Positions 1-64,000 are shown, counted from the stretch's first letter. The stretch is DNA of 64,000 bases from Eledone cirrhosa (GCA_964016885.1 OZ024742.1:349432001-349496000); one strand, 5' to 3'. Program-made: numbers and translations. The notes: generated by a model from the letters alone, not told the origin.

Positions 1-3000
1 TCTGATATCATCGCAGTACCCTGTCTAAAACTCTATAACTCCGATATCATCGCAGAACCCTGTCTAAAACTCTATAACTCTGATATCATTGCAGTACCCT
101 GTCTAAAACTCTCTAACTCTGATATCATCGCAGTACCCTGTCTAAAACTCTATAACTCTGATATCATTGCAGTACCCTGTCTAAAACTCTATAACTCTTA
201 TAACATCGCAAAATCCTGTCTAAATCTCTATAACTCTGATATCATCGCAGTAGCCTGTCTAGAACTCTATAACTCTGATATCATCGCAGTACCCTGTCTA
301 GAACTCTATAACTCTGATATCATCGCAGAACCCTGTCTAAAACTCTCTAACTCTGATATCATTGCAGTACCCTGTCTAAAATTCTATAACTCTGATATCA
401 TCGCAGAACCCTGTCTAAAACTCTCTAACTCTGATATCATTGCAGAACCCTGTCTAAAATTCTATAACTCTGATATCATCGCAGTACCCTGTCTAAAACT
501 CTATAACTCTGATATCATTGCAGTACCCTTTTTAAAATTCTATAACTCTGATATCATCGCAGTACCCTGTCTAAAACTCTATAACTCTGATATCATTGCG
601 GTACCCTGTCTAAAACTCTATAACTCTGATATCATCACAGTACCCTGTCTAAAACTCTATAACTCCGATATCATCGCAGTACCCTGTCTAAAACTCTATA
701 ACTCTGATATCATCGCAGTACCTGTCTACAACTCCATAACTCTGATATCATCGCAGTACCCTGTCTAAAACTCTATAACTCTGATATCATCGCAGTACCT
801 GTCTAAAACTCTATAACTCTGATATCATTGCAGTACCCTGTCTAAAACTCTCTAACTCTGATATCATCGCAGTACCCTGTCTAAAACTCTATAATTCTGA
901 TATCATTGCAGTACCCTGTCTAAAACTCTATAACTCTGATAACATCGCAAAACCCTGTCTAAATCTCTATAACTCTGATATCATCGCAGTAGCCTGTCTA
1001 GAACTCTATAACTCTGATATCATCGCAGTACCCTGTCTAGAACTCTATAACTCTGATATCATCGCAGAACCCTGTCTAAAACTCTCTAACTCTGATATCA
1101 TTGCAGTACCCTGTCTAAAATTCCATAACTCTGATATCATCGCAGAACCCTGTCTAAAACTCTCTAACTCTGATATCATTGCAGAACCCTGTCTAAAATT
1201 CTATAACTCTGATATCATCGCAGTACCCTGTCTAAAACTCTATAACTCTGATATCATTGCAGTACCCTTTTTAAAATTCTATAACTCTGATATCATCGCA
1301 GTACCCTGTCTAAAACTATATAACTCTGATATCATTGCGGTACCCTGTCGAAAACTCTATAACTCTGATATCATCGCAGTACCCTGTTTAAATCTCTATA
1401 ACTCTGATATCATCGCAGTACCCTGTCTAGAACTCTATAACTCTGATATCATCGCAGTACCCTGTCTAAAACTCTATAACTCCGATATCATCGCAGTACC
1501 CTGTCTAAAACTCTATAACTCTGATAACATCGCAAAACCCTGTCTAAATCTCTATAACTCTGATGTCATCGCAGTACCCTGTCTAGAACTCTATAACTCT
1601 GATATCATCGCAGAACCCTGTCTAAAACTCTCTAACTCTGATATCATTGCAGTACCCTGTCTAAAATTCTATAACTGTGATATCATCACAGAACCCTGTC
1701 TAAAACTCTATAACTCTGATATCATAGCAGAACCCTGTCTAAAATTCTATAACTCTGATATCATCGCAGTACCCTGTCTAAAACTCTATAACTCTGATAT
1801 CATTGCAGTACCCAGTCTAAAATTCTATAACTCTGATATCATCGCAGTACCCTGTCTAAAACTATATATCTCTGACATCATTGCGGTACCCTGTCTAAAA
1901 CTCTATAACTCTGATATCATCGCAGTACCCTGTTTAAATCTCTATAACTCTGATATCATCGCAGTACCCTGTCTAAAACTATATATCTCTGACATCATTG
2001 CGGTACCCTGTCTAAAACTCTATAACTCCGATATCATCGCAGAACCCTGTCTAAAACTCTATAACTCTGATATCATTGCAGTACCCTGTCTAAAACTCTA
2101 TAACTCTTATAACATCGCAAAAACCTGTCTAAATCTCTATAACTCTGATATCATCGCAGTAGCCTGTCTAGAACTCTATAACTCTGATATCATCGCAGTA
2201 CCCTGTCTAGAACTCTATAACTCTGATATCATCGCAGAACCCTCTCTAAAACTCTCTAACTCTGATATCATTGCAGTACCCTGTCTAAAATTCTATAACT
2301 CTGATATCATCGCAGAACCCTGTCTAAAACTCTCTAACTCTGATATCATTGCAGAACCCTGTCTAAAATTCTATAACTCTGATATCATCGCAGTACCCTG
2401 TCTAAAACTCTATAACTCTGATATCATTGCAGTACCCTTTTTAAAATTCTATAACTCTGATATCATCGAAGTACCCTGTCTAAAACTCTATAACTCTGAT
2501 ATCATTGCGGTACCCTGTCTAAAACTCTATAACTCTGATATCATCACAGTACCCTGTCTAAAACTCTATAACTCCGATATCATCGCAGTACCCTGTCTAA
2601 AACTCTATAACTCTGATATCATCGCAGTACCTGTCTACAACTCCATAACTCTGATATCATCGCAGTACCCTGTCTAAAACTCTATAACTCTGATATCATC
2701 GCAGTACCTGTCTAAAACTCTATAACTCTGATATCATTGCAGTACCCTGTCTAAAACTATCTAACTCTGATATCATCGCAGTACCCTGTCTAAAACTCTA
2801 TAATTCTGATATCATTGCAGTACCCTGTCTAAAACTCTATAACTCTGATAACATCGCAAAACCCTGTCTAAATCTCTATAACTCTGATATCATCGCAGTA
2901 GCCTGTCTAGAACTGTATAACTCTGATATCATCGCAGTACCCTGTCTAGAACTCTATAACTCTGATATCAACGCAGAACCCTGTCTAAAATTCTCTAACT

Positions 3001-6000
3001 CTGATATCATTGCAGTACCCTGTCTAAAATTCTATAACTCTGATATCATCGCAGAACCCTGTCTAAAACTCTCTAACTCTGATATCATTGCAGAACCCTG
3101 TCTAAAATTCTATAACTCTGATATCATCGCAGTACCCTGTCTAAAACTCTATAACTCTGATATCATTGCAGTACCCTTTTTAAAATTCTATAACTCTGAT
3201 ATCATCGCAGTACCCTGTCTAAAACTATATAACTCTGATATCATTGCGGTACCCTGTCTAAAACTCTATAACTCTGATATTATCGCAGTACCCTGTTTAA
3301 ATCTCTATAACTCTGATATCATCGCAGTACCCTGTCTAGAACTCTATAACTCTGATATCATCGCAGTACCCTGTCTAAAACTCTATAACTCCGATATCAT
3401 CGCAGTACCCTGTCTAAAACTCTATAACTCTGATATCATCGCAGTACCTGTCTACAACTCCATAACTCTGATATCATCGCAGTACCCTGTCTAAAACTCT
3501 ATAACTCTGATATCATCGCAGTACCTGTCTAAAACTCTATAACTCTGATATCATTGCAGTACCCTGTCTAAAACTCTCTAACTCTGATATCATCGCAGTA
3601 CCCTGTCTAAAACTCTTTTATTCTGATATCATTGCAGTACCCTGTCTAAAACTCTATAACTCTGATAACATCGCAAAACCCTGTCTAAATCTCTATAACT
3701 CTGATATCATCGCAGTACCCTGTCTAGAACTCTATAACTCTGATATCATCGCAGAACCCTGTCTAAAACTCTCTAACTCTGATATCATTGCAGTACCCTG
3801 TCTAAAACTCTATAACTCTGATATCATTGCAGTACCCTGTCTAAAATTCTATAACTCTGATATCATCGCAGTACCCTGTCTAGAACTCTATATCTCTGAT
3901 ATCATCGCATTACCCTGTCTAAAACTCTATAACTCTGATATCATCGCAGTACCCTGTCTAAAACTCTATAACTCCGATATCATCCCAGAACCCTGTCTAA
4001 AACTCTATAACTCTGATATCATCGCAGTACCCTGTCTAGAACTCTATAACTCTGATATCATCGCAGTACCCTGTCTAAAATTCTATAACTCCGATATCAT
4101 CGCAGTACCCTGTCTAGAACTCTATAACTCTGATATCATCGCAGAACCCTGTCTAAAACTCTCTAACTCTGATATCATTGCAGTACCCTGTCTAAAACTC
4201 TATAACTCTGATATCATTGCAGTACCCTGTCTAAAATTCTATAACTCTGATATCATCGCAGTACCCTGTCTAGAACTCTATATCTCTGATATCATCGCAG
4301 TACCCTGTCTAAAACTCTATAACTCTGATATCATCGCAGTACCCTGTCTAAAACTCTATAACTCCGATATCATCCCAGAACCCTGTCTAGAACTCTATAA
4401 CTCTGATATCATAGCAGTACCCTGTCTAGAACTCTATAACTCTGATATCATCGCAGAAACCTGTCTAAAACTCTCTAACTCTGATATCATTGCAGTACCC
4501 TGTCTAAAATTCCATAACTCTGATATCATCGCAGAACCCTGTCTAAAACTCTCTAACTCTGATATCATTGCAGAACCCTGTCTAAAATTCTATAACTCTG
4601 ATATCATCGCAGTACCCTGTCTAAAACTCTATAACTCTGATATCATTGCAGTACCCTTTTTAAAATTCTATAACTCTGATATCATCGCATTACCCTGTCT
4701 AAAACTATATAACTCTGATATCATTGCGGTAGCCTGTCTAAAACTCTATAACTCTGATATCATCGCAGTACCCTGTTTAAATCTCTATAACTCTGATATC
4801 ATCGCAGTACCCTGTCTAGAACTCTATAACTCTGATATCATCGCAGTACCCTGTCTAAAATTCTATAACTCCGATATCATCGCAGTACCCTGTCTAAAAC
4901 TCTATAACTCTGATATCATCGCAGTACCTGTCTACAACTCCATAACTCTGATATCATCGCAGTACCCTGTCTAAAACTCTATAACTCTGATATCATCGCA
5001 GTACCTGTCTAAAACTCTCTAACTCTGATATCATCGCAGTACCCTGTCTAAAACTCTTTTATTCTGATATCATTGCAGTACCCTGTCTAAAACTCTATAA
5101 CTCTGATAACATCGCAAAACCCTGTCTAAATCTCTATAACTCTGATATCATCGCAGTACCCTGTCTAGAACTCTATAACTCTGATATCATCGCAGAACCC
5201 TGTCTAAAACTCTCTAACTCCGATATCATCCCAGAACCCTGTCTAAAACTCTATAACTCTGATATCATTGCATTACCCTGTCTAAAACTCTATAACTCTG
5301 ATATCATCGCAGTACCCTGTCTAAAACTCTATAACTCCGATATCATCGCAGAACCCTGTCTAAAACTCTATAACTCTGATATCATTGCAGTACCCTGTCT
5401 AAAACTCTCTAACTCTGATATCATCGCAGTACCCTGTCTAAAACTCTATAACTCTGATAACATTGCAGTACCCTGTCTAAAACTCTATAACTCTTATAAC
5501 ATCGCAAAATCCTGTCTAAATCTCTATAACTCTGATATCATCGCAGTAGCCTGTCTAGAACTCTATAACTCTGATATCATCGCAGTACCCTGTCTAGAAC
5601 TCTATAACTCTGATATCATCGCAGAACCCTCTCTAAAACTCTCTAACTCTGATATCATTGCAGTACCCTGTCTAAAATTCTATAACTCTGATATCATCGC
5701 AGAACCCTGTCTAAAACTCTCTAACTCTGATATCATTGCAGAACCCTGTCTAAAATTCTATAACTCTGATATCATCGCAGTACCCTGTCTAAAACTCTAT
5801 AACTCTGATATCATTGCAGTACCCTTTTTAAAATTCTATAACTCTGATATCATCGAAGTACCCTGTCTAAAACTCTATAACTCTGATATCATTGCGGTAC
5901 CCTGTCTAAAACTCTATAACTCTGATATCATCACAGTACCCTGTCTAAAACTCTATAACTCCGATATCATCGCAGTACCCTGTCTAAAACTCTATAACTC

Positions 6001-9000
6001 TGATATCATCGCAGTACCTGTCTACAACTCCATAACTCTGATATCATCGCAGTACCCTGTCTAAAACTCTATAACTCTGATATCATCGCAGTACCTGTCT
6101 AAAACTCTATAACTCTGATATCATTGCAGTACCCTGTCTAAAACTATCTAACTCTGATATCATCGCAGTACCCTGTCTAAAACTCTATAATTCTGATATC
6201 ATTGCAGTACCCTGTCTAAAACTCTATAACTCTGATAACATCGCAAAACCCTGTCTAAATCTCTATAACTCTGATATCATCGCAGTAGCCTGTCTAGAAC
6301 TGTATAACTCTGATATCATCGCAGTACCCTGTCTAGAACTCTATAACTCTGATATCAACGCAGAACCCTGTCTAAAATTCTCTAACTCTGATATCATTGC
6401 AGTACCCTGTCTAAAATTCTATAACTCTGATATCATCGCAGAACCCTGTCTAAAACTCTCTAACTCTGATATCATTGCAGAACCCTGTCTAAAATTCTAT
6501 AACTCTGATATCATCGCAGTACCCTGTCTAAAACTCTATAACTCTGATATCATTGCAGTACCCTTTTTAAAATTCTATAACTCTGATATCATCGCAGTAC
6601 CCTGTCTAAAACTATATAACTCTGATATCATTGCGGTACCCTGTCTAAAACTCTATAACTCTGATATTATCGCAGTACCCTGTTTAAATCTCTATAACTC
6701 TGATATCATCGCAGTACCCTGTCTAGAACTCTATAACTCTGATATCATCGCAGTACCCTGTCTAAAACTCTATAACTCCGATATCATCGCAGTACCCTGT
6801 CTAAAACTCTATAACTCTGATATCATCGCAGTACCTGTCTACAACTCCATAACTCTGATATCATCGCAGTACCCTGTCTAAAACTCTATAACTCTGATAT
6901 CATCGCAGTACCTGTCTAAAACTCTATAACTCTGATATCATTGCAGTACCCTGTCTAAAACTCTCTAACTCTGATATCATCGCAGTACCCTGTCTAAAAC
7001 TCTTTTATTCTGATATCATTGCAGTACCCTGTCTAAAACTCTATAACTCTGATAACATCGCAAAACCCTGTCTAAATCTCTATAACTCTGATATCATCGC
7101 AGTACCCTGTCTAGAACTCTATAACTCTGATATCATCGCAGAACCCTGTCTAAAACTCTCTAACTCTGATATCATTGCAGTACCCTGTCTAAAACTCTAT
7201 AACTCTGATATCATTGCAGTACCCTGTCTAAAATTCTATAACTCTGATATCATCGCAGTACCCTGTCTAGAACTCTATATCTCTGATATCATCGCATTAC
7301 CCTGTCTAAAACTCTATAACTCTGATATCATCGCAGTACCCTGTCTAAAACTCTATAACTCCGATATCATCCCAGAACCCTGTCTAAAACTCTATAACTC
7401 TGATATCATCGCAGTACCCTGTCTAGAACTCTATAACTCTGATATCATCGCAGTACCCTGTCTAAAATTCTATAACTCCGATATCATCGCAGTACCCTGT
7501 CTAGAACTCTATAACTCTGATATCATCGCAGAACCCTGTCTAAAACTCTCTAACTCTGATATCATTGCAGTACCCTGTCTAAAACTCTATAACTCTGATA
7601 TCATTGCAGTACCCTGTCTAAAATTCTATAACTCTGATATCATCGCAGTACCCTGTCTAGAACTCTATATCTCTGATATCATCGCAGTACCCTGTCTAAA
7701 ACTCTATAACTCTGATATCATCGCAGTACCCTGTCTAAAACTCTATAACTCCGATATCATCCCAGAACCCTGTCTAGAACTCTATAACTCTGATATCATA
7801 GCAGTACCCTGTCTAGAACTCTATAACTCTGATATCATCGCAGAAACCTGTCTAAAACTCTCTAACTCTGATATCATTGCAGTACCCTGTCTAAAATTCC
7901 ATAACTCTGATATCATCGCAGAACCCTGTCTAAAACTCTCTAACTCTGATATCATTGCAGAACCCTGTCTAAAATTCTATAACTCTGATATCATCGCAGT
8001 ACCCTGTCTAAAACTCTATAACTCTGATATCATTGCAGTACCCTTTTTAAAATTCTATAACTCTGATATCATCGCATTACCCTGTCTAAAACTATATAAC
8101 TCTGATATCATTGCGGTAGCCTGTCTAAAACTCTATAACTCTGATATCATCGCAGTACCCTGTTTAAATCTCTATAACTCTGATATCATCGCAGTACCCT
8201 GTCTAGAACTCTATAACTCTGATATCATCGCAGTACCCTGTCTAAAATTCTATAACTCCGATATCATCGCAGTACCCTGTCTAAAACTCTATAACTCTGA
8301 TATCATCGCAGTACCTGTCTACAACTCCATAACTCTGATATCATCGCAGTACCCTGTCTAAAACTCTATAACTCTGATATCATCGCAGTACCTGTCTAAA
8401 ACTCTCTAACTCTGATATCATCGCAGTACCCTGTCTAAAACTCTTTTATTCTGATATCATTGCAGTACCCTGTCTAAAACTCTATAACTCTGATAACATC
8501 GCAAAACCCTGTCTAAATCTCTATAACTCTGATATCATCGCAGTACCCTGTCTAGAACTCTATAACTCTGATATCATCGCAGAACCCTGTCTAAAACTCT
8601 CTAACTCCGATATCATCCCAGAACCCTGTCTAAAACTCTATAACTCTGATATCATTGCATTACCCTGTCTAAAACTCTATAACTCTGATATCATCGCAGT
8701 ACCCTGTCTAAAACTCTATAACTCCGATATCATCGCAGAACCCTGTCTAAAACTCTATAACTCTGATATCATTGCAGTACCCTGTCTAAAACTCTCTAAC
8801 TCTGATATCATCGCAGTACCCTGTCTAAAACTCTATAACTCTGATAACATTGCAGTACCCTGTCTAAAACTCTATAACTCTTATAACATCGCAAAATCCT
8901 GTCTAAATCTCTATAACTCTGATATCATCGCAGTAGCCTGTCTAGAACTCTATAACTCTGATATCATCGCAGTACCCTGTCTAGAACTCTATAACTCTGA

Positions 9001-12000
9001 TATCATCGCAGAACCCTGTCTAAAACTCTCTAACTCTGATATCATTGCAGTACCCTGTCTAAAATTCTATAACTCTGATATCATCGCAGAACCCTGTCTA
9101 AAACTCTCTAACTCTGATATCATTGCAGAACCCTGTCTAAAATTCTATAACTCTGATATCATCGCAGTACCCTGTCTAAAACTCTATAACTCTGATATCA
9201 TTGCAGTACCCTTTTTAAAATTCTATAACTCTGATATCATCGCAGTACCCTGTCTAAAACTCTATAACTCTGATATCATTGCGGTACCCTGTCTAAAACT
9301 CTATAACTCTGATATCATCACAGTACCCTGTCTAAAACTCTATAACTCCGATATCATCGCAGTACCCTGTCTAAAACTCTATAACTCTGATATCATCGCA
9401 GTACCTGTCTACAACTCCATAACTCTGATATCATCGCAGTACCCTGTCTAAAACTCTATAACTCTGATATCATCGCAGTACCTGTCTAAAACTCTATAAC
9501 TCTGATATCATTGCAGTACCCTGTCTAAAACTCTCTAACTCTGATATCATCGCAGTACCCTGTCTAAAACTCTATAATTCTGATATCATTGCAGTACCCT
9601 GTCTAAAACTCTATAACTCTGATAACATCGCAAAACCCTGTCTAAATCTCTATAACTCTGATATCATCGCAGTAGCCTGTCTAGAACTCTATAACTCTGA
9701 TATCATCGCAGTACCCTGTCTAGAACTCTATAACTCTGATATCATCGCAGAACCCTGTCTAAAACTCTCTAACTCTGATATCATTGCAGTACCCTGTCTA
9801 AAATTCCATAACTCTGATATCATCGCAGAACCCTGTCTAAAACTCTCTAACTCTGATATCATTGCAGAACCCTGTCTAAAATTCTATAACTCTGATATCA
9901 TCGCAGTACCCTGTCTAAAACTCTATAACTCTGATATCATTGCAGTACCCTTTTTAAAATTCTATAACTCTGATATCATCGCAGTACCCTGTCTAAAACT
10001 ATATAACTCTGATATCATTGCGGTACCCTGTCGAAAACTCTATAACTCTGATATCATCGCAGTACCCTGTTTAAATCTCTATAACTCTGATATCATCGCA
10101 GTACCCTGTCTAGAACTCTATAACTCTGATATCATCGCAGTACCCTGTCTAAAACTCTATAACTCCGATATCATCGCAGTACCCTGTCTAAAACTCTATA
10201 ACTCTGATATCATCGCAGTACCTGTCTACAACTCCATAACTCTGATATCATCGCAGTACCCTGTCTAAAACTCTATAACTCTGATATCATCGCAGTACCT
10301 GTCTAAAACTCTCTAACTCTGATATCATCGCAGTACCCTGTCTAAAACTCTTTTATTCTGATATCATTGCAGTACCCTGTCTAAAACTCTATAACTCTGA
10401 TAACATCGCAAAACCCTGTCTAAATCTCTATAACTCTGATATCATCGCAGTACCCTGTCTAGAACTCTATAACTCTGATATCATCGCAGAACCCTGTCTA
10501 AAACTCTCTAACTCTGATATCATTGCAGTACCCAGTCTAAAATTCTATAACTCTGATATCATCGCAGTACCCTGTCTAAAACTATATATCTCTGATATCA
10601 TTGCGGTACCCTGTCTAAAACTCTATAACTCTGATATCATCGCAGTACCCTGTTTAAATCTCTATAACTCTGATATCATCGCAGTACCCTATCTAGAACT
10701 CTATAACTCTGGTATCATCGCAGTACCCTGTCTAAAACTCTATAACTCTGATATCATCGCAGTACCTGTCTACAACTCTATAACTCTGATATCATCGCAG
10801 TACCCTATCTAGAACTCTATAACACTGATATCATCGCAGTACCCTGTCTAAAACTCTATAACTCTGATATCATCGCAGTACCCTGTCTAGAACTCTATAA
10901 CTCTGATATCATTGCAGTACCCTGTCTAAAATTCTATAACTCTGATATCATCGCAGTACCCTGTCTAAAACTCCATAACTCTGATATCATCGCAGTACCC
11001 TGTCTAAAACTCTATATCTCTGATATAATTGCAGTACCCTGTCTAAAACTCTATAACTCTGATATCATCGCAGTACCTGTCTAAAACTCTATAACTCTGA
11101 TATCATCGCAGTACCCTGTCTAAAACTCTATAACTCCGATATCATCGCAGAACCCTGTCTAAAACTCTATAACTCTGATATCATTGCAGTACCCTGTCTA
11201 AAATTCTATAACTCTGATATCATCGCAGTACCCTGTCTAGAACTCTATATCTCTGATATCATCGCAGTACCCTGTCTAAAACTCTATAACTCTGATATCA
11301 TCGCAGTACCCTGTCTACAACTCTAGAACTCCGATATCATCGCAGAACCCTGTCTAAAACTCTATAACTCTGATATCATTGCAGTACCCTGTCTAAAACT
11401 CTCTAACTCTGATATCATCGCAGTACCCTGTCTAAAACTCTATAACTCTGATATCATTGCAGTAACCTGTGTAAAACTCTATAACTCTGATAACATCGCA
11501 AAACCCTGTCTAAATCTCTATAACTCTGACATCATCGCAGTAGCCTGTCTAGAACTCTATAACTCTGATATCATCGCAGTACCCTGTCTAAAACTCTATA
11601 ACTCTGATATCATCGCAGAACCCTGTCTAAAACTCTCTAACTCTGATATCATTGCAGTACCCTGTCTAAAATTCTATAACTCTGATATCATCGCAGAACC
11701 CTGTCTAAAACTCTCTAACTCTGATATCATTGCAGAACCCTGTCTAAAATTCTATAACTCTGATATCATCGCAGTACCCTGTCTAAAACTCTATAACTCT
11801 GATATCATTGCAGTACCCTTTTTAAAATTCTATAACTCTGATATCATCGCAGTAACCTGTCTAAAACTATATAACTCTGATATCATTGCGGCAACCTGTC
11901 TAAAACTCTATAACTCTGATATCATCGCAGTACCCTGTTTAAATCTCTATAACTCTGATATCATCGCAGTACCCTGTCTAGAACTCTATAACACTGATAT

Positions 12001-15000
12001 CATCGCAGTACCCTGTCTAAAACTCTATAACTCCGATATCATCGCAGTACCCTGTCTAAAACTCTATAACTCTGATATCATCGCAGTACCTGTCTACAAC
12101 TCCATAACTCTGATATCATCGCAGTACCCTGTCTAAAACTCTATAACTCTGATATCATCGCAGTACCTGTCTAAAACTCTATAACTCTGATATCATTGCA
12201 GTACCCTGTCTAAAACTCTCTAACTCTGATATCATCGCAGTACCCTGTCTAAAACTCTATAATTCTGATATCATTGCAGTACCCTGTCTAAAACTCTATA
12301 ACTCTGATAACATCGCAAAACCCTGTCTAAATCTCTATAACTCTGATATCATCGCAGTACCCTGTCTAGAACTCTATAACTCTGATATCATCGCAGAACC
12401 CTGTCTAAAACTCTCTAACTCTGATATCATTGCAGTACCCTGTCTAAAATTCTATAACTCTGATATCATCGCAGAACCCTGTCTAAAACTCTATAACTCT
12501 GATATCATAGCAGAACCCTGTCTAAAATTCTATAACTCTGATATCATCGCAGTACCCTGTCTAAAACTCTATAACTCTGATATCATTGCAGTACCCAGTC
12601 TAAAATTCTATAACTCTGATATCATCGCAGTACCCTATCTAAAACTATATATCTCTGACATCATTGCGGTACCCTGTCTAAAACTCTATAACTCTGATAT
12701 CATCGCAGTACCCTGTTTAAATCTCTATAACTCTGATATCATCGCAGTACCCTGTCTAGAACTCTATAACTCTGGTATCATCGCAGTACCCTGTCTAAAA
12801 CTCTATAACTCTGATATCATCGCAGTACCTGTCTACAACTCTATAACTCTGATATCATCGCAGTACCCTATCTAGAACTCTATAACACTGATATCATCGC
12901 AGTACCCTGTCTAAAACTCTATAACTCTGATATCATCGCAGTACCCTGTCTAGAACTCTATAACTCTGATATCATTGCAGTACCCTGTCTAAAATTCTAT
13001 AACTCTGATATCATCGCAGTACCCTGTCTAAAACTCCATAACTCTGATATCATCGCAGTACCCTGTCTAAAACTCTATATCTCTGATATAATTGCAGTAC
13101 CCTGTCTAAAACTCTATAACTCTGATATCATCGCAGTACCTGTCTAAAACTCTATAACTCTGATATCATCGCAGTACCCTGTCTAAAACTCTATAACTCC
13201 GATATCATCGCAGAACCCTGTCTAAAACTCTATAACTCTGATATCATTGCAGTACCCTGTCTAAAATTCTATAACTCTGATATCATCGCAGTACCCTGTC
13301 TAGAACTCTATATCTCTGATATCATCGCAGTACCCTGTCTAAAACTCTATAACTCTGATATCATCGCAGTACCCTGTCTAAAACTCTATAACTCCGATAT
13401 CATCCCAGAACCCTGTCTAAAACTCTATAACTCTGATATCATTGCATTACCCTGTCTAAAACTCTATAACTCTGATATCATCGCAGTACCCTGTCTAAAA
13501 CTCTATAACTCCGATATCATCGCAGAACCCTGTCTAAAACTCTATAACTCTGATATCATTGCAGTACCCTGTCTAAAACTCTCTAACTCTGATATCATCG
13601 CAGTACCCTGTCTAAAACTCTATAACTCTGATATCATTGCAGTACCCTGTCTAAAACTCTATAACTCTTATAACATCGCAAAATCCTGTCTAAATCTCTA
13701 TAACTCTGATATCATCGCAGTAGCCTGTCTAGAACTCTATAACTCTGATATCATCGCAGTACCCTGTCTAGAACTCTATAACTCTGATATCATCGCAGAA
13801 CCCTGTCTAAAACTCTCTAACTCTGATATCATTGCAGTACCCTGTCTAAAATTCTATAACTCTGATATCATCGCAGAACCCTGTCTAAAACTCTCTAACT
13901 CTGATATCATTGCAGAACCCTGTCTAAAATTCTATAACTCTGATATCATCGCAGTACCCTGTCTAAAACTCTATAACTCTGATATCATTGCAGTACCCTT
14001 TTTAAAATTCTATAACTCTGATATCATCGCAGTACCCTGTCTAAAACTATATAACTCTGATATCATTGCGGTACCCTGTCTAAAACTCTATAACTCTGAT
14101 ATCATCACAGTACCCTGTCTAAAACTCTATAACTCCGATATCATCGCAGTACCCTGTCTAAAACTCTATAACTCTGATATCATCGCAGTACCTGTCTACA
14201 ACTCCATAACTCTGATATCATCGCAGTACCCTATCTAAAACTCTATAACTCTGATATCATCGCAGTACCTGTCTAAAACTCTATAACTCTGATATCATTG
14301 CAGTACCCTGTCTAAAACTCTCTAACTCTGATATCATCGCAGTACCCTGTCTAAAACTCTATAATTCTGATATCATTGCAGTACCCTGTCTAAAACTCTA
14401 TAACTCTGATAACATCGCAAAACCCTGTCTAAATCTCTATAACTCTGATATCATCGCAGTAGCCTGTCTAGAACTCTATAACTCTGATATCATCGCAGTA
14501 CCCTGTCTAGAACTCTATAACTCTGATATCATCGCAGAACCCTGTCTAAAACTCTCTAACTCTGATATCATTGCAGTACCCTGTCTAAAATTCTATAACT
14601 CTGATATCATCGCAGAACCCTGTCTAAAACTCTCTAACTCTGATATCATTGCAGAACCCTGTCTAAAATTCTATAACTCTGATATCATCGCAGTACCCTG
14701 TCTAAAACTCTATAACTCTGATATCATTGCAGTACCCTTTTTAAAATTCTATAACTCTGATATCATCGCAGTACCCTGTCTAAAACTATATAACTCTGAT
14801 ATCATTGCGGTACCCTGTCTAAAACTCTATAACTTTGATATCATCGCAGTACCCTGTTTAAATCTCTATAACTCTGATATCATCGCAGTACCCTGTCTAG
14901 AACTCTATATCTCTGATATCATCGCAGTACCCTGTCTAAAACTCTATAACTCCGATATCATCGCAGTACCCTGTCTAAAACTCTATAACTCTGATATCAT

Positions 15001-15820
15001 CGCAGTACCTGTCTACAACTCTATAACTCTCATATCATCGCAGTACCCTGTCTAAAACTCTATAACTCTGATATCATCGCAGTACCTGTCTAAAACTCTA
15101 TAACTCTGATATCATTGCAGTACCCTGTCTAAAACTCTCTAACTCTGATATCATCGCAGTACTCTGTCTAAAACTCTATAACTCTGATATCATTGCAGTA
15201 CCCTGTCTAAAACTCTATAACTCTGATAACATCGCAAAACCCTGTCTAAATATCTATAACTCTGATATCATCGCAGTAGCCTGTCTAAACTCTATAACTC
15301 TGATATCATCGCAGTACCCTGTCTAAAATCCTATAACTCTGATATCATCGCAGAACCCTGTCTAAAACTCTCTAACTCTGATATCATTGCAGAACCCTTT
15401 CTAAAATTCTATAACTCTGATATCATCGCAGTACCCTGTCTAAAACTATATAACTCTGATATCATTGCGGTACCCTATCTAAAACTCTATAACTCTGATA
15501 TCATCGCAGTACCCTGTTTAAATCTCTATAACTCTGATATCATCGCAGTACCCTGTCTAGAACTCTATAACTCTGTTATCATCGCAGTACCCTGTCTAAA
15601 ACTCTATAACTCCGATATCATCGCAGTACCCTGTCTTAAACTCTATAACTCTGATATCATCGCAGTACCTGTCTACAACTCTATATCTCTGATATCATCG
15701 CAGTACCCTGTCTAAAACTCTATAACTCTGATATCATCGCAGTACCTGTCTAAAACTCTATAACTCTGATATCATCGCAGTACCTGTCTAAAACTCTATA
15801 ACTCCGATATCATCGCAGTA
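1..15820. repeat. 39-bp satellite array (consensus TCTGATATCATCGCAGTACCCTGTCTAAAACTCTATAAC) with higher-order structure
   Basis: Unit restarts at 1, 40 and 79, with some 38-bp variants. The array runs off the left edge and ends abruptly at ~15820. Confidence 0.98.
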
Positions 15821-16356
15821 AATAGATTTGTCTTAATTCATCCGTTTCACTTTCCGTTCTTTTCCACGATGTTTCGTGAACTTTCATAAATGGAATCTAG
15901 TTTTCTATTTTCTCAGATCCACCACAGTGCTTCAACTGTCGACATTTTGTTTCAGTGTTACCCAACTTATTTCATATCACTGCTTCTCTTCTCCTTCACA
16001 CTTTAAAACCTCTTTCATCATCGCAATCCTTGAAGTCTTTGAAATGAACCAGTGAAGCTATTTGTAAAGGTTGCTTCTGTTAAAAGATTATTGAAACTTT
16101 ATATGTCACAGATTCAACATTTTTTATTTGATTGTGACTCATTTAACTATAACAAACATACACTTTCAACACACACACGCACACACACATATATATATTA
16201 TATTATATAAATATATTATAAAGTGAAATGACAGGAGGCCAAATATGTAGAATTTCTTAAATTTTTTATATTTAATGATTATATATATATATATATAATA
16301 AAATTATTATTTTATAGATATAAATATATATATACATATATATATACATATATATA

Positions 16357-16528
16357 TAGGAAAATGTTCAAGAATCCAACGGCAGAGCTCAAGCCGTTTC
16401 GACGGCTTTTTCTTGAGCTCTGTCGTCGGGGTCTTGAACATTTTCCTATTACCCATTCTAATACCCTAAGTATTGAGTACTCTGGTGCGTTATGGTCCAC
16501 CTGGTTCCTTACCACACTTCCCTCGTTA
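16357..16528 (+). mobile_element. ~190-bp hairpin-ended, (TA)n-inserted dispersed element, copy 1 (internally deleted hairpin)
   Basis: Shares the tail GTATTGAGTACTCTGGTGCGTTATGGTCCACCTGGTTCCTTACCAC with the other copies; (TA)n on both sides. Confidence 0.85.
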
Positions 16529-16547
16529 TACATACATACATACACAC

Positions 16548-16648
<101 letters not shown>

Positions 16649-17129
16649 ATAATTTTATCATTATCATTATCATCATTATTATCATTAATTATTCCGCCAT
16701 CTTAATTTCTTGCAAGAAATGCCCTGCATGACACCCCAGGACTCTCAACCCACCAGTACTTTAAATGCTAATTTAATGGAATAAGGTAGAGAAATTAATC
16801 AGATGGCGTATCACGTGACAATGACGATTCAAAGAAATTTCCTTTTGTACAACTATTTCCTGTTAAACTAGGCTCAATTAAACCTTCAATATTGTGTTGA
16901 GTTGAGTTGAACCATGAATGTAGTGTCAGCACTTCTATCATGACTCATTGTCTTGGACCTCCGCCACTTTCGACGACCAGAGCTATCCCTAGCAGCTTAA
17001 ATGAATGGAACTGCCTGTTACTGAAATTAACGTGTAAATGACTGAGAATTCCACAGACAAGTGTGCCTTTAACCTACTTCCCAAGGAGATTCAGCATGAC
17101 TTCTTGAATTACAAGTATGATACAACTCA

Positions 17130-17270
17130 ATTTTGCCAGCTGATTGAACTGGAGCTATGTGAAATGATGTATCTTGCTTCCGGACACAACACGCTGCCCC
17201 CTCCGGGAATTGAACTCACAACTTTAGCATCATGAGCCCAGCACTATAACTATTAAACCAATCGGCTTCA
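17130..17270 (-). mobile_element. tRNA-derived SINE fragment (CORE-like domain)
   Basis: CTGGAGC..GTGAAATGA.GT.TCTTGCT...ACAACAC..GAATTGAACTCACAAC recurs at 42090-42210 and partly at 41455-41510. The reverse complement has a B-box-like GAGTTCAATTC. Confidence 0.6.
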
Positions 17271-18477
17271 ATATGTCTCAATGCTGTAGAATTATCTGAG
17301 CCCAGCACTGAATGCTAAGGAAAAACTAGTTAAACATACAATGTACTTTAATAAACGAACGTATCTTCATGACAGATAGATAGATAGAAAGAAGGAAAGA
17401 AAAAGAGAAAAAAAAAAAGAAAGAGAGAAATAAATGAATAAAGAAATAAAGAAAGAAAGAAAAGAAAAACAAAGAAATTAGCTGCTAAACGAAGTGAAAT
17501 ACATATACAAACACTAGATGTAGGAGCACTTGACAGCTAGGTGGACTGAGGTATTGGAAAGGTATGTAATGTGGTCAGACCACTTAACAGCTAGGTGGAC
17601 TGAGGTATGTAGACAATGCAATATCAGTAATATAATCTGTGTCACCAACAACTAAGTCACTGCTTGTTTGTGACCAGGTTAGCATTAGTTTGTAGTATTA
17701 TGGTCATTAACAACGTCCAGCTGTGATAATTTCATCTTTTCCATTAAACATTGTGTTTAACACTACACTCTCTAATATGTTCTTTCATTATTAAGACAGA
17801 AGATTGTGATTTGAGTGATATTTGACTGCTATTTATAGCAAACTCGGCCAGGTTAGATAGATTAGATTTTTATAGCAAATATACTGATTTCATGGAAGAC
17901 AGGTAAAAGAGCTAACGGCCTGTGGTCGCTCGTATTGTCAGAAATATTAACCCAAATCCCCACAAATCGCACCACATTGTCTTAAAGGGAGGACACATTA
18001 GACGATATAGTTGTAGATATATAATATATGTCTGAGAGGCTTGGCTGTGTTTGATCAAATATATGTTTCAACATGGCGGACTTGGGGTGAAAGAAGAAAA
18101 AGAATAATAACAACAACCACATAGAGACATGTTCTATGACAGTGGTTCCCATGGTGACTTTTTCGCGGAACACTTATACAATTTTCCGAAAATCACAGAA
18201 TCAATACCTATATTTTACGGACAATTTCCACCACCCTAATTTTAATAATACAATAAGTGAGTCAATATCTTCATAAATATGCAAACATGGTGGTCCCGTA
18301 ATTCCTGATGGGTCTTAGTGGCGCTGTAGTGGCATACAGAGTTTCTAAGGCATTTAAAGCCTGGTGGAGCCCATCCCTCTCTAGGTGTGAATATAGCAGA
18401 GTTTCTTCCAGAGAAGGATTGAAAGTGAGCAATATAAATAAATAAATAAATAATATATATCTATATATATCTATATA

Positions 18478-18554
<77 letters not shown>

Positions 18555-18575
18555 ATCTATATATATCTATATATA

Positions 18576-18632
<57 letters not shown>

Positions 18633-18685
18633 GTAAGTATGTATGTATACGTACATACATATATGTATACAGACGTACAGTAGCA

Positions 18686-18750
<65 letters not shown>

Positions 18751-19204
18751 GTACACATACATATATGTACGCACCAGTTTAGCGGACGCTTATTATAGCG
18801 CCCGCTTTGTTCGTTTGTAAACAAACTGAACAGCCTGAATTTATGCCGCACGGTGTCCAGGCAACCACGTCAACTTTTTGTTCAACACTGACACAGGAAC
18901 GATGTACTAGTTTCAAGCTTGTTAGCTATCATCAGCACCGTATACCCATCTGCCAGATAGTTGAACGTTCGAAAGTATATACTTTCCTTATGAAAATTAA
19001 CGGCTGAGCAGCCTAATTTGCATATCGAGTGAGTTAAATCGGTCAGGCGCACCGAAAACGATGAGTTGTAATAAAATGAAACTGTACGTCTGTATACATA
19101 TATGTATGTACGTATACATACATACTTACATTTAAATAAGTGCCGTACTAATTGTGAGAAATGAAATTTCGTTTTCATTTTATTACAACTATATATATAT
19201 ATAT

Positions 19205-19600
19205 ATTAGAATTGGTGCTCTGAAATAGCGATGTATATTTGAATGTATATATAGTATACTTGGCAATACACTGTATGCTTAATTAAAAGCATTTTGAAGA
19301 CCTGACGCTATTGTTTAAAGTAGTGACTATGTCACTTACTTCTTTTTTCAAGAAACAAAGGGAGATAAGCTGACAGATCTCTGTTTCATACTCTTGGTAT
19401 TCCTCAGACAAACAAGGGGAGTGCTAAGCTCTGAGGAATACCAAGAGTATGAAACAGAGATCTGACAGCTTATCTCCCTTTGTTTCTTGAAAAAAAGAAG
19501 TAAGTGACATAGTTACTACTTTAAAACAATAGCGTAAGGTCTTCAAAATGCTTTTAATTAAGCATACAGTGTATTACCAAATACACTATATATACATTCA
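19205..19600. mobile_element. (TA)n-flanked foldback element with hammerhead motif (arms ~19240-19408 / 19430-19600)
   Basis: ~170-bp inverted arms with a few substitutions; TA runs at both ends. Confidence 0.9.
19425..19472 (+). ncRNA. Type I hammerhead ribozyme motif (cleavage triplet mutated to GAC in this arm)
   Basis: TAAGCT-CTGAGGA-ATAC caaga GTAT-GAAA-CAGAGATCTG-AC-AGCTTA. The opposite arm retains GTC, and stem I extends (AAACAAGGGGAG / CTCCCTTTGTTT) past a bulge. Confidence 0.8.
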
Positions 19601-20135
19601 TATATATATATATATATATAAGGTAAGTTATTCCGGGTTGAATCGGAAGTAACCACAGTAAGTAAGGTACTCAATACATAGCAGAGTATTAAAGTTTTAA
19701 TATAGATGAGATTCTACAGGACTAGAACTGTTTCATTCTTTAGAAATCATCGGGAATCTATATATTTAAATATATCTAAACGTACCAAGGATCTCACACA
19801 TTTTCCTTTCTTGAAGACAGATATTTATATCTGTCTTCAGTCGTCAGAATGAATAACATGGAATGTTTATTAAATATTAGATTTGAAAACAAAATTTAGA
19901 ACATTTGAAAGTGAGGCTGAAATCAAATAACGGGTAAAAAATTGGAGGGAAAAAATATATAAATAAATATCTAGAACATAAACATACACACACACAAATA
20001 CACGCTTATACGTAATAGTACTTAGACATATACATTCTCACATAAGTGTATTTGCGTCTACATGGAAATACGAACAGACACATATAAACGTGTGATCATT
20101 TGCTCACACACGCGCACACACAGGCGCACACTCAC

Positions 20136-20311
20136 GGAAATGTGGTAAGGAACCAGGTGGACCATAACGCACCAAAGTACTCAATACTTGAGGTAGTAGA
20201 GTGGGTAATAGGAACCAGTAAGACCCCGACAGCTGAGCTCAAGCCGTTTCGACGGCTAATTGAATTAGCCGTCGAAACGGCTTGAGCTCAGCTGTCGGGG
20301 TCTTACTGGTT

Positions 20312-20315
<4 letters not shown>
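20136..20315 (-). mobile_element. ~190-bp hairpin-ended (TA)n element, copy 2
   Basis: Same family tail; near-perfect hairpin at ~20209-20315. Confidence 0.85.
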
Positions 20316-20349
<34 letters not shown>

Positions 20350-20368
20350 TATATATATATATGCATAC

Positions 20369-20415
<47 letters not shown>

Positions 20416-21217
20416 TATATATAAATACACATACATACAAACATACACAAAAGTCTCTATACATACACGCACGTATATATACATACACACATATATACAC
20501 ACACATTTACACATAGATATCTATATATTTATATATGCACATACATATATTAATATGTTCAAGCCATTGGGAAGTATATATATATTCATTTATATGTTAG
20601 GTAATTCCGAAGGAAAAGCAAAGGAAAAAAGAGTGCTCTATGTACAGAACAGAGCTATTTAATTAGAAAGTGAACAACACAAAATATAACTACTCCATTA
20701 CCAAAGGTTTCTGGATCCCAGACAATAATAATATACATCTGGATCGGTCCAGAAAACATATATATATAAACATATATATAAACATATAATAGATAATATT
20801 AAATTTTATTTGAAAAAAAACAACAACATATTTTTCACAGAACTTGGTTCCTTCTGAATCCACTTTTAGAAACACTGCTCTGCGATATTCATCTCGTCTC
20901 GTGACCAGTGCTTAAATAGATACTTGTAAACTACCACAAATAATAAATCATATCTTTGACATGTATACACGTGTAAGGTAAGGTACATCTACTTCGGTAA
21001 TTACATTGAAGTCTATACTTTGTAGAGGACGTCTAATGAAACTGAACTGAATTGGGAGTTATCTCTCTTACATCATTTAAATGATTAGAATAATATTGTT
21101 ATACTTTCGGAGGGTCATGCTGCCAATACAAACACACACACCTGTTGGTATTCACTTCAATTTATTACATATTTCCAGTTGGTTGGTTTAATAACCGGAC
21201 TGTCAAAGTTATTTATT

Positions 21218-21260
21218 GTCAAAGTTCTTTCGTCACTCACTCTGTGACCTCCTCAGTGAC
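21218..21260 (-). ncRNA. Minimal type I hammerhead ribozyme motif
   Basis: Minus strand: GTCA-CTGAGGA-g-GTCAC agagtga GTGAC-GAAA-GAAC-TT-TGAC, followed by AATAAA. One extra nucleotide precedes stem II. Confidence 0.6.
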
Positions 21261-21934
21261 TAATTTGTTATTTTGTGTCTCTCCCAAAGTATAACAATAT
21301 CTGTTTCAACACACGTTTTCAGAGAAGAAATCTTGCTAAAGAAATACAAAACAAAATAATATTAGTCATTGAGGTCATGTTTTTTTCCCCTCAACATCTA
21401 ATCATGTTTTTAATGCTCATTACATTGATTTGTTATTACCAACTTAAAAAGTTAAAGAGATACAAACATCTGTCTAACAATATTTTCCCCTAACCAAATT
21501 CAGTTACATTTTCTTTCTAGTCAGAAAAATACAGTTTTAGAAATTAACTATAAAGAAATGCATCTCAATTTCCGGAGATAACTGACTGTTAGCCTGTCAT
21601 CCCTTCGTTATCATTGTTGTTGTTGTGTAGCCGTAGGTGAATCTAGATCGAAATGACATCTGATTAAAGCCATGTCTAGCTCGGACAATCTCAATGTATC
21701 GATGTCTACATTATATACATTATGTAATAAACTTCTCGAAGTCAAGAAACTTGGCTGCAATTTATTTAAAACATATCTTTTAGTACATCAGCAACCAGCA
21801 TGTCTAATGTAACAATTCATATTTGTTTAAACACCATAATGTATTTGAAGGAACTTCGCTGCGGTATTTTCGGTTGCAAAAGAGAGAAGCTTCTTAACTA
21901 TGGAGAGAATTCGATCATGATTACGATACACAAA

Positions 21935-22612
21935 TTGGCGGTGACTTGACAGAATCGCTAGGGCGTCTGTCAAAATACTTTGAGGAATTTCCTTTGGTTC
22001 TTTACTTTCGGATTTCAAATACCAGCAAGATCAAATGTACCCTTCATTCTTCCGGAACGATAAAATAAAGTACTTGTCATGCACTGGGGTGTTATAATCG
22101 ACTTTTCTCTTTCTCCATATTTGCTGGCATTGTGTCTAAAGTAGAAATAGTTATCAGGATGCCCTATAAGGCAGTGTAATGGTGGAATGGGGAGAGCGCC
22201 AGACAAACTGGTTTGTGGCATTTAGTTACAGCTCTTTACCTTCAGAGTTCGAATCCCGCTGAGGTCAGCTTTACTTTTCATCCTTCAGGGGTCGATAAAA
22301 TAACATATCGATATAATCGATTCCGTCCCCCTCCCCTCTCAAAAATTGCTGGTCTTGTGCCTGAATAAAAAATCATTATTAAGATGTGCAAAAGGGCGGT
22401 GGATTGGCAGTAATCGGTAGAGCGTCGGACACCCTGCTTTGTGGCATAGAGTTACGGCCCTTTATGTTATGAGTTCAATGCCCGCCGAGGTTAGCTTTTC
22501 CTTTCATCGTTACGGAGTTGATAAAATAAAGTACCAGCAATGCACTGGGGTGGATTTAATTGACTTTCATCTCGCCCAAATTGTTGACCTTGTGTCTAAA
22601 TCAGAAACCATT
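21935..22612 (+). mobile_element. Three adjacent diverged tRNA-derived SINE copies (~21935-22105, ~22180-22380, ~22395-22612)
   Basis: Each shows A-box-like TGGCAG.ATCG.TAG, B-box GAGTTC(G/A)A.T and CTTTCATCC..GGGGTCGATAAAATAA.GTACCAG..GCACTGGGG..GAT.TAATCGACTT, in whole or degenerate form. This resembles octopus SINE families. Confidence 0.75.
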
Positions 22613-22994
22613 ATGAAGATGTCGAATGACTGAGGAATGGTTTCTCGAGAAATGGAGTTGTAGAATGTGTGGTTGATGAACATGGAGATATTTGGGATGG
22701 TGACTTATGATCAGTTGAGTTGGTGCTTTCTTGAGATACAGTTACCAGCCTGCCACTTTCTGATCCGTTGACTTGCTGCTTTCTTGAAGAGATACAGTTA
22801 CCAAGCTGCCACGTTCATAGGTTAAAAAGGAAACATATATTTTAGTTGGAAAAGAAAACAACAGATGTGAAATGTATTCTTTTTCTCACATGTTTCCATT
22901 AGTAAAGTAAAACATTCACAATCGAGTCACAGATATATCTACATCACTTAACACTTTTTGTCATATATATATATATATATGTCATATATATATG

Positions 22995-24135
<1,141 letters not shown>

Positions 24136-24464
24136 TATTACACAAATAGAAGTGTGTTACACAGTGAGATGTGTGTAAAGAATTATTACAAGTGATTTTT
24201 ACAGTTACTGTATAGAAAACAATATTTAGAGGTTAAGCAATTAAATAGAAAAAAAACCTACGTCAGAATCAAATCTCTGAAGTAGAGTTTTAAATTACCA
24301 ACCTTATAACTATAAGTTTGCTGATACAAATCAATTTCGTTTCCCCACAGAAATGTGCAGTTTAAAAGTCACAAGTTCGCCAGTCAGCAAATGTGGATTC
24401 TGTTTACTACACATCTAACCTCATGGATAGAGAGAAAGCTAATATACACGCTGCCCAGGGTAGG

Positions 24465-24610
24465 GCGAAGTGGTTACATGGTCTTTTATTTCCGTTATAC
24501 GATCTAGCCCTAGCTAGGATCTCCCAGTGTAACTTATATTGGGTGTGGTTGTCTTTTAGACTCCAGATATAAGCTGAAAGTGACGTCATATTCCTTCTTA
24601 AATGGTAACA
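24465..24610 (-). pseudogene. Penelope-like element GIY-YIG endonuclease C-terminal fragment
   Basis: Translation TSLSAYIWSLKDNHTQYKLHWEILARARSYNGNKRPCN matches my recollection of the PLE pattern TxLSxYIWxLK..xW.IL....Y......C. Confidence 0.65.
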
Positions 24611-25482
24611 TATATATTATTTTTTCTGGTACATATGCTTTTGGTTATGTGTATACGTGAGTTTTGCGTCTGTGTGAGTATGGGGGTTAGTACGTATGTA
24701 GGGTGTGTATATATGTGTACTTTGTGTTTTGGTTGAAGTAGGTCCCGAACATAAGTGTATTTACATGTAGGTATGTGTGTGCGCTTGTTATATACGTATT
24801 TATTTATTTATATACGTTTATTTAAATATATGTATACACACACACACACACATATATATATATATTTTTTTTATATATATATTTTTATGTGTATTTGGTG
24901 TACACAGTCGTATGCGTGCGAGTACAGGCGGTGTGTGGGTTCTGTATGTGCGTGCGGTTTTTTTTTGTGTACGTGCATGTATTTGTATACCTATGGCGCG
25001 TATTTTCGAGTATGCTTGTGATTGTACGTATATGGATGCGTGTATGTATTTATTTAATTTCATTTACCTCTGTATTTTATTTACTTTATTCTTAACTCTG
25101 AAGCCGTGAATCATTCGGTTTCCTAGTTAGAATTTTAGTCTACGACTTCAGTTATACCATTTACGTGGTTTTGTCTTTGCGTGCAATTGTTCTCCCCGCT
25201 CCACATATGACGAATTATCTTCGTTTTTTTCGTTCATTGCCAGAGAACGTCTCTATGAACCACCTAATAGAATATTAGTCTACGACTTCTTTTATACCAT
25301 AAACGTGGTTTTGTCTTTGCGTGTAATTGTTTTTCACTGCTCCAAATAATGACGTATTATATTCGTTTTTTCCCGTTCTTTGCTAGGAACGTTTCCACGA
25401 ACCAAAGTATCGTCTTCCTGTCTTCCTCCGGTTGCAACGTTTTTTGAAATATTCACTTCTCCGTTCACAGATTGATTTTGTT

Positions 25483-25533
25483 AGTTTCAGAAGATCCCGT
25501 TAAGGGTGAAAGCAGAGATTCTTTGCTTAAACT
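25483..25533 (+). ncRNA. Hammerhead motif with one core substitution (CAGAAGA)
   Basis: AGTTT-CAGAAGA-tCCC gttaa GGGt-GAAA-GCAGAG att CTTTGC-TT-AAACT, followed by AATAAA and (TA)n. Confidence 0.6.
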
Positions 25534-25561
25534 TTAATCTGTTATTTTAATAAATATATAT

Positions 25562-25892
25562 ATAGTGAAAGAATGAAGAATAACATGGTCAACAGTACAA
25601 AAAGGGTTTTAATTACAGTATTAACAATTGTTTCATTGATTAAGTTGTCTAAAGATTGCTAATCACTTGAAGTTGTGTCACTGATGTTGTAATTTGAATT
25701 TTCATAGTATATTACAAACGCCGTGTATAATTTTAATCAGTTTCTGATGGTTTGGTTAAGCATACATTGTATTTAAAATTGAGTGTCACAACTTCAAGTG
25801 ATTAGCAATTTTTAGACAACTTAACCAATGAAACAATTACGGAGTATTCACAACCTCTAACTGGATTACCTATAACGATAAATTATTATCCC
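25562..25892. mobile_element. (TA)n-flanked element with ~57-bp inverted arms (~25626-25682 / ~25782-25838)
   Basis: Inverted arms are visible. The minus strand has GAAA-CAATTG-TT, the 3' half of a hammerhead; the 5' core is not recognisable. Confidence 0.65.
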
Positions 25893-25967
25893 ATATATAT
25901 ATATATATTTCTGTCCAGAAATAGCCGTCGAAACGGCTTGAGCTCTGCCGTCGGGGTCATACTTTTT

Positions 25968-26006
<39 letters not shown>

Positions 26007-26051
26007 AAGTAAAATAAAAAGTCAAATGTTTAAAATTTAGCTTCGTTTATT

Positions 26052-26106
26052 ACTGCTATATATATTTCGGTGACAGCCATTTTTGGCTGTGACCTCTTCA
26101 GGCAGT
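26052..26106 (-). ncRNA. Type I hammerhead ribozyme
   Basis: Exact reverse complement of the motif at 27703-27757. Confidence 0.88.
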
Positions 26107-27702
26107 CCGAATTAGTATGGTATAGACAAGTACATATGTTGTTGAGGTGTATAATTTTGTCAATACTCTGATATGCCCAGTTCCTGGTTGGGTTGTTATT
26201 TCACTGAGGAACTGGAATCATATGAATTCAAACAAACGAATTTCAGTGTCAAAGGGCCTCTTCTCTTCTCATTGGTCAGTTGTTAGAACATTCCTCATTC
26301 AAAAGTCTATAGAAATTCGTTCTGAGGCAAGCCAATCTGCAGTTGTGGTTCTTGTTATTGTTAGGTACATCTGACCTCAATTCTTGTGTTGGTAGTGTTG
26401 TTATTGTTGGAGTTAGCTTAAAAAATTGATAAAGTGGTAGAAGGAACAAGGTGGTAAAGGAACAAAATATCAAAAAAATGTCAAACTTCCCATTGGTCAG
26501 TTTTGAGAGCATTCCTCAGTCAGAAGTCTATAGAAATTCTTTCTGGGGTGAGGCTCCCTGTAGTGTTTGTGTTTGCTATTGTTAAGTACATTTGACCTCT
26601 ACCATTATTTCGTTAGTGTTGTTGGTGTTGTGGTCAGCTTATGTCTTGCTGCTGCTGACAATTTAGAAGTATCTGTGTGTGTTTTTTAATTTACTTGATT
26701 TCTGATTTTCAATTTTCAATTTTAAATCTTGATTTCGCTTTATTAATTTGTTATTTGTTTTCTGTTCTCTTCACTGTATCACCTTATATTTATTTTTAAG
26801 TTGAGATTGATTATAACACAAACACATTTTGTTTGATTATCTTATTCTTTTATTATTTTAACATCTTTTGCCTCATACCAATCTATCCAACATATTTCTG
26901 ACCTTGAGATTGGTTATAGCACACACACACTTTATCCTACTTTATTTGAATCTTCATTTTATTTTTCACTTCTCCATATTCATTTTCATTACTTTTTCAC
27001 CAATTTTTCATTTATTCTTTATTCTCTATTTATTATTTATTTTCTGTTTTCTTCATTTATTGCCTTATATTTCTTCATATACATGGAAGAACCCCCCCCC
27101 CCAGGAGATGGTGGCAGGAGGGATGAAAAAACACACACAGATACTTCTAAATTGTCAGCAGCAGCAAGACATAAGCTGACCACAACACCAACAACACTAA
27201 CGAAATAATGGTAGAGGTCAAATGTACTTAACAATAGCAAACGCAAACACTACAGCGAGCCTCAACCCAGAAAGAATTTCTATAGACTTCTGACTGAGGA
27301 ATGCTCTCAAAACTGACCATGGGAAGTTTGACATTTTTTTGTTATTTTGTTCCTTTACCACCTTGTTCCTTTCTACCACTTTATCAATTTTTAAGCTAAC
27401 TCCAACAATAACAACACTACCAACACAAGAATTGAGGTCAGATGTACCTAACAATAACAAGAACCACAACTACAGATTGGCTTGCCTCAGAACGAATTTC
27501 TATAGACTTTTGAATGAGGAATGTTCTAACAACTGACCAATGAGAAGAGAAGAGGCCCTTTGACACTGAAATTCGTTTGTTTGAATTCATATGATTCCAG
27601 TTCCTCAGTGAAATAACCCAACCAGGAACTGGGCATATCAGAGTATTGACAAAATTATACACCTCAACAACATATGTACTTGTCTATACCACACTAATTC
27701 GG

Positions 27703-27757
27703 ACTGCCTGAAGAGGTCACAGCCAAAAATGGCTGTCACCGAAATATATATAGCAGT
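27703..27757 (+). ncRNA. Type I hammerhead ribozyme
   Basis: ACTGC-CTGAAGA-GGTCACAGCC aaaaat GGCTGTCACC-GAAA-TATATA-TA-GCAGT, then AATAAA. All core residues are canonical. Confidence 0.88.
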
Positions 27758-28020
27758 AATAAACGAAGCTAAATTTTAAACATTTGACTTTTTATTTTAC
27801 TTTATTTTACATTACTCCGGAGTAATGTAAAATAAAGTAAACCAACCTGCGCACTTCGTCGAGTGTTCCAGCCTGCATACTGAGGTGTTGGTATACAACC
27901 AACATATACTCAATATATATATATATATATATATTGAAAAATGTGTGAGGTCCTTGGTACAGTTAGGTATATTTCAAAATAAGGAAACGAATGACTTGTC
28001 ATTCTTTTCCTTTTTTTCAA

Positions 28021-28071
<51 letters not shown>

Positions 28072-28074
<3 letters not shown>

Positions 28075-28954
28075 AATGCCAATCATTGTAAGTTTGAATC
28101 TGATATGAAAAAACATATATATAGGAATAAACCAAATCATAGTAGATTAAAATATCACAGAGAGAGAGAGAGGGGGGGGGGGAGAAATGAGGGGCAACAG
28201 AAATGAAACATGGATTACAGGTTAAAATGTAGTCTAGATGGATGAGAAACAAAACGAGGATGCAGCTTATGGAACACCCAAATGATTTAGAAGTCGACCT
28301 TAAGTAGGAGCAAAAACATTAAGAATGACATGAACGACACTACAACACTTTGTTTTCAAAATTTTGAAAGTAGGTTTATAAGTATGAATTTTCATAAGAC
28401 TTTCGTAGCTGTCTCTGTGGCCTAGCGGTAGGTACTAGAGATGGTGGAGGTTCTGGCCTTGGGTTCGATCCTGGTCAAGAGGTGCATGTAATTTTTTCAG
28501 TTTTTATTTTACAACCAATAGAAAAAAACTGAAACGGTTTATTGGGAGCCCTACTCCGGAGCATGACCGAACTTGAGACCAGGATCACCACAGTATATGA
28601 TTCTTCCAACTAGGCCAACGAGACAGCTACGAAGGTATAACGAAAATTGATAATTATAAACCTACTTTCAAAATCAAAGTTAAAAAGATGTGGTGTCGTT
28701 CATGCCTTTCCTAGAGCTAGGATGTAGGGTCGACCTCTGGTCATTATTGAAAGACTGGATTTCGCAAAATACATAATATTTTTTATTGGAAAATGTAAGA
28801 TACTTTTCCGCAAAAATTTGATTGCACTGTTTTGTTTCCACTTATGTATTTTTCGAAAATGTTATTTATTCATTATAAAAATTAAATGATAGCATTCGAT
28901 ATGTAGGTGGGCCCACTTCATCTAGCAACTAATATTTTTAGACCTAGTCCGCCA

Positions 28955-28989
<35 letters not shown>

Positions 28990-29008
28990 GCCAATCATTG
29001 TAAGTTTC

Positions 29009-29093
<85 letters not shown>

Positions 29094-29134
29094 AGAGAGA
29101 GAGAGAGAGAGTGAGAGAGAGAGAGAACGAGAGA

Positions 29135-29191
<57 letters not shown>

Positions 29192-29720
29192 AGAGGGAGA
29201 AATGAGGTGCAACAGAAATGAAACATAGATTACAGGTTAAAATGTAGTCTAGATAGATGAGAAACAAAACGAGGATGTAGTTTATGGAACACCCAAATGA
29301 TTTAGAAGTCGACATTAAGTAGGAGCAATTACAGGAAGAAAAAAATGAACGACACCACAAAACCTTTTTTGAAAATTTTGAAAGTATAATGAAATTGATA
29401 ATTATAAACCTACTTTCAAAATCAATGTTAAAAAGATGTGGTGTCGTTCATGGCTTTCCTAGAGTTATTAGTTATACTTAGGGTCGACCTCTGGTCATTA
29501 TTGAAAGTCTCTGGATTTCGCAAAATACATCATATTTCTCATTGGAAAATGTAAGATATTTTTCTTCAAAAATTTGATTGCACTGTTTTGTTTCCATTGA
29601 TGTATTTTTTGAAAATGTTATTTATTCATTAAAAAATATTAAATAATAGTATTCTCTATGTTGGTGGGGCCCCTTCATCTCCTGACAACTAATATTTTAA
29701 GACCCAGTTCACCACTATGT
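28072..29720. repeat. Diverged tandem duplication of a TA-bounded element (28072-28957 and 28987-29720) with an internal imperfect palindrome
   Basis: Both units start AATGCCAATCATTGTAAGTTT, include an (AG)n tract and end GACC.AGT.C.CCACT. The second unit lacks ~265 bp of the centre. Confidence 0.85.
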
Positions 29721-30070
29721 ATATATATATATAAATATATATTCCTAACTCATAATATTATAATATTATAAAATTAAATCAAACAATTTTTTAACACTAC
29801 AAGTGAAGTCATTCTTTTCCTTTTTTTCATATATATATATATGTTTAATTTTTTATTTTTTATATAATATACACATATATACACATATATTCATTATAAT
29901 ATATATGTGTATATATTACATAGCAAATAATTGTATTATAGGCGCTGTCCACCTTTTTCTCACCACTCGAGGTTTCTAGTAAAAAACCTGCGTTGAAGCT
30001 GTTAATTTAAACTCACATTAAAAATAGATATATAAAATACTTTTATTATGACACACACACATGCGCACAC

Positions 30071-30123
<53 letters not shown>

Positions 30124-30215
30124 CATTATATATTTTTTCCTTTCCCTCACTTCCTATATATTTTACTTCTATTAATGGTCTCTCTCTCTCTCTCCCCATC
30201 TCTCTCTCTCTCTCC

Positions 30216-30298
<83 letters not shown>

Positions 30299-30436
30299 CT
30301 TCTCTCTTCTCTCTCTCTCACTCTCTATACGAAGTATTTTTGTATCATTTGCGCATCAGACACAATCAATCACGTCATTTAGTTATTGTTCTCTATATTC
30401 TGAGTTCAAACCACCCCAAGGTAAACAAATACCAAT

Positions 30437-30495
<59 letters not shown>

Positions 30496-30502
<7 letters not shown>

Positions 30503-30862
30503 ATACGAAACGGAGAATCAGTGGTGCGACGAATTACAATTAATTAGACATATTACAATCGTTTCTCTGGCGACCAGCTCAAGGCACGATCGATGCAATG
30601 ATCCAACCTGACTCTGAAATCGCAAGATCCTCTAAGTTTCGAGACGTATCTGAGGATGTTGCGATTTCAGAGCCAGATTCGATCATTGCATCGATCGTGC
30701 GTCGAGCTGCTCGCCAGAGAAACGAGTGTAATATGTCTAATAAATCTTATTCGTAGCACCATTGATTCTCCGTTCTTATGTGATATCATACTCTGCTCCT
30801 TAAGAGAATCGAGTGCTCAAACGGCATACGGCTTACGGACGCTTTAAGCATCCCACACCAAT
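30496..30862. mobile_element. (TA)n-flanked foldback element (arms ~30496-30632 / 30652-30787)
   Basis: Diverged inverted arms; the right arm extends ~75 bp further before TA. Confidence 0.88.
30643..30737 (+). ncRNA. Type I hammerhead ribozyme motif with long loop II
   Basis: GACGTAT-CTGAGGA-TGTTGCGA...TCGCCAGA-GAAA-CGAGTG-TA-ATATGTC; 7-bp stem I. Confidence 0.75.
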
Positions 30863-31046
30863 TATATATATACATATATATATATATATAAAAGAAACAG
30901 GCGCTGTGTAGTTAGTGGATAAGGTGTAAGAGGAAAGCACGAACGGGAGAACATTTTCCGTCATCAGTTGGGGATCATGGATATTTCTACGCATTAAAGA
31001 CAAGATATCTTACCCCAGCGCATCAATAACTAAAGGAAGTTATTGG

Positions 31047-32178
<1,132 letters not shown>

Positions 32179-32420
32179 ATATATATATATATATATAAAC
32201 AATTAAGTTAAAAATGTACATCCACATATGTATACTGAAATACTAGTATGCATATGAATACACACACGTGTACATATGTAGATGTACCGAGTTTTCACTG
32301 GTCACTTTACTGTGAGTGTCCAGCTATTCTGTATGTAGACACACAGACAAACCGGTTCTTAGAGTCATACTGGTTTTTGAGGAAACACCTTTCCTCTATT
32401 CTCCAGAAAGCCAGACAAGG

Positions 32421-32465
32421 AATATTGGACTAGTTTCGATGTTGTTACATCTCATCAGCAATATT
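32421..32465 (-). ncRNA. Minimal type I hammerhead ribozyme (array unit 1)
   Basis: Minus strand: AATATTG-CTGATGA-GATGT aaca ACATC-GAAA-CTAG-TC-CAATATT; GUC cleavage triplet; palindromic stem III ACTAGT. Confidence 0.92.
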
Positions 32466-32886
32466 TACCTATCTTCCGGCTTCTCTAGAGAATCGTGAAA
32501 GCACATATCGTTATATGCTTTTTCTATGAAAATTAGTAGTGGGCAGACCAATTTGCATAGAGCGTGAGTACGTACCGGTTCAACGGAGACGATAAAAACA
32601 AATAACGAAACGAAATTAAATTTCGTTTCGTTTGTAACTCACTTTTGTATGACTGACGCTTAAACAATTAAGTTAAAAAATGTACATCCACATATGTATA
32701 CTGAAATACTAGTATGCATATGAATACACACACGTGTACATATGTAGATGTACCGAGTTTTCACTGGTCACTTTACTGTGAGTGTCCAGCTATTCTGTAT
32801 GTAGACACACAGACAAACCGGTTCTTAGAGTCATACTGGTTTTTGAGGAAACACCTTTCCTCTATTCTCCAGAAAGCCAGACAAGG

Positions 32887-32931
32887 AATATTGGACTAGT
32901 TTCGATGTTGTTACATCTCATCAGCAATATT
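32887..32931 (-). ncRNA. Minimal type I hammerhead ribozyme (array unit 2)
   Basis: Identical to 32421-32465. Confidence 0.92.
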
Positions 32932-33701
32932 TACCTATCTTCCGGCTTCTCTAGAGAATCGTGAAAGCACATATCGTTATATGCTTTTTCTATGAAAATT
33001 AGTAGTGGGCAGACCAATTTGCATAGAGCGTGAGTACGTACCGGTTCAACGGAGACGATAAAAACAAATAACGAAACGAAATTAAATTTCGTTTCGTTTG
33101 TAACTCACTTTTGTATGACTGACGCTTAAACAATTAAGTTAAAAATGTACATCCACATATGTATACTGAAATACTAGTATGCATATGAATACACACACGT
33201 GTACATATGTAGATGTACCGAGTTTTCACTGGTCACTTTACTGTGAGTGTCCAGCTATTCTGTATGTAGACACACAGACAAACCGGTTCTTAGAGTCATA
33301 CTGGTTTTTGAGGAAACACCTTTCCTCTATTCTCCAGAAAGCCAGACAAGGAATATTGGACTAGTTTCGATGTTGGTACGTGAGTACGTACCGGTTCAAC
33401 GGAGACGATAAAAACAAATAACGAAACGAAATTAAATTTCGTTTCGTTTGTAACTCACTTTTGTATGACTGACGCTTAAACAATTAAGTTAAAAATGTAC
33501 ATCCACATATGTATACTGAAATACTAGTATGCATATGAATACACACACGTGTACATATGTAGATGTACCGAGTTTTCACTGGTCACTTTACTGTGAGTGT
33601 CCAGCTATTCTGTATGTAGACACACAGACAAACCGGTTCTTAGAGTCATACTGGTTTTTGAGGAAACACCTTTCCTCTATTCTCCAGAAAGCCAGACAAG
33701 G

Positions 33702-33746
33702 AATATTGGACTAGTTTCGATGTTGTTACATCTCATCAGCAATATT
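33702..33746 (-). ncRNA. Minimal type I hammerhead ribozyme (array unit 4)
   Basis: Identical to 32421-32465. Confidence 0.92.
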
Positions 33747-34516
33747 TACCTATCTTCCGGCTTCTCTAGAGAATCGTGAAAGCACATATCGTTATATGCT
33801 TTTTCTATGAAAATTAGTAGTGGGCAGACCAATTTGCATAGAGCGTGAGTACGTACCGGTTCAACGGAGACGATAAAAACAAATAACGAAACGAAATTAA
33901 ATTTCGTTTCGTTTGTAACTCACTTTTGTATGACTGACGCTTAAACAATTAAGTTAAAAATGTACATCCACATATGTATACTGAAATACTAGTATGCATA
34001 TGAATACACACACGTGTACATATGTAGATGTACCGAGTTTTCACTGGTCACTTTACTGTGAGTGTCCAGCTATTCTGTATGTAGACACACAGACAAACCG
34101 GTTCTTAGAGTCATACTGGTTTTTGAGGAAACACCTTTCCTCTATTCTCCAGAAAGCCAGACAAGGAATATTGGACTAGTTTCGATGTTGTTACGTGAGT
34201 ACGTACCGGTTCAACGGAGACGATAAAAACAAATAACGAAACGAAATTAAATTTCGTTTCGTTTGTAACTCACTTTTGTATGACTGACGCTTAAACAATT
34301 AAGTTAAAAATGTACATCCACATATGTATACTGAAATACTAGTATGCATATGAATACACACACGTGTACATATGTAGATGTACCGAGTTTTCACTGGTCA
34401 CTTTACTGTGAGTGTCCAGCTATTCTGTATGTAGACACACAGACAAACCGGTTCTTAGAGTCATACTGGTTTTTGAGGAAACACCTTTCCTCTATTCTCC
34501 AGAAAGCCAGACAAGG

Positions 34517-34561
34517 AATATTGGACTAGTTTCGATGTTGTTACATCTCATCAGCAATATT
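34517..34561 (-). ncRNA. Minimal type I hammerhead ribozyme (array unit 6)
   Basis: Identical to 32421-32465. Confidence 0.92.
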
Positions 34562-34981
34562 TACCTATCTTCCGGCTTCTCTAGAGAATCGTGAAAGCAC
34601 ATATCGTTATATGCTTTTTCTATGAAAATTAGTAGTGGGCAGACCAATTTGCATAGAGCGTGAGTACGTACCGGTTCAACGGAGACGATAAAAACAAATA
34701 ACGAAACGAAATTAAATTTCGTTTCGTTTGTAACTCACTTTTGTATGACTGACGCTTAAACAATTAAGTTAAAAATGTACATCCACATATGTATACTGAA
34801 ATACTAGTATGCATATGAATACACACACGTGTACATATGTAGATGTACCGAGTTTTCACTGGTCACTTTACTGTGAGTGTCCAGCTATTCTGTATGTAGA
34901 CACACAGACAAACCGGTTCTTAGAGTCATACTGGTTTTTGAGGAAACACCTTTCCTCTATTCACCAGAAAGCCAGACAAGG

Positions 34982-35026
34982 AATATTGGACTAGTTTCGA
35001 TGTTGTTACATCTCATCAGCAATATT
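34982..35026 (-). ncRNA. Minimal type I hammerhead ribozyme (array unit 7)
   Basis: Identical to 32421-32465. Confidence 0.92.
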
Positions 35027-35499
35027 TACCTATCTTCCGGCTTCTCTAGAGAATCGTGAAAGCACATATCGTTATATGCTTTTTCTATGAAAATTAGTAG
35101 TGGGCAGACCAATTTGCATAGAGCGTGAGTACGTACCGGTTCAACGGAGACGATAAAAACAAATAACGAAACGAAATTAAATTTCGTTTCGTTTTTAAAT
35201 TTCGTTTCGTTTCCTTGTCTGGCTTTCTGGAGAATAGAGGAAAGGTGTTTCCTCAAAAACCAGTATGACTCTAAGAACCGGTTTGTCTGTGTGTCTACAT
35301 ACAGAATAGCTGGACACTCACAGTAAAGTGACCAGTGAAAACTCGGTACATCTACATATGTACACGTGTGTGTATTCATATGCATACTAGTATTTCAGTA
35401 TACATATGTGGATGTACATTTTTAACTTAATTGTTTAAGCGTCAGTCATACAAAAGTGAGTTACAAACGAAACGAAATTTAATTTCGTTTCGTTATTTG

Positions 35500-35553
<54 letters not shown>

Positions 35554-35748
35554 AATATATAAATTAATTTTGGAAACGTAAATAAGTTAAAGAAATATCA
35601 ACTTGTTTACTCAGTGTCGCCACTACAGTTGAGCAAACTCAGCTTGGACTGGGAAAGTCTGGAATAGTCAGGGAACTAAGGAAGAAAGAAATTCGACTGA
35701 ATTGTCCGTTAGCCCTGATTAGCGTCCTACACACACACACACGCAAGA

Positions 35749-35780
<32 letters not shown>

Positions 35781-35940
35781 TCTCCACCGTCATGCTAAGC
35801 TATATATATATATATATATATATATACAGACACATATAAATGTATATACATATATACATTTTTAATTTCCACCGTCACGGTATGCTCTACATATTTACAT
35901 GCATACTAATACACATATATATATTTATATATATATGTGT

Positions 35941-35999
<59 letters not shown>

Positions 36000-36104
36000 G
36001 TGAAGTGCAATTTGCTAAATGATATCCACAGTTGGAAGAGCTCTCAGTCGGTGGGATGAGTTGTGGCGTACAGATCTTTATTACAGAAACTATGGTATTA
36101 TTTT

Positions 36105-36530
36105 AGGTGCATATGTTACTCTGGTTAATACTTAGAATTTGCATCACCAGTCTGGAACACCTATCTTGCTCAGAACATTGACCGCCTCGAAACTGTTCAG
36201 AGACGTGCAAACAAGCAAGTACCCTCCATCAGGCATCTACCATACTCTGAACGCCTTGCTTCCCTGGGCATGGATACATTGAAGCTCCGACGTCTGGCAA
36301 CTAACTTGTTAAACACCCACAAAATTATTAACCATCTTGCCAACAACAACCCTGAGTACCTTTTTGATTTCCATGTGTCTAACACACATGGATATGCCTA
36401 CAAAGTCAGAAAACAGCACAGTTCCCATGATTTTCGGAAACATTTTTTTACGCTGAGTTGCTGAAGCATGGAACAAACTACCTGCATCAGATGTTAGCTG
36501 CCGAGACACTGCATTCTTTAAAACTTCTAT
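36105..36530 (+). pseudogene. CR1-clade LINE ORF2 C-terminal fragment
   Basis: Reads LEFASPVWNTYLAQNIDRLETVQRRANK...LPYSERLASLGMDTLKLRR...FRKHFF, then AWNKLP after a frameshift; these are typical CR1 motifs. Confidence 0.85.
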
Positions 36531-36719
36531 GGAATAAACGTTGACCTCGGTGGTATTAGAAAGCGCAGAGTGTCAGAGTGACTACCACAAAGTTGACCTC
36601 GGTGGTATTAGAGAGCGCAGAGTGTCAGAGTGGCTACCACAAAGTATTCTATCCCATGTTCTGACCATTCTACCAATTCTCCTCCTTTAATACGCTTTGA
36701 ATTACTTGGAATACTTTAT

Positions 36720-37060
36720 TACTTTTTCACGTAACATGTTTTCCATTTCGAAATCCATCTTTCTGATGTTTTGAATTTTATATCTTTCAAACTTGAGCTA
36801 GACTTCCTGATTACGGAATGGGAATGTTTGCTTACTACTTCAAGTAGTGTGTTGATATTTCTTTTCAACTCCTTATCACCGTTAATTGTACAGTTCTCTG
36901 TTATTTCCCACCCACATTCAACGAATTTCAATCGTTGAAAATTACTATTCATCAAATTGCTTTCATAGCGCCCTCTAAAAGTCGTGATTTATTTGTAGTT
37001 TAAGATCCAGTTTTTTTCCCTTTTACTTTACATCGCCAGGCTTGGCATCTTTCTGCATTA
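36720..37060 (-). pseudogene. Possible decayed pogo/Tigger transposase N-terminal (CENP-B-type HTH) remnant
   Basis: NCTINGD...FKTSERWISKWK resembles the IPISG...FKASxGWLxxFK motif; the match is weak. Confidence 0.35.
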
Positions 37061-37439
37061 ACTAGTATTTAATGCTTTCTAGTTCTTAATACATTAGCAA
37101 CAGCTACTGTAATCCTCAGTTTTTTTTACTGCTTCCAAATTCATTGGATCAAGCTGTTTGACTGATTCACTTATCTCAGCAGATAAAAGACTGTTCGTTT
37201 TCTTTCATGACTTCCTATATAAAGTAGGACAGATACACACGAAAGACGATTGATTTTATGATATTTGCATGTTAGAAGACAGAACTGCTGCTTGCCAAGA
37301 CATCTGTTACATGTAGGGTAGACGAGAATATACCGTTGTAAAAAACAAAAGAAACAACGATTTTGGTGTTTTAAAATATTCTGATATTTTTGAAAGTTTC
37401 TCAAATCTTACTTTTTTATGAACAGCTTTCTACCGATTT

Positions 37440-37475
<36 letters not shown>

Positions 37476-37482
<7 letters not shown>

Positions 37483-38297
37483 AAAGTATGTATCTTTACA
37501 TGTAATTAATACACATAGGGACACAAGTATAGTCCGACCATATGCCAGTGTGGTTCAATGGTAAGTTAATAAATTAACAAGCCAGAACATATAAATTCAA
37601 GGGAGTGTAAACACAGAAAATATCTTAAAAAATAAAAAATAATTAAATTTAAAAAAATTCACTGTACTTACTATATGTGCCCTTACCGCGGTTTCAGATC
37701 CCAAACAAATAGATAATCCAAGCGGATTTCCATTGAGAAAGAAATCATCGTCAGAAGGCTTTTCTCTCTCGGAGAATATAAAATTCCCGAGTTAAAATTG
37801 CAAACTGGCGCCACACCAAACTGCCACAGAATGAGACCGAATGAATGATGAAACAGTTATGGTATAGTACCGTATGCAAAGGCAAAAAGCACGGTAATTA
37901 CATGTAGGGATACATACTTTTATTATTATTCTCCCCAACGGTAGAGAAACCTTTGGTCGTTTGAATAGCTGCTATTTTTCGTAACATTAGATTGACCTGT
38001 CCACCGTGCTTTTTGCCTTTGCACACGGTATTATACCACAACTGTTTCATCATTCATTCGCTCTCATTCTGGAGCAGTTTGGTGTGGCGCCAGTTTGTAA
38101 TTTTAACTCGGGTATTTTATATTCTCCGAGAGAGAAAAGCCTTCTGACGATGATCTCTTTCTCAATAGAAATCCGCTTGGATTATCTATTTGTTTGTGAT
38201 CTGAAACCGCGGTAATGGCACATATAGTAAGTACAGTGAAATTTTTGGAATTTAATTATTTATTATTTTTAAAGATATTTTCTGTGTTTACACTCCC

Positions 38298-38302
<5 letters not shown>
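37476..38302. mobile_element. (TA)n-flanked foldback element (arms ~37595-37895 / 38003-38302) with nested second inversion
   Basis: ~300-bp diverged arms; 37896-37926 is the reverse complement of 37477-37507. Confidence 0.9.
37679..37759 (-). ncRNA. Type I hammerhead motif; mirror copy at 38139-38219 (+)
   Basis: Minus strand: GCCTT-CTGACGA-tGATTTC...GGGATCt-GAAA-CCGCGG-TA-AGGGC; palindromic stem III ACCGCGGT. Confidence 0.75.
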
Positions 38303-38341
<39 letters not shown>

Positions 38342-38358
38342 ATAATAATAACATTTTA

Positions 38359-38393
<35 letters not shown>

Positions 38394-38397
<4 letters not shown>

Positions 38398-38589
38398 AAC
38401 GAGTAGGACCCAGACGGCTGAACTCAAGCTGTTTCGACGGCTAATTCTGGGTCCAGAATTAGCCGTCGAAACGGCTTGAGCTCAGCCGTCGGGATCCTAC
38501 TCGTTCCTATTACCCTCTCTACTACCCTAAGTATTGAGTACTTTGGTGCGTTATGGTCCACCTGGTTCCTTACCACATTTCCTTCGTTA
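38394..38589 (+). mobile_element. ~190-bp hairpin-ended (TA)n element, copy 4
   Basis: Full hairpin plus family tail; nearly the reverse complement of 39297-39492. Confidence 0.88.
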
Positions 38590-38599
38590 TATATATATA

Positions 38600-38642
<43 letters not shown>

Positions 38643-38715
38643 GGGAGTGTAAACACAGAAAATATCTTTAAAAATAATAAATAATTAAATTCCAAAAATT
38701 TCACTGTATTGTTAT

Positions 38716-38769
<54 letters not shown>

Positions 38770-38788
38770 TTAATAATCTGTTATTTTA

Positions 38789-38838
<50 letters not shown>

Positions 38839-38911
38839 ATAACAATACAGTGAAATTTTTGGAATTTAATTATTTATTATTTTTAAAGATATTTTCTGTG
38901 TTTACACTCCC

Positions 38912-38967
<56 letters not shown>

Positions 38968-38986
38968 ATAATAATCTGTTATTTTA

Positions 38987-39067
<81 letters not shown>

Positions 39068-39296
39068 AATAAAAAACAAGGACGATTGGCTACTCTTTCA
39101 TTACGTTTATTGGTTGGTAACGCGCGTTTCGCCACTGATCAGCTCAAAGTTCGATCTGTATCGATCTATCCCGATTCTGTAATCATCCGCGGCACGTCAG
39201 ACCCCTTACAATGGTAATGGAAATATGAAACTTTACAGTAACTCCAAGTTACACTCCCTGGATATATATATATATATATATAAATATATATATATA

Positions 39297-39492
39297 TAAC
39301 GAAGGAAATGTGGTAAGGAACCAGGTGGACCATAACGCACCAAGGCACTCAATACTTAGGGTAGTAGAGTGGGTAATAGGAACGAGTAGGATCCCGACGG
39401 CTGAGCTCAAGCCGTTTCGACGGCTAATTCTGGACCCAGAATTAGCCGTCGAAACGGCTTGAGCTCAGCCGTCTGGGTCCTACTCGTTCCTA
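39297..39492 (-). mobile_element. ~190-bp hairpin-ended (TA)n element, copy 5
   Basis: Full hairpin plus family tail; TA on both sides. Confidence 0.88.
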
Positions 39493-40770
39493 TATATATA
39501 TATCAGAAATATGTTGAATTTCCTTAATTATGTATTTCTGAAAACACTATGCACATCTCAGTGACCAGGTTGCGTAAGAAGCCGGTGATATCTTCAGGTG
39601 TAAATTGCGTAATATATGTATACTAACGGAATGATGGTAAGCCCATTTCAAGAGGCTTTAACGAAAAAAAGCAAAGAAAAAACAGAGAAAAAAGTGCTTT
39701 CGACCCAGAGACGATTGAAGCAATATGTTGTTATAACGTCCCGTCGTCTCTGAGTGGATCTTTAACAGATCCTTCTTGATAGTTTGATAAGCGGGTAGGG
39801 GGGAAGTATAGTTTATTGGGCGAATCACTACTAATGCGCTGGGATAATTGCTGGCCTTGTGTCCAAAGTAGAAACAATTATAACAACCTTCGGACAGCAG
39901 GCCAGAGAAGAGGGTGGGGTGAAAAATATCGTGTTACAGAGAATGGTAATCTGTCTGGGTCAAGCTAAGGTCTATACACTCACAGAAAGTATACAACAGA
40001 CGGGGTAAATTTAGCAATACATCAAGCAGAGAAAATTCAGAGCTTAAAAGAAATTACAGGCTTTAATTGTTTAGAAGTTAAAGTTAGGGTTAATTTTAGG
40101 AATTGAAAATTAAAATTGAATGTTTAAAAATGTTTAAAATTTAATTAAATATGTAGAGTCCACACAGTTGGTCAGTAAATCACCAATTAGAAAGACCAGT
40201 TACGTTAATGATTCTAATTATAGAGTTGTGTAAATCAGGGACCTAATAAATAATTAACATAATGTTAGTTAAGATAAGTTAAGTCACTATCCACTTGGGA
40301 TTCCTCTCGTAGTTCAAAGTTATATTCCTCTGGCATATACTATATAAGTAGGATGGTATGGTGGTTAACAACAACTGAAAATAGTGACCTCTCCAACGCA
40401 CCCAGGGTCCAAAGGCCCACCGACCGTTCCGAGTATTACGGTATACCGTAGAAAAGGGAAATTTAATTTATTTCCAAGAGCTCAAGGAGGTGGACAGACA
40501 CAGGCTTCCCGGAGACAGCCGGTGTCGTAATATATGCCATATATTCCTAGTTATCCATACTAGTGAAGTCGAGATATCAAAACTGAAGCAACGCTGGATT
40601 TATTTGAGGCAGGAAAACCTACACAATCCATAGGTTCCATGCGCCGGTCAGTCTTAGATACATATTGGATATAATCCACATAGGCAAGGTACAGGCATTC
40701 AAACAAGGCTATCACTATATATGAAGACACTATCGTATATTATACAGCAAATGTATCCCAAATAGAGACA

Positions 40771-41286
40771 TCTATATATATAAAACTGAGGATGTCTGTC
40801 TGTGTATGTGTGAGTGTGTGTGTGTGTTTGTGTGTGTGTCTGTGAGTTTGAATCCCTAAAACTCGAGAAGTACCCAACCGATTTTTTTCAAACTTTACAT
40901 ATGTATTACTTATGTTTCAGGGAGTGTTATGCACATACAAAATTCAACTTTTTGATCCTCTAGGGCCCGCATTAGGTGAAAAACTTCATTTTTTCAGCTT
41001 TTGGGGGCTTTTTTGAGGCGTTACGTCTAGCCGATTTTCCCGAAATTTCAAGGCATATTATGCACATGAAAAAATTCATTTTCTTGATCTCCTAGGGTCC
41101 GCATTAGGTGAAAACCTGAATTTTTCCTACTTCATCGAGGAAAATCTTAAAGATTATCAAGCCATCAGAGTATTCGGTTTATTTTCTTTACATATTGTCC
41201 AGGCATGCAGTTTTTCCACGATTAGGTCTGTTGCCGGCCCGCGTTCCAAAAACCTTACCCCGTGCAACGCCGGGTACCACTGCTAG
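40771..41286 (+). mobile_element. Non-autonomous Helitron
   Basis: Starts a|TCTATATATATAAAA, has a subterminal hairpin ACCCCGTGCAACGCCGGGT (41257-41275), ends CTAG|t and has no TSD. Confidence 0.8.
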
Positions 41287-41309
41287 TAGATATATATAAG
41301 TCAGGTTTA

Positions 41310-42290
41310 AAGTCTCTCTCAAGGGCTCAAAGGCAGAAAGGTGCTTATCCTGGTTTCGTGGCGCGAAGCGACTGAGAGTACAAGATTTCTCCTGGACAGG
41401 ACACACCTGTCCACCGTAGGGTTAAATCCCCAGCTATTGCTGGTACTCATTTTCAGCTGAGTATACTGGAGCAACGTGAAATGAAGTGTTTTGTTCAAGA
41501 ACACAATACACAAGCCAGCCCAGTCGTTGTACTCTCCGTCGCTTCACGCCACGAAACTGGGATAAGAAACGGCTTGATGAGCTGGCTTGGGTCAGACTTT
41601 AGACTTTAGAATCTTCTTATGACTCTTTCTAAGTAATTGTTTAAACGGTGCCATTTGGGAAAGATTTCTGATCTCGCCTGTAGATTTATTTTAGTTTACA
41701 ATAAAGAGGTTTTGTTTGGTTATGAATAACTTGCAACATTTTGTACTAAATCTGTATCGACTGTGGAGGTTCTTCCACAAAAGCAGTAGCATTACTACAT
41801 ATTATGAAAGGGGTGAGGGTGGATTGGCAGTAATCAGTAGAGTGTCGGACAACACACTTCTTTGAGGCATTGAGCTACGGCTCTTTACGTTCTGAGTTCG
41901 AATCACACAGAGGTTAGCTTTGCCTTTCATCCTTACAAGGAGGATAAAATATAGTACCAGTAATGCACTTTTGTTGTTGTTACAGCTCACACCTATGTAG
42001 GTTTAGCTGGCCTTCTCCAAGGTATATCTCGTTGGAGGTGTCTTAGGTAATTTAATGATAGGGACCTCAGTACTATCATCTCATTTCTACAGCTGAATAA
42101 ACTGGAGCAACGTGAAATAAAGTGTCTTGCTCAAGGAAACAACACATCACCCGGTCCGAGAATTGAACTCACAACCTTTCCATTGCAAGCCAATGCTCTT
42201 ATCACTAATCACAATACACTGGGGTCAATTTAATCGACTTTCCTCTTTCTTCTCAATTGCTGGCCTTGTGCCAAAGGTAGAAACAATTAT
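41310..42290. mobile_element. Cluster of SINE fragments (~41310-41590, ~41815-41970 +, ~42085-42210 -, ~42215-42290 +)
   Basis: Similar to the copies at 22395 and 17130; B-box GAGTTCGAATC at ~41894. Confidence 0.65.
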
Positions 42291-43910
42291 TAGATGTTAC
42301 TACAATGGAAATATAATTCAGCTACATTTCAAAATACATCATATACTCTCCATATTCTCCAAAGTGTCTAGCAAGAGTCAGACTTGTCCGTAAATGTAAT
42401 ATTCTATCTACATATTTCATTATGTAGTTTAATTATATTTTCAAGTGTGTCTTCCTTTAGATGTATTTATATGTTACTATATCATTGCTGAAAACTTGAT
42501 TATTTTCATATTTATAGATCTCTCGTGCTTGTCACTTGGCGCAAAAGAAATATTTTCCTTATACTTGCGAAGTAATTATTTCTAAAGTTAACATAACAGC
42601 TATGTAATAGTGAGAGAAAAAAAGGTATAAGAAAACTTAATTATTATGGAATTAGTGTTGAATATAGCTGATGTAATGGGAAACTTGAGAGAGAACTGTT
42701 TGTGTGGAGGGGGTCGTGAGCTGTTTCGTTATGGACGCCATGTTGGTTTGGATGGTTTGACTGCGACATAACTAAAATTGTTGTTGTTGTGGCTGTTGTT
42801 AAGTTGTTACATTTGTTTGTTGTTGTTGTGGCTGTCGTTGTGTTGTTACATATGGTTGTTGTTGTTGTTGTTGTTGTTGTTGTGAGTGTCGTTGAGTTGT
42901 CACATATGGTTGTTGTTGTTGTAGCTGGTTATAGTGACATCAGTTGTTACTACTGACATGGTCCTAACCACAGCTACTGTTGTTGTGACTGTCACTCCTG
43001 TCGTGACTGTCACTGCTGTAGCTGTTGCCATAGTCATAGACACAATCAGAAGTATTTTTGTGGTGAATGTCGATGTTGTTGATGTTGCCACATCTAAAAG
43101 ATATGTTATTTATGAATTGATTTTAAATTCCATTTTTGATGTAAATTTCGGTGATTCGAAAATGTTTGTAAAGTATTTTGTAAAGTAAAGCAAAATATTT
43201 AAGTTTGTTATTTCCACTGTTTCCGCCTGGCACCGTTCCTCGCATGAATCATGTGACCATATACTTTTGCTAACGCCTGACTGCAAGAAACACGATCATG
43301 TCTGAAAAATAAAGAATATATCATGTATCTATTCAAATACATGAAACTTTACTTTATTTTTGTTTCTTTGTTTTAGCTGTATTGATATATCGTTTGAAAT
43401 AATGTGTGGACCAACGCAAATGATAATATTAATAATGATATTTGTAGAACAAGAAGCCTCAAAGAAGAATGAACAAGAGTGATCTATCTATCTATCTATC
43501 TATCTATCTATTTATAAAGAAAATCTATCTAGCTGTCGTCTGTTCTACAGTGTGGATGTCATTCACTTCGCACAGAAGTTTTGTTCAAATTTATTGAGGA
43601 AATTTTGTGAGTTCAAACTTAATTTTGATACAATTGTGTAGCTTGACCCTCCGTCTGAACTGTCAGGCGGTGGGTCAGCTCATCTTTACCCCTCCTAGAG
43701 GTGAAAAACCTGTTTTAAAAAAAATTTTGTGTAAAAAATTTCAATCGTCTAACAGAAATGTTAAACGCAGCGAACGAAAATAGTGGTGGGGGGACAGCGG
43801 TAGAGTTGTAAGCTCGCACGCTTTAGTCCTCCCTTCCTTCCCAACTAACGTCATAGAGAAGGAAGGAAAAATGAAAATAAAAACGGACGAATCTGCGGAG
43901 AAAAAATTAA

Positions 43911-45635
43911 ATGTCGAAAACAACGAAGAAAAAAAATTTGAAAAATTTCATGACAATACTAATAACACAAACAAAGACACAACAAACAAAAAAAATAACA
44001 GTTGAAAATAACATAATATCAGAAAACAAAGCAGACGACAAGATTTCATTTGCACAGAAAACAAAGAAATCTTTGACTTATATAGCGGAAAACATTTCAG
44101 ATGTGGTACGAAGGATCACGGACGCAAAACAATACATAAGTGAAGGTGAGAATGGTATTTTATTGGTAAAAATGCCTCAAGAATTCACGAAAGACATTGA
44201 AAGCCGAACGGTCAAGTTTCGGACCATCAACAACAGTACAAAAAAACCTGAACAGCCTTCTCAAGCAGATATCAAAACAGTACTCGCAGAAGTACTGAAT
44301 GAAACAACTTTCATAAGAAAAGACAGACTGTATGGAAGCCTAGCAATTATCATGAAGAACGAATCGGCGGCAAAAAAATGTGCTTTGTCACCGATTCGTT
44401 CGAAAAATTTCACCTTTTATCCATCTTATATGGGGAAAAAAACTCAACGCATATGGCTGGATGCAATGATGCCAGATGTGGACTACTGCTGGCTCATAGC
44501 TGGCTTCATCGATCCAGTGAATGACAACGTGATTTCCATTGGGAAAACCACAGGCAATGCGTTCAGTGGAACAGGTATAGAGCTGGTAGTACAAATGAAG
44601 CCTGAACGCATCGCACAAATACCCGACATAATCCTATTAGAGGACCACGGGTATATAAACATTAGCGTGGAGGGGAGAAGGCCGTCCTGCCATATCTGTG
44701 CAGGCAGAGGGCACCTGAAGGCCGCTTGTCCCCAACTCAACAAAAAGAAAACCCTGCTACCAACACCAGCTCCACCACCACCACCACAACAGATAAACAA
44801 ACAACAAAACTCAGTCCCACCCAACCCGTCCCTCAGTAACACCACAACACCACCACAACACAAACAGTCACAACACATTACCCCAAAACAAAATACAGGC
44901 CCACCCAACCTCTCACTCAATAAAACAACACAACCACCGCAGACACAACACACAACACAGTCTAACATAGTGACATCCATCTCCCCCACAAAGAAAACCA
45001 ACACGGAAACATTACCAGCAAACATACCTCTTCCCTCCAACACTGAAGATAACCCAACGAATTCGGAGGAAGAAACGGAGTCCTTCAGACAGATTAAAAG
45101 GAAAAAAAGAAAACATGTGCAAAACACACAAGGACAAACAACCCCCACCCAAATCGCAACACAATCTAACAAAACAGAAAACACCCCTCCAGCAACAAAC
45201 AAAACCAAACCTGCCCCTCCCCTCTTCGAAACACTCACACCATCGGAAAAAAAGACATTACACTATACTTACATCAACAGAAACAATAATAAATTAAATG
45301 AACTCATATACAATAATCCTTCGGTACAAACCGAAGGTGTAAACTTTGTTTCATCAGAAAACCACCCACATTTAAAACTAATAAAAATCCCAATGAACCT
45401 CTACCAAAAACTAAAAAAGGATTTTAAGGAGGACGTAGGACCACCCTCTGTCAAACCCATAAACCGCGTCCTACTAAAAAGCTTTCCCCCTCCCCTTCCC
45501 CTCCCCAACACAACTCCAAACACCCCAACCCCACCACACACCGACGACTCCACACCACCACAAGACACCCCTTCACCCAACACCCCCGACCCCATGGAAG
45601 TCGTGCAACCCGAACCCCGGGAAGCGGAAAGGTAG
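43911..45635 (+). CDS. LINE ORF1 protein with CCHC zinc knuckle and Pro/Thr/Gln-rich tail
   Basis: 574 aa; CHICAGRGHLKAAC = CX2CX4HX4C; ends 33 bp upstream of ORF2. The true start is uncertain. Confidence 0.88.
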   Translation: MSKTTKKKNLKNFMTILITQTKTQQTKKITVENNIISENKADDKISFAQKTKKSLTYIAENISDVVRRITDAKQYISEGENGILLVKMPQEFTKDIESRTVKFRTINNSTKKPEQPSQADIKTVLAEVLNETTFIRKDRLYGSLAIIMKNESAAKKCALSPIRSKNFTFYPSYMGKKTQRIWLDAMMPDVDYCWLIAGFIDPVNDNVISIGKTTGNAFSGTGIELVVQMKPERIAQIPDIILLEDHGYINISVEGRRPSCHICAGRGHLKAACPQLNKKKTLLPTPAPPPPPQQINKQQNSVPPNPSLSNTTTPPQHKQSQHITPKQNTGPPNLSLNKTTQPPQTQHTTQSNIVTSISPTKKTNTETLPANIPLPSNTEDNPTNSEEETESFRQIKRKKRKHVQNTQGQTTPTQIATQSNKTENTPPATNKTKPAPPLFETLTPSEKKTLHYTYINRNNNKLNELIYNNPSVQTEGVNFVSSENHPHLKLIKIPMNLYQKLKKDFKEDVGPPSVKPINRVLLKSFPPPLPLPNTTPNTPTPPHTDDSTPPQDTPSPNTPDPMEVVQPEPREAER

Positions 45636-45668
45636 GTCTCTACACTCTCCTTTGGCTCTGCCGCCCAC

Positions 45669-48600
45669 ATGGATGTGTTAAGAGTAGGATGTTTGAATGC
45701 ACGTGGCCTGGGCTCAACTTGGAAGCAAGCAAAGCTTCTAAATGACCTCAGGTCATGTAGTATAAATGTAATGGTTATCTGTGAGACTCGAATCAGCGTC
45801 ATGCGGCAGCTGGCCCCCACCTTCGATGACTTTGAGGTGCATGCATCTCTCTGTCAACCTGGAGGTGGGGGTGGGGTTGTCGTGCTGCTGCAAAAACACC
45901 TGGGTCTTGCCGTACAGGTTGTGCACTCGGACCCGGAGGGTCGTTTGTTGGTGCTAGACGTTGGCAGTAGTGAAAGTGCGGCCTTGAGACTGGTCGCCGT
46001 CTACTCCCCTTTCGGAGCTGAACGGCCCGACTTCTTCCAGCGTTTGGAGACTTTTCTGGGAACGTCGCGTTCCCTGCTTCTAGCGGGGGATTGGAATGAC
46101 ATCCTGGATGCACGTTGGGACTATGCAGGAGCATGTCCTAATAGAGGGGGGTGTAACAGCCTCAAGGGGTTACTCGACCGTTTTAACTTGGTCGATAGAT
46201 ATCGACTAGATTTTCCAACTGTGCCTACCTGGACTTGGAGAAACCACAGTGGTCAATCTAGATCGTACTTAGATAGATTCTTAGTTAGAAGTAAGGATAG
46301 GGACATATTAAGCTGTCCAGAAATGCGCACGGTTGGCTACACGGATCACAAATTAGTGACCTGCGTGGTCAATCTCGAGAAAACACATAGACAGGGTCCC
46401 GGTTACTGGAAACTTAATTTGTCTTTACCGGCAAAAGAGACTTACAGAAACCGGATTAGCAGATTAGTTAAGGAGAGGTTGACGGGTGCAATCGTCAACA
46501 ACCGATGGTGGGCATCTCTCAAAAGAGAGATTAGAACAGAATCAATAAGTTATAGCAAGATGTTAGCTGCCAATAGGAATAGAAACGAGAAAGAATTAAC
46601 AGGTAAATTAGAAGAGGCAATCAAGAGCGAAGATGTGGCCAGAGTGCTGGCATCGAGGACGGCCTTGAACCAGTTTTTCGATGCAAAGCATGAAGGCTGC
46701 GTCATTCGAAGTAAAATACGTGCTCTAGGTAATGAGGGGGCCAAAGCCGTTGGATGGGCCCGCGTGACAGAAGCTAAAAGTGGAAATCGATCCACCATCC
46801 GGTCGTTGCAAGACGAAGATGGACGAGTGATCCGGGAGCCTAAGCAGATGTGCGAGGCCTTTCAAAAGCACTTTGCCCGATTGTTCGGGGGAGGCGAGGG
46901 TCCGGGCCGGGGCGTGGATTTCGGTCCATACCTCGACGGCCTGCCGCGTCTCTCGAACAAAGAGGCAGAGTCCTGCGAGGGACCAATCTCGGCTGATGAG
47001 ATCGGAGATGCGCTGAGCCAATGCAGCAGACGCAAATCTCCAGGTCTCGATGGTATACCTTACGAACTTTATTTAGCAATGCCGGTCTTCTTCTCCGAAC
47101 TCCTCGAAGCGGTCTACTGCAATTGGCAGCAGAACGGGAGAATTCCTTGTTCTGTAGCCAAGGGCGTAGTCACGCTGGTGAGGAAGGACGAGAACAAGGG
47201 GGATAGTATAAATAATTTTCGGCCCATAACCCTGCTAAACACAGAGTTAAAGATTTTGGCCAAGGTGTTAGCAAAGAGGTTGGCGCTTGTCGTGGGTGGC
47301 CTGGTGGGAGATGCGCAGACATGTGCTATCCCATCCAGGTCCATTCACGATAACCTCCACCTCATGCGATACATCATAGAGAGGGTTGGCAACAAACCCG
47401 GCTTCGGTGGGGCCCTGATCAACTTGGATCAGTCTAAGGCCTTCGATAGGGTCGACCATGGTTACCTGGATGCGGTGCTAGCGGCGGCTGGGTTCGGTCC
47501 TGTTTTCAGAGGCTGGATCACTGCCCTACATAGCAACCACATCTGTTCTAGGATCAAGGTGAACGGCTACCTTTCGAAGCCGTTCGAAATCACACGATCC
47601 ATTCGACAGGGGTGCCCTCTCTCCTCCCTTCTGTACGTATTGACTCTCGAGCCTTTACTGAGGAAGTTGGAGTTGTTGCAGGGTATCCCCCTGGAACCAG
47701 GATTGAGCAAAGCGGTGTCGGCCTACGCCGATGACGTAACAGTAATGGTATCAACCGACTCGGAGATCGAGGCGATCGGTACCTTACTGGAGGAGTACGA
47801 AAGGTTGTCAGGAGCGAAACTGAACCGGGAAAAATCCATCGGGCTGCAACTCGGAACGTGGAGAGGCAGACCGATGCCTCCTGACGGTGTCGTCGGACAC
47901 TGGACGGAGGGCCCGGTAAAGTTGCTTGGGGTCTGGTTTGGACCGGACCTCCAGGTGGAAAAGAACTGGAACGAGGTTACGAACAAGGTGTTTGCACTAA
48001 CCCAGAAATGGGCCAAGTGTAAGCTGTCCCTAAAAGGCCGGGCGGAGGTGGCGAACATTTACATAGCGTCCGTCACTTACTACCGCCTGACTCTCGTGCC
48101 TTGCCCTAAGGAAACACTCACCACCATGGAACGCATGCTCTTCCAATTTCTTTGGAAGAAGCGTCCTCCTATGGTGAGAAGATCCATCTGCTGCCAACAA
48201 CCTTCGAAAGGAGGGCTGGGGATGCCGTGGTTGATGATGCGTAGGCACGCATTAAGGCTACGGCACCTACAGGTATTCCTCACTGGTCAACCGGTGTGGG
48301 CTCCGTTCGTGAAACGAGCCTTTCCGAGACTCGTCTCACTCACCGAGCTACAGTCCTGGGTCAAGCAAAGATCCGGAAAACTGGGAGACTGGCACACTGA
48401 GTGTGCTCAGGCGCTCAGGGCTCTCTGGCAAGCGGGCCGGGCCATCGGTGGAGAATCCACCTCATCATTCTATAGAGGGCTGGTGGCTAGCAGGGGCGAT
48501 GACACCCTTGGAGAGTCGCTGGACATGGAGGAAGACGAACTGGCCAGCCTGTTCGGTAGGACTTTCGGCCCAGGACCAATGGACAACTTCCAGAAGTCAC

Positions 48601-49106
48601 TGGCCTGGCAGTGCTACCGAGGGGCTCTACCCGTTCGAGAGAGGCTCTACAGACACGGGCGCCCGGGCAGGGATCCCTCAAAAAAGATTTGCCCTAGATG
48701 CGTGCGTCACGAAGAAACCGTGGCGCACGCATTGGTGCAATGTCCTGGCGTGGCTGATCTGTGGGGCTACGCCGAACAACTGCTGTCGCGGGTGGCGCCG
48801 ATTAAATTGACCGCCGAGTCCGTGATGACAATCAAACCGCCTCCCCTCTTCACAAAGGAAGCAAAGGCGGTTTTTCTGTGCGTAATAGCCATGTTGAAAG
48901 AGGTTGTTTGGTGGACACGATTGAAAGGTCTGAGGTCAGGCAACTTCCTCTCTGGCCATAGTCTGGTCTACGTCTTCCGATATCACTTCGGAAGAAGGAT
49001 AAGAATGGAGAGAGAGGTGCTTGGCCACAGGCAGTTTTATGAAAGGTGGGTGATAGTGGCGAGAATGGCTCGTGTAAATGGGCCTTCTCTGTATACCATC
49101 CTGTAG
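45669..49106 (+). CDS. LINE ORF2: APE endonuclease, reverse transcriptase and C-terminal zinc finger
   Basis: 1145 aa; LNARGL, CET, AGDWN, SYLDRF, TDH (APE); GYWKLN, KSPGLDG, FRPITLLN, DQSKAFDRV, RQGCPLS, YADD (RT); CPRC..EETVAHALVQC. Confidence 0.97.
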   Translation: MDVLRVGCLNARGLGSTWKQAKLLNDLRSCSINVMVICETRISVMRQLAPTFDDFEVHASLCQPGGGGGVVVLLQKHLGLAVQVVHSDPEGRLLVLDVGSSESAALRLVAVYSPFGAERPDFFQRLETFLGTSRSLLLAGDWNDILDARWDYAGACPNRGGCNSLKGLLDRFNLVDRYRLDFPTVPTWTWRNHSGQSRSYLDRFLVRSKDRDILSCPEMRTVGYTDHKLVTCVVNLEKTHRQGPGYWKLNLSLPAKETYRNRISRLVKERLTGAIVNNRWWASLKREIRTESISYSKMLAANRNRNEKELTGKLEEAIKSEDVARVLASRTALNQFFDAKHEGCVIRSKIRALGNEGAKAVGWARVTEAKSGNRSTIRSLQDEDGRVIREPKQMCEAFQKHFARLFGGGEGPGRGVDFGPYLDGLPRLSNKEAESCEGPISADEIGDALSQCSRRKSPGLDGIPYELYLAMPVFFSELLEAVYCNWQQNGRIPCSVAKGVVTLVRKDENKGDSINNFRPITLLNTELKILAKVLAKRLALVVGGLVGDAQTCAIPSRSIHDNLHLMRYIIERVGNKPGFGGALINLDQSKAFDRVDHGYLDAVLAAAGFGPVFRGWITALHSNHICSRIKVNGYLSKPFEITRSIRQGCPLSSLLYVLTLEPLLRKLELLQGIPLEPGLSKAVSAYADDVTVMVSTDSEIEAIGTLLEEYERLSGAKLNREKSIGLQLGTWRGRPMPPDGVVGHWTEGPVKLLGVWFGPDLQVEKNWNEVTNKVFALTQKWAKCKLSLKGRAEVANIYIASVTYYRLTLVPCPKETLTTMERMLFQFLWKKRPPMVRRSICCQQPSKGGLGMPWLMMRRHALRLRHLQVFLTGQPVWAPFVKRAFPRLVSLTELQSWVKQRSGKLGDWHTECAQALRALWQAGRAIGGESTSSFYRGLVASRGDDTLGESLDMEEDELASLFGRTFGPGPMDNFQKSLAWQCYRGALPVRERLYRHGRPGRDPSKKICPRCVRHEETVAHALVQCPGVADLWGYAEQLLSRVAPIKLTAESVMTIKPPPLFTKEAKAVFLCVIAMLKEVVWWTRLKGLRSGNFLSGHSLVYVFRYHFGRRIRMEREVLGHRQFYERWVIVARMARVNGPSLYTIL

Positions 49107-49741
49107 GTAAAGAAGTAAAGGAGAGGGGAGCACCTTCTCCATGTGCTCCCCGGGCAAAGGATTGCACACTTTTTCGGGGGTGTGTGCAACCCCCATCACG
49201 TCCCCTCCCTTTTGAGGTTATTTTCGATTATTTTCATGTTACACCCTTTTTACTCGATTATATGTAAACTCCCCCTTTGTATTTGTCCCTTCTTTTTATG
49301 CCTTTATGGTAAATAAAGAAATCTATCTATTTATAAAGAAAATTTCGCTTTTTTATTTGAATTTGGCAAAGCCGGCCATTTATCGCTCGTAAACAGGAAA
49401 GTGACTGGCCGGTCTGCTGATATGCAAATCTGGCTGATCAGTGGATCTGCTAATATGCAGATCTAAATGATCAGCCAGTCTGCTAATATGCAAATAAGGC
49501 CGATCAGTCACTGTGTATTTTTGAAAATAGCATATATTTTCACTAGCTCTGACAGTTTGGCAGGTGAACAGTGAGCTGTACTGATGAAGGGTGATATCCA
49601 GAAACATTAGTGTCTGTAGTTCTGTTCGCATGCCAACACAAGAGCATGGCTATAAAATTGAGGCTTGTTTGCAAAATTGCAAACGAATCGAATGTTATTA
49701 TTAATATTCGAAAAACTCAGATTACACACGCATATATATAT

Positions 49742-50399
49742 ATATGAATAAAGTGGTCCTTCATCAGTGATCTTCCAACCATCATCGGTATTTCTTCGCT
49801 TTAAAGACCATATACTTCCGGTTGGTGCGAGCAACGGCTAAAGAAAGTCGTTGGGGCATGTAAATAAAGGGAACAGCGAGAGTGTAAACAAACAAAGATG
49901 GTGAAGCAACGAAAAGTGAGGAAGAGCGAGTCAAGTCCAAAAATTTCCATGAATATAAGTTCGGTGAAATCGTGAACGAGAGAGAATAAAGACCATCAAA
50001 CCTGGTTGAAATGTGAGCAAGGAAGGAATTTCGCACAGGTCTAACGGGAGGAAGAAGGGGTCTAGTCTGTGAATTCGGTAAACATAAGTTCTGTGAAATC
50101 GTAGACGAGAGAGAGAAAAAATGCCGACCGGCCTGGCCAAGCGTGCGAAAGAAAAGAATTACGCACAGGTCAAACGGGAAGAAGGAGGAGGAGGAGAGGT
50201 AGTAACAGAGAGTGAGTGAGTGAAGGGTGAGGAAGAGGCTAACAGAGAGAGTGACTGTTAGAGAGGGTAAAGATACAGAGAAAGAGGAAGCAGTAAGAAC
50301 GAAATAGACGAGTCACAGCGGGAGAAAAAAATATGTGTAAATATGAGAATAAACGTGCTGCGGAGTTGCAAATGGGTTACATATGAATAAAGTGGTCCT
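49742..50399 (-). mobile_element. TA-bounded element with 19-bp terminal direct repeat (639-bp period)
   Basis: ATATGAATAAAGTGGTCCT at 49742-49760 and 50381-50399; internal ~125-bp degenerate repeats. Confidence 0.55.
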
Positions 50400-50414
50400 A
50401 TATATATATATATA

Positions 50415-50459
50415 TGTCTGAAAATCCTGTGAGTACACAGAAGAAACTCCGGTGTAACA
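50415..50459 (+). ncRNA. Degenerate hammerhead motif between TA tracts
   Basis: TGT-CTGAAAA-tcCTGTG agta CACAGaa-GAAA-CTCCGGTG-TA-ACA, then AATAAAC and (TA)n; G8 is mutated. Confidence 0.55.
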
Positions 50460-50482
50460 AGATATATCACTTAGACACAATA

Positions 50483-50551
<69 letters not shown>

Positions 50552-50554
<3 letters not shown>

Positions 50555-50754
50555 CAAAGAGGGTGTGGTAAGATACCAGGTGGACCATAACGCACCAGAG
50601 TACTCAATACTTAGGGTAGTAGAGTGGGAAATAGGAAAAGAGTCAGGACCCCGACGGCTGAGTTCCGGCCGTTTAGACAGCTAGATGTGAACTGTTCGGA
50701 TCTAGCTGTCGAAGCGGCCGGAGCTCAGCCGTCGGGGTCCTGACTCTTTTCCTA
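50552..50754 (-). mobile_element. ~190-bp hairpin-ended (TA)n element, copy 6
   Basis: Family tail plus hairpin; TA on both sides. Confidence 0.85.
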
Positions 50755-51497
50755 TATATATATAATAAGGATTTAGATCGATATGCAATGATTTTGATTT
50801 TGCTGTTTGCAATTTGCTCAACAAATTTATTTGGATCATAATTCGCAAAGGAGTAATTGTAATACAACATTCCCAGCATGAAGACTAAAGCTATGAAAAC
50901 AATGTAATTATTGTATCGACAGATTAACATATGAAAACGTTAAAGTACTCACAATTTCATTAATTGAAACAGCCAGTATTCTCCTAGTTTAGCACACAAA
51001 AATCCACCGGACTACAAAAATCCACATATATGTTTATACAAAGAGATACATAGTGACATATACAGATTCACAGATAGATCGACAGACAAACCTACAGACT
51101 AATCGATAAATAGATAATGATAGGAAGCGCTGAGATGAGAATAAGCCTCTTGCGGGTGGAAGGAGGTAAATCTCAGATTTAAGACGATAGGTTCTCCGTC
51201 TCCAATCTTGATGTCTTAGACAAAAGCCCAGTCACTACCTCTCATAACGCGGAGGGGAGAAAGACAAACAAACTGGGATTTTGACTGACAGTTTCCTTTT
51301 CGCGCATGTCACCGCTAAAACCTTTGATGATCTCGGCCTTCGAATGGCCATTTTTCACAGTAAAATTGGGAGTAGAGCAGCCCGCCTGAGGAAGAAGCCA
51401 TATATGGAGGGTTGGCTGATGCAGCAGATGTTGCTGGCTCTTCTTCGTGGCAAAGACGTCGTCATTTTCTCCGTGAGTGGCTGCTGACATTTGACAT

Positions 51498-51668
51498 CTA
51501 GACTGGGGTAGGGAGCCTCATTACCCCTTCCCCGTGGGGTGCAGCTGGGATATACCACTTAGACTGGGGTGGGGAGTCTACCCCTCACTACTCCTTCCCT
51601 CGTGGGATGCAGCTGGGATATGTTACCTAGAAAGGGGTGGGGAGTCTACCCCTCACTACCCCCTCCCT
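51498..51668. repeat. ~60-68-bp GC-rich tandem repeat, about 2.5 copies
   Basis: TAGACTGGGGT.GGGAG...CGTGGG.TGCAGCTGGGATAT is repeated. Confidence 0.7.
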
Positions 51669-51765
51669 TTCTTTTTCTATTGAAGTTTTTCTTTCTTTTT
51701 CTTTTTTATTGCAATCATTATATAATTTAATTAGAATTTGTTGAAATATGGTGAGATAGATAGAG

Positions 51766-53615
51766 TCCCCGAGGGCGCAAAAGAAGGGGACAAATACAAG
51801 GGGGGAATTTACACAAAAAGGCGAATAAAGAAAACAAATAAATATAAAATTAACAATAAAGCCCTTAATAGGGAGGAGGCGTTTTGGGGGTCGCACACAC
51901 CCCCGAATAAAGTGTGCAACCCTTCTCCTCAGGAGCACAGAGAGAGGGTGCTCCCTTGTTCCTTCATCTTTTCCATCTACAGGCTGATGTAGAGAGAAGG
52001 CCCATTCACACGGGCCATTCTCGCCACTTTCACCCACCTTTCATAAAAACGACTGGGGTGGAGCACCTCTCTCTCCATCCTGATCCTTCTTCCGAAATGA
52101 TATCGGAAGAAACGGACCAGTTGTTGGCCAGAGAGAAAGGTGTCTGACCTCAGTCCTTTCAGACGCGTCCACCACACGACCTCTTTCACCATGGCTATTA
52201 CGTACAGAAACACCGCCTCTCCTTCATTTTTGAAGTGGAGAGGCGGCTTAATCGTTACAATGGCTTCGGAGGTCAACCGGATCGGTCCCACCCGTGACAG
52301 CAGTCGTTCGACATAGCCCCACAGATTGGCTACGCCCGAGCAGTGTACCAATGCGTGTGCAACGGTTTCTTCGTCGCACACGCATCTGGGACAGATCTTT
52401 TTGGCGGGGTCCCTACCCGGGCGCCCGTGTCTGTAAAGCTTTTCTCGAACGGGTAGAGCCCCTCGGTATCACTGCCAGGATAGGGACTTCTGGAAGTTGT
52501 CCATATGTCCCGGGCTGAATGTCCTACCGAACAGGCTGGCCAGTTCGTCTTCCTCCATGTCTAGGGCTTCTCCGAGGGCGTCGTCGCACCTGCTGCGTAC
52601 CAGCCCTCTATAGAATGTCGAGGTGGAGTCTCCACTGATAACCGGGTCCGCTTGCCAGAGGGCCGTGAGCGCCTGGGAACACTCAGTGTGCCAGGCGCCC
52701 AGTTTTCTCGGTCTTTGCTTGACCCAGGATTACAGCTCGGTGAGTGAGACGAGTCTGGAAAAGGTTCGTCTCACAAACGGGGCCCACACCGGTTGACCGG
52801 TGAGGAATACGTGGAGGTGTCGTAGCCTTAATGCGTGTTTACGCATCATTAGCCACGGCATCCCCAGCCCTCCTTTCGAAGGGTGTTGACAGCAGATAGA
52901 TCTCCTCACCAAAGGATCCCGCTTCTTCCAAAGGAATTGGAAGAGTGCGCGCTCCATCTTGGCGAGGGTTTCCCTTGGGCAAGGCACGACGGTCAGGCGG
53001 TAGTAGATGACGGACGCTATATAGGTGTTCGCCACCTCCGCCTGACCTTTCAGGGATAGTTTGCAACTGGCCCACTTCTGGGTCAGTGCAAACACCCTGT
53101 TCGTAACCTCACCCCAGTTCTTCTCCACCTGGAGGTCTGGTCCGAACCAGACCCCGAGCAACTTCACCGGGCTCTCCGTCCAGCCATCGGACGGCATCGG
53201 AGCGCATCGGTTTACCCCTCCACGTGCCGAGTTGCAAACCGATCGACTTGTCCCCGTTCAGCTTAGCCTCTGTAAACCTTTAGTACTCTTCCAGTATGGT
53301 GTCGATCACCCCGATTTCGGAGGCCGTCGACACCATTACTGAAATCGGCTCCTCGCAGGACTTCGCCTCCTCGTCCGAAAGACACGGCAGGCCCTCGAGG
53401 TATGGACCGAAGTCCACTTCCCCAACCGGCTCCCCACCCCTTCCGAACAATCGGGCAAAGTGCCTTTGAAAGGCCTCACACATCTGCTTAGGTTCAAGGA
53501 TCGCCCGTCCATCCTGGTCTCGCAAAGACCGGATGGTGGATTTAATTCCACTCTTGGCTTCTGTAACGCGGGCCCAGCTAACAGCTTTGGTCCCCTCGTT
53601 TCCTAGAGCACGTAG
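51766..53615 (-). pseudogene. 5'-truncated, internally deleted copy of the same Tx1-like LINE family
   Basis: ORF fragments parallel ORF2 (PVKLLGVWFGPDLQVEKNW, EETVAHALVHC). The sequence jumps from CEEPIS to VMVST, losing the RT core. The 3' UTR is homologous. Confidence 0.93.
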
Positions 53616-54115
53616 ATAGATAGATAGAGGAGAGAGAGAAGAGAGAGAGAGTGAGTAAGAGAGAGAAAGAGAAAGTGTGCAAAAGAAAAAGAGAGAGAGA
53701 AAGAGAGAGAAAGAGACCGAGAGAAAGAGACCGAGAGAAAGAGAGAGAGAGAGAGCGAGAAAGGGGGAGAGAAAGAGAAAGAAAAAGAAAGAGAGACAGA
53801 AAGAGAAAAAGAGAAAGAGAGAGAGAGAAATATTATAATAAAGTGAGAAAGGGAGAGAGAGGAAGAGAAAGAAAGAGTGAGAGAGAAGAAGAGAAAGAAA
53901 GAGTGAGAGAGAGGAAGAAAAAGAAAGAATGAGAGAGAGAGGAAGAAAAAGAAAGAGGGAGGGAGATGAAGAAAAAGAAAGAGTGAGAGAGGAAAAGAAA
54001 GAGAGATAGAAAGAGAGAAAGAAAGAAAGAGAAAGAGAGAGAGAGAGAGGAAGAGAAAGAGCGAGGAAGAGGAAGAGAAAGAAAGAAAGAAAGAAAGAAA
54101 GAGAGAACGAAAGAG
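53616..54115. repeat. (GATA)n followed by GA-rich low-complexity tract
   Basis: Direct reading. Confidence 0.9.
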
Positions 54116-54259
54116 ATGATGGAATGTGTTAGCCATGTTGGTTTTCAATATTTCTATTGTAAATTAAGTTTTCATTATTTCATCAATTAAAAATAGGGAA
54201 ATAATTAAACCTAATTTATAACTAGTTGAATAATAATTAATTATTTAACAAACGATGTA

Positions 54260-54476
54260 AAATCTAGAGGAAGAGATCAATAAAATGGTAGAGGTGTATA
54301 TTAATAAATATCGATTTTGGGGTAGAATCAATCTGTAGGAAGAGGTCAATAACAGGTTAGAGATGTATACCAATAAATATCGATTTTGGCTAGAATCAAT
54401 CTGGAGGAAGAGGTCAATAAAATGGTGGAGATGTATACCAATAAATATCGATTTTGCGATTTTGGCTAGAATCAAT
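54260..54476. repeat. ~69-bp tandem repeat, three copies
   Basis: AATCT...GGAAGAG.TCAATAA...AATAAATATCGATTTTG is repeated three times. Confidence 0.8.
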
Positions 54477-54857
54477 TCACCGTCATCATTAGTAACAGTT
54501 GAAATAGTTGAACTGAAGTCAAGAATAACAGGTTAGAACTTAGTTTCGATTTCTTATGTTCTGGTGAAATATTTGGCAGCGACATGGACGACAACTCATC
54601 CCTTCTTCTTCTTCTTCTTCTTCTTCTTCTTCTTCCACCCCTCTAGCCTTAAAAACTCAATATTTTGCACATTTCATAAGAAAGAAGGGGCCAAGATGAA
54701 GGCCCCGAAACTATTGAGTCTATAACACTAACAGGGGTTGCAAGATTGAAGGTGTATCAATTGAGGGGAACAACAGATCAAGATAGAAAGAAGAGAATTG
54801 CTGAACGAGCTCCTTTCACGTAAACATATTGCGTTTGAAGGAATTGGTAAAAATGGT

Positions 54858-55065
54858 TTTAGGCACAAAACCAACAATTTGGGAGGAGGAGAAAGTCGAT
54901 TAAATCGACACCTGTTCATTACTGGTACTTTATTTTACCAACGCCGTAAGGATGAAAGGCAAAGCTAACATAGATGGGTTTTGAACTCAGAACGGAAGGG
55001 ATGTAACTTCATGCCACTAAGCATGGTGTCCAGTGATCTAGCCATACTGCCAATCCACCTCCCCT
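54858..55065 (-). mobile_element. tRNA-derived SINE, same family as 22395 and 41815
   Basis: Reverse-complement motifs AAGTCGATTAAATCGAC, CTGGTACTTTATTTTA, GGATGAAAGGCAAAG and TTGAACTCAGAAC. Confidence 0.75.
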
Positions 55066-56534
55066 TTAAACATTCATCAATTTTAATACATCCGATATTT
55101 TTTTAATGCCAAGATATTTTTGGTTTTATTATTCCACTGACATATGTAGTGATTTGGTGGGTGGAGAAATCACAGAGCTTTAAATATGTTATTACACAAG
55201 TTGTATTCTTAATGGAATCCAAATTGAAATTTTCCTGTTTTCTGTTTGTCTTCTAAATTGAAACAATAGTAAAGAAAAAAAAATGGTGGAAATTATAAGG
55301 CTTAGAGATTAAAAGAAAAAGAAGCTGGTTTTGTTTTGTCATTCATATTCGTTCATTTAAAATCGTTCTTTTTATTTCTTTTTGAAATGTTCATTCCTTC
55401 AAGAGATCTGTGCAGCATTTATTAAATGTGATCATTAGTTTCTAAAACTTTGTTTCAAATGACTAATGTGATTTTGGTTTTGTTTTAAATCCAGTTATTT
55501 TTATTTATTTTCAGTATGTTTTCTTTTAAATTTATAATTAACAATTATAAAAAAAATTAATAGTAAAAGCACGAACAAAATAAAATAAAATAAAATAAAA
55601 TAAAAAAAATTGTAATATCTTAATTTGATTCATTTTCAGCTAGCTGCTTTCTTGAAATTAATGTTGCTATCGTACAGGAAAGAAAATTAGATCTGATTCA
55701 ATGGTTAGAAAGATGAAAGAAAGCTATAATTTGTAGGGTAGACGAACTGTGAATAGACATGGAAAATGTGTATACAGTTCAGTAGACCAAGGAAAATATC
55801 CAACGTGTATAGAATTATTGATAAATAAGAGATTGGTTTGGCAAGACGAAGATTTTTTTAAATAGTTTCTTTTTCATTCTTTCTCAATTTATTGTAGCTG
55901 TTCTGATTACTTTAGTACACAAAGGATACGTTTTTGTAAGAAGGAAGTTCAGCTCTATCAGGATCGTTCGAAAACAGGTTCCAACGAATAGTTATGGTCA
56001 TATCAGTCATATCTTATGGATCCTAGGTTATAAACATTATACATTTCTCTTATTTTTCATAGTCTATGTTTATATGAAAATACACAGACTCGTTAGAACG
56101 TCGCAACAAATGTCATGCACTATTGTTCGCTGATTGAGATATAAAGACATAAAACAACTGAAATAAAAATGAAAGAAGACACTGATTTTCATGACTGTAA
56201 AAATAGATCGAAAACCATTGATCAACTTGAAATCACAGAGGAAATTTGCTCAAGGTACCGTTAGAACTACATAGTTGGGAAGTAAATACCTTAACCATTC
56301 GTATATGCCTGCCCCTTAATCAAAGATTATTAATTGTATTTTGAAGGGTGGGAAAAAAGGGGAGTTTCCTTCTGATTAAAATAAAAAGTAAATTAAGTTA
56401 ATTACGTTTCAACATCACTTTGCCTTCTCCTGTCTCACAGCTGGGATCAATGAAATAAAACAAATTCCAGTTTATGGTAGTTATTCCCGCTTTTTCATTT
56501 CTGAGTTGAATCGCACCATTTCCACCAAACACAA

Positions 56535-59500
56535 GACCTTTAGTTACCTCTAGTGGAGTCGAATTTGCTGCAAGTATTTAGTCCACCAGAAACCATACCT
56601 TTAGTGGAGTTGATTCTATTGCAAGTATTTAGCCCACCAGACAACATACCTTTAGTGTAGTTGATTCTGTTGCAAGTATTTAGCCCACCAATTACTACAC
56701 CTTTAGTTACCTTTAGTGTAGTTGATTCTGTTGCAAGTATTTAGCCAACCAATTACCAGACCTTTAGTTACCTTTAATGTAGTTGATTATGCTGCAAGTA
56801 TTTAGCCCACCAATTACTAGACCTTTAGTTACCTTTAGTGTAGTTGATTCTGTTGCAAGTATTTAGCCCACCAATTACTAGACCTTTAGTTACCTTTAGT
56901 GTAGTTGATTCTGCTTCAAGTATTTAGCCCACCAATTACCAGACCTTTAGTTTCCTTTAGTGTAGTTGATTCTGCTTCAAGTATTTAGCCCACAAATTAC
57001 CAGACCTTTAGTTACCTTTAGTGTAGTTGATTCTGCTTCAAGTATTTAGCCCACCAATTACTAGACCTTTAGTTTCCTTTAGTGTAGTTGATTCTGCTGC
57101 AAGTATTTAGCCCACCAATTACCAGACCTTTAGTTACCTTTAGTGTAGTTGATTCTGCTTCAAGTATTTAGCCCACCAATTACTAGACCTTTAGTTTCCT
57201 TTAGTGTAGTTGATTCTGTTGCAAGTATTTAGCCCACCAATTACTAGACCTTTAGTTTCCTTTAGTGGAGTTGATTCTGCTGCAAGTATTTAGACCACCA
57301 ATTACCAGACCTTTAGTTACCTTTAGTGTAGTTGATTCTGCTGCAAGTATTTAGCCCACCAATTACCAGACCTTTAGTTACCTTTAGTGTAGTTGATTCT
57401 GCTGCAAGTATTTAGCCCACCAATTACTATACCTTTAGTTACCTTTAGTGGAGTTGATTCTGCTGCAAGTATTTAGCCCACCAATTACCAAACCTTTAGT
57501 TACCTTTAGTGGAGTTGATTCTGCTTCAAGTATTTAGCCCACCAATTACCAGACCTTTAGTTACCTTTAGTGGAGTTGATTCTGCTGCAAGTATTTAGCC
57601 CACCAATTACTAGACCTTTAGTTACCTTTAGTGTAGTTGATTCTGTTGCAAGTATTTAGCCCACCAATTACTAGACCTTTAGTTACCTCTAGTGTAGTTG
57701 ATTCTGTTGCAAGTATTTAGCCCACCAATTACTAGACCTTTAGTTACCTTTAGTGGAGTTGATTCTGTTGCAAGTATTTAGCCCACCAATTACTAGACCT
57801 TTAGTTACCTTTAGTGGAGTTGATTCTGTTGCAAGTATTTAGCCCACCAATTACTAGACCTTTAGTTTCCTTTAGTGTAGTTGATTCTGTTGCAAGTATT
57901 TAGCCCACCAATTACTATACCTTTAGTTACCTTTAGTGGAGTTGATTCTGCTGCAAGTATTTAGCCCACCAATTACTAGACCTTTAGTTTCCTTTAGTGT
58001 AGTTGATTCTGTTGCAAGTATTTAGACCACCAATTACTAGACCTTTAGTTTCCTTTAGTGTAGTTGATTCTGTTGCAAGTATTTAGCCCACCAATTACTA
58101 TACCTTTAGTTACCTTTAGTGGAGTTGATTCTGCTGCAAGTATTTAGCCCACCAATTACTAGACCTTTAGTTACCTTTAGTGTAGTTGATTCTGTTGCAA
58201 GTATTTAGCCCACCAATTACTAGACCTTTAGTTACCTTTAGTGGAGTTGATTCTGTTGCAAGTATTTAGCCCACCAATTACTAGACCTTTAGTTACCTTT
58301 AGTGTAGTTGATTCTGTTGCAAGTATTTAGCCCACCAATTACTAGACCTTTAGTTACCTTTAGTGTAGTTGATTCTGTTGCAAGTATTTAGCCCACCAAT
58401 TACTAGACCTTTAGTTACCTTTAATGTAGTTGATTCTGTTGCAAGTATTTAGCCCACCAATTACTAGACCTTTAGTTACCTTTAGTGTAGTTGATTCTGT
58501 TGCAAGTATTTAGCCCACCAATTACTAGACCTTTAGTTACCTTTAGTGGAGTTGATTCTGTTGCAAGTATTTAGCCCACCAATTAATAGACCTTTAGTTA
58601 CCTTTAGTGTAGTTGATTCTGTTGCAAGTATTTAGCCCACCAATTACTAGACCTTTAGTTACCTTTAGTGTAGTTGATTCTGTTGCAAGTATTTAGCCCA
58701 CCAATTACTAGACCTTTAGTTACCTTTAGTGGAGTTGATTCTGTTGCAAGTATTTAGCCCACCAATTACTAGACCTTTAGTTACCTTTAATGTAGTTGAT
58801 TCTGTTGCAAGTATTTAGCCCACCAATTACTAGACCTTTAGTTACCTTTAGTGTAGTTGATTCTGCTGCAAGTATTTAGCTCACCAATTACCAGACCTTT
58901 AGTTACCTTTAATGTAGTTGATTCTGTTGCAAGTATTTAGCCCACCAATTACCAGACCTTTAGTTACCTTTAGTGGAGTTGATTCTGTTGCAAGTATTTA
59001 GCCCACCAATTACTAGACCTTTAGTTACCTTTAGTGTAGTTGATTCTGTTGCAAGTATTTAGCCCACCAATTACTAGACCTTTAGTTTCCTTTAGTGTAG
59101 TTGATTCTGTTGCAAGTATTTAGCCCACCAATTACTATACCTTTAGTTACCTTTAGTGTAGTTGATTCTGTTGCAAGTATTTAGCCCACCAATTACTAGA
59201 CCTTTAGTTACCTTTAGTGGAGTTGATTCTGCTGCAAGTATTTAGCCCACCAATTACTAGACCTTTAGTTTCCTTTAGTGTAGTTGATTCTGTTGCAAGT
59301 ATTTAGCCCACCAATTACTAGACCTTTAGTTACCTTTAGTGGAGTTGATTCTGTTGCAAGTATATAGCCCACCAATTACTAGACCCTTAGTTACCTTTAG
59401 TGGAGTTGATTCTGCTGCAAGTATTTAGGCCACCAATTACTAGACCTTTAGTTTCCTTTAGTGTAGTTGATTCTGTTGCAAGTATTTAGCCCACCAATTA

Positions 59501-62500
59501 CTAGACCTTTAGTTACCTTTAGTGGAGTTGATTCTGTTGCAAGTATTTAGCCCACCAATTACTAGACCTTTAGTTACCTTTAGTGTAGTTGATTCTGCTG
59601 CAAGTATTTAGCCCACCAATTACTAGACCTTTAGTTTCCTTTAGTGGAGTTGATTCTGTTGCAAGTATTTAGCCCACCAATTACTAGACCTTTAGTTTCC
59701 TTTAGTGGAGTTGATTCTGTTGCAAGTATTTAGCCCACCAATTACTAGACCTTTAGTTACCTTTAGTGGAGTTGGTTCTGTTGCAAGTATTTAGCCCACC
59801 AATTATAGACCTTTAGTTTCCTTTAGTGGAGTTGATTCTGTTGCAAGTATTTAGCCCACCAATTACTAGACCCTTAGTTACCTTTAGTGGAGTTGATTCT
59901 GCTGCAAGTATTTAGCCCACCAATTACTAGACCTTTAGTTTCCTTTAGTGTAGTTGATTCTGTTGCAAGTATTTAGCCCCCCAATTACTAGACCTTTAGT
60001 TACCTTTAGTGGAGTTGATTCTGTTGCAAGTATTTAGCCCACCAATTACTAGACCTTTAGTTTCCTTTAGTGGAGTTGATTCTGTTGCAAGTATTTAGCC
60101 CACCAATTACGAGACCTTTAGTTTCCTTTAGTGGAGTTGATTCTGTTGCAAGTATTTAGCCCACCAATTACTAGACCTTTAGTTACCTTTAGTGGAGTTG
60201 ATTCTGTTGCAAGTATTTAGCCCACCAATTACTAGACCTTTAGTTTCCTTTAGTGGAGTTGATTCTGTTGCAAGTATTTAGCACACCAATTACTAGACCC
60301 TTAGTTACCTTTAGTGGAGTTGATTCTGCTGCAAGTATTTAGCCCACCAATTACTAGACCTTTAGTTACCTTTAGTGGAGTTGATTCTGTTGCAAGTATT
60401 TAGCCCACCAATTACTAGACCCTTAGTTACCTTTAGTGGAGTTGATTCTGCTGCAAGTATTTAGCCCACCAATTACTAGACCTTTAGTTACCTTTAGTGG
60501 AGTTGATTCTGTTGCAAGTATTTAGCCCACCAATTACTAGACCCTTAGTTACCTTTAGTGGAGTTGATTCTGCTGCAAGTATTTAGCCCACCAATTACTA
60601 GACCTTTAGTTACCTTTAGTGGAGTTGATTCTGTTGCAAGTATTTAGCCCACCAATTACTAGACCTTTAGTTACCTTTAGTGTAGTTGATTCTGCTGCAA
60701 GTATTTAGCCCACCAATTACCAGACCTTTAGTTACCTTTAGTGGAGTTGATTCTGTTGCAAGTATTTAGCCCACCAATTACTATACCTTTAGTTACTTTT
60801 AGTGTAGTTGATTCTGCTGCAAGTATTTAGCCCACCAATTACCAGACCTTTAGTTACCTTTAGTGGAGTTGATTCTGTTGCAAGTATTTAGCCCACCAAT
60901 TACCAGACCTTTAGTTTCCTTTAGTGGAGTTGATTCTGTTGCAAGTATTTAGCCCACCAATTACCAGACCTTTAGTTACCTTTAGTGGAGTTGATTCTGT
61001 TGCAAGTATTTAGCCCACCAATTACTAGACCTTTAGTTACCTTTAGTGTAGTTGATTCTGTTGCAAGTATTTAGCCCACCAATTACTAGACCTTTAGTTA
61101 CCTTTAGTGGAGTTGATTCTGCTGCAAGTATTTAGCCCACCAATTACTAGACCTTTAGTTTCCTTTAGTGTAGTTGATTCTGTTGCAAGTATTTAGCCCA
61201 CCAATTACTAGACCTTTAGTTACCTTTAGTGGAGTTGATTCTGTTGCAAGTATTTAGCCCACCAATTACTAGACCCTTAGTTACCTTTAGTGGAGTTGAT
61301 TCTGCTGCAAGTATTTAGCCCACCAATTACTAGACCCTTAGTTACCTTTAGTGGAGTTGGTTCTGTTGCAAGTATTTAGCCCACCAATTACTAGACCTTT
61401 AGTTTCCTTTAGTGTAGTTGATTCTGTTGCAAGTATTTAGCACACCAATTACTAGACCTTTAGTTTCCTTTAGTGGAGTTGATTCTGTTGCAAGTATTTA
61501 GCCCACCAATTACTAGACCTTTAGTTTCCTTTAGTGGAGTTGATTCTGTTGCAAGTATTTAGCCCACCAATTACCAGACCTTTAGTTTCCTTTAGTGGAG
61601 TTGATTCTGCTGCAAGTATTTAGCCCACCAATTACCAGACCTTTAGTTACCTTTAGTGGAGTTGGTTCTGTTGCAAGTATTTAGCCCACCAATTACCAGA
61701 CCTTTAGTTACCTTTAGTGGAGTTGTTTCTGTTGCAAGTATTTAGCCCACCAATTACTAGACCTTTAGTTTCCTTTAGTGGAGTTGATTCTGTTGCAAGT
61801 ATTTAGCCCACCAATTACTAGACCTTTAGTTACCTTTAGTGGAGTTGATTCTGTTGCAAGTATTTAGCCCACCAATTACTAGACCCTTAGTAACATTTAG
61901 TGGAGTTGATTCTGCTGCAAGTATTTAGCCCACCAATTACTAGACCTTTAGTTACCTTTAGTGGAGTTGATTCTGTTGCAAGTATTTAGCCCACCAATTA
62001 CTAGACCCTTAGTTACCTTTAGTGGAGTTGATTCTGCTGCAAGTATTTAGCCCACCAATTACTAGACCTTTAGTTACCTTTAGTGGAGTTGATTCTGTTG
62101 CAAGTATTTAGCCCACCAATTACTAGACCTTTAGTTACCTTTAGTGTAGTTGATTCTGCTGCAAGTATTTAGCCCACCAATTACCAGACCTTTAGTTACC
62201 TTTAGTGGAGTTGATTCTGTTGCAAGTATTTAGCCCGCCAATTACTATACCTTTAGTTACCTTTAGTGTAGTTGATTCTGCTGCAAGTATTTAGCCCACC
62301 AATTACCAGACCTTTAGTTACCTTTAGTGGAGTTGATTCTGCTGCAAGTATTTAGCCCACCAATTACTAGACCTTTAGTTACCTTTAGTGGAGTTGATTC
62401 TGTTGCAAGTATTTAGCCCACCAATTACTAGACCTTTAGTTTCCTTTAGTGTAGTTGATTCTGTTGCAAGTATTTAGCCCACCAATTACTAGACCTTTAG

Positions 62501-64000
62501 TTACCTTTAGTGGAGTTGATTCTGCTGCAAGTATTTAGCCCACCAATTACTAGACCTTTAGTTTCCTTTAGTGTAGTTGATTCTGTTGCAAGTATTTAGC
62601 CCACCAATTACTAGACCTTTAGTTACCTTTAGTGGAGTTGATTCTGTTGCAAGTATATAGCCCACCAATTACTAGACCCTTAGTTACCTTTAGTGGAGTT
62701 GATTCTGCTGCAAGTATTTAGCCCACCAATTACTAGACCTTTAGTTTCCTTTAGTGTAGTTGATTCTGTTGCAAGTATTTAGCCCACCAATTACTAGACC
62801 TTTAGTTACCTTTAGTGGAGTTGATTCTGTTGCAAGTATTTAGCCCACCAATTACTAGACCTTTAGTTTCCTTTAGTGGAGTTGATTCTGTTGCAAGTAT
62901 TTAGCCTACCAATTACTAGACCTTTAGTTTCCTTTAGTGGAGTTGATTCTGCTGCAAGTATTTAGCCCACCAATTACCAGACCTTTAGTTACCTTTAGTG
63001 GAGTTGATTCTGTTGCAAGTATTTAGCCCGCCAATTACTATACCTTTAGTTACCTTTAGTGTAGTTGATTCTGCTGCAAGTATTTAGCCCACCAATTACC
63101 AGACCTTTAGTTACCTTTAGTGGAGTTGATTCTGTTGCAAGTATTTAGCCCACCAATTACTAGACCTTTAGTTACCTTTAGTGGAGTTGATTCTGCTGCA
63201 AGTATTTAGCCCACCAATTACTAGACCTTTAGTTTCCTTTAGTGTAGTTGATTCTGTTGCAAGTATTTAGCCCACCAATTACTAGACCTTTAGTTACCTT
63301 TAGTGGAGTTGATTCTGTTGCAAGTATTTAGCCCACCAATTACTAGACCTTTAGTTTCCTTTAGTGGAGTTGATTCTGTTGCAAGTATTTAGCCCACCAA
63401 TTACTAGACCTTTAGTTTCCTTTAGTGGAGTTGATTCTGTTGCAAGTATTTAGCCCACCAATTACTAGACCTTTAGTTAGCTTTAGTGGAGTTGGTTCTG
63501 TTGCAAGTATTTAGCCCACCAATTATAGACCTTTAGTTTCCTTTAGTGGAGTTGATTCTGTTGCAAGTATTTAGCCCACCAATTACTAGACCCTTAGTTA
63601 CCTTTAGTGGAGTTGATTCTGCTGCAAGTATTTAGCCCACCAATTACTAGACCTTTAGTTTCCTTTAGTGTAGTTGATTCTGTTGCAAGTATTTAGCCCC
63701 CCAATTACTAGACCTTTAGTTACCTTTAGTGGAGTTGATTCTGTTGCAAGTATTTAGCCCACCAATTACTAGACCTTTAGTTTCCTTTAGTGGAGTTGAT
63801 TCTGTTGCAAGTATTTAGCCCACCAATTACTAGACCTTTAGTTTCCTTTAGTGGAGTTGATTCTGTTGCAAGTATTTAGCCCACCAATTACTAGACCTTT
63901 AGTTACCTTTAGTGGAGTTGATTCTGTTGCAAGTATTTAGCCCACCAATTACTAGACCTTTAGTTTCCTTTAGTGGAGTTGATTCTGTTGCAAGTATTTA
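56535..64000. repeat. 61-bp satellite array (ACCTTTAGTTACCTTTAGTGGAGTTGATTCTGTTGCAAGTATTTAGCCCACCAATTACTAG)
   Basis: 61-bp period; runs off the right edge; degenerate 51-bp units at the left border. Confidence 0.98.

Follow-up and report, generated by a model that had tools for sequence, protein, structure and literature searches.

A hammerhead array with Penelope-like insertion anatomy: a probable PLE-mobilised non-LTR retrozyme

A tandem array of short hammerhead-bearing units raises two questions at this locus: which machinery moved it into place, and whether the RNA that served as template was a circle or a linear molecule cut by the ribozyme. That retrozymes ride on Penelope-like elements (PLEs) was proposed earlier in the literature, and a preprint makes the case from phylogeny that animal retrozymes derive from PLEs as non-autonomous elements (bioRxiv 10.64898/2026.07.22.740005). 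Both questions were addressed here in the window, that is, in the whole stretch of 64,000 nucleotides that was analysed. The window is animal-type DNA, rich in TA and AG microsatellites and flanked by two large satellites; certain of the flanking repeats may be similar to octopus repeats.

Units and hammerhead motifs of the array

The substrate (3') half of a hammerhead was found in seven copies on the minus strand, one in each of seven near-identical units, and the enzyme (5') half accompanied it at five of the seven sites (Table 1). The preliminary description of this DNA had listed seven units that are nearly identical, five of them with a complete minus-strand hammerhead, and a cut between 32428 and 32427, and all of this was confirmed by the survey of cut sites and by the descriptor search below. 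The insertion does not end with the tandem units: it continues to 35506 with an inverted copy that had not been listed. The predicted cuts were spaced at 466, 465, 350, 465, 350, and 465 bp, so that an 815-bp higher-order repeat (350 + 465) is present twice. Monomer positions are counted from the ribozyme cut throughout. Over the 2561 bp between the first and the last cut, the units differed by two substitutions, one single-base insertion, and one 115-bp deletion that occurs twice; because the differences are so few, the array is young or was lately homogenised. The deletion removes the enzyme strand and the greater part of the closing helix, and leaves the cut site intact in both deleted units. 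The unit has a GC content of 37%, no separate LTR or internal region, and no coding content, the stop-free stretches in six frames of a doubled unit reaching about 65 codons at most.

The descriptor used for the hammerhead search required helix I to have 5 bp or more and helix II 4 bp or more, with helix III either palindromic or stemmed. Its matches in the window were exactly the five complete motifs, which include two pairs of consecutive ones (32421/32887 and 34517/34982). Dinucleotide shuffling of one unit produced no match in 5000 trials, and when the remaining 37,386 nt were shuffled 30 times, the mean number of matches was 0.0. A search of the whole window with Rfam at the gathering score returned no match. 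In E-value mode, Rfam gave a full-length match to Hammerhead_HH9 at 38.9 bits, against a gathering score of 52, with an E-value of 1.8e-8; the miRNA and sRNA matches obtained in this mode were below threshold and were rejected as hairpin look-alikes.

Helix I consists of 7 bp followed by a 2-nt bulge, 3 bp more and a long extension, about 28 bp in all; helix II has 5 bp and a 4-nt loop, and helix III is a single base pair under a palindromic tetraloop. By these sizes the motif is a canonical metazoan type I hammerhead, of the class of HHR_Amex1 from axolotl. Minimal hammerheads (min-HHRs) are described as having a helix I of 4-5 bp, a helix II of 7-8 bp, an extra base preceding helix II, and no helix III loop (PMC4209133). 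The present motif resembles the min-HHRs of metazoan PLEs in its palindromic helix III region and in its predicted dimer dependence (PMC4209133), but it differs from them in the 7-bp helix I with a long extension, the 5-bp helix II, the lack of an extra base, and the tetraloop. The preliminary description had called the five motifs perfect minimal hammerheads; five are indeed complete, but the term minimal does not apply in its published sense, as the helix sizes fit the canonical class (PMC4209133).

Table 1. Coordinates of the array, its putative ribozymes and insertion junctions, and the older relative in the window
Feature	Position	Strand	Method	Details
Tandem part	32196..35194	-		RNA sense: monomer 260 (35194), through seven cut sites, to 232 (32196)
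Complete type I hammerhead	32421..32465	-	descriptor	Predicted cut 32428/32427
Complete type I hammerhead	32887..32931	-	descriptor, folding	Predicted cut 32894/32893; helix I reaches about 32864-32959
Half hammerhead (substrate strand only)	33351..33379	-		End of a 350-bp unit; predicted cut 33359/33358
350-bp unit	33359..33708	-		Lacks monomer 330-444; extra substitution at position 448
Complete type I hammerhead	33702..33746	-	descriptor	Predicted cut 33709/33708
Half hammerhead (substrate strand only)	34166..34194	-		Predicted cut 34174/34173
350-bp unit	34174..34523	-		Identical 115-bp deletion
Complete type I hammerhead	34517..34561	-	descriptor	Predicted cut 34524/34523
Complete type I hammerhead	34982..35026	-	descriptor	Predicted cut 34989/34988
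Inversion junction	35195..35212	+		18-bp direct repeat of 35177-35194; last 2 bases common with the start of the inverted copy
Inverted 5'-truncated copy	35211..35506	+		Monomer 6-301, 296/296 identical; begins 5 nt past the cut site
Tail	35438..35506	+		69 nt, monomer 233-301, with a 13-bp hairpin; at one end only
(TA)n target, left	32176..32197	.		
(TA)n target, right	35505..35550	.		
Older relative	18628..19190	-		Separate insertion, slightly over one unit; own hammerhead 18897-18943

Insertion anatomy and the case for a Penelope-like partner

Both outer ends of the insertion correspond to RNA 3' ends, monomer position 232 on the left and 301 on the right, and each is fused to (TA)n. The same ends were looked for in contigs of other sequencing runs that aligned to the unit. 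Among the contigs listed for run X1, the unit exits into (TA)n at 33058 (position 301) in 12, at 33127 (position 232) in 5, and at 33132 (position 227) in 2, giving at least 19 contigs that run into (TA)n. The 3' ends at 232 and 301 are not peculiar to the copy in the window.

The insertion appears to be of the Penelope-like type, because a partial tandem is adjoined by an inverted 5'-truncated copy, with a tail that only one end carries and with (TA)n on both flanks. These are the marks described for PLE insertions, which have a (TA)n or AT-rich target and a tail of 30-40 bp (PMC8557442). In vitro, the purified protein of a PLE nicked AT-rich DNA and extended both strands; its reverse transcriptase (RT) began at two internal sites in the RNA, both downstream of the hammerhead, and the tail is the stretch between them (PMC11167929). 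The present insertion is like those of PLEs in its tandem and inverted anatomy, its one-end tail, its (TA)n or AT-rich target, and its two putative internal start sites; it is unlike them in having no RT/GIY-YIG frame, a tail of 69 nt rather than 30-40, and a canonical rather than a minimal hammerhead. The locus adds a direct sequence-level tie between a retrozyme and PLE insertion chemistry, for which the earlier argument, in the texts available, was one of co-occurrence and phylogeny.

We consider it probable that this unit, as a non-coding non-LTR retrozyme of animals, owes its movement to the protein of an autonomous PLE. No autonomous partner was found in the window, where the sole long RT frame belongs to an apurinic-endonuclease LINE. 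This LINE, at 43.9-49.1 kb, was tried as the partner and was rejected as an AP-endonuclease element; LINEs of that type are not known to make tails or such inverted ends. The window is rich in PLE-like inverted insertions that carry no PLE frame, and a six-frame reading of five inverted elements revealed no long open frame.

The unit could also be the 5'-truncated end, or pseudo-LTR (pLTR), of an autonomous PLE, in which case there would be no independent non-autonomous family. The pLTRs of PLEs do bear type I hammerheads and insert as tandem and inverted structures (PMC8557442, PMC4209133), but in the window the units join head to tail with no reading frame between them, contigs of runs X1, X4, and X9 also return by one unit, and the doubled unit has only the short stop-free stretches given above. 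The hammerhead is also canonical, against the minimal class that is usual in metazoan PLEs (PMC4209133), and we regard this origin as improbable. The identification of the array as an autonomous PLE was itself rejected, as the units join directly and no frame with RT and GIY-YIG lies between them.

An older relative of the unit, inserted separately about 13 kb from the array, was also analysed; it has 71% mean column identity to the unit across the alignment. The relative carries a 110-nt inverted copy whose tail measures about 56 nt, and it is bordered by (TA)n at either end. Its template, too, would have exceeded one unit, because its main arm begins inside the tail. The relative's hammerhead escaped the descriptor because helix II has a U-U pair at its base. 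The relative also bears on whether the order of the units or the inversion could be an artefact of assembly. Tandem and inverted PLE insertions do trouble assemblies (PMC8557442), but the relative has the matching layout, both outer ends of the array match ends in independent contigs, and the units bear private changes, so that an artefact is very hard to credit.

Predicted cutting of dimers and covariation in the fold

The stability of the monomer fold was compared with that of shuffled letters, and it gave a z-score of -9.18, none of 100 shuffles being equally stable. In the predicted fold the 5' end of the monomer pairs with its own 3' region, which brings the two cut ends together. By this prediction, and by analogy with homologues, each unit of a multimeric RNA would form a branched rod closed by the long helix I, and the rod would place the enzyme strand of one unit on the cut site of the adjacent one. 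The palindromic helix III would arise only between two units. For two full units, a double hammerhead was predicted at -204.8 kcal/mol and two single hammerheads at -194.5, a difference of 10.3 in favour of the double form; the unconstrained minimum-energy fold was an inactive local fold at -209.3, which lies 4.5 kcal/mol below the double hammerhead. Cutting is probably dimer-dependent, slow, and partial, because the double hammerhead is predicted to be better than the single ones yet to sit above the inactive fold. In print, HHR_Amex1 of axolotl shows poor cleavage on its own but good cleavage as a dimer (PMC7229834), of nine Xenopus retrozyme dimers only one was cleaved in vitro (bioRxiv 10.64898/2026.07.22.740005), and PLE hammerheads are described as weak or protein-assisted.

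A half site followed by a full unit, as in a nascent RNA, was folded in the same way. The active hammerhead on the half site was the minimum-energy fold, at -171.6 with or without constraints, and the half sites in the deleted units should still be cut by the next unit, perhaps best of all sites. Pieces of 350 nt and a shifted 815-nt register are possible besides pieces of 465 and 815 nt, because the half sites are predicted substrates. The retrozyme identity and the dimer dependence put forward in the preliminary description agree with the 1-bp helix III under a palindromic tetraloop and with the advantage of the double fold, but its view that the products would be solely 465 and 815 nt does not hold under this prediction, since the half sites of the 350-bp units would be cleavable as well. 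These natural substrate-only units offer a ready-made test of trans cleavage within a dimer.

We also compared the motif with that of the older relative. In this comparison of two sequences only, 5 of the 16 pairs were changed on both sides and 30 of the 32 cells paired. When the partners were slid out of register, pairing was at most 50%, and 19 of 500 letter shuffles equalled the observed covariation. The relative retains the core, loop II, and helix III, and its long helix I extension folds too, with different letters. At the helix II pair A443-U454, about one third of the X1 depth has U-A instead, and a single X9 contig carries both changes. Thirteen variants were examined: 5 were at unpaired positions, 4 still paired with the reference partner, 2 were the compensating pair, and 2 broke a predicted pair. 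The ribozyme fold thus appears to be under selection, because compensatory changes occur in helices I and II. The base at the cut position is U in the dominant X1 variant (81% of the depth), and U at this position makes a weaker cleavage triplet.

Template of the insertion and relation to known retrozymes

If a PLE mobilised the unit, the insertion could have proceeded as follows. Multimeric minus-strand RNA would be made from a parent array, and part of its sites would be cut in the manner predicted above. The endonuclease/RT of the PLE would nick both strands of a (TA)n tract, as the observed junctions suggest, and reverse transcription would begin inside the RNA at two fixed points, which lie 232 and 301 nt downstream of the cut. 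One cDNA would pass seven uncut sites and yield the 3.0-kb tandem part, the other would reach the cut 5' end of an RNA and yield the 296-bp inverted copy, and the two would be joined through the 18-bp slip. Monomers set free by the cutting may, by analogy with other retrozymes, be closed into circles by ligation; a circle is unnecessary to explain the insertion.

In the classical cycle, the monomer is excised and ligated to a 465-nt circle, and the array would be the product of rolling-circle reverse transcription (PMC7229834). Circles have been demonstrated for coral, mussel, and axolotl retrozymes, the predicted monomer fold joins both cut ends, and the head-to-tail units begin in mid-unit in the array and likewise in the relative, where the start lies inside the tail. 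Run X4 contains one 495-nt contig that closes on itself, but a perfect DNA tandem yields a self-closing contig too. A single circle should give a single sequence, yet the array has a mixed unit order and private changes; the order of 465, 350, 465, 350, 465, and 466, with one deletion present twice, argues against a single round of copying on one 465-nt circle. The classical cycle would need either later rearrangement or an 815-nt circle together with a template switch, a possible route but one of more steps. A circle also has no 5' end at the cut, but the end of the inverted copy lies 5 nt from the cut. We regard the classical cycle as unlikely for this array. The other two choices are a linear read-through multimer of a parent array as template, and growth of the array once it had been inserted.

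Growth after the insertion is also the core of another reading, in which the insertion was at first a short PLE-type unit, the inverted copy with one or two others, and was then enlarged in place by unequal exchange in the manner of a minisatellite, the ribozyme being irrelevant to mobility. An 815-bp higher-order repeat is typical of local duplication, the 115-bp deletion is absent among the joints listed for X1, X4, and X9, and the relative holds only about one unit. Local amplification of PLE termini is proposed in a preprint (bioRxiv 10.64898/2026.07.22.740005), and hammerhead mutants had no effect on PLE insertion in vitro (PMC11167929). DNA amplification leaves unexplained the selection on the fold to which the compensatory changes in helices I and II point, and we hold this reading to be somewhat unlikely as a whole. 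It is partly compatible with mobilisation by a PLE, as far as growth after the insertion is concerned.

The start of the inverted copy bears on whether cut RNA served as template. The copy starts at +6 from the cut, which for a single end has a chance, judged post hoc, of about 2-3%. One of the two inverted copies in the window ends near the cut; that of the relative ends far short of its own cut site. This one junction hints, without proving it, that cut RNA gets copied into the genome. The depth of the X1 contigs was analysed along the unit as well. Judging from the common X1 letters, X1 would represent a related population and not the window locus, because these letters differ from the window at several places. 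The summed contig depth was about 0.52 million over positions 8-87, 0.57 million over 153-296, and 0.29 million (median 0.25) over 313-456, where summed depth is not copy number and drops where variants are excluded, variability, too, is highest in the low stretch, and X1 is either a DNA or an RNA run. The two largest depth steps fell in the bins that hold position 301 and the cut; the step at the cut interpolates to position 3-4, and the step at 301, which served as control, interpolates 2-3 nt off the known end. Bin 32999 holds another step of about this size (-0.27 million), which is without explanation. In the rows listed for X1, the cut coincides with neither a loose end nor a strand-change joint, nor do many molecules end at any one place.

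From these data, we tentatively propose that many copies of the family are reverse transcripts of linear RNA with a ribozyme-cut 5' end, running from position 301 back to 1. On that proposal, which is also held with some reserve, the template would be a partly cut linear multimer handled by the PLE enzyme and not, or not only, a circle. The function of PLE-associated hammerheads is called unclear in PMC8557442, and the PLE study in vitro found no reads ending at the hammerhead cut (PMC11167929), in the available part of each. In the literature covered, mostly papers free of subscription and preprints in their main text, we found no report of retrozyme or PLE copies that are 5'-truncated at the hammerhead cut, and, in the same literature, none of retrozyme copies with the full PLE junction anatomy. 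The locus bears both on whether retrozymes move as circles or as cut linear RNA and on the in vivo role of PLE-associated hammerheads. If the cut-template reading is true, it would provide in vivo evidence for a function of these hammerheads, and a dimer-dependent ribozyme would work in vivo to define the length of the element.

The spread of the unit was examined in other sequencing data. Parts of the unit were present in 20 of the 24 runs listed, from 16 organisms and 15 studies. No RNA run was listed among the 24 as containing the unit, which bears neither for nor against its expression. The results used here came from X1, X4, and X9 (3 organisms), and 1029 contigs aligned to the unit in X1. 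The lone version in X9 shares 8 variant letters listed for X1, and two runs from the same sample (X21 and X22) held next to none of the unit's words. The presence of the unit across runs fits carry-over between libraries, close kinship, or horizontal transfer alike. Pattern scans of metagenome contigs, viral contigs, and prokaryote genomes gave no match, as expected for an animal repeat. In one organism or more, the family seems to be both young and plentiful.

By the features tested, the unit is a member of the known animal non-LTR retrozymes, and mobilisation by a PLE is the most likely explanation of its insertion. Like the axolotl Rtz331/HHR_Amex1 and the mussel repeats of 350-390 bp (PMC7229834), it is a short, non-coding, low-GC tandem unit with one canonical type I hammerhead, a 1-bp helix III with a palindromic tetraloop, and a highly self-paired monomer. 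Unlike those retrozymes, as described in that paper, the unit is 465 bp long, slightly over their range of 150-450 bp, two units keep the substrate half only, and the PLE-type inverted copy, tail, and TA target are visible. The array also agrees with the vertebrate retrozymes of Li, Clavereau & Pollet (2026): it has two or more units in a row that carry complete hammerheads, which is their rule for an active retrozyme, its unit length lies within their 51-972 bp, and seven units are typical. The case made by those authors is one of co-occurrence and pLTR phylogeny, whereas here it is one of junction anatomy; in their main text, as far as available, the words "tail" and "cleavage site" do not occur, and "inverted" occurs once, in a reference. 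As animal retrozymes are already known, the array alone is ordinary, and what the locus adds to them is the junction anatomy, the substrate-only units, and the hint of a cut footprint.

Inverted insertions beside TA tracts

The region of the window that holds inverted insertions beside (TA)n looks like a hotspot for insertions of the Penelope-like element (PLE) type. Between 15821 and 43500, TA tracts of six or more repeats numbered 43, and further near-perfect inverted insertions adjoined (TA)n (see the table), with nesting in some of them. An older relative of the 465-bp retrozyme unit was present at 18628-19190, with a mean column identity of 71%. Its layout was tandem plus inverted, as in the array insertion; the tail measured about 56 nt, and the unit contained a (TA)n expansion.

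Coordinates of repeats and related features in the window
Feature	Position	Remarks
Further near-perfect inverted insertions	23288-24062; 31250-31853; 38383-39503; about 19230-19640	adjoin (TA)n
Hammerhead of older relative	18897-18943	predicted cut after A; covarying
Small fold-back family	16378; 20228/20271; 25927; 32051; 38413/38465; 39396/39448	9 arms
Large inverted element	25997-27812	one hammerhead-like motif in each arm
Its motifs	26051-26109 minus; 27700-27758 plus	
Inverted pair	37589-38309	307 bp, 94%; hammerhead-like motif per arm
Its motifs	37713-37762 minus; 38136-38185 plus	
Two-frame LINE	43911-49106	ORF1 574 aa and ORF2 1156 aa, both intact
Satellites	1-15820 and 56522-64000	repeat units of 39 bp (about 406 copies) and 61 bp (about 123 copies)

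Other hammerhead-like elements and neighboring repeats

In the small fold-back family the hammerhead was represented by its 3' half alone (GAAA, a 5-bp helix III and a GUC site), truncated inside helix II. The copies stopped at (TA)n in either of two positions, which were separated by about 75 nt. The retrozyme array was located in the (TA)n ending one of these copies (32010-32176). The large inverted element also adjoined (TA)n, on its left side; its arms extended through the motif, leaving about 55 nt between motif and outer end, and the helix III region was an AT palindrome. The helix III region was longer in the motifs of the inverted pair.

ORF2 of the LINE contained Exo_endo_phos, RVT_1 and zf-RVT domains, and broken, inverted fragments from a relative lay at about 51600-54100. 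The 39-bp satellite showed a strong strand skew.

The unit in public sequencing runs

Words of the unit were found in runs X1-X20, from 16 coded organisms, which is compatible with carry-over, kinship and horizontal transfer alike. In run X4 the unit formed a single 495-nt contig that closed on itself and showed 5 differences relative to the window, and the version in run X9 was near the common type of X1, a run from a related population. At window position 32894, the base 5' of a predicted cleavage, U replaced C in 81% of X1 depth, and the commonest X1 version may therefore cut more slowly than that of the window.
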